DNA from: Patescibacteria group bacterium
GTDB lineage: Bacteria > Patescibacteriota > WWE3 > UBA101185 > UBA10185
Direction: 5' to 3'
Assembly: GCA_026004595.1 (NCBI GenBank)
Contig: BPJL01000001.1
Coordinates: forward strand, 90,486 to 154,485
DNA: 64,000 nucleotides
Shown: positions 1-64,000 of the stretch, in pieces
How positions within the stretch are numbered: position 1 is the first letter of the stretch
How the letters are laid out: the number at the start of each line of letters is the position of its first letter
Translations under genes and position numbers: made by a program
Notes under the pieces: model-generated
What the model was told of the DNA's origin: nothing
Seen by the model: only the letters and a program-made list of their open reading frames with translations
Databases searched by the model: none

Positions 1-190
1 ACGGCTTATCTCTGCCGTGCAATAGCCTTAAAATATCTTCCTTTTTATAACGCCTATCTTTTCTCTGACCAAAACGAACGGACTGAAGTATACCCTTTTT
101 ATCCCACTGACGCAGGGTGTTTGGATGAACGCTAAGCAATTTACTTGCCTGCGAAAGAGTCAACAGTTGTGGAATCGTTTGATCAATCAT
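1..190 (-). CDS. Excisionase/MerR-type helix-turn-helix DNA-binding protein (N-terminal part; gene runs off window start)
   Basis: Reverse-strand translation from ATG (rc of 188-190) gives MIDQTIPQLLTLSQASKLLSVHPNTLRQWDKKGILQSVRFGQRKDRRYKKEDIL. This is the classic excisionase/MerR-like HTH pattern. It is divergent from the ORF at 212. Confidence 0.5.
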   Translation of the reverse strand, partial: MIDQTIPQLLTLSQASKLLSVHPNTLRQWDKKGILQSVRFGQRKDRRYKKEDILRLLHGRDKP

Positions 191-211
191 AATTGATAGA
201 CAACTCACTAT

Positions 212-1444
212 TTGTTAACATTAGATTACAATAAGCAACAACTTGTTGCAAGTATGAAAAAAAATATGAAGATAAAAAATAGTAAATTCTTCAAGCAGAA
301 AAGCTACGCAACTTGGCAGTTATTTCTTCTTAAATCTCTGCTTCTTGAACCAGATGAAGCAGATGAAATTGAAACTAATTTGGAACTCTATACCTATCCC
401 GCTAAACAAAAGTTCGAACCTTTTAACGAAAGAATGGTGCTAGCAATGCTTCTTGAACTGGCAGAAAACTTTGGAATGGAAATAAGAGGCTTGATTACGG
501 AAGGGGCATTGAGTTACGACGATCCTGATAAACGGCTACAAGTAATATCCACGATAGAAAATAGCAGCGAACCCTTATATCAGAAGGCATTAAAAGGTGG
601 GCTTGATGCAAAACATATCAGCACATTACTCAATAGCAACCTGGAATATCGTGACGACATCCTTGATAGTAAATTCACCCTCTATTTAAAATTCAACGAC
701 AGCAAAAAGGAGATAACTAGACTTCTAAACCACCTGACAGCGCTTTTTATGCTTGGGAAAATCGAGAAACATGGTCAATTTCTCCAACACACTACCTATA
801 CTTATGAGTATCAAAAGGCGACTTTTCTCAAAAATATTTCCTCTTATATTGCTCGGTTTGGTAAGAATTTGGATCTCAAAGAAAGTAAAGACGCAAAGAT
901 CTTCGGCAAAGATACCACTAAGGTTAACTTCCTAGAAACTTTATTAGGGTTAGAAAAAGAAGGGTATATAACAATCATTGGGATCAGCCCTATCAATTTC
1001 GATATACCCCAGCATAGTAAGACAAAACAAGAAGCTATCGTGTCGCTTACTGTCAGCGACGACTTAGCACAAACAGCTCAGTTAGCCAGACCCGACAATG
1101 AGGTTTTCACCTGGGGAAAACTAAAAATTGATATGACAAAGGGGATTATGCAGTATAAAAGCGGGAAAGCAAAAGAAATCTCACCCTCGCAAGATGAAAT
1201 CAAACTCCTAGTTCTTCTGATGCAGACAAATCGAATCGTAAAATACTCCGAAATAGCCAAAAAACTAGATATGAACTGCCAGATGGCAGACCCTGCAGAA
1301 GTCGCCAGGGCAGTGCAGTATCTGCGAAGAAATATTGTCCCCATTCTTGAAGGTGTGGGCATGACTAGGAGAGAAATCCAAAACATGATCATTTCCAAAA
1401 GGAATATCGGCTATAAACTTCGTCGCTCCACTTCTTCCTTATAA
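212..1444 (+). CDS. Hypothetical protein with a C-terminal OmpR/CadC-like winged-helix DNA-binding domain
   Basis: C-terminus reads VQYLRRNIVPILEGVGMTRREIQNMIISKRNIGYKL and resembles trans_reg_C winged helix. The N-terminal 330 aa have no recognisable family. Located inside the putative integrated element. Confidence 0.4.
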   Translation: MLTLDYNKQQLVASMKKNMKIKNSKFFKQKSYATWQLFLLKSLLLEPDEADEIETNLELYTYPAKQKFEPFNERMVLAMLLELAENFGMEIRGLITEGALSYDDPDKRLQVISTIENSSEPLYQKALKGGLDAKHISTLLNSNLEYRDDILDSKFTLYLKFNDSKKEITRLLNHLTALFMLGKIEKHGQFLQHTTYTYEYQKATFLKNISSYIARFGKNLDLKESKDAKIFGKDTTKVNFLETLLGLEKEGYITIIGISPINFDIPQHSKTKQEAIVSLTVSDDLAQTAQLARPDNEVFTWGKLKIDMTKGIMQYKSGKAKEISPSQDEIKLLVLLMQTNRIVKYSEIAKKLDMNCQMADPAEVARAVQYLRRNIVPILEGVGMTRREIQNMIISKRNIGYKLRRSTSSL

Positions 1445-1533
1445 AAATCACAAAAAGGTCGTAAAAGAATCCGTGGCAACTTGCTGTCGCCTTAGTAAGA
1501 ATATGAGTAGTTATCAAAACGATAATTATCACT

Positions 1534-1785
1534 ATGACACAGCAAGAATTAAACGAGAATTACTACCAGACAAGTGATCTATCGCTTGCCACTACCCTCT
1601 CTTTATTCTGCCCCATTGAAAACATTGAGCGCTCCAATCCCCGTAAAGCTGTGTTCCTCTTCCGAAAAACTCCTGAGCTAGAAAAGTTAGTTGATCAGTA
1701 TTTCCGAAATGAAATCAAAATCTCACCACAAGTTTATTTCAACCAGTTACGGGTCATTAAAGCCCGTCTGTATGCCAACGAATAA
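1534..1785 (+). CDS. DUF5659-like small protein
   Basis: 83 aa. Pattern YYQTSDLSLATTLSLF...RKAVFLFRKTPELEKLVDQYF matches the DUF5659 fold that is common in phage and CPR accessory regions. Confidence 0.4.
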   Translation: MTQQELNENYYQTSDLSLATTLSLFCPIENIERSNPRKAVFLFRKTPELEKLVDQYFRNEIKISPQVYFNQLRVIKARLYANE

Positions 1786-1920
1786 TAACTATGATAAGCA
1801 GACAACTTTTATTAGAGCTAAAAACAATTCTTGAAGAAGATTACAGATTAAACTTTACATTTGAGGAGATAACGGAAATTGGCACAGCTCTTTTAAGGTT
1901 CGTCGAAACTCTATTAAAAG

Positions 1921-2322
1921 TTGAGGCTAAATACAACAATGAAAAAAAGGAACACTAATTTCAATTGGAATAAGGCAATCATTTACGACGGCTTACTTGG
2001 CGAGATTTCCCCCGTTGATTGGCAGACACTTACTGCTCTGGTTGCCTTTGTAGATGGACAAGGTAGATGCAGACCGTCATTAGAAGACCTTTGTGCTGTC
2101 TTGGGGTTAGCCAACATTGCCAGCGCAAGCAAACGACTAAGCAAGTTGGAAAAGAAAACTTTTGAAGGACTACCAGTAGTCACTATCAGGCGAGGTAAAA
2201 AGCAAAACGATAAAGGGGTATGGGTATTTACTAATAACCAATACCAGCTACACCCAGCCATACTAGCTGTCTTTAATCTCTCTCCCGCAAGGAAAAGCTA
2301 CCAAATGAGAGAGACAAGCTGA
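1921..2322 (+). CDS. Putative winged-helix DNA-binding protein (replication-initiator-like HTH)
   Basis: ISPVDWQTLTALVAFVDGQGRCRPSLEDLCAVLGLANIASASKRLSKLEK looks like an HTH/winged-helix segment followed by a basic region. Element-associated. Confidence 0.35.
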   Translation: MRLNTTMKKRNTNFNWNKAIIYDGLLGEISPVDWQTLTALVAFVDGQGRCRPSLEDLCAVLGLANIASASKRLSKLEKKTFEGLPVVTIRRGKKQNDKGVWVFTNNQYQLHPAILAVFNLSPARKSYQMRETS

Positions 2323-2349
2323 AGTTAAATAAACTTAATTTGAATAACT

Positions 2350-2748
2350 ATGATAACCATCGATGACATAACAATAAAAATAAGGATGCTCAACCGTCCC
2401 TGGCTTTTAGCCCAAGCAACAGTTATTTTCTCCGACATTATCGAAACAAAAGGTTGGAAGATACTGCGCTCCACTAAAATGCACGAACGATTTCAAGAAG
2501 AGATTTGGATTCAAGCCCCCAGCTTTTCAAAAGGAGCAATAAACGGTAAAGAAGTCTGGGATGAAATTATATGGATCAATGATAGAAGGCTTTACGAACA
2601 AATTGAGGAGAAAATCTATAACGCCTTCTTTGCAAAACGCAATAAAGAAAACGGTGAACAAGGCGTAGCCGAAGCGAGGAAACAAAAAGAAGAAATTGAT
2701 GTTCCAGTAAATCTTGAAGATATCGATATTGACAAAATACCACTATGA
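2350..2748 (+). CDS. SpoVG-like family protein (tentative)
   Basis: The N-terminal 90 aa loosely follow the SpoVG pattern (ITIDDITIKIR...AQATVIFSD...ILRS...). Followed by an acidic/Lys-rich tail. Weak, similarity judged by eye only. Confidence 0.25.
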   Translation: MITIDDITIKIRMLNRPWLLAQATVIFSDIIETKGWKILRSTKMHERFQEEIWIQAPSFSKGAINGKEVWDEIIWINDRRLYEQIEEKIYNAFFAKRNKENGEQGVAEARKQKEEIDVPVNLEDIDIDKIPL

Positions 2749-3200
2749 AAAACACAAAGATACTTTTTATAAGGCTTTATATAGGGACTCTATATAGCAA
2801 CTTTATTGTTCCTTTAAGGGGAAGTAACTATACACAGTTACTATATGGTGATCTTAAGAAGAGATTAGGTTTTTTCTTTGGACAAATACGCTGGCTCGCT
2901 TGGCAAGAACACACAAACGGACTAGTGCAGATTTCGAGCAGAATTAGGGCAACCTTTGAAGCCGATGAACTTGACCAAAACTTGACTGAAACTTGGCTGG
3001 GAACACTTCTCCAACTTTTCTCTAATACTTCCTCAAAAATAGCATCGGATGTCATCAGAATTTCATTGGTTTATCATCAAAAAATTACCACCAAAATACC
3101 ACTGAAATACCACCAGAAATTAGGACATATAAACAAAGTTTGCAAGCAAAATCAAAGAAAGGAATATCAATATAACTTGTCATCTCTTGATATTACTTAA
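2745..3200 (+). CDS. Hypothetical protein
   Basis: 151-aa ORF. Its start overlaps the previous stop (ATGA), suggesting translational coupling. No recognisable domain. Confidence 0.3.
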   Translation: MKNTKILFIRLYIGTLYSNFIVPLRGSNYTQLLYGDLKKRLGFFFGQIRWLAWQEHTNGLVQISSRIRATFEADELDQNLTETWLGTLLQLFSNTSSKIASDVIRISLVYHQKITTKIPLKYHQKLGHINKVCKQNQRKEYQYNLSSLDIT

Positions 3201-3215
3201 CAGTTTATTTATGTT

Positions 3216-4850
3216 GTGTTGCTAACGAAAAAACCTATGAAAACCGTCATATTCTGCCGAGTCAGCAGCAAAGAACAGGAAGAAACAGGTTACTCCCTAC
3301 CTGCTCAGGAGAAATTCTTGAGGGAGTATGCTGATAAACAGGGTTTGGAAGTCACTAAAGTATTTGCAATCTCCGAGTCAGCAGCAGGTAAAGTCCAGAG
3401 GAAAACCTTCAATGAGATGATCGAGTATGTCAGAAAGAAAAACATTTGCTCCATTGTCGTTGAGACAACAGACAGACTTACCAGAAACTTCTCCGATGTG
3501 CCAATTATCGACCAGTGGATTATGGAAAACGAAGAACACCAAATCCACTTGGCAAAAGAAGCCTGTGTGTTACACAATTCCTCCCGTTCCCACGAATGGT
3601 TTATGTGGCGGGTTAAGGTAGCCACAGCCGAGTATTATGTCCGTCTCCTTTCTGAGAATGTCAAAAAGGGTCAAAAAGAAAAACTGGCACAAGGCTGGAT
3701 ACCAACAAAACCGCCAATTGGATACAAAACTGTTGGTGAAACAGGACATAAAATTCATATTATTGACGAGGCAACCGCACCTTTGATCAGAAAGATGTTT
3801 GAGTATTATGCTTCAGGGCAGTTCTCAATCAAACGGCTTGTTATGACAATGTATAGAGAGGGGCTGCGCTCTCCACAAGGAAATAAGATCGTCAATAGCC
3901 GAATCCACTCCCTACTGCGTGATCCTTTTTATATTGGTAAAATAAGATGGAACGATGAAATCTATGACGGCAAACACGAACCTTTAATTAGTAAAGAAAT
4001 ATTTGATAAAGTTCAAGCATTACTTGTGAGTAAAACTACACCCAAATATAACAAGCACGACTACCTTTTCAAAGGCTTAATCCGCTGTGCAGGCTGTGAT
4101 GGTTTAATTACTTGGGAAGTTCATAAAGGACATCGCTATGGACACTGCAACCATTATCACAACTGTACCAAAACCAAATGGGTTAAAGAACCAGAGATTG
4201 AAGAACAACTTTTATCGGGCTTTGACAACCTGAAACTCAAAAACAGCCGTATTGTCGAATGGTTAAAGAAAGCGCTCAAAGAAAGTCACCAGGACGAGAT
4301 TACCTACCACAATAGTACTGTCGGCGAGCTTGAAGCCCGCTACGAGGCGATTCAGAAGCGAATGGACAAGTTATACGATGACAAGCTGGATGAAAAGATT
4401 ACACCCGACTTTTACAGCAGGAAATTCAAGCAGTATTCAGAAGAAAAGGATGAAATTGCCGAAAGCATCAAAAGGCACTCTACCGCCAGCACAGGCTACT
4501 TAAACTTGGGTATTAACCTTTATGAACTCTCCCAGCGAGCCAAAGAGATTTACCTTAAAGCCAAAGAAAAAGGTATGATGGATGAGCAAAAAAGCCTTAT
4601 CAGACTGGTATTTGCCAAGTTAATCCTGGATGAGGACAAATTAAGTTGGGAATACTCCAAAGCCTTTAAAATCCTCTCTGAAGCGGTTGACGAGACTAAT
4701 AGTTCGAAAGTGGTAAAAATTGACGAATTTGAAAAAGGAAAATTCGAACCTACGAAAAAGAGCGATGTTACGGGACAAAAGGACTCTTTGTTGCCCTCTC
4801 GTCCCATCTGGCTCCCCCGGGTGGACTCGAACCACCAACCTGCCGGTTAA
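3216..4850 (+). CDS. Large serine recombinase (serine integrase)
   Basis: N-terminal resolvase catalytic domain (VIFCRVSSKEQEETGYSLPAQE...). Recombinase domain. Zinc-ribbon (CAGCDGLITWEVHKGHRYGHCNHYHNC). Coiled-coil C-terminus. The 3-prime end overlaps tRNA-Asn. Confidence 0.85.
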   Translation: MLLTKKPMKTVIFCRVSSKEQEETGYSLPAQEKFLREYADKQGLEVTKVFAISESAAGKVQRKTFNEMIEYVRKKNICSIVVETTDRLTRNFSDVPIIDQWIMENEEHQIHLAKEACVLHNSSRSHEWFMWRVKVATAEYYVRLLSENVKKGQKEKLAQGWIPTKPPIGYKTVGETGHKIHIIDEATAPLIRKMFEYYASGQFSIKRLVMTMYREGLRSPQGNKIVNSRIHSLLRDPFYIGKIRWNDEIYDGKHEPLISKEIFDKVQALLVSKTTPKYNKHDYLFKGLIRCAGCDGLITWEVHKGHRYGHCNHYHNCTKTKWVKEPEIEEQLLSGFDNLKLKNSRIVEWLKKALKESHQDEITYHNSTVGELEARYEAIQKRMDKLYDDKLDEKITPDFYSRKFKQYSEEKDEIAESIKRHSTASTGYLNLGINLYELSQRAKEIYLKAKEKGMMDEQKSLIRLVFAKLILDEDKLSWEYSKAFKILSEAVDETNSSKVVKIDEFEKGKFEPTKKSDVTGQKDSLLPSRPIWLPRVDSNHQPAG

Positions 4851-4883
4851 CAGCCGGACGCTCTACCATTGAGCTACAGGGGA
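4809..4883 (-). tRNA. tRNA-Asn (anticodon GTT)
   Basis: Reverse complement folds as a 75-nt cloverleaf TCCCCTG TA GCTC AATGGTA GAGC G TCCGG CTGTTAA CCGGC ... GGTGGTTCGAGTCCACC CGGGGGA G CCA. Very similar to E. coli tRNA-Asn. CCA is encoded. Confidence 0.85.
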
Positions 4884-4902
4884 ACGAAGCACAAAAATAC
4901 TA

Positions 4903-5820
4903 TCACATCGTTTTTGGCGGTTCAATGAGTGATTGTGGACTTTCTGGACTCGGTTCCGTTTTCTTCTTTATATCTCTCTTTATCTCCAAAAGCACCAAAA
5001 AGGCAATCAGCAAATTAACAAACATAAACCAGAACGGCACAACTGCAACTAAATTCAAAAAGCCTAGCACAACATCCATCAAAATCGGCAAAGTCATGGC
5101 ATGAAGACCAATTCTCAATGCTTTTTTAAAATCCACCGCAACCTTCATCAATCTGCTAATCCCGAAAATCAGCCCCCCAACTATTGCTATGTAAATGCCC
5201 CGAAACACAGCGTAGTACACAACCGCTCCCGAGAATGTAAACAAGATGATAGCTAGGGGAATCATCCAAGCCGCCAATACGCGAGCGTTTCTGGTTGCCG
5301 CCAAAATTTTAGACTTGTCCAAAGTAGTGTCGGGCATGTCCTTCAAGGGCAAGACATCCGGCTCTCCAGCTTTTCTTACAAGTATGTTTTTTTCATTAAC
5401 TAAAATCATTGTGTCATAGTTCTTAATATCTGCGACTGTTCCATTCTTATCTAAAACTACTAGGTTTTTCGGCATAGTTTCCTGTTCAGGACGTATGGTG
5501 TTTTCCATTTCGGTTTTCGGGAGTTCAAAAATCAATGGAAGGGGTTTATTAACTTCCCATTCTCCGCCTTTTATTGTGAAAACCAAATCTTCGGGGAAGG
5601 ATTTTTCAAGTTCATTCAACGTTTTATCTACATACTGCCTAGCCCTTGGCCCTTCTATCAGATAAGTTCCAGCAGAAGTTATGGTGGCCGCAATAAGTAC
5701 CAAAACCGCGTAATACTTGATTGAAAAATCAAATTTCGTTTTAAAAATCTCCAGATAATATTTCGGAGAAACTATGCTTTTATAGGCGATATAAAAGAAT
5801 GCCTTGATTTTTTTCACCAT
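4903..5820 (-). CDS. Hypothetical polytopic membrane protein (possibly DUF1189-like)
   Basis: 305 aa. One N-terminal TM segment, a soluble middle region, and 4-5 C-terminal TM segments. Confidence 0.35.
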   Translation of the reverse strand: MVKKIKAFFYIAYKSIVSPKYYLEIFKTKFDFSIKYYAVLVLIAATITSAGTYLIEGPRARQYVDKTLNELEKSFPEDLVFTIKGGEWEVNKPLPLIFELPKTEMENTIRPEQETMPKNLVVLDKNGTVADIKNYDTMILVNEKNILVRKAGEPDVLPLKDMPDTTLDKSKILAATRNARVLAAWMIPLAIILFTFSGAVVYYAVFRGIYIAIVGGLIFGISRLMKVAVDFKKALRIGLHAMTLPILMDVVLGFLNLVAVVPFWFMFVNLLIAFLVLLEIKRDIKKKTEPSPESPQSLIEPPKTM

Positions 5821-5917
5821 AGTATTTTAGCATAGGACAGTTTGAGTTTCTGTTTGATAGCCGATCTGCTGGCTCTAAGTTGACTCTCCAACATATATAG
5901 ACTATTATCTATCTGTT

Positions 5918-6196
5918 ATGTCGGAAATACCTTGTGTAAAATGCTTCAGCACCCTTGGTGTTGGCTCTCGCATGAGAATATTTGAATACCTAAGAAAAGC
6001 CGGGAAAGCCACTGTTGGCGAAATTGTTGATGTTGTAAAGCTGACCCAGCCGACGATTTCCTACCACCTAAAGGAAATGAAGACAGCGGGCTTGTTGGAA
6101 AATGAAAAATTTGGAAAAGAGGTCATGTATCGTATCAGAAAAAAGTGTCCTTCACGCAACGAGGATTGTATTTTAAGCAAACTAAAATTTTCCTAA
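5918..6196 (+). CDS. ArsR/SmtB-family transcriptional regulator, Cys-rich (candidate suf regulator)
   Basis: HTH LTQPTISYHLKEMKTAGLL. N-terminal CVKC and C-terminal CPSRNEDC cysteine pairs. Sits directly upstream of sufCBDSU. Confidence 0.65.
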   Translation: MSEIPCVKCFSTLGVGSRMRIFEYLRKAGKATVGEIVDVVKLTQPTISYHLKEMKTAGLLENEKFGKEVMYRIRKKCPSRNEDCILSKLKFS

Positions 6197-6963
6197 TGAA
6201 AAACTCTCTTGAAATAGAAAACTTAAGGGTCACGGTGGACGAGAAAGAGATTTTGACCGGTGTTGATTTAAAAATAAAACCAAAAGAAGTTCATGCGCTG
6301 ATGGGCAGAAATGGTTCGGGAAAAAGCACTCTTGCCCAAACATTAATGGGAAACCCGATCTATAAAGTTGTTGAGGGTTCCGCGAAAATTTATGGCAAGG
6401 AGATTTTGAACCTTGAGCCTACCGAACGAGCCCAATTAGGTCTTTTTTTGTCTTTTCAATACCCCAGCGAAATACCTGGGGTAAGAGTGTATAGCTACCT
6501 TCGTATGCTTTACAACAAATCGCACGAGCAAAAACTATCTCCGAAAATGTTCAAAGAACTTTTGCAAGAAAATATGAAACTTTTGGAAATGGATGATTCT
6601 TTTGCCGATCGTTTTTTGAACGAGGGTTTTTCTGGCGGAGAGAAAAAAAGAATGGAGATGCTTCAAATGATGATGTTGGAACCTAAAGTGGTAATTCTTG
6701 ATGAAGTGGACAGCGGCCTAGACATTGACGCTATAAAAATCGTTTCAAAAGCAGTAAATAATTTGATGGAGAGAAACGGCACATCTGTACTATTAATAAC
6801 CCACTACTCCCGCATACTAAACCACATCAAGCCCGATTTCGTTCACATCATGCTGGACGGAAAAATAATAAAGACGGGCGGAGAGGAAGTGGCGCAGAAT
6901 CTTGAAGAGTACGGCTATAGCCAAGCAGAGCTTGTTTCTCCCACAGTTAAAGATGAAGAATAG
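6196..6963 (+). CDS. sufC: Fe-S cluster assembly ATPase SufC
   Basis: Walker [13 protein letters not shown] signature [12 protein letters not shown]. The start is placed at the internal ATG at 6196 after the ArsR stop. Confidence 0.9.
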
Positions 6964-8362
6964 GCGGTTGAAGGATATAAGAGAAACCTACGCCTCAAAA
7001 TACGGCTTTAGTATGCCCGAAAAGCCGATATTAAAGGCAAAAAGAGGCTTATCCGAAGATGTGGTTAGACAGATATCGCAAAGCAAAGGAGAGCCAAAGT
7101 GGATGCTTGAATATAGATTAAAAGCTTTAGAGGCATTCAACAAAAAACCTATGCCAATGTGGGGTGCCGATCTTTCCAAAATTGATTTTCAGGACATTTT
7201 TTATTTTGTAAAACCTTCTGATGAGGAAAAAAGAACTTGGGAAGATGTTCCCGAAGAAATAAAAATAACTTTTGACAGACTGGGCGTACCTCAAGCTGAG
7301 AGAGAATATCTTGCCGGGGTAAAGGCTCAGTATGATTCTGAAGTTGCGTATTCATCTTTGATAAGTGACATTGAAGATAAAGGTGTAATTTTTTCTTCAA
7401 CCGATGAAGCCTTAAGAAAACACCCCGAAATTTTCAAAGAGTATTTTGGAAAAGTTGTGCCTTTTGCCGATAATAAATTTTCTGCGTTGAACAGCGCGGT
7501 TTGGTCCGGTGGATCTTTTGTCTATGTTCCGAAAGGAGTGACCGTGAGCCGCCCTCTTCAGGCGTATTTTAGAATTAATGCTCAAAGCATGGGACAGTTT
7601 GAGAGGACATTAATTATTGTTGAAGAGGGGGCTTTTGCTCATTATGTGGAGGGGTGTACAGCACCTGTGTATTCCTCAGATTCTTTGCATGCGGCAGTAG
7701 TTGAAGTTATAGTCAAGCCCGGAGCCAGATTTAGATACACAACCATTCAGAACTGGTCTGATAATGTTTACAACCTTGTTACCAAAAGGGCTCGTGTTGA
7801 AAAAGATGCCGTAATGGAATGGGTTGATGGGAACCTCGGATCAAAAAAGACGATGAAATACCCCTCATGCTATCTGGTTGGGGAAGGCGCTAAGGGAGAA
7901 GTTTTGTCCATTGCTTATGCATCTAAAGGTCAACATCAAGACGCTGGGGGAAAGATGATTCACGCCGCCCCCAACACATCCTCCCGCATAATTTCTAAAT
8001 CTGTGAGTTTGAGAGGAGGGAGAACCAGCTATCGTGGTTTGGTTGACATAACTCCGGCAGCCCCCAACTCAAAATCAAGAGTGGAGTGCGATGCTCTGAT
8101 ACTTGATCCACTTTCTGCCACTGATACATTTCCAACTATGAGAATTAACGAAAGCTCCGCAAATGTTGAACATGAAGCAACAGTCAGCAAAATTGGCGAA
8201 GAAAAGCTTTTTTATTTGACAAGCCGAGGTTTAACTGAAAGCGAGGCAATGAGCCTGATAGTTTCGGGTTTCATTGAGCCGATTGTAAAAGAGCTTCCGA
8301 TGGAATACGCGGTTGAACTTAACAGACTGATTGAGCTTGAAATGGAAGGAAGTGTAGGATGA
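6953..8362 (+). CDS. sufB: Fe-S cluster assembly protein SufB
   Basis: Conserved SufB core ([25 protein letters not shown]...RYTTIQNWS...). ATG at 6953 overlaps the sufC stop. Confidence 0.9.
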
Positions 8363-8937
8363 AAACCCTGTTGTTAAAAGAAAAAGAAAATATGATTTTC
8401 TTCCCAGAGGAAGACACCCAATACGTTATGTTTCTTAGAAGTTCTTCAACCACGCTGGAAGTTAATTTTGAAAAAGAAGGCGTATCATGCGAAGTACTAA
8501 TTTTAGGGAAGATAAAAAAGGGAAATTCGGTGGTTCTTAACACTATTGCCCACCATCTTGTTCCCAACACTTCATGCTTAACAACTTATCACGCAGTGTT
8601 GGAAGACTCTTCTTCATCTGATTACACGGGCAAAATAATAATTGCAGAGAAGGCTTTTCAAACCACCTCATATTTGAATAATAAAACTTTAGTTGCTGGA
8701 GAGAATGTTAAGAATATATCCAAACCCGAGCTTGAAATAGAATCCGACGACGTTAAAGCTTCTCATGGTTCAAGCACCGGAAGAATAAGGGAAGAAGATA
8801 TTTTTTATCTAATCAGCAGGGGTCTCTCGAGAAAAGAAGCCGAAGAAATAATAATTGAAGGCTTTTTTGAGAATGTGTTATCTAAAATAATGGATGAGGA
8901 GGTTAGGGAAAAAGTTCGCGCCGAGGTAAAATACTGA
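8359..8937 (+). CDS. sufD: Fe-S cluster assembly protein SufD (short form)
   Basis: Position in the operon. C-terminal SufBD helix motif ([29 protein letters not shown]). Start overlaps the sufB stop (ATGA). Ends with TGA immediately before sufS. Confidence 0.7.
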
Positions 8938-8939
8938 CC

Positions 8940-10160
8940 ATGAACGTAAAAGAAATTAAAAAAGACTTTCCAATACTGAAGAAAAAAATAGGGGCGAATG
9001 ATCTAGTTTATCTTGATAATGCTGCAACTTCGCAGAAGCCTGTGCAAGTCATTGAGGCGATAAAAGATTTTTATGAAAACCACAATGCTAATGTGCACAG
9101 AGGTATTCACACATTGAGCGAAGAAGCATCGGATATGTATGAAGATGCCCGTGCTGTAGTCGCCGCTTTTTTAGGCGCTGCGCATCCCGAAGAAATAGTT
9201 TTTACCCGCGGTGCTACTGAGTCATTGAACATGGCTGCTTTTTCATGGGGTAATAAAAATTTGAAAAAAGGAGATAAAATCCTTCTTACCGTTTTTGAAC
9301 ACCATAGTAACCTTGTTCCTTGGCAGATCGTGGCGAAAAATACTGGTGCGGAACTGATGTACATAAAAACAGGCGCACAAGGGGAAATTGACATGGCAGA
9401 GTACGAGAAGAACCTCAGTCCTGAGGTAAAAATCGTATGTATTGCCCATGCATCCAATGTTTTTGGCACGGTGCTGGATATAAAGGAAATGACAAGGAAA
9501 GCTCATGCAGTTGGTGCTGTGGTTTGTGTTGATGGGGCTCAATCGGCTCCCCATATTCCGGTGAATGTTCAGAGTTTGGGTTGTGATTTTTACGCCTTTT
9601 CAGCGCACAAAATGCTGGGGCCGATGGGAGTGGGTGTTTTATACACAAAGAAGAATTTAATGGAAAACATGATACCTTGTCAGTTTGGGGGAGGAATGAT
9701 AAGTGAGGTATCGCATAAATCGGCCGAGTGGGCATCCCCTCCTGAAAAATTTGAAGCCGGTACCCCCGATGTTGCGGGGGCGATAGGATTGTCAGCCGCC
9801 GTAAAATATTTGGAAAAAATTGGAATGGAAGAAGTAAGAAAGCACGAAGTTGAGCTTAACAAGTACACTATAGAAAAGTTACAGAGTGTGGAAGGAATAA
9901 AGATAATCGGTCCGAAGGATCCTGTGAAAAGAACCGGTTTGGTATCTTTTTATTCGGAAAAAGTCCACGCGCATGACATTGCATCTGTGTTGAATTCATC
10001 CGGCGTTGCGGTAAGATCGGGGCACCATTGCGCAATGCCTTTGCATACAGAGTTGGGAATAGCGGCGACAGTAAGGGCGTCCTATTATATTTATAATGAC
10101 CATTCCGATATTGATAAATTGGTTGAAGGAGTAAAAAAGGCCCTAAAAATGCTTTCTTAA
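8940..10160 (+). CDS. sufS: Cysteine desulfurase SufS
   Basis: Class V aminotransferase. PLP-lysine motif SAHKMLGPMGVGVLY. Catalytic Cys loop RSGHHCAMPLH. Confidence 0.9.
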   Translation: MNVKEIKKDFPILKKKIGANDLVYLDNAATSQKPVQVIEAIKDFYENHNANVHRGIHTLSEEASDMYEDARAVVAAFLGAAHPEEIVFTRGATESLNMAAFSWGNKNLKKGDKILLTVFEHHSNLVPWQIVAKNTGAELMYIKTGAQGEIDMAEYEKNLSPEVKIVCIAHASNVFGTVLDIKEMTRKAHAVGAVVCVDGAQSAPHIPVNVQSLGCDFYAFSAHKMLGPMGVGVLYTKKNLMENMIPCQFGGGMISEVSHKSAEWASPPEKFEAGTPDVAGAIGLSAAVKYLEKIGMEEVRKHEVELNKYTIEKLQSVEGIKIIGPKDPVKRTGLVSFYSEKVHAHDIASVLNSSGVAVRSGHHCAMPLHTELGIAATVRASYYIYNDHSDIDKLVEGVKKALKMLS

Positions 10161-10163
10161 CGT

Positions 10164-10538
10164 ATGTTGGATCTATATAGAGAAGAAATTATGGATATAT
10201 ATAAAAACCCTTCTAGAAAAGGAAGACTTTCTGATGCAAATGTAACAACAGCAAAGAAAAATCCCATGTGCGGAGATGACATAAGTGTACAAATGAAAGT
10301 TGAAAAAGGCGTAATAAAAGACGCAAAATTTGACGGAAGCGCTTGTTTGGTAAGTATTGTCGCAAGTGAAGTATTGCTTGATTTTTTGGTTGGAAAATCC
10401 TTAAAAGAAGCAAAGAGCGTGACCAAAGAAAAGCTACTGGATATGTTAAAGTTAAATTTGACAACTACCCGTGTAGGATGCGCAACTTTGGCTTTGACAG
10501 CGATCCAGAAGGCTATAGAAGAACATGAAGAAAAATAA
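10164..10538 (+). CDS. sufU: SufU/IscU-like sulfur acceptor scaffold
   Basis: NifU N-terminal-like motifs: PMCGDD, DGSACLVS, VGCATLAL. Confidence 0.8.
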   Translation: MLDLYREEIMDIYKNPSRKGRLSDANVTTAKKNPMCGDDISVQMKVEKGVIKDAKFDGSACLVSIVASEVLLDFLVGKSLKEAKSVTKEKLLDMLKLNLTTTRVGCATLALTAIQKAIEEHEEK

Positions 10539-10758
10539 TAACGAGATAAAAATTAACAAAGAATATAACTTAGCCGAGCTAGTTTATAAGTACCCGCAGA
10601 CCGAAGAAGTATTGATGGATTATGGTCTGCATTGCGCTGGATGTATAGCCAGTTCCTTTGACACAATTGAAGCTGGGGCAAAAGTACATGGAATGACGGA
10701 CGAAGAAATTGAGGAAATGCTTGAAAGAGTAAACGAAGTAATAAATTTTAATGAATAA
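10525..10758 (+). CDS. DUF1858 (hybrid-cluster-protein-associated redox disulfide) domain protein
   Basis: LVYKYPQTEEVLMDYGLHCAGCIASSFDTIEAGAKVHG matches the DUF1858 CxxC signature. Confidence 0.6.
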   Translation: MKKNNNEIKINKEYNLAELVYKYPQTEEVLMDYGLHCAGCIASSFDTIEAGAKVHGMTDEEIEEMLERVNEVINFNE

Positions 10759-10768
10759 AGGAGTATTT

Positions 10769-10993
10769 ATGAAAATTTCAAGAGTGGAAATTGACAGAAA
10801 CTTATGTGTTGGTTCAGCTACATGTGTGGTTATAGCGCCCGATGCTTTTGAACTAGACGGCGACGGAATATCAATTTTTAAAAAAGACGGCTTAACAGTA
10901 GATGCTGAAACCGTGCTCAAGGCTGCAAAATCGTGTCCCACTCAGGCAATAAGCGTTTTTGATGAAAGAGGTAGAAGGATCTGGCCTGAGTGA
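10769..10993 (+). CDS. Small single-cluster 4Fe-4S ferredoxin
   Basis: Cysteine spacing DRNLCVGSATC....AAKSCPTQAISV is typical of Fer4_13/15 ferredoxins. Start is taken at the internal ATG. Confidence 0.6.
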   Translation: MKISRVEIDRNLCVGSATCVVIAPDAFELDGDGISIFKKDGLTVDAETVLKAAKSCPTQAISVFDERGRRIWPE

Positions 10994-11014
10994 GAGCAGT
11001 GTTAAAATAGGTTT

Positions 11015-11353
11015 ATGAAATACCAAATTATGTCAGACAATATGTCCGTGTCTCCTAGTATGGTAACGTTGGTAAAGACAAAATTTAACAGAATATCCAA
11101 AAGATTTTCAGATGTTGATGAAGACGCAAAGTTTGCGCGTGTCGTATTAAACACGGCGCCCAATGAAATGTTTGAGGTCAAAGCTAACGTTGTGATTGCG
11201 GGAAAAGAATACTTTTCGGATGAAACGGAATACAATTTTGAAACCGCAGTGGTGAATACTGTTGAAGAGATATTGCAAATGATAGAAAAGGACAAGGAAA
11301 TTCAAGATAAAAAGGCGTTAAAAGAGGAAATTGACTTGGTTGAGGGAGTATAA
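11015..11353 (+). CDS. hpf: Ribosome hibernation promoting factor (HPF/RaiA family)
   Basis: About 110 aa. Pattern VTLVKTKFNRISKRFSD...ARVVLNTAPNEMFEVKANVVIAGKEYFSDETEYNFETAVVNTVEEI follows HPF/YfiA. Confidence 0.55.
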   Translation: MKYQIMSDNMSVSPSMVTLVKTKFNRISKRFSDVDEDAKFARVVLNTAPNEMFEVKANVVIAGKEYFSDETEYNFETAVVNTVEEILQMIEKDKEIQDKKALKEEIDLVEGV

Positions 11354-11451
11354 TAACCTACACATATATTTTTGGGTCTTGCTGTAGATTTAACACGAAG
11401 GAAATGTACCTGAAGGCTGAAGCCGACCTTGTAAAAAATATTATTGCGTTG

Positions 11452-11527
11452 GGGTGATTAGCTCAATTGGCAGAGCTCTCGTCTTATACACGAGCGGTTC
11501 CTGGTTCGATCCCAGGATCACCCACCA
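11452..11527 (+). tRNA. tRNA-Ile (anticodon TAT, reads AUA)
   Basis: 76-nt cloverleaf GGGTGAT TA GCTC AATTGGCA GAGC T CTCGT CTTATAC ACGAG CGGTT CCTGG TTCGATC CCAGG ATCACCC A CCA. The anticodon loop gives UAU. Confidence 0.8.
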
Positions 11528-12794
11528 AAATCTTTTCTTCTCTAACACCTCTCTTTAATATCCGCCACCAACCACGGATTTTCTTGGTAGATATTATGGC
11601 TAGAATAGGCAGATAAAGTATGAGTAGTAGTGTGTGAGTCAACTGCCATCCGAAAACGGAGAAGTAGAAATATAGGTTGAATGTTAGAACTGTAAAAACG
11701 TAGAACCAAGGTTTTCTTGATTTGGTAAGAAGCCCCATCATGGGAATTATTAATATGATAAAGTCGGCGGGCATTGTGTGCGGGGTAAGGATGAGGCAGA
11801 TTAATAGACAGAAGTAGTATATATAGGATCCATGATAGTATTTGTCTTTCCTTTTAATTAGTAGGAAAGCAATAATAAACTGAGTAATCAAAGCGATCGT
11901 AAATATTATAAAGAGACTTTGAAAAGGTGAATTCAGCCCCCCGCTCAATTCTGATATCACGGAGTAGATATCCAACCCGTACTTATATGCCATTCCAAAA
12001 CTATTCGGGACAGCAACATAGTCTTTTAACAAAAAAATGTATTGAATGATGTGATCCTTTGTTATTAACAGGCTGTTGAGAAAAGTTAGTATAAAAAGGC
12101 CGACAAACGAACTAAGGATAAATTTTCTCTTATCCTCATATATTGCGTAGATGAGAATGATGAAAGGCAAGTATTGATACTTCAAAATTAGCAGAGAAGA
12201 AAGCAACCCAAGTTTCACCGATTTTTTCTGGGCAAAGGCAATGTACATTTCCACCATAACCCAGAATATCAGCGCGCCTATCTGGGCGAGATGCACACTT
12301 GCATAAATCGGGTAGAAAGATGATACAAAAACTGTTGTCCAGGATAAAAATTTTATTCTGTGAAATCTGTAAAGTCTATAAATTGCGAAGAGTATTATAA
12401 TTAAAGATATCGAGTGGGCGGCAATCTCTGCGTATGAGGGTTGAAATAGCAGGAAGGGTATGTGCAGTACAGCCCCTAAAGGAGGGGTTACATAAGCCAT
12501 GAACCCCATTTCATTTTTTAATTTCTCATTGAATAACTGTCGTTGTCTTGTGTACTGTACCTCAGGATTGTATAAATTTTGCCTATTATTTATCAGTAAG
12601 TCCGCACCTGTGTAAAAGGAATAAAAATCGGTAGCCTTGCTCTCAAACGCGGAATACGTGATGTGGACAAAAAAAACTGTGGAAAAAAGTATGATAGCGG
12701 CGTGCGAGCCAAGTTTCTTGTTATCTACTTCCCACACCCATTTGATAAGCGCTGATTTCACTTTGTCTACTATGTTTCTTGTGATTGTTGCCAC
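11484..12794 (-). CDS. Polytopic membrane glycosyltransferase, GT-C fold (DUF2029/GT87-like)
   Basis: 436 aa with more than 10 TM helices and large loops. General GT-C/DUF2029 architecture. The last 14 codons run antisense through tRNA-Ile, so the true stop may be artefactual. Confidence 0.45.
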   Translation of the reverse strand: MATITRNIVDKVKSALIKWVWEVDNKKLGSHAAIILFSTVFFVHITYSAFESKATDFYSFYTGADLLINNRQNLYNPEVQYTRQRQLFNEKLKNEMGFMAYVTPPLGAVLHIPFLLFQPSYAEIAAHSISLIIILFAIYRLYRFHRIKFLSWTTVFVSSFYPIYASVHLAQIGALIFWVMVEMYIAFAQKKSVKLGLLSSLLILKYQYLPFIILIYAIYEDKRKFILSSFVGLFILTFLNSLLITKDHIIQYIFLLKDYVAVPNSFGMAYKYGLDIYSVISELSGGLNSPFQSLFIIFTIALITQFIIAFLLIKRKDKYYHGSYIYYFCLLICLILTPHTMPADFIILIIPMMGLLTKSRKPWFYVFTVLTFNLYFYFSVFGWQLTHTLLLILYLPILAIISTKKIRGWWRILKRGVREEKILVGDPGIEPGTARV

Positions 12795-12828
12795 TGAATA
12801 AGTATAGCAATTTTAGATTTGGCCAAAA

Positions 12829-13704
12829 TTAAAGAGTTTCCAACTCGGTCTTTTCCTGATCTCCTGCTCTCTGTACATATTGTAAGTATCTTTCTGTAGT
12901 TGATATTCTTTTATGACCTGCAACTTTTGACAAAAAAATGATGCTCACGCCCGAAGCCAAATGGTGAGCAACGAATGTGTGTCTCAGATCATTTACTTTT
13001 GCATTTTCCACACCCGCTAGTTTGAAATATCTATCGATGGTTGACCTTATATTTCTTATCAAAAGAGGGTTTCCGGTTTTCGTGACAAACAAATACTCGG
13101 AGCCCTTGATATTATTTCTTTCTTCTCTCATATATCTATTGATAGCATCAATGACGGCTTTATTCAGAGGGATGTTCCTTGCCTCTTTGTTGTTTTTCTT
13201 AGGCACAAATAAATTTCCGGTCGCGCCGGTTAATGTCAGATGCTCAATTTTTATTTCAGATAATTCAGAGATTGTAACTCCGGTTTGAAGCAACATTTCT
13301 ATCATGGCGTAGGTCCTAAGATCATTTCTTGTGGCGTCTCTCAAAGCACGGTACTCCATTCTTGTGAGAATTCTCGGTGCCTTGTTTTCGAGCTTTGGGT
13401 GCCTTAGACCAAGAGAAATATTTTCGGTAATGTGTCCCTCGGTGTGCAGATATTTAATAAATGTTCTGGTCGCATTCGTTTTTCTTGATACAGACTTAGG
13501 AGTGTAATCAGCAGCTGAAAGCTTTTTCATAAAACTTTCTAAATGCGCAAGTTTGATTTCATTTACCAGGTTTATTCCCATTTCCGAAAGATGGGATAAT
13601 AGCTGCTCTATATCCTTGCTATAAGCTACAACCGTAGCCTCAGACTTGCCGTCTTTTCTTAATTTTTCTACAAAGTTTTTGTGCGCAGTTTGAAGGTTTA
13701 ACAT
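12829..13704 (-). CDS. Tyrosine recombinase XerC/XerD family
   Basis: C-terminal catalytic motifs LRHTFVAHHLASG and GHKRISTTERY. N-terminal SAM-like core-binding domain. Confidence 0.8.
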   Translation of the reverse strand: MLNLQTAHKNFVEKLRKDGKSEATVVAYSKDIEQLLSHLSEMGINLVNEIKLAHLESFMKKLSAADYTPKSVSRKTNATRTFIKYLHTEGHITENISLGLRHPKLENKAPRILTRMEYRALRDATRNDLRTYAMIEMLLQTGVTISELSEIKIEHLTLTGATGNLFVPKKNNKEARNIPLNKAVIDAINRYMREERNNIKGSEYLFVTKTGNPLLIRNIRSTIDRYFKLAGVENAKVNDLRHTFVAHHLASGVSIIFLSKVAGHKRISTTERYLQYVQRAGDQEKTELETL

Positions 13705-13727
13705 AATTTTATTATGGCTCCTTTTGT

Positions 13728-14237
13728 TTGTGCAGTGTTATTTTGGGATTTCTAGAGAAACAAGAATATTCAATAGGCGAAACCCTATGGGGCATATTAG
13801 CACTTGCCTTGCCAGCTGTCAATTTATTGACTATCATCGGTTTGATGATTAGAAGCAGTGTCCGTGCAAAGATCTTAATTTCAGTTGTTTTCATTGTGAT
13901 GTCGGCCAATTTCATAAAGTCAACCTTAGATGCGCTTGCCGGCCGAAAAAGGTTTGATGAAGCCCAGAAGCGGGAGCGAGAGCTTGTCCAAGAGAGAGAC
14001 TTGCTGAAACGCCAACTAGAGTACAAAAGGACCCAAGAGTATATAGAGGAAAGTGCCAGAAACGAATTAAACCTGATAAAGCCGGGCGAAAAGGTATATG
14101 TTCTTGAAAATTCAGCTCAGGGAGAAACAGACGGACAATACTATTGGGGGCAAACGGATGCTGAGGGAGTTGTGGCTGCCGCTGCTGATGAGGAAAAGTA
14201 TCCGAATTGGTATTATTGGTACAAGCTGTTTTTTTGA
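13728..14237 (+). CDS. Septum formation initiator FtsB/DivIC-like
   Basis: TM helix then coiled-coil with the signature LLKRQLEYKRTQEYIEESARNELNLIKPGEKVYVL. Confidence 0.6.
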   Translation: MCSVILGFLEKQEYSIGETLWGILALALPAVNLLTIIGLMIRSSVRAKILISVVFIVMSANFIKSTLDALAGRKRFDEAQKRERELVQERDLLKRQLEYKRTQEYIEESARNELNLIKPGEKVYVLENSAQGETDGQYYWGQTDAEGVVAAAADEEKYPNWYYWYKLFF

Positions 14238-14276
14238 CAACAACGCTATTATCTGTTAGATTTTTAACCGTATTGA

Positions 14277-14350
14277 CGCGGGGTGGAGGAATGGCACCTC
14301 ACCGGGCTCATAATCCGGGGGTCCTGGTTCGAGTCCAGGCCCCGCAACCA
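14277..14350 (+). tRNA. Initiator tRNA-fMet (anticodon CAT)
   Basis: CGCGGGGTGGAGG...CCGGGCTCATAATCCGG...CCCCGCAACCA. Closely parallels E. coli tRNA-fMet, including the C1-A72 mismatch and G-rich anticodon stem. CCA is encoded. Confidence 0.85.
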
Positions 14351-14401
14351 ATATTTATTCCCAGAAACATTGATCATGTGTATAATCCTGATAGGAATTT
14401 T

Positions 14402-14478
14402 GCCAACATAGCTCAGTAGGTTAGAGCGGTCGTTTCATAAGCGACAGGTCCCTGGTTCGATCCCAGGTGTTGGCACCA
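14402..14478 (+). tRNA. tRNA-Met (anticodon CAT, elongator; tRNA-Ile2/LAU not excluded)
   Basis: 77-nt cloverleaf GCCAACA TA GCTC AGTAGGTTA GAGC G GTCGT TTCATAA GCGAC AGGTC CCTGG TTCGATC CCAGG TGTTGGC A CCA. Confidence 0.75.
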
Positions 14479-14553
14479 TTTGAACCTTTAACTAAAGAAA
14501 AAAACAGCCTTTTGTGATAAATTTATCCTAGTCATTATTGCCTGGAGATTTTT

Positions 14554-15555
14554 ATGAAAAAAAGAATTTTAACGGGAGACAATACGACGGGCCGACTTCA
14601 TTTGGGCCATTACGTGGGGTCACTTGAAAACAGAGTGAAATTGCAGGATTCATATGAGACTTTTGTTATTTTAGCCGATGCCCACTCTCTAGCTTACCCC
14701 AAGTATATCGGCCAACCCGATCTTATCTCCGATTCAATACTTCAGGTGGCGATAGATAATCTTTCAGTTGGTCTGGCTCCTGAAAAGGTGACTCTTTTTG
14801 CCGAGTCAACCGTTCCAGAGATTTATGAGATCGCTCTTCTGCTATCAATGCTTGTCCCATACCCAAGAATATTGAGGAACCCGACAATAAAGGATGAAAT
14901 AAGAGAGAAGGAGCTAGGAGACAACTATTCAATGGGGTTTCTAAATTTTCCGATAATGATGGCTTCGGACATTTTGTCTGTAAGGGCTGATCTTGTTCCG
15001 GTTGGAGAGGACCAAGAACCGCACCTTGAGCTAACAAGGGAAATTGTTCGCAAATTTAATAGTACGTATGGCGAGGTTTTTAAAGAGCCCGAGGCTATGA
15101 TAGGGAGAGTGGCCCGTCTGGTGGGGTTGGATGGTAGCACAAAAATGACGAAAAGTCTCAATAACGCCATTTTTTTAAGCGATGATGAAAAAACCGTTCG
15201 TCAGAAGGTTTTGAAAATGTATACCGACCCCAATCGCCTCCATCCGACAGACCCTGGGAAAGTAGAGGGCAACCCAGTTTTTATATACCACGACGCTTTT
15301 AATGATAATAAAGAAGAGGTGGAGGATTTAAAAAAGAGATATGTTGTGGGAAGAGTCGGAGATGTTGAAGTAAAGGAAAGACTTATTGTTGCCATAGAAA
15401 AATTTTTGGCGCCGATCAGAGAGAGAAGGGCGAAGTACGAAGCTGATCTGGACACGGTTCATGGGATTTTGATTGAAGGTGCAAAGAGAACAAGAAAAGA
15501 GGCCGCCGAGACCTTAAATCTTGTCCGAGAGAAGATGAAGCTTCCAAGGTTTTAA
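14554..15555 (+). CDS. trpS: Tryptophanyl-tRNA synthetase
   Basis: Class I HIGH motif (TGRLHLGHY) and KMSKS-like motif (KMTKSLNN). TrpRS-sized at 333 aa. Confidence 0.9.
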
Positions 15556-15573
15556 TGTATAATTCACACGCTT

Positions 15574-17439
15574 ATGACAAAGACCTCCGTTTCAAAAGAT
15601 GGCAATAAAAACAAAAAAAGTGTTTCGATCCCCTTTTTGGGGGAAATGAATTCCGGCAGTCCCTGGGGTAATGTATTCTTTTATCTGTTTCTGCTGTTTA
15701 TATTTTTCATGATTTTCGGAGGAGTTGGGGGGCTATCTCAAAAGCCTGAGCAGATCGGTATTAATGAAATGGTAAAGCTGATTCAAGATGAAAAAGTGCA
15801 GGACATTGTTGTTGCTGGAGACAAAATCGAGATACAACTTAGAGACGGTACTAAATTAGCTACCGAAAAAGAAAGCAACATAAGTTTTGATGAGATTTTA
15901 ACGAATAATAAAATAGACAGATCAAAAATTGCCGGGGACGTAAAGGTTGAACGTAGAATAACTTTTGAGCAAATACTCACCCCCCTTCTTATGTTTGGGT
16001 TTCCTCTTCTAATCTTGTTTTTCATTTTTAGACAAATGAGAACTGCTAATAGCGATATAACTTCGTTTGGAAAAAGCCGAGCGCGACTCTTCAAAAAAGG
16101 GCAGACGCAGATTACGTTTGATGATGTTGCTGGTAATCAAGAGGCCAAGACCGAGATGATGGAGATAGTAGATTTTTTGAAAAATCCGGATAAATATAGA
16201 AAACTTGGGGCGAGAATTCCCAAAGGAATTTTATTGGTAGGTCCATCAGGTGTAGGAAAGACTTTGTTGGCTAAGGCGATTGCCGGTGAGGCTAACGTTC
16301 CTTTCTATTCCGTTGCGGGAAGTGAGTTTATGGAGATGTTGGTGGGAGTCGGTTCTTCTAGGGTGCGAGATTTATTCAATGTTGCGAGAAGTAACCAGCC
16401 AAGCCTTATCTTCATAGATGAAATTGATGCTATTGGAAGGCAGAGGGGTATGGGTATTGGCGGGGGACACGACGAAAGAGAGCAAACATTAAATCAGATT
16501 CTTATTGAAATGGATGGTTTCGATACCAGAACCTATGTCATAGTTTTGGCTGCTACTAATAGACCCGATATGCTTGATCCCGCTTTAATAAGACCGGGGA
16601 GATTTGATCGCCGTATTACCGTAATGCTTCCTGATCTTAAGGATAGGGAGGCGATAATAAGAATCCACATGAAAGACAAGCCGGTTTCCGAAGAGGTAAA
16701 AATAGAGCAAATAGCGAGAAAGACCGTTGGTTTCAGCGGAGCCGACATTGAAAATATGATGAATGAAGCGGCAATACTAGCCGCCCGTGCGAATAAAGCT
16801 GAAATTGATCAGAAGGATATTGAGGAGGCAGCTCTAAAAGTCACTTTGGGGTCTGAAAGGAAGACCCTGCAATCTGAGGAAGAAAGAAAAATGACGGCTT
16901 ACCACGAAGCTGGTCATGCTCTTGTTTCCGCTTTTGTTAAAGATATGGATCCTGTGTATAGGGTTTCAATTATAGCTCGTGGCGCTTCGTTGGGGCATAC
17001 AAGCTTTCCTCCCGAACGTGATCGTTATAACGAAACACGGACGCGCTTGAACTCAATAATCTGCACAATGTTGGGGGGACGCGCCGCCGAGGAAATAGTA
17101 TTTGGGGAGCTTACTGTTGGAGCTGCTGACGATATTGCCAAGGCTACTGATATTGCTCGAAAGATGGTGTCTGAATGGGGGATGAGTTCTTTAGGTCCTG
17201 TCTCTTACGATATAGGTACAGGACAATTTTGGCTCGCTCGTGGTATTGAGGAGGGGAACAAGGTTAGTGAGGACATGGCCGCCAAGATAGATGCCGAAGT
17301 TCAAAGGATTGTTCACGACGCTTTTGAGAAAGCAAAGGAAGTGCTTAAGGAGCACCGAGAGAAGCTTGATAAGGTAGCAGGAAAACTTCTGGAAAAAGAA
17401 ACCATTGATGGGGAAGAATTTAAGGCCTTAATCTCATAG
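15574..17439 (+). CDS. ftsH: ATP-dependent zinc metalloprotease FtsH
   Basis: TM anchor. AAA+ Walker [12 protein letters not shown]. Zinc motif HEAGHAL. Confidence 0.95.
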
Positions 17440-17443
17440 CTCC

Positions 17444-18226
17444 ATGCTTACTGATTCCCATTGTCATCTGAAAGATTCTAGTTATGGTAAATCTCCGAAA
17501 GAGATAGTTGAGGATGGTAAAAAGCAAGATGTTTCTCTTTTTATAAATATAGCTACCTCTTTGAACGACAGTTATGTCTCATCAGATATCTGCGGAGAAA
17601 TTTCTGAAGTCTTTGGTACTGTGGGTATTTATCCTCATAGCGATTTAGGACAAGATATTTCTTCGGTTTCTAGTCTGCTTGAAAAAATAATTGACTGCAA
17701 CAGGAAAATTGTCGGCATTGGAGAGTGTGGTATAGATTTGTCCGATAACAAACCGGCTAGAGAGCTAAAGGAGCAGAAAGAGCTTTTTGTTTCTCACATA
17801 GAACTTAGCTTAAAGAAGGACAAAGTCCTTGTCATTCACAACAGAAATGCTGATGAAGTTGTTCTAGATATCCTTTCTGGATACGTTGGTAGGGGATTGA
17901 GAGCTGTCGCTCATTGTTTTTCTTCAGACTGGGAGATCGCTAAAAAATTTTTGGATCTTGGGATTTACATATCTTTTTCAGGAATGATAACTTATCCCTC
18001 TAGACACGGTCTGAGGGAGGTAGTAAAAAATGTTCCCGATGACATGTTTTTAATAGAAACCGACTCTCCATGGCTTCCCCCTCAAGGTCATCGAGGTGAA
18101 TTGAACTATCCCAAATATGTTAAAATTGTTGCTGAAAAGGTCTCACAGGTAAAGGAAAAACCCTATCTGACCGTGGCCTCCCTTTCAACCGAAAACGCCT
18201 GCAGACTCTTCAAAATTAATTTATGA
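17444..18226 (+). CDS. tatD: TatD-family metal-dependent hydrolase/DNase
   Basis: N-terminal DSHCHL and conserved TatD histidines/acidic residues (GECGID, ETDSP). Confidence 0.8.
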   Translation: MLTDSHCHLKDSSYGKSPKEIVEDGKKQDVSLFINIATSLNDSYVSSDICGEISEVFGTVGIYPHSDLGQDISSVSSLLEKIIDCNRKIVGIGECGIDLSDNKPARELKEQKELFVSHIELSLKKDKVLVIHNRNADEVVLDILSGYVGRGLRAVAHCFSSDWEIAKKFLDLGIYISFSGMITYPSRHGLREVVKNVPDDMFLIETDSPWLPPQGHRGELNYPKYVKIVAEKVSQVKEKPYLTVASLSTENACRLFKINL

Positions 18227-19767
18227 TAGCTTCATTTGTAGAGAAACACGATAAGACTGTTCACAGGATACTGGAAATGACTCTCGGGCTCACGACCTGG
18301 ACTCTCCTGACTTCGCCCATTTGGCTGGGGTTGCTTTACCCTCCGGCAATAGTGTACATGCTCACTTTTTTTACAGTATACTGGAGCTATCTTGCCGCAA
18401 AACATACATTAGGATTGTTTCTCGGATATAGAAAGTACAAAGAGGAAATTGAAGTTGATTGGGCTGCAGAGTTCAACAAAATAGATTTTTCATCTCTTCC
18501 CGATCCGGCTACCCTGCCTGAAAGCAAGGATAAATTAAAACACTTAATTCTCATACCAGCTGTAAACGAACCGGCTGATGTATTAAGGGCAAGCATAGAC
18601 AGCATTTTTAACCAAACATATGATACCAAGAAGATCACCCTTGTCTATACGCTTGAAGAAAAATATGCCGTGGAAACGGAAAGAAATATTAGGGAAATTA
18701 TTGGCGATCGTGAAAGCAGATTAGAAAGATTTCTAGTATATGTTCATCCACGAGGTATAGAAGGGGAGGCAGTTGGAGCGGCGGCTGCGAACCGAACGTG
18801 GGGTGCAAGAAACGCTGTGGGAAGGCTCAGATCGGAAGGGGAGAACATAAGAAATTACGTTTTTAGTACCATAGATGCGGATCACGTACTTCACCCGCAG
18901 TATATTGCCAGATTATCTCATCTTTATTTAACAACTCCTAGGAGGGACAATCACTACTATTCAACAGCAGTACATTTGTTCAATAATAATCTCTGGAGAG
19001 TTCCGGTTATGATGCGAATTGAGGCCAATGCAGTTACCATGGGGAGTTTGTCTGACTGGAGCGCCACAAAGGGAGTATTGAAAGACAGCTTTTCATCTTA
19101 TTCGGCGTCTCTCCAAACTTTAATAGATGCTGATTATTGGGATGTTACTTTAGGGGTAGATGACACTATTTTTTACTGGAGGGCTTTTTTCAAAAGAGAT
19201 GGAGATTTTGATGGAGTACCTCATTATATACCTTATTCGGCAGACGCTGTGGAAGGAAAGAATTTTATTGATTCTCATGTTAGGTTATACAAACAGCTTC
19301 TTAGGTGGGGGTGGGGAGCAATAGATTTTCCTTTGTCGGTAAAAGAGTTTCTGAAAAATAAAAAGATTGCTCTAAGTAAGAAAATAGGATGGGTGCTGAA
19401 GCATTTTGAAAGGAGAGTGATACTTGTAAATATAGTTTTTCTGATAACTTTTGGTTTTGGATTGGTTACTCTAGTGAACCCGTATGTTAAGCAATCTAAC
19501 TTTGCCTACAGCCTTCCCGATATTATGAGTCTTATACTTACTATTACACTTGTGTTTCTTGTGCCAGCCACTTTTTTCAGAATGGGGCTTGTTGCTCCCA
19601 TGCCAGAAAATTGGCCGGTGTGGAGGAGAGTTCTAGTACTTTTGGAAGGTCCTCTGATAATGCTTAACCTTTTGACGTACTCATTTTTTCCATGGGTTCA
19701 GGCGCAGACCAAAATGCTCCTTGGACAAAAAATGAAGGATCTTTACCACACCCCTAAGGTGAGGTAG
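18223..19767 (+). CDS. Processive family-2 glycosyltransferase (cellulose/chitin-synthase-like membrane GT2)
   Basis: N- and C-terminal TM helices flank a GT-A domain with D,D motifs (STIDADH) and the processive QxxRW motif (QLLRWGWG). Confidence 0.6.
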   Translation: MIASFVEKHDKTVHRILEMTLGLTTWTLLTSPIWLGLLYPPAIVYMLTFFTVYWSYLAAKHTLGLFLGYRKYKEEIEVDWAAEFNKIDFSSLPDPATLPESKDKLKHLILIPAVNEPADVLRASIDSIFNQTYDTKKITLVYTLEEKYAVETERNIREIIGDRESRLERFLVYVHPRGIEGEAVGAAAANRTWGARNAVGRLRSEGENIRNYVFSTIDADHVLHPQYIARLSHLYLTTPRRDNHYYSTAVHLFNNNLWRVPVMMRIEANAVTMGSLSDWSATKGVLKDSFSSYSASLQTLIDADYWDVTLGVDDTIFYWRAFFKRDGDFDGVPHYIPYSADAVEGKNFIDSHVRLYKQLLRWGWGAIDFPLSVKEFLKNKKIALSKKIGWVLKHFERRVILVNIVFLITFGFGLVTLVNPYVKQSNFAYSLPDIMSLILTITLVFLVPATFFRMGLVAPMPENWPVWRRVLVLLEGPLIMLNLLTYSFFPWVQAQTKMLLGQKMKDLYHTPKVR

Positions 19768-19778
19768 AAGTATATATA

Positions 19779-21284
19779 GTGAATATTACGGCTAGAGCAA
19801 AAAAATATTGGGCTGTTTTCATGGCAGGAAGAAGGGGCGGAATAGCCCCATTTTTCTTTCTTAATTTTCTGTTGGCTGTTTTGCAGGCGCTCTATATTTT
19901 ATCCAGATTTAAGTATATAAACCAGGAAGTTCCTTTTTGGTTTGGTAAACATTGGGGGGAGTACCAACTGGCACCGAAACAATATTTGTATTACATTCCA
20001 ATGCTTAGTGGAGGACTGACTTTTATCGCCTCACTCTTAAGGTATATAAATCGTCTATATTTGAGGTATTTTGATGAGCTCTTGTCCTACTTTGTTACTT
20101 CAATTAACGTTTTTTTATTCTATTCAATTTTTTTTATCATACAGTCTGCGTCCCTTCCATTCCCCCCGCTTGTTCCCGCGAAATTTCTGTTGCTGGCACC
20201 ACCTTTTATCCTATCTTTTTTAATTGTGTATTTTGCTCTGCCCTATGTTATAGATTTGGCACACAAGAAGCGTCTGGTTACTGACCCCAAGGTTCATACA
20301 CACCCTGCAATGATATTGTCGGGGCCGAGCGCAAGGGGAGGCGGTCTTGTTTACGCTTTAGTATTTTTGCTGGTCAGCGTAGTTTTTGTTGGGATAAACA
20401 GGCAGTTTTTCGGTATATATCTATCGGTTTTCATGTTAGCAATATTGGGGATAATGGATGACTATCAGAACACCCACCCATTGTCGGAGTTCAGAGTCCT
20501 GGAGAACCCATTCTTAAGGCTCACCCTTCTATTTTTGTGCGTTTTGCCTCTTTTAGTTTCTGGGTCTGTCGTAAGTACAATAAGCATCCCCTTTAATGGT
20601 TTTATGCAACTGGACACCATGAAGATTTCGCTAGGTTCCATTACGGTTCCGGTTATTTCCGCCGTTCTAACAGTAATATGGGTTGTGTGGTTAATGAATG
20701 CTCTTTCGTGGTCAAATGGGATTGATGGGCAATATGCAGGCGTGATAGGAATTTCCTCTATTTTTGTAGCAATTCTTGCGTTGAGGTTTTCGAACATTCA
20801 ACCTATTCATAAGAGTATAGCGGTGATGGCTGCAATAAGTGCTGGGGCGGCTTTCGGTTTTACAAAATACACCTGGCACCCCTCTAAAATAATGTGGGGT
20901 TTTGGAGCAATGTCGGCCGGCTTGGTAATCGCGGCTTTATCAATAATTGTTCAGACCAAGGTTTTAGTTTCAGTTCTTTTTATCCTAATCCCCTTTTTGG
21001 ATGCTCTAGTTACTTTCTTCAGGAGACTTTTGCAGGGAAAGAACCCGTTAACTGGGGATCGCGGTCACCTTCACCACTTGCTACTAGACAGGGGATGGAG
21101 TGTGCAGAAAATTGCCCGTTTTTATTGGTTCACGGCCTTTATTTTTGGATTGATAGGATTGCTGTCGCCTGAGAAACACCTCGTAAAATTGTCCCTTACA
21201 ATTATAGGAGCGGTTGGTTTTTTTATCGCCCTGTTGAACTTAAAATCACTAGGACAGAAAAAAATGACACTAAGATCTGAGTAA
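19779..21284 (+). CDS. Polyprenyl-phosphate N-acetylhexosamine-1-phosphate transferase (MraY/WecA, GT4 family) with N-terminal membrane extension
   Basis: MraY/WecA signature NALSWSNGIDGQ. C-terminal GDRGHLHHLLLDRG. About 11 TM helices. An extra ~150-aa N-terminal hydrophobic region. Confidence 0.6.
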   Translation: MNITARAKKYWAVFMAGRRGGIAPFFFLNFLLAVLQALYILSRFKYINQEVPFWFGKHWGEYQLAPKQYLYYIPMLSGGLTFIASLLRYINRLYLRYFDELLSYFVTSINVFLFYSIFFIIQSASLPFPPLVPAKFLLLAPPFILSFLIVYFALPYVIDLAHKKRLVTDPKVHTHPAMILSGPSARGGGLVYALVFLLVSVVFVGINRQFFGIYLSVFMLAILGIMDDYQNTHPLSEFRVLENPFLRLTLLFLCVLPLLVSGSVVSTISIPFNGFMQLDTMKISLGSITVPVISAVLTVIWVVWLMNALSWSNGIDGQYAGVIGISSIFVAILALRFSNIQPIHKSIAVMAAISAGAAFGFTKYTWHPSKIMWGFGAMSAGLVIAALSIIVQTKVLVSVLFILIPFLDALVTFFRRLLQGKNPLTGDRGHLHHLLLDRGWSVQKIARFYWFTAFIFGLIGLLSPEKHLVKLSLTIIGAVGFFIALLNLKSLGQKKMTLRSE

Positions 21285-21732
21285 TTATTCCCCAAGGCAG
21301 GGGTGATTGAAATTGAAGAGTCGCCTGGATCTGATTATTTATTTTTAATATTCCGTTGATATTCTTTAGATAAAGTGTGAGACCGCTCATTAGATCGGGC
21401 AAAACGCCTCCTATTCCACAAAGCAAAAATCTTAATGCCAGAGGAGGGTTGTTTAGAAGCCACAAAGCATACAACACAAATGCTGTTCCTGTGGCTACAG
21501 CTAGTGTAAGCTCTCCTGCAACCGCTAAGGGTCTCCATCCGGTGACACGTTCGCCTTCCTCAGTATATGAGAAAAAATCCCAATGCGGCACCATATCTCC
21601 AAGGTAGTGCATTCCTACTGAAATGGGAAATGCAACAAAGGGATCTTTTACTACTGAAGCTACCGCTATTCCTACAAGTGTATGGGGTGTGAGTAACATA
21701 ACAAGATAGAATTGTAATTGAAAATTTAGCAA
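21223..21732 (-). CDS. Membrane-bound metal-dependent hydrolase-like protein (YdjM/DUF457-like)
   Basis: Small polytopic protein with His/Asp-containing TM motifs (LTPHTL...GMHYLGDMVPHWDF). Confidence 0.35.
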   Translation of the reverse strand: MLNFQLQFYLVMLLTPHTLVGIAVASVVKDPFVAFPISVGMHYLGDMVPHWDFFSYTEEGERVTGWRPLAVAGELTLAVATGTAFVLYALWLLNNPPLALRFLLCGIGGVLPDLMSGLTLYLKNINGILKINNQIQATLQFQSPLPWGIITQILVSFFSVLVILSSTGR

Positions 21733-21887
21733 CCTTCAACCTTGGCAGGTAATAAGTGAAAAGAATCTTGATAATTTATGTGATATTTGTGTATTTTTAA
21801 GTATAAGATGCGTACATAGTTACGCCATAAATAATAAGTAAGTATTTTTGGAGGTTAGGGGCGTTAGATTGGCGAGGTGTTGAAAAA

Positions 21888-22556
21888 ATGAGGTTTTTGC
21901 TAGTAGTTCCTCAGGATTTTCAGGGGGAGCCTGTTCCTGGGATGTTACATAAATATGGAGTGTGCGATATCTCTTCCGATCCTAAGGAGACAGTATTTCT
22001 GTGCGATTGTAACGAATATGACGCTTTAATTTTAAGTGCCTCTCTAGAGTTTGAGGATTGTGAAAGTTTATGTAGGGAAATTAGGGGCCAAAATGACAAT
22101 CTTCCTATAGTACGCCTCTCTACAAAACCGAATTACGAGGAGAAAATTAAGTTGTTGAATTCGGGTGTTGATATTTATATATCTTCAGCTGTTGGAGCCG
22201 AAGAATTCTATGCTGAGTTATCTGTATTCCTCCGTCGTAACAACAGATCCAAGATCCAGGACCCAATCACATTTAAAGGATTTTCATTCAGCATATTGAA
22301 CCGTACGTTGTTTTATGGCAAGGAACCTGTTTTTTTGCGGCGGAAGGAATACGAGCTTCTTGAATATCTCTTTATAAATATAGGAAAGGTTCTTTCAAAA
22401 GAAACTCTTTTGGAACATATTTGGGAGGATGGACTGGATGTAGAATCAAACACACTCGAGGTTCACATTAGAAATATAAGGAACAAACTAAAGCAGTATA
22501 CCAGCGAAGAAATCATCCGGACAATTAAAGGATTTGGCTATATTATTCCAGCTTGA
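21888..22556 (+). CDS. OmpR-family winged-helix regulator with degenerate (pseudo-)receiver domain
   Basis: C-terminal trans_reg_C (LRRKEYELLEYLF...LEVHIRNIRNKL...GFGYII). The N-terminal receiver-like fold has no phospho-acceptor Asp (LILSASL in place of DLxLxDxxLP) and no conserved Lys. Confidence 0.6.
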   Translation: MRFLLVVPQDFQGEPVPGMLHKYGVCDISSDPKETVFLCDCNEYDALILSASLEFEDCESLCREIRGQNDNLPIVRLSTKPNYEEKIKLLNSGVDIYISSAVGAEEFYAELSVFLRRNNRSKIQDPITFKGFSFSILNRTLFYGKEPVFLRRKEYELLEYLFINIGKVLSKETLLEHIWEDGLDVESNTLEVHIRNIRNKLKQYTSEEIIRTIKGFGYIIPA

Positions 22557-22589
22557 GAAATAGGTAAAAAAGCAATATCATTCATTATA

Positions 22590-23534
22590 ATGATTTATTT
22601 ATTTTATCAGCTCATCAGAACCGCCCGCCCTCGCCAATGGTTGAAAAACCTCAGCCTTTTCGCGGCTCCGGTTTTTGCTGGAAGGCTCTTTGAGAGAGAT
22701 ACCTTTTCCTTGACCCTTTACGCTTTTGTGTCTTTCTGCTTGTTATCTTCTGCAAGCTATTTCGTAAATGATATTATTGACGCCCCAAAGGATAAACTTC
22801 ACCCGATAAAAAAGAACCGCCCCATTGCTTCAGGAAGACTATCTCCGCTTTTGGCCCTTATTGTCGCTTTGCTGTTTGCCTCAACCTCACTTTTTATTGG
22901 GTTTAGAATTGTTGGCACCTATTTTGGATTTTCCCTAGTTTTTTATATGATTCTTCAGGCGTCATACTCTCTTTACTTCCGAAATGTGATCATCATGGAC
23001 TCTCTGGTAGTGGCTACTGGTTTTGTTCTTAGGGTTTTCGCGGGGGGTTTGGCGTCTTACACTTCCATTTCCAGTTGGCTTGCTTTGACGACCATAGGAA
23101 TTTCGCTTCTGTTGGCGTTTGGAAAGAGAAGATCGGAGAAGACAATTTTGGCAAAGTATCACTTACCCCAAGAAGAAATTGAAACCAGGAAAACTTTAAG
23201 ACACTACCCCGATAACCTTCTGGATAGCATGATATCCATGTCGGCAGCCTACACAATAATCACATATTCCCTTTTTGTTTTTCAGATTTCACCAAGTGGG
23301 GCCAACGACACTCTTTTGAGAATACTTCCGTCGATTCTTAAAAGTCCTAAGTGGATGATGTTAACCATACCTTTGGTGATTTATGGGGTGGCAAGATATC
23401 TGTATGTTATATACGAAAAAGGAGAGGCCGAATCTCCTGAAAGAGTGTTGCTATCCGATAAACCTTTGCTTTTCATTGTTATATTTTGGGGAATATTGAC
23501 GATGTTTTTTGTTTATTTAGTTCCCGATTTCTAA
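22590..23534 (+). CDS. UbiA-family prenyltransferase, decaprenyl-phosphate phosphoribosyltransferase-like
   Basis: N-terminal RPRQWLKNLSLFAAPVFAG and Asp-rich NDIIDAPKDKLHPIKKNRPIASG motifs, typical of DPPR synthase-type UbiA enzymes. 8-9 TM helices. Confidence 0.6.
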   Translation: MIYLFYQLIRTARPRQWLKNLSLFAAPVFAGRLFERDTFSLTLYAFVSFCLLSSASYFVNDIIDAPKDKLHPIKKNRPIASGRLSPLLALIVALLFASTSLFIGFRIVGTYFGFSLVFYMILQASYSLYFRNVIIMDSLVVATGFVLRVFAGGLASYTSISSWLALTTIGISLLLAFGKRRSEKTILAKYHLPQEEIETRKTLRHYPDNLLDSMISMSAAYTIITYSLFVFQISPSGANDTLLRILPSILKSPKWMMLTIPLVIYGVARYLYVIYEKGEAESPERVLLSDKPLLFIVIFWGILTMFFVYLVPDF

Positions 23535-23807
23535 ATCTCCGACTCCGGCTGACTCTGCGGCCTCTTTTGCCATCTCTATTTCTACTTGCTTTATTATCTC
23601 TTGTAGTTCGATGGGAAGAGTTTCATTGGCTGCGGAGTTTTCTCGAAATGTTTCAACAGCGCGGTCTTGTGCCGACAGAACTTCGGAAGTTCCACTAGCG
23701 GTCGGGTTAAATCCCGCCATGGTTATAGCAACTATGGGTACAATAAGAAGCAGGGCAAGAATAGAAAAAAGGCCTGTGTTGACGAAAAGTTTATTCATAA
23801 ATTTCAT
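23517..23807 (-). CDS. Small secreted/membrane-anchored hypothetical protein
   Basis: 96 aa. N-terminal hydrophobic helix followed by an acidic soluble region. Confidence 0.3.
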   Translation of the reverse strand: MKFMNKLFVNTGLFSILALLLIVPIVAITMAGFNPTASGTSEVLSAQDRAVETFRENSAANETLPIELQEIIKQVEIEMAKEAAESAGVGDLEIGN

Positions 23808-23808
23808 A

Positions 23809-24369
23809 CTATTCTGTATTTACCTCCAGAAAAGTTACGTTTTGGTCAAACCTATCCTCCTCATTTGAAGATTTTATTTCATTTTCAATGTCAGAGACGA
23901 ATAGAATTGTGGCAATTACGGCAACCGCAAGAGTAATGTAAAAAACAAATGGATAACTTAATGAATATACTGAAAGCGCACCTGTTACTATTGTCATCAA
24001 ATAAGCATAAGAAATCCATATCGCACCTTTTGTGTACAAGTCGAGAGAATTTTGGACAAGCCCCTGCATTCTCAACGAAAAAAGAGTAGCTGTGAGCTTC
24101 GGGGTTATGTGGGTGTCATGAAAAACGTGGGCTCTTATTAAGAAGAATGCCAGACTTATGGCTAAAACTACGGTCATAGCAAGTAGCGAATAGGAATTAA
24201 CTTGCAAATACTGGTCTTTTCCCTCAAAAATAAAACCTCTTTTGGTCAGCTCAAAGGGAACTTCGAAATACATAGCTAAAAGCACTATTGAAATGATTCT
24301 TGCGGACAAGAGAACTATTGCCGGGATTATGGCTTGATCTATCAGTTTAATTAACAGTTTAGAAAACAT
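23809..24369 (-). CDS. Hypothetical polytopic membrane protein
   Basis: 186 aa with about 5 TM helices. Immediately upstream of the preceding small ORF on the same strand. Confidence 0.3.
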   Translation of the reverse strand: MFSKLLIKLIDQAIIPAIVLLSARIISIVLLAMYFEVPFELTKRGFIFEGKDQYLQVNSYSLLAMTVVLAISLAFFLIRAHVFHDTHITPKLTATLFSLRMQGLVQNSLDLYTKGAIWISYAYLMTIVTGALSVYSLSYPFVFYITLAVAVIATILFVSDIENEIKSSNEEDRFDQNVTFLEVNTE

Positions 24370-24423
24370 ATATGATCAGCCTTCCGGGAAAGATTTGGGC
24401 AGGCTTGATATGATAATACTACC

Positions 24424-25722
24424 ATGAATTTTGTTGCGTCAACAAAACATTTGCTTTCTAAACCTTTTCTCTTGATATATTCGTTCGTGGTTTTTGCCAT
24501 TCCATTAATATTTTCACAGAACACAGGGGAGTTTTATGAGTTTCCCAAGATTACTTTCTTTTACACTTTGGGTGCGTTTATTTTTGCTTTGTATATTTCA
24601 GACACAATAATCTGGCCTAGAAAAAATATCCGCCTACCCCTAGTGGTAGTTTTGTTTGCAGTTTCTTTTGCTGTTTCAACACTAGTTTCATCTCACCCTT
24701 ACACATCGGTATTTGGCTATTATTCAAGGTTTGCAGACTCACTATTATTTTATTTGGCTGTTCTATGTTTTTACTACATTGCTATGAACGTTTTGTCCAA
24801 GAAAGATATAGGATTGCTGTTTAATGTTGCACACTTTGGTTCGGTGATTCTTTTTCTCTTTGCCTTGGGGCAGTATTTTTCTTTATTCACATTTTTATGG
24901 GGAGGCCAGTTGCAGGAAAGAGTGTTTTCAACCTTAGGACAGCCTAATTGGTACGCCCAGTATCTTACTATGCTATTGGGAATTTCAATGTTTGAGTTTC
25001 TTTTCAAGGGAAGAAAAGTATATCTCCTCTTCTGTTTTGTGCAGTTCTTTTCCTTGTGGCTAACATTCTCTATGTCGGGGTTGGCAGGATTTATTTTAAC
25101 TATCTTTTCTTACTTTTATTTGTTCCTTTTCGGAAAGGAGAAAATCGAGGGCAGAAAAAATTTTTTATTTAGAGTGGCGGCAGTTTTAGCACTAGTTTTC
25201 GTTGTATCGCTTTTGTTTCCCGGAATTTTTAGGGCAAAACTTAGAGACATGATTACTGATTTCAGAAAAGTTGTCGGGGGAAATTTTTTGGTGTATGCCC
25301 AAAATGTAACTGAAACAAATCAAATATCAGATCCCGGTTATATAAGATCAGGTTTATGGAGAGGAACAGTGGATATGATAATTTCGAATCCCAAAATATT
25401 TATCCTCGGGTCTGGTCCGGAAACCTTTCCGTACTATTTTCAAAAGTTCAGACCGTTAAGTTTGAATTATTCGTCTGAGTGGAATTTCGTTTTTAACAAG
25501 CCTCACAATTATTATCTAGAGATTTGGGCGGAGCAGGGGATCTTGGGTATTATCTCTTATCTGCTTTTTCTTATTTTCGTGTTAAAAAAAGTTGACGCCA
25601 AGTATCGGGGTGCCGTAATTGCTTTTGCAGTTACCAATTTTTTTGGGTGGCCGACGGTAACCACATTCGTTATTTTTTGGTTGATTGTTTCGACGATAGG
25701 AGCGAAAAATGAAACTTTTTAA
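24424..25722 (+). CDS. O-antigen ligase/polymerase family membrane protein (Wzy_C domain)
   Basis: About 12 TM helices. Wzy_C-type periplasmic loop motif NKPHNYYLEIWAEQGILG. Confidence 0.6.
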   Translation: MNFVASTKHLLSKPFLLIYSFVVFAIPLIFSQNTGEFYEFPKITFFYTLGAFIFALYISDTIIWPRKNIRLPLVVVLFAVSFAVSTLVSSHPYTSVFGYYSRFADSLLFYLAVLCFYYIAMNVLSKKDIGLLFNVAHFGSVILFLFALGQYFSLFTFLWGGQLQERVFSTLGQPNWYAQYLTMLLGISMFEFLFKGRKVYLLFCFVQFFSLWLTFSMSGLAGFILTIFSYFYLFLFGKEKIEGRKNFLFRVAAVLALVFVVSLLFPGIFRAKLRDMITDFRKVVGGNFLVYAQNVTETNQISDPGYIRSGLWRGTVDMIISNPKIFILGSGPETFPYYFQKFRPLSLNYSSEWNFVFNKPHNYYLEIWAEQGILGIISYLLFLIFVLKKVDAKYRGAVIAFAVTNFFGWPTVTTFVIFWLIVSTIGAKNETF

Positions 25723-26308
25723 AATTATATTGCTGACAGGAGTGTGGGCATTTACTTTAATTGTAATTATGTATGTTGACAGAATTTACACAGCCGATAA
25801 GTCTGCTGTTCAGGCCGTCGATTTACTTGAAAGTATGGAATACGAAAAGGCCTTGGTAAAAGCTGATGAGGCCTTGGAACTTAATCCACAAGAACCATCT
25901 TATTACAGAACCCGGGCTTTGATCTACCTCGCCAAGTATGTATTGGAAGATGATACACAGGATTCGCTCGGGTATAAGGAAAAAGCTTATGAGGATGTAG
26001 TCAAGTCTATGGAGCTAAATCCTGACAACCTTGTGACTAAGAGAAACCTTGCCCCCCTTTTTTACTTTCTTGCAATTCAAAATGTTAATTCTATGGCGGG
26101 GAAGGACAACCACGACCCCAAATTTATTGATGTAGCAACTGCCTATTTTGAAGATTTGAAGAATGAGTATTCTCACGATGCTGGGGTAGTTACACTTGTT
26201 GCTGGATACGAAAGGAAGCTCGGTTTGCAGGAGAGGTACGAAGAGAGCAGAGGGATGATTAGGAGTTTGAGGCCAGATTTATTGGAGTGGCACCAATCAT
26301 TCAACTAG
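25709..26308 (+). CDS. Membrane-anchored TPR-like repeat protein
   Basis: N-terminal TM helix then helical-repeat sequence (ALVKADEALELNPQEPSYYRTRALIYL...). Confidence 0.35.
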   Translation: MKLFKIILLTGVWAFTLIVIMYVDRIYTADKSAVQAVDLLESMEYEKALVKADEALELNPQEPSYYRTRALIYLAKYVLEDDTQDSLGYKEKAYEDVVKSMELNPDNLVTKRNLAPLFYFLAIQNVNSMAGKDNHDPKFIDVATAYFEDLKNEYSHDAGVVTLVAGYERKLGLQERYEESRGMIRSLRPDLLEWHQSFN

Positions 26309-27490
26309 CTCAATATACTCAGCTGAAACCCACCCCTCGGCTGATTCCGAAACTTTAATTTTTACCCAGTTCGTTTGTTGTTCAAGAACCGGGTAGGTTC
26401 CGCCCTGATCCACACGTGTGATTTCAGTTCCGTTTAGACTCGGCTCGTTTCTCACTCGCAGCCAGCCGGTAGGCGTGGCCTTTATCTTGGCTTGTTTTCC
26501 GATTACCGCCTCGCCCAAAAGTGTTTCCAAGGTTGTTCTCGCTTCTTTAGTAAGGCCTACGCCGTCGGCCGTCCTGCCAAGGTATCCAATTTTGCTGTTG
26601 GGTTTGACTAATGCCAGCTCTTCCTTAGAGGTGATCGGTTTTCCCTCTGCATTGAAAAGATCGCCTTTGTACGAAAGGAAAAGATCGAAGAAAGGCTCTT
26701 TGTTTTCGCCCGTGCCCTCTATGTTAAGACCCTTGTTCTTGTTGACGTAAACTACCGCTTTTGCCCATTCTTCAGGATTTGCCGTTACGACATTGTTGCC
26801 GGAGGAAAGATCGTATATGTTTTTGGAACCCTCAAACGTTGATATTTTTTGAGGAACGGGCGATGGAAAAAGTTTGAAAGTGGCATTTAAGGTATATCCC
26901 TTTTGTATTGAAATTCGGGTTGAGAGTATTTCAAATCCTGGTATGGATACTTTTAGTTCGTAGTCACCATCGCTTATATTGTTTGCAAGGTATGGAGTCA
27001 CTGCTTCAACATCCGAATTGTCTATGAATACTTTTGCTCCAGAAGGCTCGCTGATTACTCTTAATACATTTCCAGAGGTATCTTTTTCAAACCAAAGTTC
27101 CCAACCAGAACTAAAGGTGTCCGATACACCAAGGTCGCGGGATATTGCTACATAGTGGATTTTTCCTCCCTCGTTTGGCAAAAAATTTATGGAGGTTTGG
27201 TATTGCCTGGATGCGTTTCTAATGGAGATTTTGTTGTTGCCCGGGGTAATATTATCTGCTGTGTAGGGGGTTTTTCCGACAAATTTGTCGTTTATATAGA
27301 CGTCTGCTTGTTCTCCGATGCTGGTTATGTTTATGCCTGACTTTGCCTTAAGCTTATCGATGTTTCTTACGATATACCCGCCAAAAAATACTATAAGACC
27401 TACGCCTACAATACCTAAAAAGTAGAGAAGAGCATTAGGCAGTGATTTTTCCTTGCTGGCAATGGTAGATATCGGCATGGAATGATACAT
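26297..27490 (-). CDS. PEGA-domain surface protein with C-terminal bacterial SH3 domain
   Basis: N-terminal TM anchor. Repeated PEGA-like segments (VYINDKFVGKTPYT; KVFIDNSDVEAVTPY). C-terminal SH3b-like (WLRVRNEPSLNGTEITRVDQGGTYPVL...WVKI). Confidence 0.5.
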   Translation of the reverse strand: MYHSMPISTIASKEKSLPNALLYFLGIVGVGLIVFFGGYIVRNIDKLKAKSGINITSIGEQADVYINDKFVGKTPYTADNITPGNNKISIRNASRQYQTSINFLPNEGGKIHYVAISRDLGVSDTFSSGWELWFEKDTSGNVLRVISEPSGAKVFIDNSDVEAVTPYLANNISDGDYELKVSIPGFEILSTRISIQKGYTLNATFKLFPSPVPQKISTFEGSKNIYDLSSGNNVVTANPEEWAKAVVYVNKNKGLNIEGTGENKEPFFDLFLSYKGDLFNAEGKPITSKEELALVKPNSKIGYLGRTADGVGLTKEARTTLETLLGEAVIGKQAKIKATPTGWLRVRNEPSLNGTEITRVDQGGTYPVLEQQTNWVKIKVSESAEGWVSAEYIELVE

Positions 27491-27522
27491 AAATTATCAC
27501 GGCAATGGTAAAATAGCAACAT

Positions 27523-27597
<75 letters not shown>

Positions 27598-27746
27598 CGA
27601 AAAATTCGACGGACTTTCGTCCGGCGAAGTTTTTGTAGGCTTGGTAGGAAGAAGAATCTTGCAAAGCGGTTCGACTTTTGATGCTATAGTGAGCGGAGCG
27701 AGCTATAGCTCAAATGGAACGTTCTCGAGCGGAGCGAGAGGTTGTT

Positions 27747-27765
27747 ATTCCCGCCCAGGCCTCCA
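27747..27765 (+). repeat. 19-bp direct repeat of the tRNA-Cys 3-prime end (att-like scar)
   Basis: ATTCCCGCCCAGGCCTCCA at 27579..27597 (inside tRNA-Cys) is repeated exactly at 27747..27765. The upstream sequence of the second copy cannot fold as a tRNA. Confidence 0.7.
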
Positions 27766-27805
27766 AAATTTCGGTGTGCGAAAGCGCTCGGGCATAATTT
27801 TTTAA

Positions 27806-29644
27806 ATGACATCGCAAGAGATACTAGAAAAATATATAAACTTTTTTATAGAAAGAGGACACAAGCAAATACCGAATGTGTCTCTGGTTCCCGAAGGAGA
27901 CTCGACACTACTTTTTGTAAATTCCGGAATGTTTCCTCTGGTTCCGTATTTGTCCGGAGAACCCCACCCACTTGGAAAAAGGCTTGTAAATGTGCAAAGG
28001 TCGTTGAGATTTGAAGATCTAGAAGAAGTTGGGGAAACAATCAGGCACACTGTTGCTTTTCATATGTTGGGCAATTGGTCTTTAGGTGATTATTTTAAGG
28101 AAGAGCAGCTGCCATGGATTTTTGAATTTTTTATTGATGTTTTGAAGCTGGATCCGAATAAATTATTCTCTACCGTTTTCGCTGGAGACGAGTACGCGCC
28201 GAGAGATCAGGAGTCCATTGACATACTAAAGATGGTTTATAAGAAATATGGTATTGATGCTCAAGAGGGAGAGCGTATTTTTCCCTGCGGTAAAAAAGAC
28301 AACTGGTGGCAAAGAGGCGATGCTGTGGGTGAATTGGGAGGCCCGGACAGCGAGGTGTACTACTATCTCGGCGAGGGTGACGGGATAGGCAGGTCCCCCG
28401 CAGAAAATCCCGATGAGTTTTTGGAAATCGGCAATTCTGTTTTTATGCAGTATAAAAAAACAGAAGACGGCTGGGTTCCCCTTTCGCAAAAAAATGTGGA
28501 TTTTGGAGGCGGTTTGGAAAGAATTGCTATGGTTGCGCAAAGGAGAAAAGACATATTTGAAACAGACAATTTTCTGCCGATTGTTAAAAAGGTGGAAGAG
28601 CTGTCAAAAAGAGGTTACGATTCAGATTTTAGAACAAGAAAGGCAATGCGTGTGCTCTCGGACCATATGAGGGCATCGTGTCTATTGATTATGGACAGTG
28701 TTGCTCCCGGAAACAAGGATCAAGGTTACGTTCTAAGAAGGCTTATTCGCAGAATGGTGCGGGTGGGAAAGACTTTGGGGATAGAAAAGAACCTATCAGT
28801 TTCTCTAGTCGATGCGGTAGTTGAAGCTTTAGGGTGGTTGTATCCGAGATTGCAGGAAGACAGCGGGAGGATAAAATCGGTTTTTGATGAAGAAGAGGAC
28901 AAATTTAGGAAAACTTTGAATAGAGGTTCTGCGTATGTGGAAAAGGTATTATCAAGGCTTAGCGAAGCTGATATGAAAAAAAAGAGCCCCGCCGACTGGG
29001 CTAAAATATCGTTTGATCTATTCCAGTCGGTTGGGTACCCGCAGGAAACATTTTTGATAGATTTGGAAGATAGGAAAATTCCTCTAGATGTGAAAGAATT
29101 TCAGAATGAGTTTCAGAGAATATTTGATTCCCATCAGGAAAAATCTAGATCCGGGGCAGAGGTAAAGTTTAAAGGTGGTTTGGCAGACCACAGCGATATT
29201 GTGGTTAGATACCATACAGCTACCCACCTTCTTCAAGCTGCATTAAGAGAAGTTTTAGGAGAGCATGTAGGGCAATTGGGCAGCAATATAACGTCCGAGA
29301 GATTGCGCTTTGACTTTTCTCATCATGGTAGAAAAATGACAGATGAGGAAGTGGTCAAGGTTCAGGAGATTGTTAATTCGAGGATAAGGTCGTCCCTGCC
29401 TGTAAACTTTGTTGTTATGTCCAAGAACGAGGCGCAGAATGCTGGAGCGCTTTATATGAAGCATGAGAGCTATCCTAGTGAGGTAAAGGTGTATTACATA
29501 GGAAAGGATTTACCTAGCGCTGTTAGTAAAGAGATGTGCGGCGGCCCCCACGTTTCTAACACCAACGAACTCGGTAAGTTTGAAATATACAAGCAAGAAA
29601 GCATAGGAGAAGGAAAGCTTAGGCTCTACGCACGTTTAATATGA
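27806..29644 (+). CDS. alaS: Alanyl-tRNA synthetase (catalytic, tRNA-recognition and editing domains; no C-Ala domain)
   Basis: Class II motifs (FVNSGM, HMLGNWSLGDYFK). Editing-domain HxxxH...CGGPH. 612 aa is shorter than canonical AlaRS. Confidence 0.9.
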   Translation: MTSQEILEKYINFFIERGHKQIPNVSLVPEGDSTLLFVNSGMFPLVPYLSGEPHPLGKRLVNVQRSLRFEDLEEVGETIRHTVAFHMLGNWSLGDYFKEEQLPWIFEFFIDVLKLDPNKLFSTVFAGDEYAPRDQESIDILKMVYKKYGIDAQEGERIFPCGKKDNWWQRGDAVGELGGPDSEVYYYLGEGDGIGRSPAENPDEFLEIGNSVFMQYKKTEDGWVPLSQKNVDFGGGLERIAMVAQRRKDIFETDNFLPIVKKVEELSKRGYDSDFRTRKAMRVLSDHMRASCLLIMDSVAPGNKDQGYVLRRLIRRMVRVGKTLGIEKNLSVSLVDAVVEALGWLYPRLQEDSGRIKSVFDEEEDKFRKTLNRGSAYVEKVLSRLSEADMKKKSPADWAKISFDLFQSVGYPQETFLIDLEDRKIPLDVKEFQNEFQRIFDSHQEKSRSGAEVKFKGGLADHSDIVVRYHTATHLLQAALREVLGEHVGQLGSNITSERLRFDFSHHGRKMTDEEVVKVQEIVNSRIRSSLPVNFVVMSKNEAQNAGALYMKHESYPSEVKVYYIGKDLPSAVSKEMCGGPHVSNTNELGKFEIYKQESIGEGKLRLYARLI

Positions 29645-29649
29645 GCTGT

Positions 29650-29675
29650 TGACACTCTCCGATTCTGAGTGCTAT
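29650..29675 (+). promoter_or_regulatory. CIRCE-like HrcA operator overlapping a sigma-70-type promoter of groES/groEL
   Basis: TTGACA (29649-29654) and TATAAAT (29673-29679). Inverted repeat CACTC-N9-GAGTGCTA resembles TTAGCACTC-N9-GAGTGCTAA. Confidence 0.5.
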
Positions 29676-29730
29676 AAATTTGTACGAATGTAAAACAAAT
29701 GTAGTTATTTATTTTTGCAAGGGAGGTTTT

Positions 29731-30048
29731 ATGGCAACAAACACAACAAAAAGCAACACAAAGCTAAAACCACTATCGGATTATTTACTAATTGAGCCCG
29801 TTGAGAAGGATACAACCCTTCCTTCGGGAATCGTGATTCCCGACACAGCAAAGGAAAAACCTCTTGAAGGAAAAGTAATTGCTGTAGGTCCGGGAAAAAG
29901 AGATGATTCGGGGAACAGGGTTCCTATGGAAATAAAAGTCGGGGATACCGTAATGTATAAAAAATGGGGCGGAACGGAAATAAAGTTAGATGGCAAGGAC
30001 ATGCTTCTTGTAAGGGAAGAAGATATCCTGGCCATAATTGAAGATTAA
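29731..30048 (+). CDS. groES: Co-chaperonin GroES
   Basis: About 105 aa with Cpn10 pattern (KPLSDYLLIEPVE...GIVIPDTAKEKP..GKVIAVGPG). RBS GGGAGG lies 7 nt upstream of ATG 29731. Confidence 0.9.
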   Translation: MATNTTKSNTKLKPLSDYLLIEPVEKDTTLPSGIVIPDTAKEKPLEGKVIAVGPGKRDDSGNRVPMEIKVGDTVMYKKWGGTEIKLDGKDMLLVREEDILAIIED

Positions 30049-30063
30049 AGGAGGAAAAAGTAT

Positions 30064-31704
30064 ATGGCTGCTAAAAATATAATTTATGGAGATGCCGCCC
30101 GAATGAAGCTTAAGGCGGGTGTGGACAAATTGGCTAAGGCGGTTTCTACAACCCTTGGTCCTAAAGGAGGAAATGTAGCTCTAGAAAAGAGTTGGGGGAC
30201 ACCTTCAGTTGTCCATGACGGAGTTACAGTTGCTAAGGAGATCGAATTAGAGGACAAGTTCGAAAACATGGGGGCGCAAATAGTTAAGGAAGCGGCTTCT
30301 AAGACCAACGATGTTGCCGGGGACGGCACCACAACTGCGACGGTTCTAGCCCAAGCAGTTGTAGAGGCGGGATTGAAGAATATTTCAGCCGGCGCCAATG
30401 CTATGATGGTCAAAAGAGGATTGGAAAAGGCCACTGACGCTGTAGTAGAAGAGATCAAAAACATGGCCAAGAAAATCTCCAGTAAGGAAGAAAGAGTTCA
30501 AGTCGCGACTATAGCAGCACAGAGCGAGGAAATAGGAAAAATAATTGCTGATGCTATGGAAAAGGTTGGTGAGCAAGGTGTCATCACGGTTGATGAATCC
30601 AAAGGTTTTGACATAGAGCTTGAGTACAAGGAAGGAATGCAATTTGACAAAGGCTACTCTTCCCCTTATTTCGTCACGAACGCTGAAAAGATGGAGGCAG
30701 TAATTGAAGAGCCCTACATTCTGATTACCGATTCCAAAATATCGGGTATGCAGGACCTCCTCCCAATGCTTGAAAGTTTTGTCAAGGTTTCCAAAAACCT
30801 TGTGATAATAGCTGACGATGTTGAAGGAGAAGCTCTGGCAACTTTAGTGGTCAACAAGTTAAGGGGAATTCTTAACGTTTTGGCTGTAAAGGCTCCGGGT
30901 TTTGGTGACAGGCGAAAGGCTATGATGGAAGATATTGCCATTCTGACTGGGGCAAGCTTTATAAGCCAAGAAACGGGCAGAAAGCTTGATTCTGTAACTA
31001 TTGATGACTTGGGGAGAGCCGACAGAGTAATAGCTGATAAAGACAACACAACTATAGTAGGAGGAAAAGGTGATGCTAAAGAATTGCAGGAGAGGATCAA
31101 GCAGATAAAGACCCAGATTGAGCAGACAAGTTCCGATTATGACAAAGACAAGATGAAGGAAAGGTTAGCAAAGCTTAGCGGCGGGGTTGCGGTTATAAAG
31201 GTTGGGGCGGCCACGGAAGCTGAATTGAAGGAATTAAAGCTAAGGGTGGAAGACGCTGTTAATGCTACAAAGGCTGCTGTGGAAGAGGGTATAGTGCCGG
31301 GAGGAGGGGTTACCTTCCTTAATGTAAGAAAGGCTATTCACAAACTTCAGTTAGAAGGTGATGAAAGGACAGGTGCAAAAATTCTTGAAGATGCTCTTGA
31401 AAAGCCGGCCCGTTTGCTTATTAGAAACACGGGGGCAGACGATGGGAAAGTTCTTGCTGAAATTGAGAGAAGATCTGCAGAAGAGAAGAACCAAAACATT
31501 GGCTACAATGTTGTGAAAATGGCCTTTGTAGATATGGTATTAGACGGAATAATTGATCCGGCTAAAGTTACGAGGAGCGCTCTTCAGAATGCAGTTTCTG
31601 CGGCTACAATGATTTTGACCACCGAATGTCTTGTTGCTGAGGCTCCAAAGAAAGAGGAACACACAGCCGCCAATCCCGGTATGGGAATGGATGATATGAT
31701 GTAA
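30064..31704 (+). CDS. groEL: Chaperonin GroEL
   Basis: Canonical GroEL sequence ([12 protein letters not shown]...[12 protein letters not shown]...). C-terminal GMGMDDMM tail. Confidence 0.97.
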
Positions 31705-31726
31705 GGCCTCTCACGATAAGCGAGAA

Positions 31727-31759
31727 AAGAAAAGGGGGCGCTTTTAAGCGCCCCCTTTT
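31727..31759. terminator. Bidirectional rho-independent terminator between convergent groEL and hsp20
   Basis: GC-rich hairpin AAAAGGGGGCGC-ttttaa-GCGCCCCCTTTT flanked by A/T runs on both strands. Confidence 0.6.
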
Positions 31760-31776
31760 CATTCCCGCCATGGGAA

Positions 31777-32208
31777 TTATTTTTTCTTAATTTCTAGTTT
31801 TCGGGGTTTTTCTGCCTCGGTTTTGGGAATGGTGACTTTTACGACACCATTTTCAATTTCGGCACTTGCCCCCTCTGCATCAACTACTCTAGGCAAGGAG
31901 GTACTGTAGGTAAAGGAAGTTTGCCTTGTTGATTTGTAAACAGCTTTCTTTTTCTTTTTCTCTTCTTCAGATTCGGTCTGCTCAGCTTTTATTGTCAGAA
32001 TATTACCCTCTAAGGTGACTTCAAGGTTCTCTTCCTTTATGCCCGGTACCTGCGCTTCCACGACTATGGCGTCGTCAGTTTCGTAAATATCCATCCCCGA
32101 AGGTGTTTCAGTAATCTCTTCCCACCTAGGGAATGAAGGCCAAAAGTCATCTCCGAAGACGGATGGCAGTCCCCATTTATTCCATTTGACTATTGCCATA
32201 ATCCTCAC
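31777..32208 (-). CDS. Small heat-shock protein, Hsp20/alpha-crystallin family
   Basis: ACD core (DIYETDDAIVVEAQVPGIKEENLEVTLEGNILTIKAE) and C-terminal IxI-like tail. Confidence 0.85.
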   Translation of the reverse strand: MRIMAIVKWNKWGLPSVFGDDFWPSFPRWEEITETPSGMDIYETDDAIVVEAQVPGIKEENLEVTLEGNILTIKAEQTESEEEKKKKKAVYKSTRQTSFTYSTSLPRVVDAEGASAEIENGVVKVTIPKTEAEKPRKLEIKKK

Positions 32209-32248
32209 CTCCTCTCGTTTATCAGTATAATAGTGAGAGTGCTAATAG

Positions 32249-33118
32249 TCAAGATATTTTTAGTTTTTTGAGAATGTTTTTGTAGGATTCGAGGATTCTT
32301 CGAGAATTATCGTTTTTGTTGAAATGTATTATGTGCTTACCCAACACTTCGGTTGTGATTTTCTTTCTCATATAATGCAGCTGAGCTTCTCTTGCCATAT
32401 TTTCGAGCAGAGAAAATAAAAGGCCGGACGACGACTCGCTCCTTCCCTCAGTGTAATTGATGCGAAAATTTGGGTAGTAGTCCATAACCCAATTGTTCTG
32501 GCTTATAAACTTAAAATATGTATCGCCTTTGTTAACTATTGGTTGGATCATTACTATGTCCGAGGCAATGAAAATATTTCTTTTTTCCTTTTCCCATTGC
32601 ATTTTAGATTCATCTAGGAAAAGATTAGTGCAAAAGCTGCCTGGCTGGCCGTCGAATTGTGGGTGTTTATTTAATATTTTCAAAATTAGGGCGACAAACC
32701 CTCGGGTTATCCATAAGCGGTTCCTTTTGGTTATGAGCATCAAGTCAATGTCAGAATTTTTTTCTGGATTGTAGGCGGCTAATGAACCCGTTATCGCAAT
32801 CATTCTAACCCAAGGAATGCCGCCCAGAAATTTTAAGAGCGGGGTGTTTTCTTCTATTATCTTTTTGGAGAGTTTCTGTTTCGACAGCCAATTAGTGTAT
32901 TTTTCACCCAGTATTTCATACTTTCCATATATTTTTCTTGCCCACCTGTCTTTTATTAGTTTATTGAGAGCAGTTTTTAGTTTTTTACTGTTTGATGGAG
33001 AATCAGCTATCAAGTAAGTGCCTATTTGAAAGAAGCTCATGGGGTAATGAAACAAGGCTCTGTAAGCAAGGGTTCGTTTTATTGCGGATTCTACTCCTTT
33101 TCCGGTTCTTTTCGGCAT
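32249..33118 (-). CDS. Pol-beta-superfamily nucleotidyltransferase-fold protein of unknown specificity
   Basis: Motif GSLAAYNPEKNSDIDLMLI (GS...DxD) is typical of minimal nucleotidyltransferases such as KNTase/GlnE-type. About 170 aa of unknown C-terminal domain. Confidence 0.4.
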   Translation of the reverse strand: MPKRTGKGVESAIKRTLAYRALFHYPMSFFQIGTYLIADSPSNSKKLKTALNKLIKDRWARKIYGKYEILGEKYTNWLSKQKLSKKIIEENTPLLKFLGGIPWVRMIAITGSLAAYNPEKNSDIDLMLITKRNRLWITRGFVALILKILNKHPQFDGQPGSFCTNLFLDESKMQWEKEKRNIFIASDIVMIQPIVNKGDTYFKFISQNNWVMDYYPNFRINYTEGRSESSSGLLFSLLENMAREAQLHYMRKKITTEVLGKHIIHFNKNDNSRRILESYKNILKKLKIS

Positions 33119-33122
33119 TCTA

Positions 33123-33536
33123 TTACCCTTGCTTGTACATGTACTTATCTAATGCTTTGTTTACCAGAAGATCGGCATCGGTATTTTTCTCTCTCGGCAC
33201 ATGCTTAAATTCTATATGTTCAAATTTTTCAGCAAGTTCGGCCACTTTTTGAAAGAGGGGTTTTAGGCCGGCATTTTTTACCTTATATTCTCTGTTAAGC
33301 TGTTTCACTATCAATTCGCTGTCAAGATAACATATCAAATTGGCAATTTTTCTTTCTATTGCCGCTTTCAAGCCTTCTAGAACAGCTGTGTACTCTGCTT
33401 GATTATTTGTTGTTTCACCAATGTACACGCCCATCTCATATATTTTTTCCTTTCTCTCGTTTCTAATTACAATTCCTATTCCTGCAGGTCCGGGGTTTCC
33501 TCTGGCGCCCCCGTCTGTGTTTAATTGGTAAGTCAT
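33123..33536 (-). CDS. rnhA: Ribonuclease HI
   Basis: RNase H type 1 catalytic residues in context (TDGGARGNPGPAGIG...NNQAEYTAVLEGL...YLDSELIV...TDADLLVN). Confidence 0.8.
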   Translation of the reverse strand: MTYQLNTDGGARGNPGPAGIGIVIRNERKEKIYEMGVYIGETTNNQAEYTAVLEGLKAAIERKIANLICYLDSELIVKQLNREYKVKNAGLKPLFQKVAELAEKFEHIEFKHVPREKNTDADLLVNKALDKYMYKQG

Positions 33537-34138
33537 TTGATGTATTCCTTAAAAGAAAATTTTAATAATGAGAAAGCTAATCCTATTAACAACCCGCTGA
33601 ATAAGTAATTTGGGAGGGGTCTTTGGTCTCTTTTGACGACGGGTTCTTCAGAAATCGGCAGCACCTTGATGTTTTCGTCAGAGGCATTTGTTATTTTCTC
33701 CCCAGCTTCCAAGAAACGCTTGGAAAGAGAATCATAGATTTTGAGAGTTTTCTCGTTGTTGTAATCCGCTACAGCTAGTGAAACCACCTGCGGGCCTTTT
33801 TTATACACTTTGTAGGTTCTTGAGAGCTTTCTTAGGTTGTTGTCCGTAACGGCAAGTTTTAAGTCACCCAACACTGCGCTTTTTATGTTTTCACTTTCAA
33901 GCAAGGCAATTGCCGTATTTGTGTAGGATTGGGCGGTTTGCTGGGCGTAATACCCCTCATAAGTAAAAAACTCGTTGCTTGGTTTATCAGCAACTCTTCC
34001 TATAAAGTAATACCCCTCGGCTACGTATTTTCCCGGTATAAAAGTGGCTATAATGCCCAAAATGCCTCCGGAAACCGTCAAGATCAGTAGTTCTTTTTTT
34101 CGTGTGTTTAGTTTTTTTAAGATTTCCCTTAATTCCAT
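33533..34138 (-). CDS. Wzz/chain-length-determinant-like (PCP) bitopic membrane protein (tentative)
   Basis: 201 aa with N- and C-terminal TM helices around a soluble central domain, as in short polysaccharide co-polymerases. Confidence 0.3.
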   Translation of the reverse strand: MELREILKKLNTRKKELLILTVSGGILGIIATFIPGKYVAEGYYFIGRVADKPSNEFFTYEGYYAQQTAQSYTNTAIALLESENIKSAVLGDLKLAVTDNNLRKLSRTYKVYKKGPQVVSLAVADYNNEKTLKIYDSLSKRFLEAGEKITNASDENIKVLPISEEPVVKRDQRPLPNYLFSGLLIGLAFSLLKFSFKEYIK

Positions 34139-34241
34139 CTGTATTTCCGCAGCGGGTCCACGGTCTATTGAATTATATCATTGTACCGCCCGTCCCTTTT
34201 TGGTTATACTTATAGCCAGAATTTGTTAAGAAACTGCCCTA

Positions 34242-37200
34242 ATGGTCAAAAATCAGTCCATTAAAAAAAATTCGCTAGTTCCGACAATTTTGGTCAGCGG
34301 AGGCGCGGGATTTGTCGGTTCTCATCTTGTTGAGGCACTGCTTTCCAACGGTGCGAGAGTTCTGGTATTGGATAATTTTAACACTGGAAAAGAAATTCAC
34401 GTAAAGCATCTTCTCGCTAATCCGAACTTTGCTCTCTTTAATGTGGATATAAATGAAGGACTTCCGCCTGAGATAGAGAGTGTTGATTATGTTTTTCACA
34501 TGGCCGGGTTAGAAGATTATATGTACAGCGGCGAAGATCCAACTCTTGACACTTTGCTGACAAACTCGCTCGGTACTAAGAATCTTCTCGATCTAGTTAA
34601 ACGCTCGGAGGCGAAGTTTGTTCTTATATCTACAATAGATGTGTATCAGGGGAGAATGTCGCAGGACGAGCTGGGAAAATATTTTGGTCTCTCAAAGCCT
34701 GAAGAAAACAAGTTCAGCTTGATTGAAGCGAAAAGGTTTGCCGAGGCAGTAGTTTGGGAATACTACAAAAAATATGATTTGGATGTTCGGATTGTTCGTC
34801 TTCCAGAAGTATACGGACCAAGAATGAATCTTGACTCAAGTGGGGCACTAGGAATTTTTATAAAAGCATTGCTTGATGGAAGGAATATTGAGGTTAGCAA
34901 TGACGGTGTTGAAAAAGAGTACTATCTTTATGTATCGGATGCGGTGAGCGGAATTTTAAGATCAATGTTCAACCAAGGGACAAAGGGAGGTATTTATTCT
35001 CTGGTACCTGATTCTCCGATAACCCAACTGGAGATTGCCTATCTTCTAAAGAGCTTGGCTGATGGAAACATTGCTATTACCTTCAAGAGCTCGGGGTTCT
35101 CTCTTCCTTTCAGAGGTCCCGCACCTGATACATATAATCTTAAGGATTTGGGTTGGAAGCCACGTATTGGTTTGAAGGCCGGGATAATAGACACTCTTAA
35201 GTCTTTTGGCTACACGGTAAATAGGAATACATTCAAGCCCGCGAGATATGTTGAAGAAAAACTTGTGGCAAAAGGTGTGCAGACAACAACGGTTAAACCG
35301 TCTGAAAATACACCTCCTGCAACTGCGCCGGTAACCTCCATTTATCCTGCGGACATGGCCACTCTTTACGCAAGGAATTATGTAAATAAGGAGAGGAAAC
35401 CACGAAAGAAAATAGATTTGGGATTTCTTTTCAGGCATAAAGGTGTAAAAGAGAGCAAGGAAAAAAGGGCAAAGACTGTCTTCTCCAATTCTAAGTTTTA
35501 TATTGCAACCGCAATTTTTATTTCCGCCATTCTTGTGTTTCTCATAAACCCACTTTTTAATTTATATTCCAATGTTAGTTCAGGTGTTACCGCTTTAAAT
35601 AACATAGAAAAGGCAGGGTATAGTTTAAATTTGGAAGAGCTTTCCAAAAACTCGGCGCTTGCCTCTCGTAAATTTGAAACAGCAACCAAAAATCTCTCAG
35701 ATTTAAAATGGCTTTTTTCGCTTTCAGGTAAATCTCCGGAGTACATAAGCTATTTTAGAATGTTAAACTCTCTAAAGAATTTTTCCGAATCGGTTGGCTA
35801 CTTAGCAAAATCGGCAGCTCCCCTTGAGGGAATGTGGGAAATACTTAGACCGGATACTCAGGATGTTCTTACCAAAGATATAATTGACAACGCAAAATTT
35901 GAAATAGGACAGGCTCAAAAACTTCTTTACCTAGCTGAGGCAGATTTTGGCGGGGTTGATAAAGTGCACATTCCCGAAAAATACAGAAAACATGCTGACA
36001 ACTATGAAAAATATATTTTAATTCTTCAACAAAATTTGAGTCTTACAACAAAAATCATAAGTGATGTAGCCAATGTTTTAGGTGTTGAGAAGGAAACGAC
36101 CTATATAATATGGTTTCAAAACTCAAACGAACTGCGTCCGACCGGAGGCTTTATCGGTTCTTATGGCTTGTTAACCTTTGATAAAGGAAAAATAAAAGAT
36201 CTAAAGATAGATGATATTTATAATCCTGACGGACAGATAAAATTAAGAGATATAAAAGTAGATGCCCCCGAAGTCATTTCCAGATATTTGCAGGAGGATA
36301 GATTGTTTTTAAGAAATTCCAATTGGGATCCAGATTTTCCAACAGCGGCGGGAGTCTTTGGCAATCTTTTTTACAGGATAGACGGCCAGGGTGTAGATGG
36401 TTACATAGCCGTGGACCTAAAGTTTGTTGAAGGGATACTACGTGCTACAGGACCGGTGTATCTTGCGGCATACAACGAGGAAATAAATACTGATAATCTT
36501 TACGAGAGAACGCAGTTCCACAGCGATTTTAATTACACCGAAGGATCCAACCAGAAAAAGTCATTTTTGACAGTTTTAGGTAGCAAACTTTTGGATAAGG
36601 TATTTTCTCTTCCAAAAGATAAAATACCAGATCTTCTTAACGAAATACAAAAGTCTTTGGACGAAAAGCACCTTCTTGTTTATCTTTCAAACGGAGCAAT
36701 AAACGAAGTTTTGAAGGAGAAAAATTGGAATGGACAGGTGGTTCCTGTTGAGGGGGATTATTTATATGTTGTTAACTCCAATCTTGGAGGAACAAAAGCT
36801 AATTATTTTGTTAAGAATTATATTGATTACGAAATAAGTTCCATGACAAGAGACGGGGTGTTGAGAGCTGTGCTTAAGCTGACCTATACCCATACCGGAG
36901 ATTCCATGGCTTGGCCTGGGGGGCCCTACAAAGATCATATAAGGGTGTTAGTCCAAAAAGGCGCCAAACTCACTGGAGCGGAATACATAGGGACCGATGG
37001 TTTATCAGAGAATGTGATGGAGAAAATATCTTTATCGCAATCAAATGGCTACGACGTGATGTCCTATGATTTGGTCCTGAACCCAAAGGAGACAGCCACT
37101 CTCATTATAAAGTACGATCTTGCCGAGAAGCTGAATATAACCAAGGATCGCGCTTCCTATTCATTATATGTTCAGAAACAGCCGGGGACAGACGCAGATC

Positions 37201-37337
37201 CTTTCAACTTTACCTTTAACGCTCCATTTGGCATGCAAATAACTAAGGCGAGCAAAGGACTGGACATATTGGATAATAAAATAGTGTCTTTATCCGAACT
37301 TAGAAATGATAAGAATTACTTTATAGAGTTGCGCTGA
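34242..37337 (+). CDS. Fusion protein: NAD-dependent sugar epimerase/dehydratase (SDR) + TM segment + DUF4012 domain
   Basis: N-terminal Rossmann motif VSGGAGFVGSHLVEAL and extended-SDR features (~330 aa). Then a TM helix (IATAIFISAILVFLINPLF). A ~650-aa C-terminal domain carries the DUF4012-type motif ELRPTGGFIGSYGLLTF. Confidence 0.6.
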   Translation: MVKNQSIKKNSLVPTILVSGGAGFVGSHLVEALLSNGARVLVLDNFNTGKEIHVKHLLANPNFALFNVDINEGLPPEIESVDYVFHMAGLEDYMYSGEDPTLDTLLTNSLGTKNLLDLVKRSEAKFVLISTIDVYQGRMSQDELGKYFGLSKPEENKFSLIEAKRFAEAVVWEYYKKYDLDVRIVRLPEVYGPRMNLDSSGALGIFIKALLDGRNIEVSNDGVEKEYYLYVSDAVSGILRSMFNQGTKGGIYSLVPDSPITQLEIAYLLKSLADGNIAITFKSSGFSLPFRGPAPDTYNLKDLGWKPRIGLKAGIIDTLKSFGYTVNRNTFKPARYVEEKLVAKGVQTTTVKPSENTPPATAPVTSIYPADMATLYARNYVNKERKPRKKIDLGFLFRHKGVKESKEKRAKTVFSNSKFYIATAIFISAILVFLINPLFNLYSNVSSGVTALNNIEKAGYSLNLEELSKNSALASRKFETATKNLSDLKWLFSLSGKSPEYISYFRMLNSLKNFSESVGYLAKSAAPLEGMWEILRPDTQDVLTKDIIDNAKFEIGQAQKLLYLAEADFGGVDKVHIPEKYRKHADNYEKYILILQQNLSLTTKIISDVANVLGVEKETTYIIWFQNSNELRPTGGFIGSYGLLTFDKGKIKDLKIDDIYNPDGQIKLRDIKVDAPEVISRYLQEDRLFLRNSNWDPDFPTAAGVFGNLFYRIDGQGVDGYIAVDLKFVEGILRATGPVYLAAYNEEINTDNLYERTQFHSDFNYTEGSNQKKSFLTVLGSKLLDKVFSLPKDKIPDLLNEIQKSLDEKHLLVYLSNGAINEVLKEKNWNGQVVPVEGDYLYVVNSNLGGTKANYFVKNYIDYEISSMTRDGVLRAVLKLTYTHTGDSMAWPGGPYKDHIRVLVQKGAKLTGAEYIGTDGLSENVMEKISLSQSNGYDVMSYDLVLNPKETATLIIKYDLAEKLNITKDRASYSLYVQKQPGTDADPFNFTFNAPFGMQITKASKGLDILDNKIVSLSELRNDKNYFIELR

Positions 37338-37351
37338 TATAATAATAACAA

Positions 37352-39049
37352 ATGCCTTTAGCAGACATGCCCCAATCTCATAAACAGCACGCTGTCCCAC
37401 AGAATGTTATGAGTGTGGAATTTAAGCTTATCGGTGATCTCACAATGAGACAATTCGCGTACGTTTTCATTGCCGGGGTTCTTGCCTACCTTTCGTATGT
37501 ATTTTTTGTGGGTATTTTCAGATGGCCTTTGGTTTTTCTTATTGCATTTGGCGGAATCGGTTTTGCTTTTATTCCTGTACAGGAAAGGGGAATGGACGAG
37601 TGGATTATTAATTTTTTTAGGGCGATGTATTCTCCGACCCAGCGTATTTGGAGAAAGCAGCCTACGATACCAACCGCCTTTAGTTATGATAATCTCGCTG
37701 TTGTAAGACAAGAGCTTATAACACTTGCGCCTACCTCCAGTCGTAGAAAGCTTGAGGAATATCTTAAATATCAGGCCGGTGGTGAGGAAGTAGACCCGTT
37801 GGATATACCAGAAAGGGAGTATGCTCAAAAAGTTAGGGATGCTTTCCCTGGTGCCAGGAAGAAAAGCGAGGCAACTTCTACCGCGTTTTCAAGAAGTTCT
37901 TTCGGTCCCGCAATCGGTGTGCAGCCTACAGCCGTAACAACAATAGAAGGAGAAGCCATTCAGGAAGAAGAAGTTGTTACGCCGGTTTCTGTTGAAGTTA
38001 GTGCAGGTGAAGAGGTCGGTGTTGCAGCCAAGATTCCACAAGCCGAGGAACCAACTGTTCAAAAAGCGGAAGTTTCGGTTCAAACAGGTATTCAAAGAAG
38101 TAAGGACGCCGGTCTTTTTCATTTATTCAAGGCGAAAGAAGCTCAGAAGGCTAGGGAAGAGGCGCGAGCCGCCAAATTGGAAGATGGTGCCCCCCGTCTT
38201 TCTGCCCCATCTTCTAAGGCGTCGTCTATACCTCTTAAGCCGCTAACACCCGATATGCACTCTGGGCGAAGGTTTGTAAATCTACTGCCTTCAGAAGGCG
38301 AACTTATCCTTCCTATTAGAGGAGAGAGGGTGCTTAGAACTTCAGAAGAAATTTCTGTTGAAGAGACAATAAATGAAAAGGCAAGAAAGCTGCAGGAGTT
38401 GCTTAGGAGGATAAAGGAGGAAGAGGGGATTAAATCTGCCAAAGTTGTTGTAGCCCCAGTTTCGGTTGCCCAAAAGGAAGAACAGCGAGCTCAGGAGGTT
38501 CACGATGAGGCCAAAGATGTTGTTGATAAGCTTAAGATTCAGAGCGAAGAAATTAACGAAGAGATTAGAAGGCTTAAGAGAAATATTGAGTCAACCCACA
38601 CGCTCGGTTCCGCGTCCGAAACTCAAACAAGACTGTTGCAGGAGCTTGAGACCAAGAAACAGGCTGTTGAGGAAAGCTACCGTGTGCTTAGCCAAGGGAT
38701 CCAGAGTTTGAAATCAGAACCGAGAGAGAAAGTGGGAGCTGCTTCGGATATGATAAGAGACACATACCCAACAGAAAAAATTAGTCCTAATACTCTCCAT
38801 GGCGTGGTTAAAGACGCCAATGGAAAAGTACTGACTAATGTATTGTTAATAGTAAAGAATGAAGAAGATGAGCCGGTGAGAGCGCTAAAGACCGACAGCT
38901 TAGGAAGATTTGAGCTTCTGTCCGCACTGAACAATGGGAAATATACCATTGAAGTTAAGCCTTCAGATGAGCAAAAATTGTCGTTTGAAAAAATTTCTGT
39001 AGAATTAAAAGGTGATGTGGTTCCTCCTTTTGTAATATTGGGCAAATAG
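37352..39049 (+). CDS. PrgI-family (VirB3-like) T4SS membrane protein with long coiled-coil/low-complexity extension and C-terminal CarboxypepD_reg-like beta-sandwich domain
   Basis: N-terminus EFKLIGDLTMRQFAYVFIAGVLAYLSYVFFVG plus a second TM matches the PrgI family. Residues ~150-480 are Ala/Glu/Lys-rich with heptad-like stretches. The C-terminus GVVKDANGKVLTNVLLIVKNEEDEPVRALKTDSLGRFELLSALNNGKYTIEV is an Ig-like regulatory fold. Confidence 0.55.
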   Translation: MPLADMPQSHKQHAVPQNVMSVEFKLIGDLTMRQFAYVFIAGVLAYLSYVFFVGIFRWPLVFLIAFGGIGFAFIPVQERGMDEWIINFFRAMYSPTQRIWRKQPTIPTAFSYDNLAVVRQELITLAPTSSRRKLEEYLKYQAGGEEVDPLDIPEREYAQKVRDAFPGARKKSEATSTAFSRSSFGPAIGVQPTAVTTIEGEAIQEEEVVTPVSVEVSAGEEVGVAAKIPQAEEPTVQKAEVSVQTGIQRSKDAGLFHLFKAKEAQKAREEARAAKLEDGAPRLSAPSSKASSIPLKPLTPDMHSGRRFVNLLPSEGELILPIRGERVLRTSEEISVEETINEKARKLQELLRRIKEEEGIKSAKVVVAPVSVAQKEEQRAQEVHDEAKDVVDKLKIQSEEINEEIRRLKRNIESTHTLGSASETQTRLLQELETKKQAVEESYRVLSQGIQSLKSEPREKVGAASDMIRDTYPTEKISPNTLHGVVKDANGKVLTNVLLIVKNEEDEPVRALKTDSLGRFELLSALNNGKYTIEVKPSDEQKLSFEKISVELKGDVVPPFVILGK

Positions 39050-39050
39050 T

Positions 39051-39752
39051 ATGACAAACCAAAACATACCGGCAACTCAAGATCATCTCGATATTATGGA
39101 TATAAGAGATAACTTTGTTATTCTCAAGAATGGAGGTGTATGTGCGGTTCTACAGACTACGGCGGTCAATTTTGACCTTCTTTCGGAGATGGAGCAGGAT
39201 GCAATCATTGCGGCATTTTCTATGTTATTGAATTCAATAACATTTCCTATACAAGTTGTTATCAGATCAAGAAGGTTGGATATTTCTAAATATTTGGAAA
39301 AAGTATATAGAGTAGAAAGCAAACTGGCTGATCCTTTATTGAAACATCAGGCCTCCGCGTATAGAAAATTTGTTCAGGATGTGATAAAGAAGAACGATGT
39401 TCTGGACAAGAGATTTTATGTTGTTATTCCTACAAGTGTTGCTGAAAAAGCGCAACCGGGTTCAGGGCCGTTCGACTGGCTTATGAGACTGACGGGACAG
39501 CACAACAAGAGGGTTTCGTTTAATATTGAAAAGGCTCTCAACGACGGAAAGATAGAATTATCACCTAAAATTGATCACGTAATAAAAGAATTCAATAGAC
39601 TGGGAATCAAGACAAAGCAACTTACTACACAAGACTTAGTGGAGCTTTATTTTGATATTTATAATCCGACCTCTATCCATGGTCAAAGGATTAGGACGGG
39701 GGTTGATGATTATACGACGGCGATAGTAAACCCCGCAATCATTGAGGAGTAA
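39051..39752 (+). CDS. T4SS VirB4-family protein, N-terminal domain encoded as a separate polypeptide (Tn916 Orf16-like N-region)
   Basis: DIMDIRDNFVILKNGGVCAVLQTTAVNFDLLSEMEQDAIIAAFSMLLNS matches the first conserved block of Orf16/TcpF-type VirB4. In Orf16 this block precedes the block found at the start of the next ORF. The gene ends at TAA one nt before the next ATG, which has its own SD (GAGGAG). Confidence 0.5.
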   Translation: MTNQNIPATQDHLDIMDIRDNFVILKNGGVCAVLQTTAVNFDLLSEMEQDAIIAAFSMLLNSITFPIQVVIRSRRLDISKYLEKVYRVESKLADPLLKHQASAYRKFVQDVIKKNDVLDKRFYVVIPTSVAEKAQPGSGPFDWLMRLTGQHNKRVSFNIEKALNDGKIELSPKIDHVIKEFNRLGIKTKQLTTQDLVELYFDIYNPTSIHGQRIRTGVDDYTTAIVNPAIIEE

Positions 39753-39753
39753 T

Positions 39754-41862
39754 ATGGCGTTAAATCTTTTTACAATGTTTTCAAATCAACCGAAACCTAA
39801 GAAGCAGGATAAGCAACCGAAGCCCGGAGAAAAGACACCGGCGGAGGTGCTGGCGGAAGGAATGCTGAATGTCAGGGACATTATCGCACCCTCCGCTATA
39901 GAAATTGACTTTAACCATATAAGAATCGGAAATGTGTATTTCAGGACGCTGTTCGTTTCAGGATATCCAAGATTTGTCGGCGCAAACTGGTTGTCTCCGA
40001 TTATCAATTTTGAACATACACTGGATGTTTCTATGTTTTATTATCCTGTGAAATCTAAGGTAATTCTTGATGATTTAAGGAGAAAAATCACCGAGCTTGA
40101 AGCGACAACCATGACCAATATTGAGAAGGGAAAGATTGTTGATCCTGTTGTAGCCGCGGCGTTGGAAGATGCCAAAGCTCTTCAAGAACAACTGGTTAAG
40201 GGAGTTGAAAAATATTTTCAATTCTCTTTTTACATAACCATATCCGCCGAAACTGAGGAAGAGCTTGAGTCCATTTCTTCCAAGCTGGAAAGTACGCTTG
40301 GCGCCCTGCTTCTTATATCCAAGGTAGCTTCCCTTCAGATGGAAGAGGCTTTTCAGTCCTCAATACCTACGGGTATGGATAAACTGTTGGTTACGAGAAA
40401 TATGGACACGACAAGTTTGGCCACAACATTTCCGTTTACCTCGTCTGATCTGACTATGGAGGAGGGAATAATGTATGGGATCAACAGGCACAATGGTTCA
40501 TTGGTCATATTCGATAGGTTCTCTCTAGAAAATGCAAACTCGGTTGTTTTCGCAAAATCAGGCTCAGGAAAATCATATTTTGTTAAGCTTGAGGCACTCA
40601 GGCTTTTGGTATTTGGCGCAGAGGTGATGATTATAGATCCGGAGGAGGAATACAAAACTTTGTGCGAGGCTGTAGGGGGTAATTATATCGATTTTTCTGC
40701 CAACTCACCGCATAAGATAAATCCTTTTGATCTTTCGGGCGTTGCAGTGGAGGGAGAAAACGAGCTAGGACAGAAGCTCATTGGCCTTATAACACTGTTG
40801 AAGCTTATGCTTGGTGGGTTGACAGCAGCCGAAGAAGCCATTCTCGATCGCGCCCTCATTGAAACGTACAGAATTAAAGGGATTACCACCGACCCTGATA
40901 CCCAATCCGGCATAGAGCCTCCTGTCATGGAGGATTTATACAAGGTGTTGTTGGGGGCTTCTGAACCTGAAGCAAAGGGAATGGCCGAAAGACTTGAGAG
41001 ATTTATCAAGGGCTCTATGACGGGAATCTTTGATTCCCAATCCAATATTAACTTGGACAGCAAGATGACGGTTTTCTCGACGAAACACTTAGAGGAGGCT
41101 CTAAGGCCTATCGCCTTTTATTTAATACTTGATTTTGTTTGGACTAGAATAAGAAAGGATTTGAGAAAGAGGATATTAATTGTTGAAGAGGCTTGGTATT
41201 TGATGCAAAACGAAGATAGTGCAAGATTTATTTACGGAATTGCGAAACGAGCTAGAAAATATTATCTAGGTCTTACAACGATATCGCAGGATGTTGACGA
41301 TTTCTTGTCGTCTGAATACGGAAAGGCGATTGTTACGAACTCATCAATACAAATATTGTTGAAACAACACCCGGCGGGCATAGATAAAGTTGCCGAAACC
41401 TTCTATCTCTCCGAAGGAGAAAAGAGGCTGTTGTTGGCGGCTGCTGTAGGAGAAGGGCTGTTTTTTGCAGGTTCGAATCATGTGGCGATAAAGATAATGG
41501 CGTCAGAGGCTGAACATAAGCTTATAACCACGAACCCCGAAGAGTTGCTTAGGTTGCGTGAGCAGGGATTGATAAAAACGCCGGGGAAAGACAAACCCAA
41601 ACCACCTGAAATTCCATCTACACAAAAACCATCTCCTTTGGTAGAAACCCCGTCTGTTTATAGTACACCCACAATTACGGATACAACCGCATCACTGAAA
41701 GAGCCGGAGAAAAAAGAGGACGAGAAGGGCTTTTCCGAAGTTCAATCGAAAGAACCCACAAGTGAAGATATACTCAGATCTGTCGAGTCAATGTCAAAAG
41801 GGCCGGGAACCATAGATCTTAACCAAGAAAGTTCACTCCAGCAACCCGCTCCCGCAGAATAA
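39754..41862 (+). CDS. T4SS ATPase VirB4/TraC/TrbE family (CagE_TrbE_VirB)
   Basis: N-region IAPSAIEIDFNHIRIGNVYFRTLFVSGYPRFVGANWLSPII. Walker A FAKSGSGKS. Walker B ILIVEEAW. C-terminal Pro/Thr-rich tail. The ATG at 39754 is preferred over the TTG at 39742. Confidence 0.8.
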   Translation: MALNLFTMFSNQPKPKKQDKQPKPGEKTPAEVLAEGMLNVRDIIAPSAIEIDFNHIRIGNVYFRTLFVSGYPRFVGANWLSPIINFEHTLDVSMFYYPVKSKVILDDLRRKITELEATTMTNIEKGKIVDPVVAAALEDAKALQEQLVKGVEKYFQFSFYITISAETEEELESISSKLESTLGALLLISKVASLQMEEAFQSSIPTGMDKLLVTRNMDTTSLATTFPFTSSDLTMEEGIMYGINRHNGSLVIFDRFSLENANSVVFAKSGSGKSYFVKLEALRLLVFGAEVMIIDPEEEYKTLCEAVGGNYIDFSANSPHKINPFDLSGVAVEGENELGQKLIGLITLLKLMLGGLTAAEEAILDRALIETYRIKGITTDPDTQSGIEPPVMEDLYKVLLGASEPEAKGMAERLERFIKGSMTGIFDSQSNINLDSKMTVFSTKHLEEALRPIAFYLILDFVWTRIRKDLRKRILIVEEAWYLMQNEDSARFIYGIAKRARKYYLGLTTISQDVDDFLSSEYGKAIVTNSSIQILLKQHPAGIDKVAETFYLSEGEKRLLLAAAVGEGLFFAGSNHVAIKIMASEAEHKLITTNPEELLRLREQGLIKTPGKDKPKPPEIPSTQKPSPLVETPSVYSTPTITDTTASLKEPEKKEDEKGFSEVQSKEPTSEDILRSVESMSKGPGTIDLNQESSLQQPAPAE

Positions 41863-41865
41863 ACT

Positions 41866-42978
41866 TTACAGTTGTATTGGCATGATAATATGCAGAAAGT
41901 CTTCTTCGTTTTCGGTTTTGAATATGCAGGCAGAGTTATTTGAGTTTGCCTCAATTATTATTTTCTCGCCCCGTACGTTGTTTAGAAAATCCAAAAGGTA
42001 TTTTGAGCTAAAAGCTATTTCCAACATATCTCCGTCTACTTCTGCGGAAATTTCGCTTTCATGAGTTCCCACCTCGTTGTTTAGAGAAGAAATTTTTATA
42101 ACACCTTCAGGATCAATTCGTATTTTGAGTGTGTTGCTGGAGCCCTCTTTTACGAATACTGTAGTCAGTCTTACCGCGTCTAGAAAATCGGAAGATGAGA
42201 AAGAGGCTTTTACGGCAGCTGTTGTCGGTATTATTTTTTTATAATCGGGATACTGCCCATCGATTATTCTGGTGGCGATGGTGGTGTCTTCAGCCGAGAA
42301 AAGGGCGAGGTTCTCATCTTCGCTTAAAGTCATTTTTACCGGGCTCTCGGAAGAAGCGAAAATTTTGCTCACCTCCGCAAGAGTTTTTGATGGGATCAGG
42401 GCAGTGAATTTTTTGGCTTTTGAAGACCCCGTCTTAATGGTTCTCTCAGATAGCCTGAAGCCATCAGTTGAGGCGAGTGTCATTTTACCGTTGTCGTAGG
42501 CGATATAGACACCTGTAAATATGGGTCTGCTTTCGTCTAGTGACGATGCGAAGCATACCAAAGATACTGCGGTGGCGAATATTTTTGGGTCGAGTTCGAG
42601 TGAGGTTCCCTTTACAGGCATAGTTGGAAGTTCGGGGAAATCCTTGGCGTCCGTACCGTTTATCTTTGACTTTGTTTTTTCGGATTTGATATTGAGAATA
42701 TCGTTGTCTAAATTCACTTCGATGGTTGAGGGTGGAAGGTTTGCAACTAATTCTTTCAATATCTTGGCCGGGATGGTTATGGTTCCTTCCTTTTCTACGG
42801 AGGCGTTTACGTATGTAGTAATGGCAGTTTCCAGATTGGTAGCCGCCAGTTTTATCCTCCCATTTTCGGTTGATAAAAGCACATTTGAGAGTATAGGGAG
42901 AGATCCTTTGGCTGGTACAGCTCTGGTAGTAATTTGTAGCCCCCTATTTAAGTTTTCCTGTAGGCAAGAAAATTTCAT
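41866..42978 (-). CDS. dnaN: DNA polymerase III beta sliding clamp
   Basis: Three-domain beta-clamp pattern. N-terminus MKFSCLQENLNRGLQITTRAV...LPILSNVLL. Confidence 0.9.
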   Translation of the reverse strand: MKFSCLQENLNRGLQITTRAVPAKGSLPILSNVLLSTENGRIKLAATNLETAITTYVNASVEKEGTITIPAKILKELVANLPPSTIEVNLDNDILNIKSEKTKSKINGTDAKDFPELPTMPVKGTSLELDPKIFATAVSLVCFASSLDESRPIFTGVYIAYDNGKMTLASTDGFRLSERTIKTGSSKAKKFTALIPSKTLAEVSKIFASSESPVKMTLSEDENLALFSAEDTTIATRIIDGQYPDYKKIIPTTAAVKASFSSSDFLDAVRLTTVFVKEGSSNTLKIRIDPEGVIKISSLNNEVGTHESEISAEVDGDMLEIAFSSKYLLDFLNNVRGEKIIIEANSNNSACIFKTENEEDFLHIIMPIQL

Positions 42979-43430
42979 TGTCTTTTGAGTTTTAAAGTAA
43001 CCCGCCTATCCCGTCCTTCTCCAATACTTTCTGAGATTATATCGTCATATTCTGAAACGAACATATGTATTTGTCTTCTTTCCCAAGGATCCATCGGAGG
43101 CAGTTCAACATCTTTTTGAAAAAAACGAACTCTATCTATGTAGCTCCTGGCCATGTTTTGAATCTTTTCAGTTCTTTGGTCTCTGTAGCCGTTTATGTCG
43201 ATGATTACTGTGACTTGTTCTCCAGTCTGTCTTAAAACCGTCAAATGCAAAATGCTTTGAAGCGCGTCAAGTGATTGTCCTCTGTGCCCTATCAAAAAAT
43301 TTAGGTTGTTGCCTTTTATAACAACTTCGTAAACCTTATCTCCCTTGTCGTTGATTTCGTAAACCGGCTCTATTTTCATAAAGCCGAAGATGTTTTCTAA
43401 TGTGTTTTGAATTATATCCTGAGGTTTCAT
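42975..43430 (-). CDS. jag: Jag/KhpB RNA-binding protein (KH + R3H domains)
   Basis: KH-like segment and R3H motif (IGHRGQSLDALQSIL). Located downstream of yidC as in the conserved rnpA-yidC-jag cluster. Confidence 0.75.
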   Translation of the reverse strand: MKPQDIIQNTLENIFGFMKIEPVYEINDKGDKVYEVVIKGNNLNFLIGHRGQSLDALQSILHLTVLRQTGEQVTVIIDINGYRDQRTEKIQNMARSYIDRVRFFQKDVELPPMDPWERRQIHMFVSEYDDIISESIGEGRDRRVTLKLKRQ

Positions 43431-43456
43431 TTTTGCTGCTCTCTTTCGTAGAAATT

Positions 43457-44242
43457 CTATCTTTTCGTTTTCGCAAAACCCAGTTTTTTAACCCAGGGTT
43501 CTAGCCCTCCCCACCCTGTGAAAAAGTACGTTTGCACTATTTGGAACAAGGTTGAAACAGCTATGTATATCATAACACCTGAAGGCAAGGTTAGGCCGAA
43601 AAAGAAAAACATAAGCGGCATGATATACAGATTTTGTTTTTGCATAGACTGTATAATGTCGTCAGTTTTCCCAGGTGTTTTCTTGACTGCTTTTTCACTT
43701 ATCTTGGAGTAGGGCATCATCATTTTTGTAGCCAAAAATTGCAATATTACCGATAGGATCACGATTATTAAATATGGGTCAGGTTTGGCCAGATCTAGGT
43801 ATAAAAATCGGGTATTAATGGTTTCTTGTGAATCAATGCGAAAGTTTTGGAAATATATGCGGTTGTTAAGGTCATCTATTCCGGAACCGTTAGTCATTAT
43901 AATTACCGATTTGTAAACCGCGATCATAAACACAATAGTGATTATTGTTGTAAGGCATCCCGAAGCGGGGTTTATTCCGTGCTTTCTCATAAGTTCCATT
44001 TGCATTTGTGCCATTTTCTTTTGATCATGTTTGTATTTTTCTTTTATTTTCTCTATTTCGGGTTGTACGTCACGCTGTTTTTTGCTCATTTTTATAGAAG
44101 GCAGGGTAACAGGTATCATGACCGCTTTTACTATGATTGTGAATAGAATTATGGCCAGGCCAAGGTTGCCTATAAATGCGTATATGATAACCAAAACGTT
44201 AAATATTGGATTAAGTATTGCCGCATCCCAAATTGCCGTCAT
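43457..44242 (-). CDS. yidC: Membrane protein insertase YidC (short Gram-positive/Oxa1-like form)
   Basis: Five-TM core with conserved YidC segments (QPEIEKIKEKYK...MQMELMRKHGINP). Confidence 0.85.
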   Translation of the reverse strand: MTAIWDAAILNPIFNVLVIIYAFIGNLGLAIILFTIIVKAVMIPVTLPSIKMSKKQRDVQPEIEKIKEKYKHDQKKMAQMQMELMRKHGINPASGCLTTIITIVFMIAVYKSVIIMTNGSGIDDLNNRIYFQNFRIDSQETINTRFLYLDLAKPDPYLIIVILSVILQFLATKMMMPYSKISEKAVKKTPGKTDDIIQSMQKQNLYIMPLMFFFFGLTLPSGVMIYIAVSTLFQIVQTYFFTGWGGLEPWVKKLGFAKTKR

Positions 44243-44248
44243 AAGTAT

Positions 44249-44464
44249 TTATTTTACAGGATCGTAACCTCCTTTTGAAAACGGATTACATCTTACCAGT
44301 CTTTTGATTCCCATGATAGTGCCTTTTACCGCGCCATATTTTTCTACAGCCTCATATGTATAATCTGAACAGCTGGGGGTAAAACGGCAAGTATTTATTC
44401 CGAAGTTACCTGGGCTGAGAAACCTTTTGTAGATTTTTATTAAAATCAGTATAAATCTCCTCAT
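44249..44464 (-). CDS. yidD: Membrane protein insertion efficiency factor YidD
   Basis: Signature [36 protein letters not shown]...RCNPF. Confidence 0.8.
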
Positions 44465-44753
44465 AAGTTTTATCCGATACTGAAAATTTTGGATAAACAG
44501 AAATCCAGCAGTTTTGGGGAATGAAGTTTAGGTTTTTCCTAATAGCTTCCCTAAACAGGCGTTTTACTTTGTTTCTTGCAGTAGCCTTTTTACTAAACTT
44601 GTTTGAAACCACCACACCCGCTTTTGTCGGCCCCATGTAGTTATCTGGTTTCAATACATAAGCAAAGAAAGTATCCCCCTCTATTTTCTGTCCATATTTT
44701 TTGGTTATCTTGTACTCAAAAGGTGTGGAAATACGGTTCTCTTTTTTCAGCAT
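44406..44753 (-). CDS. rnpA: RNase P protein component
   Basis: RnpA RNR-like motif region ([18 protein letters not shown]). Lies between rpmH and yidD. Confidence 0.8.
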
Positions 44754-44758
44754 GAAAT

Positions 44759-44917
44759 TTACTTGCCTTTATATGAAACCGCAAGTCTCTTTCTTCCTCT
44801 GAGCCTTCTTCTTTTTAGCACGTTAATTCCGTTTTTTGTTGCGGTTCTGTTCCTGAAACCGTGTTTGCGGACCCTTTTAACTTTTTTTGGTTGCCATGTT
44901 CTTTTTGTTTTTGGCAT
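44759..44917 (-). CDS. rpmH: 50S ribosomal protein L34
   Basis: [47 protein letters not shown] is canonical L34. Start placed at the internal ATG (44915-44917). Confidence 0.85.
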
Positions 44918-45012
44918 AACATTTACCTCGACAGGGATTATATCGGTTTTTGGGCGTGTTTTCAAGAAGTTTGGGAATTGGCAATTATGTTAATTTTTTG
45001 TATATTCAACCA

Positions 45013-45363
45013 ATGAACGAAATAAAACCCGAAATTATGTATGAAGATTTTGCTAAGTTAGATATTCGCGCGGGAACAGTAGTGTCAGCCGAGAGAGTAG
45101 AGGGGTCAGAAAAGCTCATTAAGCTCCTTGTGGATTTTGGTCCTCATCTAGGTCAGAAACAGATTCTGACAGGGCTTCTTAAGTGGTACGAACCCAAGGA
45201 ATTTGTTGGGTTCCAGACAATATTTATCCTCAATCTTCCTCCCCGAAAAATGATGGGATTGACCTCGGAAGGCATGATTTTGGCGCTCGGACTTTCCGAT
45301 GACCAAAAACCGACCCTGTTAAAACCCAAAAGGAAAGTTAAAAACGGAGAAGGTGTTCGTTAG
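45013..45363 (+). CDS. tRNA-binding domain protein (CsaA/Trbp111/EMAPII-like OB fold)
   Basis: LDIRAGTVVSAERVEGSEKLIKLLVDFG...ILTGLLKWY matches the Myf/tRNA_bind domain. Confidence 0.6.
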   Translation: MNEIKPEIMYEDFAKLDIRAGTVVSAERVEGSEKLIKLLVDFGPHLGQKQILTGLLKWYEPKEFVGFQTIFILNLPPRKMMGLTSEGMILALGLSDDQKPTLLKPKRKVKNGEGVR

Positions 45364-46571
45364 TGAAATCCAAGACATATTACATAAAAACTTATGGCTG
45401 TCAGGCGAATACTGCGGATTCGGGCACAATAGCTGGAATTCTTGAAGCAGTTGGTTTTGAGCCGCTCGCTATTCCCAAATTCAAGACTGAAAAAGAGGAA
45501 CTTCAATATGTAATGAAAAACACCGACCTTTTTATTATAAATTCCTGCTCTGTCCGCCAGAAAAGCGAAGACAAGGTTTACGGCATAGGCAAGGTGGTAA
45601 AGGAAGCTGAAGAGATCTACAACCAAAAGCCTTTCATAGTTCTCGCGGGATGCATGGTTGGGAGCGTGACCGGAGAAAGACAAAGATACGAATTTTCTCA
45701 GTTAAAAAGAAAAACCCCTTGGGTAGATTTGTACATGAACCCGCTTCAAGTAAGCGAATTGCCATTATTGTTGAAAAGAGAAGGAATCTTAGGCGACTGG
45801 GCAAAAAATAGAATAAAAAATATTGTTGGTGGAGTAAAAGATACGAGCACTCACGCTTTTGTAAATATTTCCCAGGGTTGTGATAATTTCTGTTCTTTTT
45901 GCGTTGTTCCTTACGCGCGGGGGAGGGAAGTGTCGCGCCCTAAAGAGGATATATTTAGGGATGTTCGTCGATTGGTAAAAAAAGGAGCCACAGAAATAAC
46001 TCTTTGCGGCCAAAATGTAAATTCTTGGGGGCTGTCGGTCAAAGAAAAGTTTCACCTTCGTGCGGGAAGCGATCATAAATTGCCTTTTGCCTCGTTATTA
46101 CGGGAAATTCATGACATTCCAGAAATTAAAAAAATCAGTTTTGTATCGTCAAATCCCTTTGATTTCACTAAGGACCTGATAGAGACGTTAAAACTGCCTA
46201 AAATAGATAATTACGTACATATAGCCGTGCAGTCAGGAAATAACGACGTTCTCCAAAGGATGAACCGCCGCCACACCGTTGAGGATTTTACCGATCTAAT
46301 AAATCAAATTAAAAAAGTTAAAAAAAATATTGAAATCGGAACAGATTTGATTGTGGGCTTTCCGGGTGAAACGCGTGAACAATTTATGGACACGGTTCAG
46401 CTTGTAAAAAAGGTAAAATTTTCAGTTTGTTACATAGCTATGTACTCACCTAGAAAAGGAACTTACGCTGAAAAGACATTTGATGACGATGTCCCTCAAA
46501 AAGAAAAGAAATATCGTCATGATCTTCTTACAAAAGTGTGGCTTGCCACAAAAAGGAAGCAACCCCTATGA
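45363..46571 (+). CDS. miaB: MiaB-like tRNA methylthiotransferase (MTTase N-domain + radical SAM; no TRAM domain)
   Basis: N-terminal Cys triad (YGCQAN, NSC, AGC). Radical-SAM CDNFCSFC. Adjacent to miaA. Confidence 0.7.
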   Translation: MKSKTYYIKTYGCQANTADSGTIAGILEAVGFEPLAIPKFKTEKEELQYVMKNTDLFIINSCSVRQKSEDKVYGIGKVVKEAEEIYNQKPFIVLAGCMVGSVTGERQRYEFSQLKRKTPWVDLYMNPLQVSELPLLLKREGILGDWAKNRIKNIVGGVKDTSTHAFVNISQGCDNFCSFCVVPYARGREVSRPKEDIFRDVRRLVKKGATEITLCGQNVNSWGLSVKEKFHLRAGSDHKLPFASLLREIHDIPEIKKISFVSSNPFDFTKDLIETLKLPKIDNYVHIAVQSGNNDVLQRMNRRHTVEDFTDLINQIKKVKKNIEIGTDLIVGFPGETREQFMDTVQLVKKVKFSVCYIAMYSPRKGTYAEKTFDDDVPQKEKKYRHDLLTKVWLATKRKQPL

Positions 46572-47500
46572 AAGTTTTTGCAATTGTGGGACCAACATCA
46601 ACCGGCAAAACTTCTCTATCCTTAGATCTTTGCAGAAGGTTAAACGGAGAAATTATCTCTGCCGATTCCCGGCAGGTCTATAAGCATATGGATGTGGGGA
46701 CGGGGAAAATTCCTTTAGATACGAAGACGAAAATTGAAAAAGGAAAAGGTTTTTGGGACTTTGCGGGTGTTCGGGTTTGGGGATACGATCTAGTGTCCCC
46801 CGATCAGTATTTTTCTTCATACGATTTTGCCAAATATGCGCTGGAGAAGTTGACCGAAGTTTTGGGCAGGGGCAAAAACGTATTTATTGTTGGAGGCACT
46901 GGATTCTACGTAGATGCGGTAACTGGAAGAATTGATTTGAATAGCAACGTAAAACCCGATTTTGAGCTCCGTTCCCGCCTAGAAAAAATGACTTTGGAGG
47001 AATTGTGGGCTCTTTTGACGTCGTTAAACCTAAAGGTTTATGAAAAGATAGATAAAAATAATCCAGTCAGACTGATTCGAGCTATTGAGAAGGAAAAGGC
47101 CGGGGAAAACCGTGCCACTCCCCTACCCCGCCCCGATGCAGAATTTATTTACATAGGTCTCACCGGCTCCCGTGATCTTTTGTATTCACGGGCGGACAGA
47201 TGGGCGGAGTTAGTGTGGCGAAAAGGATTAATTCCAGAAACCGAAAAACTTTTGGCAATGAATTTCGGCTCCTATCCTCCCCTGCGCGGACTTGTCTATA
47301 AAAGTGCGGTGTCCTTCATAAAAAAAGAAATTGGCGAGGCCGAAGCAGTGCAAAAAATAAAATTCGACCTGCACGCTTATATCAGAAGACAACAAACTTG
47401 GTTCAAAAAAAATAAAGATATCAAGTGGTTTGATATTACCAGCGATTCTTACATAGAAAATGTGTATAATTTTGTAAAGGAGAAAATTAAAAATGGATAA
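46568..47500 (+). CDS. miaA: tRNA dimethylallyltransferase
   Basis: P-loop IVGPTSTGKTSLS. MiaA/IPT core (ISADSRQVYKHMDVGTGK). Confidence 0.85.
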   Translation: MKVFAIVGPTSTGKTSLSLDLCRRLNGEIISADSRQVYKHMDVGTGKIPLDTKTKIEKGKGFWDFAGVRVWGYDLVSPDQYFSSYDFAKYALEKLTEVLGRGKNVFIVGGTGFYVDAVTGRIDLNSNVKPDFELRSRLEKMTLEELWALLTSLNLKVYEKIDKNNPVRLIRAIEKEKAGENRATPLPRPDAEFIYIGLTGSRDLLYSRADRWAELVWRKGLIPETEKLLAMNFGSYPPLRGLVYKSAVSFIKKEIGEAEAVQKIKFDLHAYIRRQQTWFKKNKDIKWFDITSDSYIENVYNFVKEKIKNG

Positions 47501-48482
47501 ACAGGTTGTGATTTCTTTTAAGACGATTTTACTCACCTTTGCTGTTGCGCTCGCTGGTTATGTGATTTACCGCTTAGGGTCTGTGATAGGAATATTGGCT
47601 ATTGCTACTCTTTTGGCCATTTCTTTAGAGTCAGCTGTAAATTATTTCATGAATCTAACCGTATTTAACAAGCCTTTGAAGAGAAGTGCGGCTGTATTAA
47701 TTTCTTATGGGCTGCTGCTTTTTGTAATGATAATTGTTGGAACGATTGGAGTTCCTCCCGTCATAAATCAATTCCAAAAAATGATTGTCGGAATTTCGCA
47801 GATAGGTCATGAGCTTAATTTGGGAGAGGATTTTAACCTTCAAATTAGCGATTTTCTTCCGCAGGCTGCAAATGTATCCTCACAGGTACTTTCAGTTACA
47901 ATTTCACTTTTTTCTAACGTGGCTGCCATATTTAGCGTCTTCGTGCTATCTATTTATATGTCTTTGGACTGGAAGAATATTAAGAAGCGCTTCATTTCGT
48001 TGTTTCCCGAGCATTTAGAAGATGAGGTTGAGGATACCTTAAGTGAAGTTGAGAAAAATGTTGGGCACTGGGTGAAGGGGCAGTTGATATTAATGATAGT
48101 TGTCGGCCTTGCCTCTTTTCTCGGGCTTTTATTATTGGATGTAAAGTATCCGCTCGCTTTGGGGATGATCGCCGGTTTGTTGGAGATAGTTCCGATGATA
48201 GGCCCTGTTCTGTCGGCGGTTATCGCGGCGATAATCGGTTTTGCTGATGCGCCGATAAAGGGTGTGGGGGTTGTTGCTCTTTTCATAATTATTCAGCAGC
48301 TTGAGAACAACCTACTTGTCCCGAAAATTATGCAGAAGGTTTCAGGCTTTAGCCCGATAATAATTTTGTTGGCTTTGCTTATTGGATCGGAATTTTTTGG
48401 AATAATGGGAGCTATAGTAGCAGTTCCTTCAACAATGATAATTTCAATAATTTTGAAAAGGACGCTTGGTCGTACAGTTTGA
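47493..48482 (+). CDS. AI-2E family transporter (PerM/UPF0118)
   Basis: Eight-TM protein with conserved LLEIVPMIGPVLSAVIAAIIGF segment. Confidence 0.8.
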   Translation: MDKQVVISFKTILLTFAVALAGYVIYRLGSVIGILAIATLLAISLESAVNYFMNLTVFNKPLKRSAAVLISYGLLLFVMIIVGTIGVPPVINQFQKMIVGISQIGHELNLGEDFNLQISDFLPQAANVSSQVLSVTISLFSNVAAIFSVFVLSIYMSLDWKNIKKRFISLFPEHLEDEVEDTLSEVEKNVGHWVKGQLILMIVVGLASFLGLLLLDVKYPLALGMIAGLLEIVPMIGPVLSAVIAAIIGFADAPIKGVGVVALFIIIQQLENNLLVPKIMQKVSGFSPIIILLALLIGSEFFGIMGAIVAVPSTMIISIILKRTLGRTV

Positions 48483-48487
48483 GTTTT

Positions 48488-48823
48488 ACACGGGAAGCGA
48501 GTAAGCCAGATTCTGTTCGCCCGCAAAGCGGGTTGCGAATCATCTATCTACGCCCCATCTTCGTGCCTCGTCGAGCAGACTGGTAGCGGCACATTCGTGG
48601 GTTGCTGAGGGGTGGGATTGCCCGTTTCACCCTGTTTCATGGCAAGAAGCTTTAGAAACAGGCTCGTCTCTGTTGCTCTCGGAGCGCGTGCTCGCCCTCC
48701 GTTCCTTCGCCCTTTCGGGCTGGGACACCAGAACTTACGTTTCGGAGATTGCCCTCCGTCCCCCTGCTCTACACAGTCTGGACTTTCCTGACCAGAAGGC
48801 CCGATCCGCCTGCTTCCCGTGTC
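48488..48823 (-). ncRNA. rnpB: RNase P RNA (bacterial type A)
   Basis: Reverse strand carries P4 AGGAAAGTCC, ACAGGGTGAAACGGG, GAGCAACAGAGA and ACAGAATCTGGCTTA. P1 pairing CGGGAAGC/GCTTCCCG. A GC-rich island in AT-rich surroundings. Confidence 0.8.
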
Positions 48824-48973
48824 CGTATTTTACCACCTTTAAAAACTAAAAGATGGTTCCATCTTCTGCAAATAAGCGGCCTTGTGTACTGGATGAAAAG
48901 TGATCCGAAAAGACAAATTTTATGTATTCAGGGCGGTTGTCGATAAGCAACAAGCATGTGATATTATTACTCC

Positions 48974-50044
48974 ATGACTGAGCCACCTGATCCTGAAAAA
49001 TTTCATGTTTTAACTCCGGCCGCGAAAAAACGTTTGATTTTCGCCGGTTTATTTTTTGTCTTGATAGTTTTGCCTTTTCTTTTGAGGTCATATTATCGTG
49101 TAGCCATTAACAGGCCGTCTCAATCCGGTAAAGAAGTTAACATTGAAATAAAGCGCGGTTCAAGTGTGGCGGATATTGCAAAGCAGCTGCAGGCGGCAGG
49201 GGCGATTAACTCTGATTTTTTGTTTAATATTTATGTTTATACGGGAAAGCTGGGGAGCAAAATCCAAGCCGGAACTTATACCCTTCCTGCGGGTTCTAAT
49301 TTAAAACAGGTTGTAGAAATAATTCAGTATGGTACCAACGATGTAAAAATGACTTTCATTGAGGGTTGGCGTGTTGAGGAATATGCGCGATATGCCACTT
49401 CTCGACTCAACAATGTGGATTTTCGTGACTTTATTGAGCTGGCGAAAGAAAGAGAGGGATATTTGTTTCCCGATACTTATTTTGTTAACAAGGATATTCA
49501 GGAAGAGGAGCTTGTGGAAATTCTATCTGACAATTTTGCGGCAAAAACACAGGATCTTCTTACTGAAATTAATTTGCAAAAAGCGGGGCTTACAAAAGAT
49601 CAGGCGATAATATTTGCGTCAATGGTTGAGAGAGAAATTCACACCGAAGAGGATAGACCGATCGTGGCTGGGATACTTCTTAAGAGATGGAGGCAAGGCA
49701 TGAAGCTCGATGTAGATGCAACTACTCAATATGTGGCATCTCTTGTGGATGTTTGCCGGAAGCCTGATCATTGCCTTCCAAACTATGATGAAACAAAAGA
49801 TTTTGACTGGTGGCCTAAAATTCTTTCGCAGGACGATCTTGAGCTGGACAGTCCCTACAATACAAGAAAAAATCCGGGGCTTCCTCCCGCTCCGATTTCA
49901 AACCCCGGCCTAAGTGCAATAAAAGCTGTGCTTTTTGCCCAGGAAAGCCCGTATTATTTTTATCTGACAGATAAAGAAGGTATAACTCACTATGCTTCGA
50001 CATTGGAACAGCATAACGCTAACGTGAGCAGGTATCTTCAATAA
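48974..50044 (+). CDS. mltG: Endolytic murein transglycosylase MltG (YceG family)
   Basis: N-terminal TM anchor and YceG-like domain (GSSVADIAKQLQAAGAINS...GTYTLPAGSNLKQVVEII). Confidence 0.8.
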   Translation: MTEPPDPEKFHVLTPAAKKRLIFAGLFFVLIVLPFLLRSYYRVAINRPSQSGKEVNIEIKRGSSVADIAKQLQAAGAINSDFLFNIYVYTGKLGSKIQAGTYTLPAGSNLKQVVEIIQYGTNDVKMTFIEGWRVEEYARYATSRLNNVDFRDFIELAKEREGYLFPDTYFVNKDIQEEELVEILSDNFAAKTQDLLTEINLQKAGLTKDQAIIFASMVEREIHTEEDRPIVAGILLKRWRQGMKLDVDATTQYVASLVDVCRKPDHCLPNYDETKDFDWWPKILSQDDLELDSPYNTRKNPGLPPAPISNPGLSAIKAVLFAQESPYYFYLTDKEGITHYASTLEQHNANVSRYLQ

Positions 50045-50457
50045 GATGCGGGGTGTGCGCTCTCGTTTTCAAGAGCTCTCTGTACCATTTGTCTTGTAAT
50101 TTTTAAGCCCAAAATCTTAACTATTTGTTCGTTAATAAGAACAGGCGCTCCAAAAATTTTGCACATTTTCAGTGCTACTACAGGGTGTGCGTTTACATCA
50201 ACGCATATTCCGTTTCGTTTGAAAGTGATGTACGAATAAAATACATCGTCTTGGTATCGGTATATCTTGGCGCAAACGACTCTGGTTTTTAATGCATTGA
50301 GAATATGGTTGCACAAAGTTTTGAAATCGGGGTAAGCAAAGTTTGATTCATCTTTTAGTTCGAGCGGAACTAGAGTTTGGGGATTTTTGCAAAGTAGGTA
50401 GGTGATTTTCTTATCTTTTTCGGATATTGTTGTGATATATTTGGCTTTCTTGTACAT
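50038..50457 (-). CDS. Bifunctional nuclease (BFN/DUF151) domain protein
   Basis: GICVDVNAHPVVALKMCKIFGAPVLINEQIVKILGLKI matches the DUF151 DNase/RNase core. Confidence 0.45.
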   Translation of the reverse strand: MYKKAKYITTISEKDKKITYLLCKNPQTLVPLELKDESNFAYPDFKTLCNHILNALKTRVVCAKIYRYQDDVFYSYITFKRNGICVDVNAHPVVALKMCKIFGAPVLINEQIVKILGLKITRQMVQRALENESAHPASY

Positions 50458-50498
50458 TTCCTTGATGATAGAATATAGCTGTATAATTTACCTACCCT

Positions 50499-50924
50499 AT
50501 GCAACTGCTCAAAGACATATACAATAGCGCCGAAGATCTTAGAGGGCGAAAACTCCTAACAATCACAGCAGTACTAACCCTTATCTTTTTCGGCATAGGA
50601 ATTTTCATCGGGTATCTTAACAACAGATTGTTAAACCAAAATGAAAATAATCCCGCCGTCACGCTCCCGCCGCCGGTTGTGGATACTTCAACCACCTTCT
50701 TCGGGAAGATCTCCTATGTAAATCCTGATTACTACCCCGGCGAAGAGATATCTTACGTTCTAACGGATGCGTCGGGAAAAGACATAGTTCTTCTGAAGGC
50801 TGATGACGACAAGCTTTCTCTTGCTGAGGGGCTGACTGCAAAAGTTAAGGGCAAGGAAATGGTTTCTAAAGCGGGAACCAAGTATCTTATGGTTAAGGAG
50901 GTCATAATAAATGCCTCAAATTGA
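50499..50924 (+). CDS. Hypothetical membrane-anchored protein upstream of ftsE
   Basis: 141 aa. One TM helix then a Pro-rich linker and a soluble domain. Ends 14 nt into ftsE. Confidence 0.3.
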   Translation: MQLLKDIYNSAEDLRGRKLLTITAVLTLIFFGIGIFIGYLNNRLLNQNENNPAVTLPPPVVDTSTTFFGKISYVNPDYYPGEEISYVLTDASGKDIVLLKADDDKLSLAEGLTAKVKGKEMVSKAGTKYLMVKEVIINASN

Positions 50925-51597
50925 GTTTATAAACGTTTCTAAAGAGTTCGAGCCAGGCAAAAAAGTGTTAGATGATGTTATATTCAGGGTTGAACCGGGA
51001 GAGTTCGTTTTTTTGGTAGGTCCTTCGGGGGCCGGGAAAACGACGATAATAAAGCTTCTTACAAAGGAAGAAACTCCCGATACCGGAGATATTTTGTTTA
51101 ATGACGAGAGTATATTAAGCATTCCGAAAGAAGCCATTCCTAATTTGAGAAGGAAGATAGGTGTAGTTTTTCAGGATTTCAGATTGTTGGAGTCTAGAAA
51201 TGTTTTTGATAATGTAGCTGTGGCCTTGGAAGTTGTAGATTCAAGCTCGGAAGAAATAAAAAGCATAGTGCCCAATGTGTTGAACCTTGTTGGTTTAAGT
51301 GACAAAATGTTCAAGTATCCAAAACAGTTATCAGGCGGAGAAAAACAGAAAGTAGCAATTGCCCGTGCTTTAGCTCATGAGCCCGATGTTATTCTTGCCG
51401 ACGAGCCTACGGGAATGATTGACCCCGATTCAATTGAAGAGGTGCTTGAGATTTTGGAAAAAATAAACTCATTAGGTACCACCATAATTATGGCTACACA
51501 CGACCAAGAAATAGTAAATACTATGAAAAAAAGAGTTATACGCATCGAAAAAGGGAAAGTAGTTTCAGACAAGAAGGGAGGAAAATATCGTGCCTAA
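50911..51597 (+). CDS. ftsE: Cell division ATP-binding protein FtsE
   Basis: ABC ATPase with Walker A GPSGAGKTT, signature LSGGEKQKVAIARAL and Walker B ILADEPTG. Followed by ftsX. Confidence 0.9.
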   Translation: MPQIEFINVSKEFEPGKKVLDDVIFRVEPGEFVFLVGPSGAGKTTIIKLLTKEETPDTGDILFNDESILSIPKEAIPNLRRKIGVVFQDFRLLESRNVFDNVAVALEVVDSSSEEIKSIVPNVLNLVGLSDKMFKYPKQLSGGEKQKVAIARALAHEPDVILADEPTGMIDPDSIEEVLEILEKINSLGTTIIMATHDQEIVNTMKKRVIRIEKGKVVSDKKGGKYRA

Positions 51598-52477
51598 AAG
51601 TTGGTCGGCCTTTATGGCCAATGTGAAAAAAGAAAAATTGCTTAGCGCCTCGAATATAATGATTATGACCGTGACCTTTGTTCTTCTTGGTCTTCTAATT
51701 TATATTGTTGTTTTGTCCCAAACGTCATTGAGATATTTGGAAGACCAGGCTCAAGTTACCATATTCTTCAAAGACGATTTTACGGAAGATAAGATACTTG
51801 AGTTTAAAGATAATTTATCTAGGGACAAGAGGGTATCCGATCTTGTTTATGTTTCAAAGGAAGAGGCTCTGCGAATATTCAGGGAAATTAATAAGGATGA
51901 GCCGGTTCTTCTGGAGTCAGTATCGGCCAACATACTACCCGCTAGTTTGGAGATTCGTTCAAGAAATATTTCGGATTTGAAGCCTTTGGCTGACGAGCTG
52001 AAAATAATGGACGGGGTTGAGGAGGTCAGGTATTTTGAAGATGTGGTCTCAAGATTTAAGTTGTGGAGCACTGTTGTGTATGTAGTTGGATCTTTGTTGG
52101 TTCTAATGTTTTTGATGATTTCTTATTCTGTAGTTATAGCCGCGTTGAGAACTACTATAAATTCAAAAGGCGAGGAATTTGAAATTATGAAGATTGTTGG
52201 AGCTTCGGACGAATATGTCAAGACCCCGTTAATACATCAAGGTGTGTACTACGGTTTATTTTCGTCTCTCATAGCTTCAGTGGTAATGATTTTACTTGGG
52301 GTTGCTATCACACTGCTGCGCATATTCCCGAAAGGTTTGGGGCTGGGATTTTTGCCGGGTGTTTTTATAACACCTTGGGTTTTTTCAATCATCCTGGCAA
52401 TAATCCTTTTAGTCTCTGGTTACTTGCTAGGTTATCTGGGGAGCTCCGCTGCCATCAAAAAGTATTTGAATTATTAA
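51590..52477 (+). CDS. ftsX: Cell division permease FtsX
   Basis: N-terminal TM, periplasmic domain and three C-terminal TMs. Confidence 0.8.
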   Translation: MPKSWSAFMANVKKEKLLSASNIMIMTVTFVLLGLLIYIVVLSQTSLRYLEDQAQVTIFFKDDFTEDKILEFKDNLSRDKRVSDLVYVSKEEALRIFREINKDEPVLLESVSANILPASLEIRSRNISDLKPLADELKIMDGVEEVRYFEDVVSRFKLWSTVVYVVGSLLVLMFLMISYSVVIAALRTTINSKGEEFEIMKIVGASDEYVKTPLIHQGVYYGLFSSLIASVVMILLGVAITLLRIFPKGLGLGFLPGVFITPWVFSIILAIILLVSGYLLGYLGSSAAIKKYLNY

Positions 52478-52480
52478 CTT

Positions 52481-53719
52481 ATGTTTGGCAAGAAAATTCT
52501 TTTTTGGGCTCTGCCTGTAATACTTATTCTCATACCCTTGGTAATTACACTGGGGCAGGATCCTATTGTTAAAGAGGATGTTGATGAGCTTGAGGAGAAA
52601 ATAGAAAAGTACGAGAAGAAAATAAGCGAGCTTCAGGGACGCGCAAAGACATTGGCCAACGAGATTGAATACATAGACAACCAGATAAGCCTTACCGAGC
52701 TAAGAATTCAAAACTCCATTGCCAAAATCAATAAGACCGAGGAAGCGATAAGAAAATTGGCCGGAGACATTGAGGATCTGAAAGAAAGGATCGCCAAACT
52801 TGAAAAGTCAATAGATCATCAGGAAGATGTGCTGGCGGCTAGAATGCGTGAAAGATACAAGTCAGGAGAAGACAACCCCATTCTTGTGATTTTTGGATCC
52901 GGTTCACTTGATGCCGCGGTGCAAAAAGTTGAGTATCTTAATGCAATGGCAAGGTACGACAACAAACTTTTGGTTGAAATGAGCAATACCAAAGACAGGT
53001 ACGATATGCAGAAGAACCTTTTTGAGCAAAAGAAGGAAGAAGAAGAAAAACTTAAGATCCAGCTTCTAAACGAAAAAGCCAACCTTGATACGTATAAAGG
53101 GAACTTGGTAAGCCAAGAGGAGGAAAAAGAACGCCTTTTAGAGATCACCCAAAACGACGAGGAAAAATACCAAAAGCTTCTTGAGGAAGCGCAAAGAGAG
53201 TTATACCAAATTATTGGGGCGGCCAGCGCACTTGTAAATACCAAATCGAGGGAGGTTAAACAGGGAGAACTTATAGGAATTCAAGGCAACACAGGATACT
53301 CATTTGGCGCCCACCTTCATTTTGGTGTGTACAGATACTCCTCATTGAAAGAGATAAGTGGGTGGAATTGGTATTACTCTAACTATGTTGATCCATTAAA
53401 GATGCTGGAGAGCAAAACAGTTTATTGGAATACGGGGTGCGAATCTGCTGGAAACAAGAAAGTAGGGAAAGGAGATTGGGAATGGCCGATGTCCAATCCA
53501 ACCATTTCGCAGGGATTTGGCGTGACGTGCTGGTCGCCAATATACTACGGAGGAAAGGTACACCCCGCCATTGACATGTACGGGCCCGCAAATTCCCCGG
53601 TTTACGCGGTGGAGAGCGGGGATGCGTATTTTTGCAGAAATTGTCTAGGTGACGGCGGAAACGGAGTGTTTATATTCCACGACGACAATTACATGACTGT
53701 TTATTGGCACTTGAAGTAA
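52481..53719 (+). CDS. M23 family metallopeptidase with N-terminal coiled-coil (EnvC/PcsB-like FtsEX partner)
   Basis: Signal/TM, ~230-aa coiled coil, then LytM/M23 motifs (GIQGNTGYSFGAHLHFGVY; HPAIDM). Confidence 0.8.
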   Translation: MFGKKILFWALPVILILIPLVITLGQDPIVKEDVDELEEKIEKYEKKISELQGRAKTLANEIEYIDNQISLTELRIQNSIAKINKTEEAIRKLAGDIEDLKERIAKLEKSIDHQEDVLAARMRERYKSGEDNPILVIFGSGSLDAAVQKVEYLNAMARYDNKLLVEMSNTKDRYDMQKNLFEQKKEEEEKLKIQLLNEKANLDTYKGNLVSQEEEKERLLEITQNDEEKYQKLLEEAQRELYQIIGAASALVNTKSREVKQGELIGIQGNTGYSFGAHLHFGVYRYSSLKEISGWNWYYSNYVDPLKMLESKTVYWNTGCESAGNKKVGKGDWEWPMSNPTISQGFGVTCWSPIYYGGKVHPAIDMYGPANSPVYAVESGDAYFCRNCLGDGGNGVFIFHDDNYMTVYWHLK

Positions 53720-53777
53720 TTTCTATTCTTCATAGACACAACTTCTACCCCCAAGCTTCTTAAAAAGGCATATTTAT

Positions 53778-54350
53778 TTGATGAGGAAACATTGCATCGC
53801 AGTTTTGGTTATGCTTTTTCCGATCTTATGCAGGGCGGATGGCTATTCTGGTTATTGCGTATATCCTGGTAGTTTTGTACAGGTTGATATTTCTAAAGCT
53901 GTCAAAGTAAAAGATGGTTACACGGTAGCGGCCCGTTCTGAACATTCCATTATTGAGCTGTACAAAGGAAACAGCGCTGAAGCAGATATTTCGGACTCGG
54001 CCCCCGGCGGAAGAGTATATTTGTCTTCTCTTAAATATGTGAAGATTTTGGGTATAAGCGGCCCTTATTTAACAGTGCTTTTTGAAGTTTTTGACGAGAA
54101 AGGAAGTAAAATTGCGCAAATGGAATCGGGCAAAATTTGCAATCTTAAGTGGTTAAAAGAGAAACATGGGACACCATCTCGATATTTTCTTGAAAAAGAG
54201 AAACCGAAGGTGGATTTTGCTATATTGGATGCGCCTACAGCTTTGAGCTCAAAATTTTTTTTCTTTTGCCTCAGTTGTTTAATAGCTGGCATTTTTACGG
54301 GTTTCATTGTTTCTAAAATGATAGAATACGATGGTGAAAAAAATACTTAG
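53778..54350 (+). CDS. Hypothetical secreted protein with C-terminal TM anchor
   Basis: Signal-peptide-like N-terminus. 190 aa. C-terminal hydrophobic helix. Confidence 0.3.
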   Translation: MMRKHCIAVLVMLFPILCRADGYSGYCVYPGSFVQVDISKAVKVKDGYTVAARSEHSIIELYKGNSAEADISDSAPGGRVYLSSLKYVKILGISGPYLTVLFEVFDEKGSKIAQMESGKICNLKWLKEKHGTPSRYFLEKEKPKVDFAILDAPTALSSKFFFFCLSCLIAGIFTGFIVSKMIEYDGEKNT

Positions 54351-54705
54351 ATGGATGCCGTCAATTATTGTGATGGCGGCAATATATGCGCTTTCTTCTG
54401 TGCCCGGTCCTGAGATTGACGCGGTTGGCCTTGGGGATGAGAGGTACCACATAAACGGGCATTTTTTCCTTTTCGTCGTTTTGTGCATTTCCTATTACTA
54501 CGCTACAGGACGAATTGCGCTTTCCGTTGTCATGACGGCTATATTTGGGATCTTTGATGAAATTCACCAGACATTCACCCCGTTTAGAAGCGCCAGCTCT
54601 TTTGACATTTGGGTAGATATTTTCGGGGGGATTATAGGAGGGTTTATTTCATGGAAGTTTTGGCGTCCAATATCTCAGAAACTCAAAAACTTGCTCAAGA
54701 AATAG
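54331..54705 (+). CDS. VanZ-like family membrane protein
   Basis: Four TM helices. Motif FDEIHQTFTPFRSASSFDIWVD is typical of VanZ/RDD-like proteins. Confidence 0.5.
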   Translation: MVKKILRWMPSIIVMAAIYALSSVPGPEIDAVGLGDERYHINGHFFLFVVLCISYYYATGRIALSVVMTAIFGIFDEIHQTFTPFRSASSFDIWVDIFGGIIGGFISWKFWRPISQKLKNLLKK

Positions 54706-55101
54706 CCTCAAAGCTGAAGCCTGGGGATGTGGTAGCTTTGTACGGGGATTTGGGATCGGGAAAAACGACTTTTGTTTCTATGGCGGCGAAGGCCTTAGGT
54801 TTTTCAGCGAGAGTACAGAGCCCGACATTTGTCATTTCCAGAATTTACCAAAAACCATGATTATGATTCGGGTATAAAAAATATTCACCACATCGACCTT
54901 TATCGAGTGCAAGATAAAAAAGAAGTTGTGGATTTGGGATTGGAAGAATATTTTGCGCAAACAAATTCAATTGTGTTTATTGAATGGCCCGAAGCGGCTG
55001 AAAGTATTTTGCCCAAGAGGGTAATAAAGATATATTTTGAGATTGTGGATGAAGACACCAAGGAGGATATATGTACAAAATTTATATTGATTCCAGATTA
55101 A
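54651..55101 (+). pseudogene. tsaE: tsaE (t6A tRNA threonylcarbamoyladenosine protein TsaE/YjeE) interrupted by a 1-nt frameshift in an A5 run
   Basis: Frame 1 gives MEVLASNISETQKLAQEIASKLKPGDVVALYGDLGSGKTTFVSMAAKALGFSARVQSPTFVISRIYQKP-stop. The +1 frame continues NHDYDSGIKNIHHIDLYRVQDKKEVVDLGLEEYF...IEWPE. The junction lies in CCAAAAACC at ~54852. Confidence 0.65.
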
Positions 55102-55350
55102 GAAAAGAAACCAAAGCAGTTCTCTATAAAAAGAGATTCCTATTTTGGTTAAAAAAAGATCTTTTAGTTGTTCAGGGTGATCCTGCAGATGCGCTATCCG
55201 AAATTCTGACTAGAAATGGTTTAAAGCCGAAGGATGTTGCTTTTGTTTGAGGCTTGGCCGGGACCCGGTTCTTACACCGGATTGAAGATGGGTTTCTCGG
55301 CTGTCAACGTTTTCAGATGGGTTTTTTGGGGGAGAACTCGCCCATAAACT
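55071..55350 (+). pseudogene. tsaB: tsaB-like remnant (TsaB/YeaZ N-terminal fragment with multiple frame disruptions)
   Basis: Good SD (AAGGAGG) then MYKIYIDSRLRKETKAVLY...VVQGDPADALSE, stop. Frame shifts to ILTRNGLKPKDVAFV, stop. Shifts again to PGPGSYTGLKMGFSAVNVF (the GPGSFTGLRIG motif), then stops after ~30 aa. No full-length YeaZ fold. Confidence 0.45.
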
Positions 55351-55417
55351 GCCCCCTTCCAAAATATGGATCTGAACCAAACATCACACCGCCTAAGGCC
55401 AAAAAGGAGTATAATAG

Positions 55418-56380
55418 TTGAATATGAACATTATAGTGACAGGGGCCGCAGGCTTTATTGGTTCGCATCTTTCCGAAAGATTAAAAAGTTTAGGTCACGG
55501 TGTTATTGGTGTGGACAATTTTAATTCTTATTACACCCCAACGCTCAAAAAGTTAAATGCTGATGACTTGGAAGTTAAGGGTGTGCGTATAGAGAAAAGA
55601 GATCTTGTTTCGGATTCTATGTCTGATTTGTTAGAGGGCATTGAGGTCATTTTTCACCTTGCGGCTCAACCGGGCATCTCAGCGGTAACCCCCTTTGAGC
55701 ATTACCTAAATAATAATATAGTTGCTACCAACAATCTTTTGAAGGAAGCCAAAAAATCCAAAGTGAAAATGTTTATAAACATAGCTACTTCTTCGGTCTA
55801 TGGCGCACACGCAACAGGAAATGAAACTGCCGAAACCAAACCTACTTCTTACTACGGCGTAACAAAGTTGGCGGCCGAACAATTGGTCTTGGCGGCCAAC
55901 AGGGATGAAGGATTCCCGGCCGCTTCTGCCAGATTATTTTCAGTTTACGGTGAAAGAGAAAGGCCCGAAAAACTATACATGAAACTTATTGACTCCATTT
56001 TAAACGACAAGCCTTTTCCAATTCGCGAAGGAAGTCAGGAGCATATTAGAAGCTATACTTATGTTGGTGACATAGTAGACGGGCTTGTTTTAATCATGGA
56101 GAACTTTGACAAATGCGTTGGTGAAATATTTAATTTGGGAACTGAGCAGGCGATCACAACAGGGGAAGGTATAAGAATTGTAGAGGAGCTGATAGGCAAA
56201 AAAGCTATTTTTAATGTTCAACCCAGAAGACCTGGGGAGCAATCTGAAACCCATGCTAACATAGACAAGGCCCGCCGTATTTTGGGGTATAATCCGACTA
56301 CAGCTCCTCGCGACGGCTTGAAAAAGGAAGTGGATTGGTTCAAAGAAAAAATATGGAAAAAGATAGAACTATATCAATAG
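55418..56380 (+). CDS. NAD-dependent sugar epimerase/dehydratase (UDP-glucose 4-epimerase / UDP-glucuronate decarboxylase-like SDR)
   Basis: Rossmann VTGAAGFIGSHLSERL. Catalytic YxxxK (YGVTKLAAE). Extended SDR. Confidence 0.8.
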   Translation: MNMNIIVTGAAGFIGSHLSERLKSLGHGVIGVDNFNSYYTPTLKKLNADDLEVKGVRIEKRDLVSDSMSDLLEGIEVIFHLAAQPGISAVTPFEHYLNNNIVATNNLLKEAKKSKVKMFINIATSSVYGAHATGNETAETKPTSYYGVTKLAAEQLVLAANRDEGFPAASARLFSVYGERERPEKLYMKLIDSILNDKPFPIREGSQEHIRSYTYVGDIVDGLVLIMENFDKCVGEIFNLGTEQAITTGEGIRIVEELIGKKAIFNVQPRRPGEQSETHANIDKARRILGYNPTTAPRDGLKKEVDWFKEKIWKKIELYQ

Positions 56381-57333
56381 TAATACCCTGCTACAACGAA
56401 GAAAAAAATATAAATAAGACAATTGAGGGTTTGTTGGAATTGCAGGACAGGATCGGAGAGAAATTTGAAATAATTGCGGTCAATGATGGGAGTAAAGACG
56501 GAACGTGGGATGTTATTTGCGAATATTCTGAAAAATACCCCAATGTTATAGGTATAAACCTCATGACCAATTTCGGGCAGAGCGCTGCATATATGGCGGG
56601 TTTTGACATTTCCACCGGGGAATATATCATCACAGTTTCTGCTGATATGGAAATCCCCCTTGAGAATGTTGGGAAAGTTATTGAATATCTTGACGAGGGC
56701 TATGATTTTGTAAATACCCATCGGGTAGGGAGATGGGGGGATGAAAAGGCCGGGCGTCAGGTTAAGAGCGGGTTGGCAAACAAAATAATTGGAAAGATCT
56801 CCGGCGTTCACATGCAGGATAGAGGCTCGGGTATGAAGGGATTCAAACGAGTGCTGGTGGAGAACCTGCGTTTGTACGGAGAAATGCATCGTTTTATCCC
56901 CGACTACGTAAAAATGTACGGAGCCAAGATGATTGAGTTTGAAGTTGAGTTTAAAGACAGAGAATACGGCCAATCTTATTACAAGGGGCATAAAAGAACT
57001 GTAAAAGTTCTTTTGGATTTGGTTACGTTATTTTTCATGCTTTACTTTTCTACCAAACCTTTTAAAGCAATGCCCGGCCGCTTATTTGGATTTGCAGGTG
57101 CAATTATAGCCGGGTTGGGGGGTTTAGGCGCCTTCTATTTGTTGATTCTGAAAATAATGGGGCAGAGCATAGGGAGCAGACCTTTGCTGATTTTGTCGGT
57201 GTTGTTGATTATTGTAGGGATACAATCAATGATGACGGGAATGCTTGGGGAGTTAAATATGAGAACATATTTTGAGTCCTCTGGGAGAAAGACTTATATT
57301 GTAAGACAGATAAAAGGGAATAAGGTAGAATAA
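56353..57333 (+). CDS. GT2 polyprenyl-phosphate sugar synthase (DPM1/GtrB/ArnC-like) with two C-terminal TM helices
   Basis: GT-A motifs (SIVIPCYNEEKNI; AVNDGSKDGT; DADME) and a C-terminal TM pair. Confidence 0.75.
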   Translation: MEKDRTISIVIPCYNEEKNINKTIEGLLELQDRIGEKFEIIAVNDGSKDGTWDVICEYSEKYPNVIGINLMTNFGQSAAYMAGFDISTGEYIITVSADMEIPLENVGKVIEYLDEGYDFVNTHRVGRWGDEKAGRQVKSGLANKIIGKISGVHMQDRGSGMKGFKRVLVENLRLYGEMHRFIPDYVKMYGAKMIEFEVEFKDREYGQSYYKGHKRTVKVLLDLVTLFFMLYFSTKPFKAMPGRLFGFAGAIIAGLGGLGAFYLLILKIMGQSIGSRPLLILSVLLIIVGIQSMMTGMLGELNMRTYFESSGRKTYIVRQIKGNKVE

Positions 57334-57404
57334 CATAATTGCTTTTTCAACTGCCTTGAGATAGCATAGATGGATATCAATTTGTTTATTGTTAGGAGGT
57401 GTTT

Positions 57405-58142
57405 ATGGAAAAAACTAAAGGTTCAAACATAGTTCAGCTTATTTTGATAGCCCTGCTCGTAGGTGCAGCTTTTTACATCGGAAGTTTGTCTTCAAAAGTT
57501 GATAGATTGGAAAAAATGGGAAAGGAAGCCGCAAAGCCGACTAATGAAGTGGCCGTCGGAGCCGCCTTTGATTCTGTATCTTTAGCTTCGTCTTTGGGCA
57601 TAGATGCCAATTCATTTAAAACTTGTGTTGATAATAAAGAAACTAAAGCGCGAGTTGAGGAAGAGGAAAACTGGGGAAAGAAAGCGGGTGTTTCCGGAAC
57701 CCCGGGAATTATAATGTACGATACTAAAACCGGAAAATCCATATTTATACCAGGAGCGGTAGACTTGGAGACAATGCAGAACTTTATGGACAGTTTGATT
57801 GCTAACAAAAGCGTTAAGCTTGGTAATCAGGAGTTTAAGCCCGAGGTGATTAGTGACCTTAAATCAATGGTGGACCAGGATTATTTTAGAGGTGAAAAAA
57901 CCGCACGGGTACAGCTATTTGAGTACTCAGACTACGATTGTCCTTTTTGCAAGAGAGTCCACCCCACTCTGAAATCTCTTTTAGAGAATAATCCAGGTGA
58001 GGTTGTTTGGATTTACAGACAGTTTCCTCTGACGCAGTTACATCCTGAAGCAAGGATTAAATCTGAAGCAGCCTTGTGCGCAGGAAAGGTTGGTGGAAAC
58101 GATGCCTTTTGGGCTTATTCTGATGCGTTGCTAACGGAATAA
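57405..58142 (+). CDS. DsbA-like thioredoxin-fold disulfide oxidoreductase, membrane-anchored
   Basis: N-terminal TM. Thioredoxin fold with CPFC active site (YSDYDCPFCKRVHP). Confidence 0.7.
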   Translation: MEKTKGSNIVQLILIALLVGAAFYIGSLSSKVDRLEKMGKEAAKPTNEVAVGAAFDSVSLASSLGIDANSFKTCVDNKETKARVEEEENWGKKAGVSGTPGIIMYDTKTGKSIFIPGAVDLETMQNFMDSLIANKSVKLGNQEFKPEVISDLKSMVDQDYFRGEKTARVQLFEYSDYDCPFCKRVHPTLKSLLENNPGEVVWIYRQFPLTQLHPEARIKSEAALCAGKVGGNDAFWAYSDALLTE

Positions 58143-58147
58143 CTTGT

Positions 58148-58540
58148 TTGATTTTTGCGGGGGTGAAAGCCCCCGCTTTGTTTATTATGTCTATCAAATA
58201 TGTTAATGCGATAAAGGTTTTAGCGGTTATAGGTGTAGGGTTGGCGCTTTATCTTTATATAAATTACCTCAACCAACCGGTTACCACAATTTGCACTATC
58301 AACAGCAAAGTAAATTGCGATGCGGTTATCAGCGGAGAGGTAGCCACTACTCTAGGCGTACCGACGGCTCTTTATGGGTTGGTTGGGTATATGGTAATTT
58401 TGATAGCGGCATCTTTGAAAAAAGGAGAAGCTGATGTTTGGGACGTCTCTTTTTGGAACATTGTTTTGTTTAAGAATCACTTTCATAGAAGTTTTTTCAG
58501 CTTGGGGTTTATTGTCCGGTGTGTGCGTTGTGCCAGCTAG
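58148..58540 (+). CDS. VKOR-family (vitamin K epoxide reductase-like) DsbB analogue, apparently truncated just after its CXXC
   Basis: Loop cysteines and motif TICTINSKVNCDAVISGEVATTLGVPTALYGLVGY match VKOR. The ORF stops 3 aa after CVRC, and the usual following TM helix is missing. Confidence 0.45.
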   Translation: MIFAGVKAPALFIMSIKYVNAIKVLAVIGVGLALYLYINYLNQPVTTICTINSKVNCDAVISGEVATTLGVPTALYGLVGYMVILIAASLKKGEADVWDVSFWNIVLFKNHFHRSFFSLGFIVRCVRCAS

Positions 58541-58603
58541 ATATGGTGGCATTGTTGATACTTTCGTATCTGGTGTTGAGGCGAAAAGGGATGCCCAAGC
58601 CTG

Positions 58604-59371
58604 TTGAAAACTCTGCGTAGTAATTTCCGTTATCTGATTTGTATAATAAAACTCATGTTTGGAAACTACCCAGTTAATGATGATTGGGTTTTCTTTTGGC
58701 AGGTAAAAGCTTTCTCAGAGGGAATATTTAAGTTAAATGCAGAGCTTGATCCATCTTTTGTGGTGCAGGGGGTTCTTGGTCTTTTCTGGTCAAAAATATT
58801 TGGGTTAAGTTATATTTCCCTGCAGATTTTGACTTTTCTATTATCTCTAGGAACTGCATTTTTCGTTTATCATATTATCCGAATACAAGGATCAAAAAAG
58901 GCTATTGCTATCCTTGGGGCATTAACTCTATTTTTCAACCCTCTTTTTTTTGCATCTTCTTTTACTTTTATGACAGATAACTATCTTTTATTTTTCCTTT
59001 CGGCTGCAAGCTATTTTTTTATTCGTTATCTTAAGATGGACTCTTACAAAGATTTGTTTGTGAGTTCCCTTTTCGGTTTCTTGGCTGCCATGACAAGACA
59101 GAATGGAGCTTTAATTTTTGTTCCTATGATTGTACTTGGTTTTACAGCGCCAAAGGATAAAATCAAAAAAATATTGGTACCGACGATTTTTCTAGTCATT
59201 TCTATCTTTGGGTCTTTTGTTTGGCCAAGATTTGGGGTGAATAAACGTTTCGTTGAGATAGAGGATTTTACCGTGCGTTTGTCTACTCTTTTGTATGCTC
59301 CGCAGTATTTGGTGATTTTTTTATCTCCTGTATTAATGGGGTTTACGTTGGAGTTGAGGGGGAAAAATTAG
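58604..59371 (+). CDS. GT-C fold glycosyltransferase (PMT/ArnT-like), N-terminal part
   Basis: Polytopic. First-loop acidic DD motif (YPVNDDWVFFW). Continues in the +1 frame into the next ORF. Confidence 0.45.
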   Translation: MKTLRSNFRYLICIIKLMFGNYPVNDDWVFFWQVKAFSEGIFKLNAELDPSFVVQGVLGLFWSKIFGLSYISLQILTFLLSLGTAFFVYHIIRIQGSKKAIAILGALTLFFNPLFFASSFTFMTDNYLLFFLSAASYFFIRYLKMDSYKDLFVSSLFGFLAAMTRQNGALIFVPMIVLGFTAPKDKIKKILVPTIFLVISIFGSFVWPRFGVNKRFVEIEDFTVRLSTLLYAPQYLVIFLSPVLMGFTLELRGKN

Positions 59372-59414
59372 AAGGGCTTTTTATGTTGCAACGGTTTTCC
59401 TTTTTGCATATTTA

Positions 59415-59900
59415 TTGTTTGTTACTGACATCTTTCCTATGGGCAATGTTTTGTATCTAGAAGAGCTATATTCAAAATCGGATTTCAGATCAAATTTCAG
59501 CATTTTTGACAACATTTTTGCTAAATTATTTTTTTCCATTCTGTGGGGCATGGCGTTTGCAAAGGGTACGGTACTTATGTACGAGAAGACAAAGAAAGGA
59601 GGCAGGCTGTTCGAGCTAACCGCACAGGAGGCTTTTGTAGCTGTTTCTGCGTCTATAAATTTCGCTGTGTTACTTGTTCCCTCTGACATATACGATAGAT
59701 ATCTTCTACCGACGTTTCTGTTTTTGCTGATATTTTTGCTGGGTAAATTAGCAAAAGATGCGAAATCGCCGGGAGTTTATCCTTATATTAGTATAGCGAT
59801 GTTGGTTATTATATCAGTATTTTTGCAGTGGGATTTTTCAGCCAGAAACAGGTTGATGTGGAAGCAGGTGGAGGACTTAAGACAGTTAACCCGGCTTTAG
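59415..59900 (+). CDS. GT-C fold glycosyltransferase, C-terminal part (likely same gene as 58604..59371, separated by a frameshift)
   Basis: TM-rich ORF starting at TTG. Its reading frame is open back to 59358 (GGKIRRAFYVATVFLFAYLLF...), overlapping the previous ORF across a GGGGGAAAAA run. Confidence 0.35.
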   Translation: MFVTDIFPMGNVLYLEELYSKSDFRSNFSIFDNIFAKLFFSILWGMAFAKGTVLMYEKTKKGGRLFELTAQEAFVAVSASINFAVLLVPSDIYDRYLLPTFLFLLIFLLGKLAKDAKSPGVYPYISIAMLVIISVFLQWDFSARNRLMWKQVEDLRQLTRL

Positions 59901-60364
59901 CACAAGTATAAATTTTAATGACACATATATTAATCACACTGTTATTCGCGAGACCCGAGATTTTACAGGTCTTGAGCCACGACGTGGGAGTTTTGAGCCG
60001 GTATGTTTTATTCAGGATTATACAACTGAGACTTTAAGCTGGTTTTTTGGCAAGATTGAGGGGCTGTCAAACATGTTATCTACCAAAGGCCTGACAAATC
60101 CTAAACCGCCGACGGTGAGGAAGAAAAATTTACCTAGAATTAAAAACAATCTGGATAAGCTTATATATAATGAAGAGTATTTTTCACCGATATACGGTCT
60201 AATTGGGAAGAAAGCATATGTAGGAAGCTTCTGTGTAGATTCAATGAGAGATTAAATTTAAAACTTGAACTCTAGGTAGAAGTTTCAGCAATTTTTATCT
60301 GCTAATCGAAAATACCGCTCAAGTGAAAGATTTGAGTGTTGCTCTGGAACAAAATAGAAACACT

Positions 60365-60766
60365 TTACAGAAGACTGGCTCTTTTGTTTTCACCTATTTT
60401 TAAGAGTTTTGCTGTACCTTCGCCCCTTCCTGCGCCATTTTGGTCAACAAGCAATAAGTATAAACTGTCTTTTTCCGGCCATAGATTGTACGGATTATTT
60501 TTTGCGGAATCGGGGGTTGACTTTACCCTTAAATATTCTTCCCAATATGTTGTACCTAAATCCCTCCTCAAAACACCCGCGTAGTCAGTTCCTTTGTAGA
60601 TCGGAAGGTTCATACTTGGTCTTTGGACGAGTGTATATTCAAAATTATTGCCAACAACCACTTTTTTGATTTGATCATTTTTGTAAAGCGGGGTTTGGCC
60701 GCCGTCATTTTTATCACTTCCAAAGAACTTGCATATATACCTGATTACGCTTAAACAAATAGACAT
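60365..60766 (-). CDS. Hypothetical protein
   Basis: 133-aa ORF with no recognisable motif. Divergent from the next ORF. Confidence 0.2.
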   Translation of the reverse strand: MSICLSVIRYICKFFGSDKNDGGQTPLYKNDQIKKVVVGNNFEYTLVQRPSMNLPIYKGTDYAGVLRRDLGTTYWEEYLRVKSTPDSAKNNPYNLWPEKDSLYLLLVDQNGAGRGEGTAKLLKIGENKRASLL

Positions 60767-60815
60767 TGATTGTCCACATTTTCAAGACTTGGTTACTACT
60801 TTATACTTATAGTTA

Positions 60816-61406
60816 ATGCCACCGATTTTTAATAAAAATTCTTCAATAGCATCAGCTGTTTCATATGTTACTCCGACTTTTGACCCAGAAGCTCTCAAAA
60901 ATGTCAAAAGTAAGGTTGATTTAGACAGGTACATTTTGAGGCAGACACAGGGGGAGTCGGTTTTGCTCACAGAAGCTTACGACATACCATCATTGATGTA
61001 TATCACCAACGTAATATACAGTTCCTCGCCTGAATTGGTGCTTGTAACAAAAGATGGTTTGAAAGTTCAGATTTTTGATTTTACATCAGATCCGGTAATA
61101 AGACCTTCCGAAATTATTACATCATTTTCAATATTAAATAAGGAAATCCCTGAAGGTAAATCAGAGCAAGATATTAGAATAAATATTCAGGAAATATGGG
61201 AAAGAGAAACATCAGAAGATGTTTTACAAAAGCTTTATATCTGTTTGAAAAACATTCTAAAACAATCCCCCGAAACAACTAAAACAACCTTAATTGGTAA
61301 AGAACCGGTAGTTTTATTTTTACTTACCCAACATATTTTAGCTACTAGAACTAAAGAGTTATGGTACCAAAGTGATTTAGATTCAAAACCAGTGAGGATA
61401 TATTAG
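60816..61406 (+). CDS. Hypothetical protein (possibly co-transcribed with the downstream helicase)
   Basis: 196-aa ORF ending 1 nt before the helicase start codon. Confidence 0.3.
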   Translation: MPPIFNKNSSIASAVSYVTPTFDPEALKNVKSKVDLDRYILRQTQGESVLLTEAYDIPSLMYITNVIYSSSPELVLVTKDGLKVQIFDFTSDPVIRPSEIITSFSILNKEIPEGKSEQDIRINIQEIWERETSEDVLQKLYICLKNILKQSPETTKTTLIGKEPVVLFLLTQHILATRTKELWYQSDLDSKPVRIY

Positions 61407-61407
61407 T

Positions 61408-63546
61408 ATGGCAATTCCTTACCAAAGACGAGATGAAGGTCAATATCACGAGGCTAAGGCGCCGGAAGAGGCATTAAAAGGTTTGGATTACCCTGTTGTA
61501 GAAAATAGAGAAAAGATAATGGAAGTAGCACGAGAGCATGTCAATTTTGTACTTGTTGGGGAAACAGGTTCCGGTAAAACAACATGTTTGCCAATAATGT
61601 TAATGGAGATAAAGGGGGAACTAGGCTTAGAAGGAAAGATAGCAGTTACCCAACCTAGACGTGTTGCTGCAAGAAGTGTTGCTAAAAGAGTGTCTGATCT
61701 TATGGGTTGCGAGGTTGGACAAGATGTCGGTTATCAGGTGCGGTTTGAAGATCATACAACAGAAGGTACTGAGATCAACTTTATGACTGACGGTATTTTG
61801 CTTAGAAAAATGCAATTTGATCCCCTACTAAAAGACTATTCTATTGTTATGGTAGATGAGGCGCACGAGCGAAGCTTGAATATTGATCTTTGTTTAGGTT
61901 TACTCAAAAACGCAAACAATAAAAGAGCGAAAGCAGGAATGGAACCTATTAGAATCGCTGTTACTTCAGCCACAATTGAGCGTGAAAAGTTTGCAAAATA
62001 CTTTGGTAATGGAGAATCAGGTAATTCTATAGAGGTACCAGGAAAAATGTATCCAGTACAAGTTTTCTATGAAACACAAAATCCTAGAGATTTTATGCAA
62101 GCAGGTGCAGAAAAGGTGAAACAAATAGTTGAAAGTGGGGATCCCGGTGACATTTTGGTTTTTATGCCTGGTAAAGAAGAGATAGATAGAACCATCGAAG
62201 ACATTGAAAAGTTAATAGACCCAGATTCAGTTGAGATTATTAGACTCCACGCGGATATGTCTCCGGAAGACCAAGATCGTATTTTTCATCCTAATAGTAG
62301 AAGAAAGATAATAGTCTCGACAAATATTGCTGAGACATCCGTAACGGTTCCGGGTGTGAGACATGTTGTTGACTCTGGGTATATTAAACAGATTGAGTTC
62401 GATGCCGAAACTGGTATAGAGCAGCTTGTGTTACGACCGCATGCGTTGAGTGGTTTAGAACAAAGAAAAGGACGTGCAGGAAGAATCGCACCTGGTAAAT
62501 GTTACCGATTATTTGCTGAAGATAGTTTAAAGGAACGTTTACAGTATCAAACCCCGGAAATACAAAGATCGGAATTGGCTCACGTTGTACTGACAATGAA
62601 GAAAATTGGTATAGATGATGTTGAAGGTTTCGATTTCATTGATCCCCCAGAAGCATCATCTCTCCATCAAGCTATTGAGACACTCAAAACTTTGGGTGCT
62701 TTAGACCAACACGGTAATCTTACTGAAACTGGGGATTTAATGGCAGAACTAGGTTTAGAACCAAAGTTAGGAAGAATGGTCATTGAAGCACATAAGCATG
62801 GTTGTGTAGAGGATATATGTACTATTGCCGCCTTCTTTGGTGGGAAAAAATTATTTGTAAGACCAAGGGAAAAAGAAAAAGAAGCTGATCTAGCACACGC
62901 ACAGTTTAAAGATGAAAACTCAGATTTTATTTCATATCTTAATGTTTGGGATGCTTATGTACAGAATGGTTATAGAGATCAGTGGGCAAGAGAAAACTTC
63001 TTGAACGGTAGAGTTCTGGACGAGACCAGGAAAGTCCGTTACGAGCTTCTTAGGGTTTTACGACGAAATGGTATTTTGGTAAATGGTAATGGAAATGGCG
63101 GAGTCCACGAACATGACAAAGAAGCTATTGGAAAAGCTGTAACAGCAGGTTTAATTGGTGGACTAATGGAATATGACAGGAGGTATTCTTTTAGGAAAAT
63201 AGATGGAACTGAAAATGGTATTTATATTCACCCATCATCATCAACATTTGGCATTAGTGATTCCCGTTTTTTACTGGTTTCGGCTGAGATATTTAAGAAT
63301 CCGCAGGGAAAAATATACGCTAGCAATTGCCAAATGGTTAAACCCGAATGGATTCCAGAAGTTGCTCCTCAACTTGTTGTGCCTGAATCACCTTATGGTG
63401 CAAGATATGATTCAAAAACGGATGCGGTGGTTAGGGACATTGCTCTTAGGCTGAAAGGAAGCATCAACGATACCGTAGTTGGTAAACGCAGAGAAGTAGT
63501 TGAAGGTCCTGAGGCAGTAAAAGTTTTTGCGGGACGCATTAGTTAG
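61408..63546 (+). CDS. ATP-dependent DEAH-box RNA helicase, HrpA/HrpB-like
   Basis: Walker A GETGSGKTT. DEAH (VMVDEAHERS). Helicase C motifs (QRKGRAGR). HA2 and OB-fold-like C-terminal region. Confidence 0.8.
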   Translation: MAIPYQRRDEGQYHEAKAPEEALKGLDYPVVENREKIMEVAREHVNFVLVGETGSGKTTCLPIMLMEIKGELGLEGKIAVTQPRRVAARSVAKRVSDLMGCEVGQDVGYQVRFEDHTTEGTEINFMTDGILLRKMQFDPLLKDYSIVMVDEAHERSLNIDLCLGLLKNANNKRAKAGMEPIRIAVTSATIEREKFAKYFGNGESGNSIEVPGKMYPVQVFYETQNPRDFMQAGAEKVKQIVESGDPGDILVFMPGKEEIDRTIEDIEKLIDPDSVEIIRLHADMSPEDQDRIFHPNSRRKIIVSTNIAETSVTVPGVRHVVDSGYIKQIEFDAETGIEQLVLRPHALSGLEQRKGRAGRIAPGKCYRLFAEDSLKERLQYQTPEIQRSELAHVVLTMKKIGIDDVEGFDFIDPPEASSLHQAIETLKTLGALDQHGNLTETGDLMAELGLEPKLGRMVIEAHKHGCVEDICTIAAFFGGKKLFVRPREKEKEADLAHAQFKDENSDFISYLNVWDAYVQNGYRDQWARENFLNGRVLDETRKVRYELLRVLRRNGILVNGNGNGGVHEHDKEAIGKAVTAGLIGGLMEYDRRYSFRKIDGTENGIYIHPSSSTFGISDSRFLLVSAEIFKNPQGKIYASNCQMVKPEWIPEVAPQLVVPESPYGARYDSKTDAVVRDIALRLKGSINDTVVGKRREVVEGPEAVKVFAGRIS

Positions 63547-63661
63547 GGAAGAAGTTCCGCTATCAGAGGCGCTAAAATCCATTATCGAAAAAGAATAAAC
63601 AGGAAGTTGCCCGTTTAAACGATTTATGGCGTCGAGCCGAAGGAAATTTTGAGGGTTAAAT

Positions 63662-64000
63662 ATGGAAAAAGAGTTTTCTAATGAAGATTTAAGTCAATTT
63701 TATAGAGAAAGGCTAGAAGGTGCTGGTGTGTCGTCAGCAGCAGCTTTAACTAAAGCAGTTGAAGCAGGTACTATCGATATTTCTTTGGATATTTCTAAAA
63801 TAGTTTCTCCTGAAAGACAACAGGAAATTCTTAAGAACAGCCCAGATAGTGTTGAAGTAGGAGAAAAAACTTATGGTGTTAACTATACCTACGAAGCTTA
63901 CTATAAAAAGCATGTGGCAAGTATTACTATTCCGATGGAGGAAATTTTTGAAGTTGAATATATACCTGCGCTACCATCTGGTAGAACCCTTGTTGTAAAA
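63662..64000 (+). CDS. Hypothetical protein (5-prime part; runs off window end)
   Basis: Open frame from ATG 63662 (MEKEFSNEDLSQFYRERLEGAGV...) with no stop before position 64000. Confidence 0.3.
   Translation, partial: MEKEFSNEDLSQFYRERLEGAGVSSAAALTKAVEAGTIDISLDISKIVSPERQQEILKNSPDSVEVGEKTYGVNYTYEAYYKKHVASITIPMEEIFEVEYIPALPSGRTLVVK

Follow-up and report, generated by a model that had tools for sequence, protein, structure and literature searches.

A 12.75-kb mobile island very probably inserted into a patescibacterial tRNA-Asn gene by its own large serine recombinase, with exchange of the enzyme's C-terminal tail

The integrases of TP901-1, phiC31, Bxb1 and A118/LI combine Resolvase, Recombinase and zinc-ribbon domains with an inserted coiled coil, and the large serine recombinase (LSR) described here belongs to the same enzyme family. 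The LSR-dependent elements Tn4451, Tn5397 and SCCmec target GA dinucleotide sites or the 3' end of rlmH/orfX, and their cargo is mostly antibiotic resistance. Tyrosine integrases serve genomic islands that target tRNA genes, and the Ralstonia phage phiRSM employs a small serine recombinase at the 3' end of tRNA-Ser. In the myxophage Mx8 (IntP/IntX), which targets a tRNA gene, and in the fusellovirus SSV1, attP is located inside the int gene, and integration alters (Mx8) or splits (SSV1) this gene; both enzymes are tyrosine recombinases with longer att cores. Here, a locus of a member of the Patescibacteria (CPR), represented by the MAG KatS3mg101, is analyzed. We consider it about 90% probable that a 12.75-kb (12,750-bp) mobile island occupies the 3' end of its tRNA-Asn gene, that the LSR encoded on the island carried out the insertion and that this event exchanged a 33-residue tail of this enzyme for 11 residues.

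The analyzed window is a stretch of 64,000 nt (contig BPJL01000001.1, positions 90,486 to 154,485), whose start already lies inside the island. The left end is found 7.9 kb upstream of the window, and this upstream part was taken from the Logan assembly of DRR290133 (L085), a record separate from the window's own that is 100% identical to it across a 4,872-nt overlap. Two copies of a 10-bp direct repeat, CATCTGGCTC, one at L085 1790-1799 and the other at window 4805-4814, enclose 12,750 bp. The junctions (marked by a slash) read ...CCAGTTACATCTGGCTC/GAACGATGGTATGATTTCCG... for attL at L085 1790 and ...CTCGTCCCATCTGGCTC/CCCCGGGTGGACTCGAACC... for attR at window 4805. Five independent metagenome contigs of the same species (JGI 3300029893, a 768-kb contig; SRR6488497; SRR28264341; SRR6488498; SRR5011273) lack the entire 12.75 kb and read ...CCAGTTACATCTGGCTC/CCCCGGGTGG..., with one copy of the 10-mer. 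These empty-site contigs are 99.7-100% identical to the window flank down to 4805 and 99.6-99.8% identical to the left flank up to L085 1799, and the left- and right-flank matches overlap by exactly 10 bp. Presence of the island is therefore polymorphic within one species at >99.6% flank identity. An earlier sequence-only reading had proposed a small integrative element at tRNA-Asn with a left boundary upstream of the window, and had named as checks an upstream copy of the tRNA 3' end in direct orientation and empty sites in relatives. Integration, boundary, repeat and empty sites were all borne out; the size was not, as the stretch of about 5 kb visible in the window is a conserved module that forms the right end of a 12.75-kb island. 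A long tRNA repeat as att core was likewise not found: identity extends over just 10 bp, in keeping with a serine recombinase.

Table 1. Features of the island's right end and of its target in the window (L085, Logan contig).
Feature	Coordinates	Strand	Basis or distribution
HTH_17/MerR-type excisionase-like gene, 63 aa	<1-190 (part of stop codon just before base 1)	minus	PHROG
Perfect 7-1-7 palindrome GCAACAACTTGTTGC	235-249		Read from sequence, HTH_17/410-aa ORF intergenic region
410-aa ORF (called 392 aa from 266), accessory part of module	212-1444	+	ORF call
DUF5659 protein, 83 aa	1534-1785	+	Pfam DUF5659 8e-14
55-aa ORF, second family-wide core gene	1791-1958	+	Same-strand homologues in 45/82 loci
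133-aa (called 127-aa) DNA-binding-type protein	1921-2322	+	phrog_12720 'DNA binding protein' 9e-12
132-aa ORF	2350-2748	+	Present in 16/82 loci; one weak PHROG match, family of unknown function
151-aa ORF	2745-3200	+	Present in 3/82 loci
LSR, integrated form, 537 aa, GIW69351.1 (GenBank 'hypothetical protein')	3237-4850 (ORF also from 3216)	+	Pfam, PHROG
attR core CATCTGGCTC	4805-4814		Matches attL core at L085 1790-1799; one copy in empty sites
tRNA-Asn(GTT), integration target (attB)	4809-4883	minus	ARAGORN; Rfam tRNA 68.6 bits

The recombinase matches Resolvase (1.9e-19) and Recombinase (1.5e-16) in Pfam and the phrog_95 integrase in PHROG (2e-80); Zn_ribbon_recom reaches 22.2 bits, under its cut-off of 25.3. 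Sequence matches in the PDB include TP901-1 integrase and TnpX, and more than 1500 homologues were found. The catalytic S10, together with R8, D79, R80, R83 and four zinc-ribbon cysteines, is invariant across homologues, which speaks against an inactive remnant; the LSR is intact. As had been noticed before, the ORF runs into the 3' end of tRNA-Asn, with an overlap of 42 nt (13 codons and the stop). This arrangement is not attributed to chance because it recurs among related loci: in 42 of the 80 loci kept for the ARAGORN count a tRNA overlaps the LSR end (37 tRNA-Asn, 5 tRNA-Gln), and 57 of 73 parsable junctions present a tRNA-type right arm, mostly Asn and sometimes Gln. The core CATCTGGCTC is found at most of the junctions listed.

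The reading of these codons as a plain consequence of att overlap was correct with regard to the overlap but missed that they replace a conserved native tail. Residues 1-526 of the LSR originate from the element and residues 527-537 (PRVDSNHQPAG) from the tRNA gene, whose acceptor and T arm are here read in reverse complement. At the left junction, an orphan LSR tail of 33 codons (ERWYDFRRIDWVKELEYPEF...) is preserved without stop or frameshift and is recognized by an HMM built from native LSR tails (E=7e-14). Given this intact orphan tail, integration swaps the conserved 33-aa tail for the 11 tRNA-encoded residues. The attP site is located within the LSR ORF, 33 codons ahead of the native stop, so that integration rewrites the enzyme's C-terminus: the excised form would end in ...RPIWL-ERWYDFRRIDWVKELEYPEFTKKEVDRFLNFIT (the reconstructed ORF comprises 559 aa), and the integrated form leaves the 33 codons behind at attL. 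Native tails are found in the LSRs of L015 (79% identity), L043, L069 and L095 and in P0089-type proteins. The AF2 model of a native-tail homologue displays the canonical NTD-RD-ZD architecture with coiled coil, beyond which a disordered linker leads to a helical tail modelled at pLDDT 66-76; the native tail is thus probably helical. Orphan tails upstream of tRNA-abutting LSRs were also detected in L031, L034, L037, L044, L048, L051, L054 and L055, which yields elements of about 7-11 kb in those loci.

Entry into the chromosome would proceed by attP x attB recombination, with the crossover among the final nucleotides of tRNA-Asn(GTT). TGGCTC within the core represents the final six tRNA nucleotides, and after integration the last 4-6 nucleotides of the tRNA come from the element with unaltered sequence; the tRNA-Asn(GTT) sequence is the same in the empty-site contigs as in the window. 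The element in this way resupplies the tRNA 3' end, and the tRNA stays intact. The crossover takes place within the 10-bp identity, with TC (4813-4814; tRNA G71-A72) as probable central dinucleotide, since GATGG appears in mirrored positions (+5 to +9) on the two attP arms; by dyad-symmetry score, TC as centre is tied with other positions. The conserved T-arm of the tRNA (TCGAAC) forms the right arm of attB, and in the right arm of attP a T-arm-like T(T/C)CGAA motif lies some 5 bp more distant from the centre. Work on LI integrase from the Van Duyne laboratory reportedly established an offset rule for attB and attP half-sites of serine integrases, which this outward shift matches.

The LSR family has 323 matches among GTDB species genomes, mostly titled Patescibacteria, and appears to be specific to this group. 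A second element (L003/L004) with an 89% identical LSR also resides at tRNA-Asn, with entirely different flanking genes and a different restriction-modification (RM) cargo. LSR-less derivatives of 2.7 kb and apparent tandem arrays occur at the same tRNA. Native-tail LSRs inside large chromosomal contigs (L015, L057, L080) are best read as tandem arrays.

Judging from gene content across 82 related loci, the DUF5659 protein, the 55-aa protein and the LSR constitute the family-wide core, to which a sub-family module of LOOT RNA, the HTH_17 excisionase-like gene and small DNA-binding proteins is added. The DUF5659 protein is the most constant partner of the LSR: 60 of the 82 loci encode it in the same orientation as the recombinase match. 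Its AF2 model is confident (pLDDT 88) and finds no relative in the PDB (best E 0.29) and only uncharacterized phage DUF5659 proteins in BFVD; it is a candidate accessory or directionality factor. No family match was obtained in Pfam or PHROG for the 55-aa and 151-aa ORFs. The 133-aa ORF is present in 16 loci; the 410-aa ORF is present in 14 and has two homologues among 5.8 billion proteins. The HTH_17 gene, divergent from the rest of the module and called as 63-aa HTH_17 on the Logan contig, matches PHROG excisionase/MerR families (2e-7 to 2e-5); its product has homologues in 22 loci, with 92-94% amino acid identity in L003 and L002. Two overlapping, divergent promoter-like sites adjoin the palindrome, face-to-face at L085 9924-9956, and the promoter/terminator scan also listed the palindrome hairpin (L085 9970-9984), which makes this region a candidate operator or switch region. 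The ORFs lie where the sequence-only reading placed them, and Pfam and PHROG bear out its excisionase-like HTH, DUF5659 and LSR. Several of its finer labels found no significant backing: the 132-aa 'SpoVG-like' ORF has no Pfam match at E<=0.01 and no PDB sequence match at E<=5, the OmpR-like winged helix of the 410-aa ORF corresponds to a sub-threshold Trans_reg_C hit (17.8 versus 26.2 bits; PDB E=0.99), and for 'two winged-helix proteins' the sole support is the phrog_12720 match of the 133-aa ORF.

The cargo of this copy comprises HTH_17, a type I methyltransferase with HSDR_N domain and HsdS (a methylase/specificity cassette), a 427-aa ORF, a SEC-C protein, a 240-aa ORF, a YceG-like protein and the orphan Rfam RNA LOOT (RF03000). 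LOOT scored above the gathering threshold in all eight loci tested (65.9-85.4 bits, cut-off 46.4); it follows the HTH_17 gene at a distance of 17 nt in the same orientation, with a terminator-like hairpin at its end. Rfam reportedly lists LOOT as a candidate sRNA known from metagenomes only, with neither host nor function assigned, whereas here it has a fixed context within LSR islands of Microgenomates-type CPR bacteria. Searches of the island ORFs against Pfam, PHROG and PADLOC revealed no structural, conjugation/transfer or recognizable replication genes, and IMG/VR holds just five relatives of the family (<=44% identity). Lacking capsid, conjugation and recognizable replication genes, the island is classified as non-viral and non-conjugative; its LSR would be the means of chromosomal entry and, presumably, exit. 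The sequences themselves show the boundaries, the polymorphic presence, the target, the tail swap and the tRNA targeting across the family, whereas the exact crossover, the ability to excise, what DUF5659, HTH_17, LOOT and the LSR tail do and how the island passes between cells are inferred.

Could the set of about 5 kb from HTH_17 to LSR be the whole element and begin next to the YceG gene, immediately upstream of the window? Similarity among L001, L002 and L003, at both DNA and protein level, indeed begins sharply at ATGTTAAC, left of LOOT, and ends at the tRNA core, and a TGGCT pentamer lies at the left breakpoint in L001. However, YceG, the SEC-C gene and the methylase cassette are missing from the empty-site contigs too, the true attL with its orphan tail lies 7.9 kb further left, and ATGTTAAC, where similarity begins, coincides with the -10 region of a promoter-like site that serves the following cargo gene. 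Since ATGTTAAC is flanked by two recurrent upstream-sequence classes, it represents a mosaic-module joint and not an element end, and this reading, refuted by the empty-site contigs, retains next to no probability.

An origin as decayed prophage, or as satellite packaged by a helper phage, is quite improbable. Serine integrases of the phrog_95 type are typical of temperate phages, DUF5659 and phrog_12720 also occur in phage genomes, a YceG-type lytic transglycosylase is aboard, the size of 7-13 kb and the missing transfer genes are satellite-like, and the LSR-less derivatives and tandem arrays suggest mobilization in trans. Against this, capsid, terminase, portal, tail and packaging genes are absent from the Pfam, PHROG and PADLOC results, in which several ORFs have no match at all, and likewise from the gene lists of the L002 and L003/L004 contigs; the family is nearly absent from IMG/VR, the cargo consists mainly of RM genes, and neither the LSR ORF nor the orphan tail nor either att site is damaged, so that the element is intact rather than decayed. 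It is also rather unlikely that the island integrated recently and was then locked in place by loss of the native tail, which would inactivate the LSR. Such irreversibility would fit the removal of a conserved 33-aa module, the build-up of arrays and remnants at tRNA-Asn and the outcome of a scan for attP junctions, which returned attL-type junctions and one native-tail LSR (L095, 2-kb contig) and no excised circle of the exact element, so that excision is presumed rather than observed. On the other hand, this locus and at least nine further integrated ones retain the orphan tail undamaged, which is what one would predict if excision rebuilds a functional gene; the LSR ORF of the integrated copy is intact as well, the family is highly mobile across hosts and presence of the island varies within one species.

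An autonomous integrative island is the preferred reading, and it can be placed among the known systems as follows. With the phage-type serine integrases it shares the short identity between attP and attB; these use protein-coding or intergenic sites, whereas here the target is a tRNA 3' end, attP lies in the LSR ORF, and a 7-13-kb element devoid of phage genes carries the system in CPR bacteria. As an LSR does in Tn4451 (TnpX), Tn5397 (TndX) and SCCmec (CcrAB), the recombinase would act as sole integration and excision enzyme of a small cargo element free of phage genes, but target sites differ and RM genes take the place of resistance cargo; to our knowledge, no element of this type has attP in the recombinase ORF or targets tRNA-Asn. 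Integration at a tRNA 3' end, regeneration of the tRNA, an adjacent integrase gene and tandem accumulation are shared with tRNA-targeting islands and phiRSM, which rely on tyrosine or small resolvase-type enzymes in contrast to the LSR and 10-bp repeat found here. With Mx8 and SSV1, finally, the island has in common an attachment site within the integrase coding sequence; it differs from both in its serine chemistry and in what is displaced, a discrete tail of 33 aa that follows a disordered linker.

Both ends of the island carry the sequence CATCTGGCTC, at L085 1790-1799 and at window 4805-4814, and the two copies lie 12,750 bp apart. Here, L085 is a Logan contig from DRR290133 that is 100% identical to the window across 4,872 nt and served as the source of the upstream DNA. 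Looking up the neighbouring DUF1189 protein by exact match retrieved six contigs, an earlier GTDB scan with the same neighbour having returned no matches. One of the six, from the same sample, only continues the right flank of the window; in the other five (JGI 3300029893, 768 kb; SRR6488497; SRR28264341; SRR6488498; SRR5011273) left-flank sequence comes immediately after the DUF1189 gene and tRNA-Asn, and in the three longest the left-flank genes for a 168/182-aa protein, a 212-aa protein and polyprenyl synthase were called. All five align with the window as far down as base 4805 (99.7-100%) and with the left flank as far as L085 1799 (99.6-99.8%); what the two alignments share is exactly the 10-bp core, and the joined flanks are the predicted attB. 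This exact overlap proves that the 12.75-kb insertion is precise and polymorphic within one species. By its polymorphism, its repeats and its terminal integrase, the element is an integrative island. The sequence-only reading had proposed a small integrative element abutting tRNA-Asn; integration at the tRNA is supported and the empty tRNA-Asn site it envisaged exists in five contigs of the same species, but corrections are needed to the size, to the labels given to cargo genes and to what the overlap of recombinase and tRNA consists in. A repeat of the tRNA 3' end, which it proposed to look for upstream, is found as the 10-bp core at attL, but not as a long direct repeat in the window or in 10 kb upstream.

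Since no long tRNA repeat was present, an orphan tail of the large serine recombinase (LSR) was searched for instead; at serine recombinase sites, a long tRNA repeat is not expected. A regular-expression search for attL-like peptides in the first 10 kb upstream of the island and in its closest relatives found none upstream of any LSR. The attL site is situated just past the first 10-kb upstream locus and was exposed by 3 kb more DNA, in which an HMM of the native tail has a single plus-strand match. The left junction reads ...CCAGTTACATCTGGCTC / GAACGATGGTATGATTTCCGAAGAATAGACTGG..., and the DNA after the slash codes for ERWYDFRRIDWVKELEYPEFTKKEVDRFLNFIT and then a stop. The right junction, which the LSR gene adjoins, reads ...CTCGTCCCATCTGGCTC / CCCCGGGTGGACTCGAACC.... 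The three sites attL, attR and attB have 10 bp in common, and the junction expected of the excised circle (attP) is ...CGTCCCATCTGGCTCGAACGATGGTATGA.... A different left end, at a TGGCT pentamer by the LOOT RNA (~6576 in L001, a locus containing the same DNA), was considered and rejected: two recurrent upstream sequence classes show it to be a joint between modules, and it is also ruled out by the empty sites. In the DRR290133 Logan assembly, window 4872 is the last base of the island contig and 4848 the first of the right-flank contig. Such a graph break inside the tRNA would be consistent with a mixture of occupied and empty alleles, or with a repeated tRNA, without proving either.

The host is KatS3mg101, a 'Patescibacteria group bacterium' MAG at NCBI whose annotation calls the LSR hypothetical. 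Outside the window, the left host flank (contig L086, 12679-17727) encodes a polyprenyl synthase, UbiA, a squalene/phytoene synthase, an amine-oxidase-type desaturase and a lycopene cyclase, a set that looks like a carotenoid pathway and seems unusual for a small-genome Patescibacteria bacterium. Within the window, a tRNA-Ile at 11452-11527 has the anticodon TAT instead of a CAT, which would depend on lysidine modification; two tRNA-Met(CAT) genes stand side by side at 14277-14350 and 14402-14478.

Features of the island and its target tRNA in their order from attL
Feature	Position	Strand	Basis
Orphan LSR tail	HMM match at L085 1707-1898	+	native-tail HMM, E=7e-14
SEC-C-motif protein, 304 aa	after orphan LSR tail	-	
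HTH_17, 67 aa	upstream cargo		PADLOC mad1-like, 2e-11
Type I methyltransferase, 598 aa, N-terminal HSDR_N domain	after 67-aa HTH_17		
HsdS	after 598-aa methyltransferase		
427-aa ORF, no function assigned	after HsdS		
240-aa ORF, no function assigned	before YceG-like gene	-	
YceG-like protein	before LOOT RNA	-	
LOOT RNA	L001 6636-6746 = L085 9607-9717; 18-128 nt before window base 1	-	Rfam RF03000, 65.9 bits, above gathering threshold
HTH_17/MerR excisionase-like gene	window <1-190	-	PHROG excisionase families
410-aa ORF (called as 392 aa from 266)	window 212-1444	+	
DUF5659 protein	window 1534-1785	+	Pfam, 8e-14
ORFs of 55, 133, 132 and 151 aa	between DUF5659 gene and LSR	+	
LSR	window 3216/3237-4850	+	Pfam, phrog_95
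tRNA-Asn(GTT)	window 4809-4883	-	

The gene run of window 1-4883 lies on the plus strand throughout except for its first gene, and overlapping promoter-like sites occupy the space between this divergent HTH_17 gene and the 410-aa gene, with a perfect palindrome (window 235-249) adjoining. Two of the cargo labels from the sequence-only reading are not supported. The 132-aa ORF, called SpoVG-like, has no Pfam match at E<=0.01 and no PDB sequence match at E<=5, and the OmpR-like winged helix assigned to the 410-aa ORF amounts to a sub-threshold Trans_reg_C hit (17.8 bits against a cut-off of 26.2, E=0.0035); this ORF has few homologues, and its best PDB match is a response regulator at E=0.99. 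A fold search with the DUF5659 protein gave no functional lead. The upstream cargo cassette (L085 2860-7534), running from the mad1-like HTH_17 gene through the HSDR_N-methyltransferase and HsdS to the 427-aa ORF, contains no recognisable HsdR and could be an atypical type I or a MADS-like defence system. Pfam, PHROG and PADLOC scans of all ORFs detected no relaxase, coupling protein or type IV secretion system, and no structural gene among capsid, portal, terminase, tail and lysis functions, a YceG-like protein alone being present; no replication gene was recognised in the island. By gene content, the island is apparently neither an ICE/IME nor a prophage, and an oriT is possible.

The recombinase itself belongs to the large serine recombinases, as its domain architecture and catalytic residues demonstrate. 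Pfam identifies the catalytic Resolvase domain (PF00239, 1.9e-19) and the Recombinase domain (PF07508, 1.5e-16), while the zinc ribbon (PF13408, Zn_ribbon_recom) scores 22.2 bits, slightly under its cut-off of 25.3; phrog_95 'integrase' matches at 2e-80. Residues R8, S10, D79, R80 and R83 are invariant in alignments of 26 and 40 sequences, and so are C284, C287, C304 and C310 in the alignment of homologues, of which there are more than 1500. An AF2 model of P0089, a homologue with a native tail (pLDDT 82.5), has the canonical LSR architecture, in which beta-ribbon segments 282-330 and 455-469 surround helices 337-441, followed by a disordered linker (488-501) and the tail as a small helical module with pLDDT 66-76.

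The sequence-only reading was correct in letting the LSR ORF run into the 3' end of tRNA-Asn, with which it overlaps by 42 nt. Among homologues, the C-termini share ...RPIWL and then divide into two groups of tails. Those of the first group (PRVDSNHQPAG, PREDSNLQPRS, RGLDSNQQPTG) are translations of the reverse complement of CCA, acceptor stem and T-arm of various tRNAs, the W codon of RPIWL being the reverse complement of CCA itself. The second group follows a conserved native pattern, ..W(D/Y)(D/E)FR(T)..W...(L/I)(E/D)YPE......LL. This division suggests that the attachment site lies within the ORF and that, in the integrated gene, tRNA-derived codons replace the real tail. With the P arm (window ...4814) fused to the P' arm (L085 1800...), the ORF returns to 559 aa, against 537 aa in the integrated gene, and L526 is the last residue encoded by the shared core. 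The conserved tail that is exchanged on integration is 33 aa long. Conservation of the tail reaches 60-90 nt past the crossover with protein-like substitutions, indicating a constraint on the tail that exceeds the constraint on an att site. Further tail types were also observed. A second class of conserved non-tRNA tails after RPIWL (loci L035, L032, L080 and L084; proteins P0004 and P0047) begins with WLP.P... and continues as an amphipathic helix, e.g. PTPVAILNILEDFGYLAQLKAQL, and may represent a second attP type. In addition, the close relative P0007 (L002 5555-5600; 84% identical) ends in a short tail, LAIEEMRTAFC, that is neither tRNA-derived nor native; after it come a methyltransferase, a 795-aa ORF and a PIF1-type helicase. 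The 13-kb contig of this relative is non-circular, with no terminal overlap, and the tail could mark a tandem junction, a secondary site or a plasmid-borne copy.

The arms of attP offer some indication of where strand exchange takes place. Both arms have GATGG at +5 to +9, in mirror positions about the TC with which the core ends; this makes TC, a non-palindromic pair matching tRNA G71-A72, the likely central dinucleotide. Scoring of dyad symmetry across the att site did not single out the crossover position. On the right, attB consists of the tRNA T-arm, where CGAA occupies +14 in 52 of 57 tRNA-type arms; in class-1 attP, the motif T(T/C)CG(A/G)A is found at +18 or +19 of the right arm. For serine integrases, an outward shift of the half-site motif in attP relative to attB has been described, and the shift of ~5 bp in the attP arm is a supporting resemblance to this offset.

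The island is one member of a widespread family. A GTDB scan recovered 323 LSR relatives in species genomes, and the 80 loci kept from these are, by record title, mostly Patescibacteria MAGs, with Woese-, Roizman-, Gottesman-, Davies-, Levy-, Pace-, Beckwith-, Collier-, Magasanik- and Saccharibacteria as well as Parcubacteria among the groups named; IMG/VR contains almost no members. Within the 80 loci, ARAGORN places a tRNA over the LSR end as tRNA-Asn in 37 cases and tRNA-Gln in five, and eight further loci have tRNA-type tails without an ARAGORN call. Rfam detected a group I intron (Intron_gpI, minus strand) at the expected tRNA position in both such loci scanned, at 11607-11836 in L037 (95 bits) and 11621-11817 in L008 (55 bits). 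The intron explains why ARAGORN misses these tRNAs and why some LSR ORFs run into long 'HPPYKCPQ...' tails; by our reading of the flanking sequence, the interrupted target is probably tRNA-Asn, with the intron in its anticodon loop. In at least nine other loci, attL can be recognised by an upstream orphan tail, and the implied element sizes are 7-11 kb. Constant partners of the LSR among 82 loci are the DUF5659 protein (60) and the 55-aa protein (45), the remaining genes being variable. L003/L004 carry an LSR 89% identical to that of the island, at tRNA-Asn in a gene neighbourhood unrelated to the island's. Their restriction-modification cassette is different too, comprising HinfI and methylases, and the L003 island combines HTH_17 with a HinfI-type type II system. 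LSRs with native tails in chromosomal contigs (L015, L057, L080) have as companions another orphan tail, a second LSR or a tRNA-Asn downstream. Tandem arrays at L080 4107-11200, L057 3387-11611 and L037 920-3153 show an upstream LSR with a native-type tail or successive orphan tails, and LSR-less units of 2.6-2.7 kb lie between attL and tRNA-Asn in L093 (2909 and 5513-5587) and L094 (3134 and 5815-5887; reoriented coordinates in both). The companions of native-tail LSRs and the LSR-less units suggest repeated insertion at the same tRNA, i.e. tandem accretion, together with mobilisation in trans.

The LOOT RNA is an orphan metagenomic sRNA candidate. It lies 17 nt downstream of the HTH_17 stop, on the strand of that gene, and has a terminator-like hairpin at its end; beyond it comes a promoter-like site for YceG, the cargo gene next in line. 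The region folds with z = -5.2. Seven related loci (L002, L003, L006, L008, L013, L023, L040) score 73-85 bits, above the Rfam gathering threshold. By nhmmer, LOOT is present in 21 of 84 loci, and Rfam confirmed it in all eight loci tested. LOOT is a fixed component of these recombinase islands.

Serine integrases carry out unidirectional attP x attB integration, and reversal requires a directionality factor, for which the HTH_17 and DUF5659 proteins are only candidates here. A tentative reading, to which we assign a probability of about 0.3, is that the tail swap acts as a built-in sensor of state. The excised element would produce the 559-aa integrase, whose tethered helical tail would promote integration or block excision; the integrated gene would necessarily yield the 537-aa form, which lacks the tail and would differ in directionality or activity. 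In that case direction would depend in part on the state of the DNA itself and not solely on a separate directionality factor, and LOOT RNA and the DUF5659 protein might serve as regulatory and accessory parts of a CPR-specific system. If the tail does matter for activity, this would be a new kind of directionality control, and if the sensor reading is true, the family would provide hundreds of natural integrases directed to a near-universal tRNA T-arm/acceptor sequence.

Little is known of the mobile elements of CPR/Patescibacteria, and an abundant family (323 GTDB matches) that carries restriction-modification cargo between hosts is now given base-pair boundaries. Interest lies chiefly in how large the family is, in an integrase gene that rewrites itself and in the LOOT context, through which an orphan Rfam family gains a host lineage and a fixed genetic setting. 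The use of a tRNA 3' end, combined with an attP arm in which the T-arm is imitated at the offset that attP should have, provides a clean natural example of attP/attB discrimination, and compact, accessory-light integrases with known natural att sites are of possible interest to genome engineers. Literature searches on the LOOT context, CPR serine recombinases and the LSR family, tRNA-targeting LSRs, and attP within the integrase or tail swapping found no earlier description; full-text coverage was incomplete, and prior work is possible. To our knowledge, serine integrases are generally held to target non-tRNA sites, and we know of integrase ORFs with an internal attP solely among tyrosine recombinases. 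The island shares its working mode with phage serine-integrase systems, but differs from them in its tRNA 3'-end target, in an attP within its own ORF and in its setting on small, non-viral islands of CPR bacteria. In the tyrosine integrases of Mx8 and SSV1, attP lies within the integrase ORF, an arrangement that the ORF-embedded attP of the island would resemble.

Follow-up and report, generated by a model that had tools for sequence, protein, structure and literature searches.

LytR-CpsA-Psr (LCP) enzymes attach sugar polymers to the walls that surround Gram-positive cells. Other surface-glycan pathways employ membrane-anchored extended SDRs, such as WbpM, PglF, and CapD (Pfam Polysacc_synt_2), and the SDR fold also occurs in atypical, non-catalytic proteins, NmrA and HSCARG/NMRAL1, which are dinucleotide-binding sensors. 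LCP proteins are organised as a TM helix, an accessory domain, a catalytic core, and a C-terminal domain, and their conserved pyrophosphate- and Mg2+-binding residues comprise an Arg triad and an Asp pair (R267, R362, R374, D234, and D246 in Cps2A; PMC7831098). In human UDP-xylose synthase (hUXS1), Ser119, Glu120, and Arg277 are specific to UXS enzymes and a role has been described for Arg277; the Y147F variant yields zero UDP-xylose and R277Q only traces (PMC3438964). DUF4012 is among the few protein families reported to be enriched in CPR and Gram-positive bacteria (Meheust et al., 2019; PMC6744442), and it comprises more than 10,000 sequence clusters. In the Wzy-type EPS locus of Bifidobacterium longum, a DUF4012 gene lies between the priming glycosyltransferase gene and wzz, and no LCP gene is listed.

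Here we analyse a DUF4012 membrane protein from a WWE3 bacterium (candidate phyla radiation) that has not been cultivated. The gene lies in a 64,000-nucleotide stretch of DNA, the whole of which is referred to below as the window. Its overall layout is as follows:

34242-37337, + strand: whole gene, encoding a 1031-aa bitopic membrane protein (pseudo-SDR, TM helix, helical stalk, LCP-like DUF4012 core, beta-sandwich), as predicted from the single ORF, Pfam domains, and full-length homologs at 40-100% identity
35232-35495, + strand: cytoplasmic linker (aa 331-418), Lys/Arg-rich and poorly conserved (mean top-residue frequency 0.28, gaps 38%)
35496-35564, + strand: single transmembrane helix (aa 419-441), predicted N-in/C-out from the only window whose Kyte-Doolittle hydrophobicity exceeds 2.0 and a positive-inside charge bias

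The gene is a single uninterrupted ORF with an ATG start, and a search of its linker for a frameshift or stop, which would have split it into two genes, found none. The same single-ORF architecture is common to all 120 listed homologs, which share 40-100% identity, come from independent assemblies, and form the set for the residue counts given below; an assembly artefact or a chance ORF is thus ruled out. Pfam matches, hydrophobicity, and the intact frame uphold the order proposed in a sequence-only reading of this DNA, namely an SDR, one TM helix, and DUF4012. The 25 aa preceding the TM helix hold eight Lys/Arg residues versus one in the 25 aa that follow, and the product is predicted to be an N-in/C-out bitopic envelope protein. 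The SDR spans aa 15-330. Beyond the TM helix, conservation extends over ~590 aa (aa 445-1031), somewhat below the ~650 aa first given. The fusion itself had been called unusual. Our survey points the other way: it recurs in the 120 homologs and in the majority of the nearest DUF4012 clusters and metagenome loci and, on these sequence comparisons, is the standard layout of DUF4012 proteins across WWE3 and in many other Patescibacteria.

The cytoplasmic half contains the following features:

34284-35231, + strand: UXS-like extended-SDR domain (aa 15-330), predicted catalytically inactive (PF01370; best PDB match human UDP-xylose synthase)
34299-34319, + strand: GGAGFVG (aa 20-26), the retained Rossmann NAD-binding glycine motif, with Gly positions kept in 118-119 of 120 homologs
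34716-34736, + strand: SLIEAKR (aa 159-165), a degenerate YxxxK aligned to hUXS1 CYDEGKR, with the catalytic Tyr replaced by Leu160 and Lys164 kept
34911-34925, + strand: EKEYY (aa 224-228), with Glu226 at the position of UXS Arg277, an Arg to Glu change found in 106 of 120 homologs

The domain matches Epimerase (PF01370) at aa 16-252 (E 1.6e-32, 113.3 bits versus a Pfam cut-off of 20.9) and, weakly, Polysacc_synt_2 (PF02719, E 1.4e-6); all NCBIfam equivalog models fall far below their own cut-offs against it. Its alignment with hUXS1 spans aa 15-322 (E 1.5e-45) and reveals changes in four of six active-site residues. The NAD site is retained, including the Asp of VLDNF (aa 42-46), which is present in 120/120 listed homologs. 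The catalytic Ser/Thr-Tyr-Lys triad is incomplete: Thr131 and Lys164 are present, as are the residues at the corresponding hUXS1 positions Thr/Ser118 and Lys151 among the listed homologs, and the Tyr is missing. At the position of hUXS1 Tyr147 the 120 listed homologs carry Leu (109), Val (4), Gln (2), Met (2), Ser (1), or Ala (1), and never Tyr. The UXS-specific residues are also absent, with Ile132 in place of Ser119, Asp133 in place of Glu120 (Asp in 119/120 listed homologs), and Glu226 in place of Arg277. In addition, the Asn of the FN.FGP motif is replaced by Glu, a substitution conserved across the clade, and together with Glu226 it would put negative charge at the expected nucleotide-sugar site. 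Loss of the catalytic Tyr and of the UXS-specific residues argues that the domain is most likely a pseudoenzyme, and not the complete epimerase/dehydratase described in the sequence-only reading. A standalone SDR within the same window (55418-56380) retains YxxxK as YGVTK.

More distant lineages show how far this decay extends. Among 68 complete metagenome genes, 29 encode a full SDR, 24 a remnant, and 15 nothing detectable, and in nearly all 68 the membrane segment comes after ~170-480 aa of cytoplasmic sequence. Tyr is found in 3 of the 29 full-SDR genes. In a few distant lineages YxxxK is still present (6 of 114 representatives and 2 of 29 metagenome loci); the ancestor of the domain was probably an active enzyme. 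One could picture an active epimerase, dehydratase, or decarboxylase that channels its product to DUF4012, joining sugar activation and polymer handling in one polypeptide, and the full length of the domain, its strong conservation within the clade, its NAD motifs, Thr131, and Lys164 would fit this picture, as would the few lineages that keep YxxxK. We nevertheless regard it as very improbable, because the catalytic Tyr occurs in neither this protein nor any of the 120 homologs, four of six active-site residues differ, hUXS1 mutated at two of these positions (Y147F or R277Q) has no or almost no activity (PMC3438964), the two Glu residues would burden the sugar site with negative charge, and many lineages reduce the domain to remnants or lose it from detection yet keep the protein. 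The loss of catalytic residues and the hUXS1 mutant data thus make the sugar activation half of the coupling suggested earlier unlikely. Within the clade, the SDR domain equals the DUF4012 core in conservation (mean top-residue frequency 0.73 versus 0.72), which argues that it is functional even if not catalytic. The SDR half appears to be a clear natural case in which an enzyme domain became a pseudoenzyme and then decayed, and it calls for caution with automatic annotation, as public databases label several homologs "UDP-glucuronate decarboxylase" or "nucleoside-diphosphate-sugar epimerase".

Outside the membrane, the protein comprises three predicted regions and a set of invariant motifs:

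35574-36077, + strand: extracytoplasmic helical bundle or stalk (aa 445-612), at the position of the LCP accessory domain (AF2 model helices 2-168, pLDDT mostly 80-95)
36078-36761, + strand: DUF4012 alpha/beta core (aa 613-840), predicted LCP-like fold (PF13196, AF2, Foldseek)
36120-36167, + strand: invariant core motif NSNELRPTGGFIGSYG (invariant columns, as for the next five)
36207-36236, + strand: invariant core motif IDDIYNPDGQ
36309-36338, + strand: invariant core motif LRNSNWDPDF
36393-36419, + strand: invariant core motif VDGYIAVDL
36495-36509, + strand: invariant core motif NLYER
36543-36560, + strand: invariant core motif GSNQKK
36762-37334, + strand: C-terminal beta-sandwich (aa 841-1031) with conserved NLGGTKANY, TRDG.LR, WPGGPY, and QKQPGT (AF2 model all-beta from model residue 395)

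An HMM scan identifies the C-terminal region as DUF4012, as had been proposed (PF13196 at aa 618-755, E 7.6e-27, 95 bits versus a Pfam cut-off of 28), and the hallmark RPTGGFIGSYG is indeed located at aa 632-642. The region matches 10,492 representative clusters. The AF2 model of the core has a pLDDT of 90.6, and its top 26 Foldseek matches in the PDB are all LCP structures (E 3e-7 to 3e-3, probability 0.99-1.00, TM 0.43-0.56), including Cps2A, TagT/U/V, LcpA, LytR, BrpA, MsrR, and the A. oris LCP; the non-LCP matches ranked next reach TM 0.11-0.16. These LCP matches (TM ~0.5, rmsd 7-8 Å), made with a predicted structure, speak for a distant fold resemblance, and the core is predicted to adopt an LCP-like alpha-beta-alpha fold at that distance. 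The stalk is moderately conserved (0.48). The beta-sandwich gives weak and partial Foldseek matches (TM 0.16-0.22), presumably to the beta-domain of M1 aminopeptidases.

At the sequence level, the 1031-aa protein has no match to Pfam LCP (PF03816) at E < 0.01, and neither phmmer nor a profile search found LCP chains among PDB sequences. In hhalign, DUF4012 and 125 genuine LCP sequences score 29.2 (P 0.0018) over only 38 columns, versus a maximum of 25.1 from 80 shuffled templates and 28.9 from an unrelated SDR profile. The LCP motifs RSD, PRD, and R.R..GD..R..RQ are absent from the core, in which the LCP catalytic set (Cps2A R267, R362, R374, D371, Q378, D234, and D246) is not recognisably conserved. 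Judged by motif and secondary-structure order alone, R362 and R374 may be retained as Arg756 and Lys772, and R267 may be replaced by Asp658.

This divergence would suit an ectodomain that keeps the LCP-like fold but does no chemistry at all and serves as a scaffold, a lipid-carrier-binding regulator, or a co-polymerase-like partner of a Wzz-like protein (see below), above a pseudo-SDR that only dimerises. Extended SDRs such as UXS are dimers, and the SDR half has, on the reading above, already become a pseudoenzyme. We consider such a non-catalytic ectodomain unlikely, with perhaps a one-in-several chance, since charged and polar residues in strand-end loops (E630, R632, D658, Y660, D663, R691, N694, N752, and K772) are invariant, a pattern that typifies active or ligand-binding sites rather than pure scaffolds. 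The predicted LCP-like core strengthens the extracytoplasmic polymer-handling role, one part of the originally suggested coupling.

The genes flanking the DUF4012 gene are:

33533-34138, - strand: Wzz/CpsC-like (PCP-like) membrane protein, 201 aa, divergently transcribed (TIGR01006, Pfam Wzz)
37352-39049, + strand: PrgI (VirB3-like) protein with a C-terminal CarboxypepD_reg Ig-like domain (Pfam PrgI 6e-10, CarboxypepD_reg 8e-8)
39051-39752, + strand: TrsD/TraC-like ORF (NCBIfam TrsD 1.2e-8)
39742-41862, + strand: VirB4 ATPase (NCBIfam CD1110-family VirB4 1.6e-114, above cut-off)

The upstream neighbour matches TIGR01006 (CpsC family) over model positions 9-196 of 226 (E 8e-9, 35 bits versus a cut-off of 296) and Pfam Wzz below the cut-off (E 0.0085); hydrophobic segments lie near both ends (~aa 17-35 and 174-192), and the ortholog in one other locus (L012) gives a weak Wzz match as well. 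In all 9 genome loci with ≥42% identity it adjoins the DUF4012 gene, as it does in 15 of 49 metagenome loci; most of the distant loci (34 of 49) lack it. We infer that this protein is a likely partner of the DUF4012 protein. Genes for GT4, GT2, UbiA, Wzy_C, and GT87 proteins lie 9-23 kb upstream of the DUF4012 gene, and the same genome encodes a Wzy-type pathway comprising a GT4 sugar-phosphate transferase, GT2s, and a Wzy_C protein. An unexpected neighbour, an RNase H gene, accompanies DUF4012 in 47 of the 49 metagenome loci; both it and the Wzz/CpsC-like gene are commoner neighbours than VirB4 (8/49).

Downstream, the gene sits immediately before the VirB3/VirB4 module, as the sequence-only reading had noted. 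The prgI gene begins 14 nt after it, probably in one operon with it judging by this spacing, and is conserved at this place in the WWE3 clade; trsD follows after 1 nt and overlaps virB4 by 11 nt. The TrsD/TraC-like and VirB4 genes (39051-41862) form a chromosomal, origin-proximal T4SS-like module, directly followed by dnaN, khpB, yidC, and rnpA. Patescibacteria T4SSs, which are found near the origin, lack several canonical parts (PMC12102498); the main text of that study does not mention DUF4012. The DUF4012 protein might be a lineage-specific structural or wall-remodelling part of this machine, co-transcribed with PrgI, TrsD, and VirB4 and filling a missing wall-spanning or VirB1/VirB8-like role. 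The tight spacing speaks for such a part, as do the absence of canonical components and a gene order that WWE3-clade loci preserve even at 40-45% protein identity and that 10 metagenome loci share. The adjacency holds in 7/9 genome loci at ≥42% identity; however, VirB4 lies downstream in just 8 of 49 informative metagenome loci, all from the closest clade. A member of the monoderm-type (MPF-FATA-like) Patescibacteria T4SS gene cluster would be expected beside virB4, prgI, and trsD in one genome after another; here the adjacency is confined to a WWE3 sub-clade. In two loci (L033 and L056) the T4SS genes remain beside dnaN with the DUF4012 gene on the other side, and in three others (L006, L009, and L010) the downstream gene resembles that for ribosomal protein L25, judged from N-terminal sequence only. 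Because the DUF4012 and T4SS modules are both origin-proximal, rearrangement alone can bring them together. With DUF4012 also so widespread and present in the Bifidobacterium EPS locus, a role as a T4SS component is improbable.

We tentatively favour, at somewhat less than even confidence, a different reading, in which the protein is an LCP-like envelope glycopolymer module joined to a degenerate nucleotide-binding cytoplasmic domain. Outside the membrane, the helical stalk, the LCP-phosphotransferase-like DUF4012 core, and the beta-sandwich would bind a polyprenyl-(pyro)phosphate-linked glycan supplied by the Wzy-type pathway of the same genome, and would perform or assist the last extracytoplasmic step, in which the polymer is handed to the cell wall. 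The Wzz/CpsC-like protein may act as its partner, mirroring the pairing of CpsA (an LCP protein) with CpsC in streptococcal capsule loci. On the cytoplasmic side, the UXS-derived pseudo-SDR keeps its NAD-binding Rossmann motifs and would leave sugars unmodified; most likely it is an anchor that binds nucleotides (NAD or UDP-sugar), dimerises, or regulates.

A bolder version, which we put forward as a long shot, holds that DUF4012 is a highly divergent, previously unrecognised branch (>10,000 clusters) of LCP-fold phosphotransferases that, as the terminal step, attaches lipid-linked surface glycopolymers in Patescibacteria and in Actinobacteria such as Bifidobacterium. In Patescibacteria, the captured UXS would now be a transmembrane-coupled NAD/UDP-sugar sensor or dimeriser that gates extracellular wall decoration by cytoplasmic precursor supply; in WWE3, the module would also be wired into the origin-proximal T4SS operon. 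From the predicted fold comes a concrete, testable biochemical hypothesis for the DUF4012 family, namely that it handles polyprenyl-pyrophosphate-linked glycans at the cell wall, and an LCP-like DUF4012 would offer a clue to the means by which ultrasmall, episymbiotic bacteria decorate the envelope that contacts their hosts.

Compared with LCP enzymes (S. pneumoniae Cps2A, B. subtilis TagT/U/V, and S. aureus LcpA), the protein shares the predicted core fold, the succession of N-terminal membrane anchor, accessory domain, extracytoplasmic alpha/beta core, and extra C-terminal domain, and gene surroundings that include Wzy-type glycan genes and one for a Wzz/CpsC-type protein. It differs in having no PF03816 match and a profile-profile similarity that an unrelated SDR profile nearly equals, in its motif set (E-L-R-P-T-G-G-F, DD.Y.PDG, and R.SNW.PDF versus G.D.R, RSD, PRD, and R.R..GD..R..RQ), in a stalk that is helical and unlike the Cps2A-type accessory domain, and in adding two parts, a 400-aa SDR-derived domain in the cytoplasm and a large beta-sandwich tail. 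The B. longum 105-A protein BL105A_0406 (eps1 operon) belongs to the same Pfam family, and its wzz neighbour parallels the Wzz-like neighbour here; its gene, annotated only as encoding an "auxiliary envelope protein", is 1730 bp (~575 aa) long, too short for a full 330-aa SDR and linker. With UDP-xylose synthase/UDP-glucuronate decarboxylase (human UXS1, PDB 4GLL and 2B69), the cytoplasmic domain shares GGAGFVGSH, the DNF motif, the catalytic-centre Thr and Lys, and a two-domain layout, but the Tyr147, Ser119, Glu120, Arg277, and FN.FGP changes are clade-wide, and a C-terminal linker and TM helix tether the domain to the membrane. WbpM, PglF, and CapD are likewise membrane-tethered extended SDRs of surface-glycan pathways, to whose family the domain is weakly matched; they carry their TM helices at the N terminus, retain an intact catalytic centre, and lack an extracytoplasmic domain. 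NmrA and HSCARG offer a possible precedent for a regulatory role, having kept the Rossmann NAD(P)-binding fold and lost the catalytic Tyr; by contrast, they are soluble regulators of transcription or signalling that do not derive from UXS-type extended SDRs, and ligand binding by the domain described here is putative.

The fusion had been described from the sequence as an SDR domain, a TM helix and a DUF4012 domain in a single ORF directly upstream of a VirB3/VirB4 module, and both the architecture and the position proved accurate.

The SDR-DUF4012 gene and the module that follows it
34242–37337, + strand: SDR-DUF4012 gene, one ORF, 1031 aa
37352–41862, + strand: T4SS-like module starting 14 nt after SDR-DUF4012; PrgI (VirB3-like) with a C-terminal CarboxypepD_reg domain, then a TrsD/TraC-like ORF and a CD1110-family VirB4

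A Pfam scan places the NAD-dependent epimerase/dehydratase domain at aa 16–252 (E 1.6e-32) and DUF4012 at aa 618–755 (E 7.6e-27), both well over the gathering score; the RPTGGFIGSYG motif spans aa 632–642. The sole strongly hydrophobic segment, aa 419–441, has eight Lys/Arg in the preceding 25 residues and one in the following 25, an asymmetry consistent with an N-in/C-out bitopic protein whose Rossmann domain is cytoplasmic. We found no frameshift or stop in the linker, and the single-ORF form recurs in more than 100 independent assemblies, which rules out both an artefact of assembly and two genes separated by a frameshift. The nearest database proteins belong to assemblies labelled candidate division WWE3 or 'Patescibacteria group'. 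PF01370 and PF13196 occur together in one protein of ~1000–1200 aa in 120/120 homologs listed (40–100% identity, many independent sources). With the ectodomain (aa 445–1031) as query, 10,492 representative clusters match at E ≤ 1e-3, of which 3,424 also pass E ≤ 1e-30; the best 150 are mostly 800–1100 aa long, with the match beginning at about residue 350–640, and an SDR-like N-terminus is detectable with the query's domain in 114 of 147 new representatives. Thus, the fusion is real but is the normal form in its lineage, not the oddity it was first taken for, and is unusual only in comparison with shorter DUF4012 proteins elsewhere.

The best solved relative of the SDR half is human UDP-xylose synthase (hUXS1, E 1.5e-45), in which Thr118, Tyr147 and Lys151 form the SDR catalytic centre; the Y147F variant makes no UDP-xylose and R277Q only traces (PMC3438964). 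In the hUXS1 alignment, C-Y-D-E-G-K-R falls on S-L-I-E-A-K-R, replacing Tyr147 by Leu160, and S-T-S-E falls on S-T-I-D (Ser119 to Ile, Glu120 to Asp). Arg277 becomes Glu226 in the query.

Residues at key SDR positions in the 120 listed homologs
hUXS1 Tyr147 column: L 109, V 4, Q 2, M 2, S 1, A 1; Tyr 0
hUXS1 Arg277 column: Glu in 106/120
Asn of the FN.FGP column: Glu in 119/120
hUXS1 Lys151: retained in 120/120
hUXS1 Thr118 column: Thr or Ser in 120/120
Gly motif, four Gly positions: retained in 118–119/120
NAD-site Asp: retained in 120/120

The sequence-only reading of this half as a complete epimerase/dehydratase is not supported: the Tyr147 column is never Tyr among these homologs, and Arg277 is mostly replaced by Glu. 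As an internal control, the standalone SDR of the same window (55418–56380) retains Y-G-V-T-K.

55418–57333, + strand: standalone extended SDR (canonical, 320 aa, YGVTK intact) and a GT2 glycosyltransferase ORF, with a 46-nt ORF overlap

This standalone SDR is likely an active nucleotide-sugar enzyme. Within the clade, the mean top-residue frequency is 0.73 for the SDR vs 0.72 for the DUF4012 alpha/beta core, and 36% vs 35% of columns are conserved at ≥90%. The SDR is therefore as conserved as the core, which argues that selection acts on it, though not for canonical SDR chemistry. Members of the fusion family (P0020, P0025, P0092, P0118 and others) carry automatic names such as 'UDP-glucuronate decarboxylase' and 'nucleoside-diphosphate-sugar epimerase'; with the catalytic Tyr missing across the family, these enzyme names are likely over-annotation.

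Distant relatives show further decay. Only 7 of the 114 distant representatives have Tyr in the catalytic column, and ~45% have a degenerate glycine motif; in ten long proteins lacking an SDR match, Pfam shows DUF4012 alone. We fetched 80 metagenome loci with a core alignment (core identity 34–63%; 68 genes complete) and scored SDR status with domain-trimmed HMMs. The SDR is full-length in 29 of the complete genes (Tyr in 3, YxxxK in 2), a partial remnant in 24 and undetectable with these HMMs in 15. Nearly all 68 retain a cytoplasmic N-terminal region of ~170–480 aa and one or two adjacent hydrophobic segments ~180–200 aa upstream of the core. The most parsimonious scenario is fusion of an active UXS-type enzyme to DUF4012, early loss of its catalysis and retention as a non-catalytic cytoplasmic domain.

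The position beside VirB4 is less general than the fusion itself. In WWE3 loci, groES-groEL, (hsp20), NTase, RNase H and a Wzz-like gene are followed by the divergent SDR-DUF4012, prgI, trsD and virB4, and then, on the opposite strand, by dnaN, khpB, yidC, rnpA and rpmH, an order conserved down to 40–45% protein identity. From SDR-DUF4012 through virB4 the genes are almost contiguous (prgI starts after 14 nt, trsD after 1 nt, and virB4 overlaps trsD by 11 nt), so co-transcription is likely. Directly after virB4 lie dnaN, khpB/jag (KH and R3H), yidC and rnpA (41866–44753, − strand); the block thus adjoins the chromosomal origin region. This position agrees with a survey of Patescibacteria T4SSs, which places VirB4, TrsD, PrgI, VirB6 and VirB2-like genes near the origin and reports no relaxase (PMC12102498); its main text mentions neither DUF4012 nor an epimerase. 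Conserved synteny of the block, between groEL and dnaN, khpB, yidC and rnpA, rules out a mobile-element origin of the VirB4 module. No relaxase or coupling protein is seen among the annotated genes near the module. PrgI/VirB3 (565 aa) has a long Glu/Lys/Ala-rich linker to its C-terminal CarboxypepD_reg Ig-like domain. A separate ORF (233 aa) encodes the N-terminal, TrsD/TraC-like part of VirB4 and shares 11 nt with the ATPase ORF. At the window start (212–4850, + strand), several small ORFs precede a large serine recombinase on the same strand (3216–4850; Resolvase, Recombinase and Zn ribbon); the one small ORF scanned, 212–1444, has no Pfam match. This segment may represent a mobile element that has integrated there or what is left of a prophage.

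VirB4 lies downstream in only 8 of the 49 informative metagenome loci (those whose downstream sequence extends at least 3 kb), all 8 from the closest clade (core identity at least 53%). In metagenome loci L033 and L056 the T4SS genes stay by dnaN and the DUF4012 gene is on the other side, and in three genome loci (L006, L009, L010) the downstream gene resembles ribosomal protein L25, as judged by N-terminal sequence only. We conclude that SDR-DUF4012 and VirB4 belong to two origin-proximal modules whose juxtaposition is specific to the clade; within WWE3, SDR-DUF4012 may be functionally linked to the T4SS genes.

Two genes on the other side are more widely shared.

Genes upstream of SDR-DUF4012
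33123–33536, − strand: RNase HI gene, 137 aa; RVT_3 and RNase_H Pfam matches, DEDD catalytic residues seemingly intact by eye
33533–34138, − strand: Wzz-like protein gene, 201 aa, just upstream of SDR-DUF4012; hydrophobic segments at both ends

In 47 of the 49 informative metagenome loci, the DUF4012 gene has RNase HI no more than 1.6 kb upstream; in 36 both are on the same strand, mostly 13–145 nt apart. In WWE3 loci the two genes are divergent and separated by the Wzz-like gene. Its link to DUF4012 is much tighter than that of VirB4 and has no obvious functional reason. Three minus-strand genes are packed closely together at 32249–34138 and conserved as a unit across WWE3 loci: the Wzz-like gene, RNase H (4-nt overlap with it) and, after a further 4 nt, a gene for a 289-aa protein with weak nucleotidyltransferase matches (Polbeta / NTP_transf_2). 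A promoter/terminator scan gave fewer promoter-like sites than shuffled controls and thus no signal that could be used.

Neither phmmer nor a 14-sequence profile of the C-terminal region retrieved a significant match among PDB sequences; the top one was the expansin-like EXLX1 (E 0.75). The AF2 model of aa 445–1031 (587 aa; pLDDT 86.6, pTM 0.84) is confident and comprises a helical bundle (model residues 2–168), an alpha/beta core (175–395) and a beta-sandwich (395–587). LytR-CpsA-Psr (LCP) enzymes in general are ordered alike, with a TM helix, an accessory domain, the catalytic core and a C-terminal domain (PMC7831098). Foldseek with the whole model was uninformative: its matches were partial and weak, to what seem to be beta-sandwich domains (M1 aminopeptidases, TM 0.16–0.22). 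With the core modelled alone (aa 610–845, pLDDT 90.6), the best 26 PDB matches are all LCP proteins (E 3e-7 to 3e-3, probability 0.99–1.00, TM 0.43–0.56), including Cps2A, TagT/U/V, S. aureus LcpA, LytR, BrpA, MsrR, A. oris LCP and several structural-genomics LCPs; this signal appears only with the isolated core and is absent from the whole-ectodomain search. The first non-LCP matches, Hsp70 and PPX nucleotide-binding domains, have TM 0.11–0.16 and low probability.

At the sequence level the relationship is fainter. The Pfam LCP model does not match the SDR-DUF4012 protein. We built an LCP profile of 125 genuine sequences from PDB alignments and 120 PF03816 proteins; sequences were retrieved with a consensus as bait, itself excluded from later comparisons. 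The hhalign P value was 0.033 with 4 LCP sequences and 0.0018 with 125, the latter for a 38-column block only (vDGvIAiDL..v..lL..tGp vs IDyYV.iDf.gF..iVDalGG). The block's score of 29.2 exceeds the maximum for shuffled templates (25.1, n=80) but is almost equalled by an unrelated SDR profile (28.9), so DUF4012–LCP sequence homology is unproven. We do not assign DUF4012 to PF03816. A regex search confined to the window and 13 fetched loci found no canonical LCP motifs. In Cps2A, R267, R362 and R374 act on the pyrophosphate, supported by D371 and Q378, and D234 and D246 on Mg2+ (PMC7831098); this set is not recognisably retained in DUF4012. The invariant polar residues of DUF4012 (Asn627, Glu630, Arg632, Asp658, Tyr660, Asp663, Arg691, Asn694, Asn752 and Lys772) sit at strand ends and loops, and Arg756 is nearly invariant. 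From motif and secondary-structure order we infer that Arg756, Lys772 and Asp658 would correspond to Cps2A R362, R374 and R267, respectively. DUF4012 probably works in an LCP-like manner, with a lipid-linked substrate that contains phosphate bound at the edge of the sheet.

Genes of a lipid-linked glycan pathway lie in the window 9–23 kb upstream of SDR-DUF4012.

Envelope glycan gene set, within 11484–25722
11484–12794, − strand: GT87
18223–19767: GT2
19779–21284: GT4-family polyprenyl-phosphate sugar-phosphate transferase, long N-terminal extension
22590–23534: UbiA-family prenyltransferase
24424–25722: Wzy_C / O-antigen-ligase-like protein

The membrane-anchored protein at 26297–27490 (− strand), with PEGA, DUF2846 and SH3_3 domains, is probably surface- or wall-associated; near the homologous locus of P0101, another member of the family, there is also a protein with PEGA and SH3_3. 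The Wzz-like protein resembles CpsC-family chain-length determinants (TIGR01006 E 8e-9, Pfam Wzz E 0.0085, both sub-threshold). Its gene adjoins SDR-DUF4012 in 9/9 genome loci at ≥42% identity and the DUF4012 gene in 15 of the 49 informative metagenome loci. Among the papers searched, Bifidobacterium longum 105-A has the only experimentally studied DUF4012-containing locus, an EPS locus of the Wzy type. In its conserved core the DUF4012 gene is flanked by the gene for the priming glycosyltransferase and by wzz, and an LCP gene is absent from the genes listed for the locus. None of the retrieved passages mentioning DUF4012 relates it to LCP or notes a dead SDR.

The initial proposal of coupled sugar activation and extracytoplasmic polymer handling survives in part: polymer handling outside the cell is plausible, but neither an active epimerase nor a rare fusion is supported. 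The SDR-DUF4012 protein would be an LCP-like envelope glycopolymer module on one TM helix, its cytoplasmic part a degenerate UXS-derived domain that probably binds a nucleotide. We put forward this whole chain tentatively, at slightly short of even confidence, and hold the pseudoenzyme reading and the LCP-like fold, each taken separately, more firmly. Streptococcal capsule loci start with cpsA, which encodes an LCP protein, and cpsC, which encodes a PCP, an arrangement that the DUF4012 and Wzz-like pair would parallel.

Follow-up and report, generated by a model that had tools for sequence, protein, structure and literature searches.

The VirB3-family protein described here carries a long tail that ends in a β-sandwich and, to judge from the homologous sequences, such an elaboration of VirB3 is lineage-wide in WWE3 and Microgenomates and not an oddity of a single genome. 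With the two genes that follow it, it probably forms the inner-membrane energising core of a Patescibacteria-type (MPF-FATA-related) T4SS, with the tail most likely on the cytoplasmic side. The module itself is already known; the undescribed feature is the extended, lineage-wide VirB3 variant.

The stretch of DNA analysed (the window) is 64 kb long, of which 37 kb precede the module and 22 kb follow it. An open reading frame scan confirms three ORFs on the + strand, at 37352-39049, 39051-39752 and 39742-41862; all coordinates below refer to this strand. The source organism is a small-genome Patescibacterium of WWE3, in agreement with an earlier reading made from the letters alone (here called the sequence-only reading), which had proposed a small-genome host.

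The first gene (37352..39049) lies directly upstream of the TrsD-like ORF and encodes the extended PrgI/VirB3, whose sequence matches NCBI KatS3mg101_0133 with 100% identity. From ATG 37352 the protein has 565 aa; a start at ATG 37367, chosen by some gene callers, gives 560 aa. The conserved N-terminal MPxADxPQS favours the 565-aa start. The sequence-only reading had assigned the N-terminus to PrgI, and the HMM search agrees, with a PF12666 match at residues 15-99 of 40 bits (gathering cut-off 27). The protein has the N-terminal two-TM hairpin of the VirB3/PrgI family, and does not have the small size of that family (10-15 kDa, with short cytoplasmic ends): about 490 of its 565 aa follow the hairpin. 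The hairpin (residues 35-76; 37454..37579) lies inside the PrgI match. A Kyte-Doolittle scan of the 565-aa protein finds two hydrophobic segments only, both in the hairpin, and AlphaFold predicts its helices at 32-51 and 57-72 with pLDDT above 90.

The hairpin is followed by a conserved helical block (residues 77-165; 37580..37846), which is the most conserved stretch of the PrgI alignment, with 76% mean column identity, and for which AlphaFold predicts helices within 81-164. This block is presumed to be the part that binds VirB4 and TrsD. Residues 115-165 are specific to WWE3 and are missing from the Microgenomates forms. Next comes a linker of low complexity (residues 166-295; 37847..38236), in which E, P, V, S and K predominate; it has a pLDDT below 50 and varies in both length and sequence across the family. 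It leads into a short conserved motif (residues 296-330; 38237..38341), PITPDMHSGRKFxNLLPSxGELILPIRGERVL, in which T299, P300, H303, G305, R306, F308, L320, P321 and G324 are invariant. Among 74 PrgI ORFs listed for 80 WWE3 loci, 66 have the motif, whereas it is absent in Microgenomates. AlphaFold leaves it disordered in the monomer, and it may serve as a docking peptide. The segment after it (residues 331-454; 38342..38713) is helical and coiled-coil-like, with AlphaFold helices at 331-357, 375-414 and 420-454. A PDB profile search with this segment gives weak matches only, all of them to coiled coils, and in some WWE3 members it is shorter or undetectable. The sequence-only reading had described about 400 aa of heptad-like sequence in the tail, which overstates its extent: in the AlphaFold model, helices account for about 125 aa, alongside about 150 aa of disordered linker and the 35-aa motif.

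The protein ends in a transthyretin-like β-sandwich of CarboxypepD_reg type (residues 480-565; 38789..39046), as the same reading had recognised. The Pfam match is marginal (PF13620, residues 481-550, 32.9 bits, cut-off 32.3), and the fold is confirmed at the level of the predicted structure: AlphaFold gives a pLDDT of about 90 over residues 480-565, and Foldseek matches the domain to the transthyretin-like domain of carboxypeptidase D and to CnaB2 with E of about 1e-4. Foldseek also finds a resemblance to SdrD and to pilin stalk domains.

This architecture is widespread. There are at least 321 full-length homologues (clusters) of the extended PrgI in WWE3, 210 representatives at E<=1e-30, and 700 clusters with both PF12666 and PF13620 in Microgenomates. 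PrgI with a terminal β-sandwich is the standard form in both lineages, at about 400–900 aa in WWE3 and about 335 aa in Microgenomates, and a domain scan places the β-sandwich always at the extreme C-terminus. A literature search found no paper describing PrgI joined to a CarboxypepD_reg β-sandwich, and reviews give VirB3 as 10-15 kDa (PMC12857230), which bears out the earlier statement that such an extension is not a standard described T4SS component.

The membrane topology was considered across the family. In 239 of 240 sampled members, one two-helix hairpin is the sole TM feature; the lone exception is a WWE3 sequence with a borderline hydrophobic stretch inside the β-sandwich. Because there is a single two-helix hairpin, tail and N-terminus should share one side of the membrane, which speaks against the earlier picture of a coiled-coil stalk and Ig-like head serving attachment. 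In the literature, VirB3 has an N-in/C-in topology and wraps the cytoplasmic N-domain of VirB4, a 1:1 contact being characteristic of the family. Lysine and arginine residues number about 2 in the N flank, about 1 in the loop (which is 1-8 residues long in the WWE3 and Microgenomates families) and 5-6 within 35 residues after TM2. Since VirB3 homology and this distribution both place the N-terminus inside, the tail is probably cytoplasmic, and not an external stalk with a head.

A possible but unlikely arrangement is an inverted hairpin with both termini outside, in which the linker and coiled coil would cross the wall and the β-sandwich would be an external head. The tail would then be either a wall-crossing channel part, replacing the absent VirB8/VirB10, or a host-contact device. 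The composition of the linker, P/T/S-rich in Microgenomates and E/P/V/S/K-rich in WWE3, resembles that of wall-, periplasm- or envelope-spanning proteins, and its proline richness argues against a cytoplasmic tail. Such spacers resemble TonB-like spacers. The β-sandwich fold is common in surface proteins (CnaB, SdrD) and pilin stalk domains, and this too counts against cytoplasmic placement; in addition, VirB8 homologues are rarely detectable in Patescibacteria, and the hairpin loop has a conserved single K/R. However, neither a signal peptide nor a third TM segment is present, and the K/R residues cluster in the N- and C-flanks and not in the loop. The two ends of VirB3 lie in the cytoplasm, fusions of VirB3 to VirB4 are known, and the most conserved part of the protein comes directly after TM2, where it corresponds to the VirB4-binding helix.

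The remaining two genes together encode one VirB4, as had been suggested from the sequence. The TrsD-like protein (233 aa; 39051..39752), identified from NCBIfam matches, is a detached N-terminal piece of VirB4, and its gene lies beside VirB4 in 73 of 80 WWE3 loci. It matches VirB4_plasma (NF045975) at positions 108-233 (E 2.6e-10), TIGR00929 at positions 19-200, and TrsD (NF041427) with E 1.2e-8, where the 35 bits fall short of the curated cut-off of 200; a precomputed PF26593 TraC-like match is on record. The VirB4 ATPase (702 aa; 39754..41862) probably starts at ATG 39754, which is preceded by a GAGGAG ribosome-binding site. Public gene calls also give 702 aa, while the mechanical ORF from TTG 39742 has 706 aa. 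This large ORF matches NCBIfam conju_CD1110 with 383.8 bits (cut-off 325) over profile positions 180-735, Pfam P-loop_TraG with E 3e-30, AAA_10 and DUF87, CagE_TrbE_VirB weakly, and the VirB4 C-terminal domain of PDB 4ag5 with E 6e-50. It covers positions 238-724 of TIGR00929 and 276-893 of NF045975, and the two ORFs tile one full VirB4 on both profiles, the first 200-270 or so profile positions being carried by the separate 233-aa ORF in place of a single chain. The Walker A motif is AKSGSGKS (40552..40575), with AKSG[AS]GKS in 56 of 64 homologues. The Walker B region is ILIVEEAW (41173..41196), an Asp-to-Glu variant of DEAW; IVEEAW is found in 52 of the 64 WWE3 homologues and DEAW in a few. 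A low-complexity C-terminal tail of about 117 aa, rich in E, P, S, K and T (41509..41859), extends past the end of every VirB4 profile match.

The module lies between an Epimerase+DUF4012 fusion upstream and a convergent dnaN downstream (Pfam), in keeping with the cell-wall-type fusion enzyme and dnaN of the sequence-only reading. Also adjoining are jag, yidC, yidD, rnpA and rpmH; dnaA is outside the window. The same reading saw no VirB6, VirD4, VirB1-like hydrolase or relaxase nearby, and this extends to the entire window, including the part beyond dnaN: there is no relaxase, T4CP (coupling protein) or VirB1 among its annotated ORFs, and its six-frame translation gave no match to VirB6-like or VirB2-like pilin genes. 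In sister WWE3 lineages, a pilin array and a VirB6-like gene are found directly upstream of PrgI. Pilin/VirB6 loci split from PrgI exist as well (L101, L105, L112 and L113), and L113 is very probably a second locus at which a close relative of the same clade, with a 70%-identical PrgI, carries these genes. Most likely, the pilin and VirB6-like genes of the present lineage are encoded elsewhere in the genome. The earlier description of a stripped-down core is unproven, because sister lineages and the close relative do have these genes.

A module that survives as a relic, or as an ATPase repurposed to work alone, with pilin and VirB6 genes lost and no secretion channel, is improbable. Such a loss would fit the window, and also the loci of the DUF4012 clade, where no pilin, VirB6-like or T4CP genes occur within 10 kb. 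Against it, none of the three genes is broken and the catalytic motifs are conserved, the N-terminal part of PrgI is 58-86% identical across the clade, synteny is kept in dozens of species, and one contig very probably carries both the PrgI of a clade member and a pilin and VirB6-like locus.

The order groEL–…–PrgI–TrsD–VirB4–dnaN–jag–yidC–rnpA is kept in dozens of WWE3 species (80 loci, from different species, with the position beside dnaN conserved across them), and the 768-kb contig of the source organism has the same gene order as other WWE3. Because the flanking order is so conserved, the module is a fixed chromosomal apparatus and not a mobile element, as first proposed. An integrated conjugative element, which might be suspected from a VirB4 of the CD1110 family, common in conjugative elements of Gram-positive bacteria, and from a serine integrase beside tRNA-Asn at the left edge of the window, is contradicted by the absence of relaxase and T4CP from the window, by the 32 kb with housekeeping genes that separate integrase and module, by a flanking gene order identical across WWE3 species and by the lack of any composition break, and is highly improbable.

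On the basis of these observations, we propose that the three genes work as the energising core as follows. By analogy with R388 and pCF10, the TrsD-like and VirB4 polypeptides would together make up one VirB4 in a cytoplasmic ATPase ring, which the PrgI/VirB3 hairpin would anchor to the membrane while contacting a VirB6-like channel protein. The PrgI tail would be a flexible tether on the cytoplasmic face, reaching along or under the VirB4 ring, and could serve as a scaffold, regulator or substrate-docking module. The machine would assemble VirB2-like pili and/or move protein or DNA to a host bacterium, and would not conjugate. The topology, the partner contacts and the function are inferred, the function from distant relatives; the gene identities, the split VirB4, the synteny, the architecture across the family and the two-TM count are observed directly.

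More tentatively, the tethered β-sandwich might be a new functional T4SS part common to WWE3 and Microgenomates. It could be (a) a cytoplasmic receptor or gate replacing a missing or unlinked coupling protein, or (b) the tail of an inverted VirB3, acting as a wall-crossing, host-contacting substitute for VirB8, VirB10 or adhesins. If true, either option would revise the textbook picture, in which VirB3 is a small and passive anchor. The T4SS of Patescibacteria is the only one known to be essential for the growth of its owner, and the extra VirB3 module is conserved in two very large uncultured lineages. Its variation is structured: the core hairpin and terminal β-sandwich are constant and the middle is expandable, which offers a concrete, testable way into the differences between this machine and conjugation systems.

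The PrgI–TrsD–VirB4 module itself is already published, and the finding as first written mostly rediscovers that system. Quiñonero-Coronel et al. 2025 (PMC12102498) described chromosomal, relaxase-less VirB4, TrsD and PrgI in the tiny, host-dependent Patescibacteria near dnaN, dnaA, rnpA and rpmH. A cultured relative, Southlakia epibionticum, needs the homologues in its SEML1_0006-0019 cluster for epibiotic growth (Wang et al. 2023, PMC10633639). The present locus shares with these the core of VirB4 with adjacent TrsD and PrgI/VirB3, and a relaxase-less chromosomal site beside dnaN, rnpA and rpmH, and on this gene content it would belong to the same type. VirB2-like pilin arrays and a VirB6-like protein are found in those systems and in relatives of the present lineage, whereas here none of the adjacent genes is a pilin, VirB6 or VirB1 gene, and the window has no VirB6-like or pilin gene near virB4. 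The VirB3 tail of about 465 aa with its β-sandwich is not mentioned in either paper, and WWE3 is not named in the main text of PMC12102498.

The Gram-positive MPF-FATA conjugation systems pCF10 (PrgH–PrgI–PrgJ) and pGO1 (TrsC–TrsD–TrsE) likewise have a PrgI family protein and a TrsD-type split of the VirB4 N-terminus, and their order VirB6–VirB3–(TrsD)–VirB4 is that of sister WWE3 lineages. Unlike the present module they are on plasmids with relaxase, coupling protein and adhesin, and the pCF10 PrgI has 117 aa and no tail. R388 TrwM/VirB3–TrwK/VirB4 (PMC9259494), in which a two-TM VirB3 wraps the VirB4 N-domain and touches VirB6, is the template used here for mechanism and topology, its relation to the present proteins being drawn from family membership only; it differs in being a diderm system whose VirB4 is a single chain and whose VirB3 has about 100 aa. 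The Microgenomates proteins, which appear in databases unnamed or as 'PrgI family protein', have the PrgI hairpin and terminal β-sandwich of WWE3 with shared invariant residues. They are without block 115-165, motif 296-330 and the coiled-coil helices, and their T4SS loci also contain pilin arrays together with a VirB6-like and a T4CP-like gene.

On the ORF map of the window, the region 34242–41862 holds four close-packed ORFs in the same orientation. According to Pfam, the first (34242–37337, plus strand) encodes a 1031-residue Epimerase+DUF4012 fusion protein, the second (37352–39049) a 565-residue VirB3-like protein with a PrgI domain at residues 15–99 and a CarboxypepD_reg domain at 481–550, and the last (39754–41862) a VirB4-type ATPase. 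A 233-residue ORF (39051–39752) lies between the PrgI and VirB4 genes, and has no match in the Pfam copy used. The dnaN gene is convergent with the VirB4 stop, and is followed by jag/KhpB, yidC, yidD, rnpA and rpmH on the minus strand. Housekeeping genes make up the remainder of the window: groES/EL, alaS, a trpS/tyrS-type synthetase, ftsH, suf genes, miaA/miaB, ftsEX and glycosyltransferases. The window shows no break in composition, and a promoter and terminator scan gave nothing exceeding shuffles. The module noted in the sequence-only reading is therefore confirmed in its ORFs, domains, dnaN neighbour and housekeeping flanks.

Some further features of the window are recorded here. The minus-strand string rpmH–rnpA–yidD–yidC–jag–dnaN (41866–44917) ends with dnaN. 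The window lacks dnaA, which in the sister lineage locus L061 directly follows rpmH (region 18398–19780 of that locus). The GC skew keeps the same sign throughout the window, and the replication origin is therefore apparently not inside it. A conserved trio at 32249–34138 is on the minus strand, faces away from the T4SS operon and keeps its synteny in about 35 WWE3 loci. It comprises a 289-residue nucleotidyltransferase-like protein with weak matches only, an RNase H (RVT_3), and a 201-residue Wzz/CpsC-like protein of the chain-length-determinant type with two TM helices. At the left, a large serine recombinase (3216–4850, phrog_95 integrase) adjoins a tRNA-Asn (4809–4883, minus), and ahead of it are four ORFs without a Pfam match, one of them a phage-type DNA-binding protein. 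The region 212–4883, at the left edge of the window, probably represents the end of an integrated element, and contains no conjugation genes. A tRNA-Ile (11452–11527, anticodon TAT according to ARAGORN) overlaps the 3′ end of a GT87-like ORF (11484–12794, minus), and two tRNA-Met(CAT) genes lie within 14277–14478.

The 233-residue ORF corresponds to the first 200–230 or so positions of full-length VirB4 models in NCBIfam. It aligns to positions 19–200 of TIGR00929 and 108–233 of NF045975, and matches the TrsD family (E 1.2e-8); a TraC-like Pfam match is on record for it in the public gene call. The large ORF aligns to positions 238–724 and 276–893 of the same two models and scores above the cut-off curated for the CD1110 VirB4 family. 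BLASTP finds no paralogy between the two, which argues, at the level of sequence, that they tile one VirB4 and are not duplicates of each other. The two-part VirB4 proposed earlier is thus borne out, since the model positions are split across the two ORFs. The ATPase part matches 4ag5, the solved VirB4 C-terminal domain (E 6e-50), and carries Walker A together with an EEAW variant of Walker B, the usual form in the WWE3 lineage. Its likely start is the ATG at 39754, which has a GAGGAG site ahead. For the TrsD-like protein, a PDB sequence search with its profile gave no match, and a single-sequence structure model reached a pLDDT of 35. The VirB4 ORFs range from 506 to 918 residues across the loci, contig-end fragments included, and in the window the last 117 residues or so (41509–41859) form a low-complexity tail, rich in E, P, S, K and T, past all VirB4 profile matches.

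An AlphaFold model of PrgI, built on a 66-sequence alignment (mean pLDDT 66), is confident for a hairpin of helices 32–51 and 57–72, parts of 81–164, helices 331–357, 375–414 and 420–454, and a β-sandwich at 480–565, while residues 173–324 are disordered. The sequence-only reading had described some 400 residues of heptad-like stalk; by the model, this region is linker in one part and helical in another. Foldseek found structural relatives only for the β-sandwich (E about 1e-4), namely the transthyretin-like domain of carboxypeptidase D, CnaB2, SdrD and pilin stalk domains. When the family profile was searched against the PDB, the only matches were weak ones to coiled coils, at the level of noise.

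By a domain scan of the loci, essentially all WWE3 members (397–890 residues) have the N-terminal PrgI block and the terminal β-sandwich, with a middle of variable length. In three genomes the PrgI part and the β-sandwich part are on two adjacent ORFs (L057 10001–11708, L065 380–2576, L069 10001–12923), which may be assembly-error frameshifts or true gene fission. A profile search with the N-terminal 165 residues gave 2245 representatives at E≤1e-3, 210 of them at E≤1e-30; the best 150 are all of the long, WWE3-like type, almost all with 400–1000 residues. Tracing the VirB6-like protein described below into other classes led to Microgenomates loci that also encode PrgI+CarboxypepD_reg proteins, and a search from one of these found 700 clusters of about 335 residues with both domains. 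Alignment shows that the two groups have in common the hairpin, the first post-membrane helix, the terminal β-sandwich and shared invariant residues, to which WWE3 adds a second conserved helical block (115–165), the motif PITPDMHSGRKF…GELILPIRGERVL (296–330) and about 125 residues of helices.

On which side of the membrane does the tail lie? In 239 of 240 sampled family members there are only two adjacent hydrophobic helices, with a loop of 1–8 residues; the lone exception has a borderline hydrophobic stretch within the β-sandwich. With a single predicted hairpin, the N-terminus and the tail must share one side of the membrane. Lysine and arginine number about two before TM1, about one in the loop, and five or six within 35 residues past TM2. 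In characterised systems both ends of VirB3 are cytoplasmic and it wraps the VirB4 N-domain, VirB3–VirB4 fusions are known, and the segment directly after TM2 is the best-conserved part of PrgI in the alignment. Taken together, these points lead us to favour, with some reserve, a cytoplasmic tail. The main rival, an external tail that spans the wall, is kept because the spacers are rich in P/T/S or E/P/V/K and the β-sandwich fold is typical of surface proteins, but the clustering of K/R on the hairpin flanks and the VirB3 topology both go against it, and we consider it rather unlikely. In the favoured cytoplasmic arrangement, a flexible linker would tether the tail with enough length for it to extend along the VirB4 ring, and the disordered conserved motif at 296–330 is a candidate docking peptide.

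The earlier suggestion of a stripped-down core holds within the window, where there is no homologue of the pilins, the VirB6-like protein, the T4CP-like ATPase or the accompanying giant proteins, but very probably not for the organism's subclade. In sister WWE3 lineages, a conserved gene directly upstream of PrgI encodes a protein of 425–500 residues with a signal peptide, an ectodomain of about 180 residues and 5–6 TM helices, an arrangement that we read as a VirB6/PrgH architecture; VirB6 models do not match it. An array of PF18895 pilins lies ahead of this gene, and the order in L061 is pilins–large unknown protein–VirB6-like–PrgI–TrsD–VirB4–dnaN…rnpA–dnaA. A metagenome scan with a 5-sequence VirB6-like alignment found, among the matches listed, loci with this contiguous arrangement and loci with a split one (L101, L105, L112, L113), which has pilins, giant ORFs and a VirB6-like gene and lacks PrgI and VirB4; the contig of the window organism itself is not among the matches listed. 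L113 is on a JGI contig of 130,720 bp, and the longest contig with a subclade PrgI (70% identical to that of the window) is also of 130,720 bp. For this reason we infer that the subclade very probably keeps its pilin/VirB6 locus elsewhere.

The VirB6-like family (L028 8559–9953, L061 8549–9931 and relatives; alignments A3 and A6) has a Cys-containing ectodomain of about 180 residues and no Pfam match. A 2025 survey found VirB6 to be scarce in Microgenomatia (PMC12102498), which this unmatched family may explain. In T4SS loci of both WWE3 and Microgenomates, the neighbours of the VirB6-like gene, on the strand opposite to it, include genes for giant proteins of 1067–1294 residues without a Pfam match (L061 5229–8432; L081 9540–12992; L084 9508–12957; L113 1780–5580 and 7064–10948), candidates for uncharacterised T4SS-associated surface proteins. 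A T4CP-like ATPase (DUF8128, DUF87, weak TrwB_AAD_bind and TraG-D_C) is divergent from PrgI in one Microgenomates-type locus (L084 14857–17052), and in two divergent WWE3 loci (L075 466–2628, L077 1441–3675) its homologues lie upstream of PrgI, at a distance of about 7 kb.

By homology, the TrsD-like protein and VirB4 would form the VirB4 ring, anchored by VirB3, and the ring would power pilin extraction and/or substrate transfer via the VirB6-like channel. DNA uptake, an option in the sequence-only reading, appears a less probable function than protein delivery or an interaction with the host through pili, because DNA uptake in Southlakia is assigned to ComEC and not to the T4SS. The lack of a relaxase speaks against conjugation.

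The Epimerase+DUF4012 protein has an NAD-dependent sugar epimerase/dehydratase at residues 16–330, one predicted TM helix at about 421–439 and a DUF4012 region. Its gene is 14 nt upstream of PrgI and may be co-transcribed with the module. Of 80 WWE3 loci, 46 have it conserved at this position. The gene upstream of PrgI depends on the subclade, and can be Epimerase-DUF4012, a VirB6-like gene, a tRNA synthetase gene or one for a PD40 protein; DUF4012 is therefore not a constant T4SS partner.

The PrgI protein is identical to one from a MAG labelled 'Patescibacteria group bacterium', and its full-length relatives carry the label candidate division WWE3. A genome scan gave 121 loci at species level. 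Nearly all are WWE3, some of them under loose labels such as Saccharibacteria, and the complete genome CP006914 is included. In the 80 loci retrieved, the genes keep the order groEL–(hsp20)–NTase-like–RNase H–Wzz-like–Epimerase/DUF4012–PrgI–TrsD–VirB4–dnaN–jag–yidC–rnpA, most gaps being contig ends. This synteny rules out a mobile element and supports the fixed chromosomal apparatus proposed at the outset.

The module is a real and correctly located part of a known system. A Patescibacteria-specific VirB4 clade, related to MPF-FATA, has been described with TrsD and PrgI/VirB3 adjoining, a chromosomal site near dnaN, dnaA, rnpA and rpmH, and no relaxase in most genomes (PMC12102498); the homologous cluster of Southlakia is essential for epibiotic growth by Tn-seq (PMC10633639); and a 2025 review treats the Patescibacteria T4SS as a distinct type. 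The module itself is therefore a re-discovery. A search of the PMC12102498 supplement found no mention of WWE3, DUF4012 or PF13620, and RAAC2_WWE3_1 is absent from the examined part of its Table S3. The β-sandwich tail of PrgI is unmentioned in that paper, and we found no paper that links PrgI to a CarboxypepD_reg domain. VirB3 is described in the literature as a protein of 10–15 kDa (PMC12857230), and PrgI of pCF10 has 117 residues; the long VirB3 found here is undescribed as a variant, yet it is typical of the lineage and can be seen in the domain annotations of databases.
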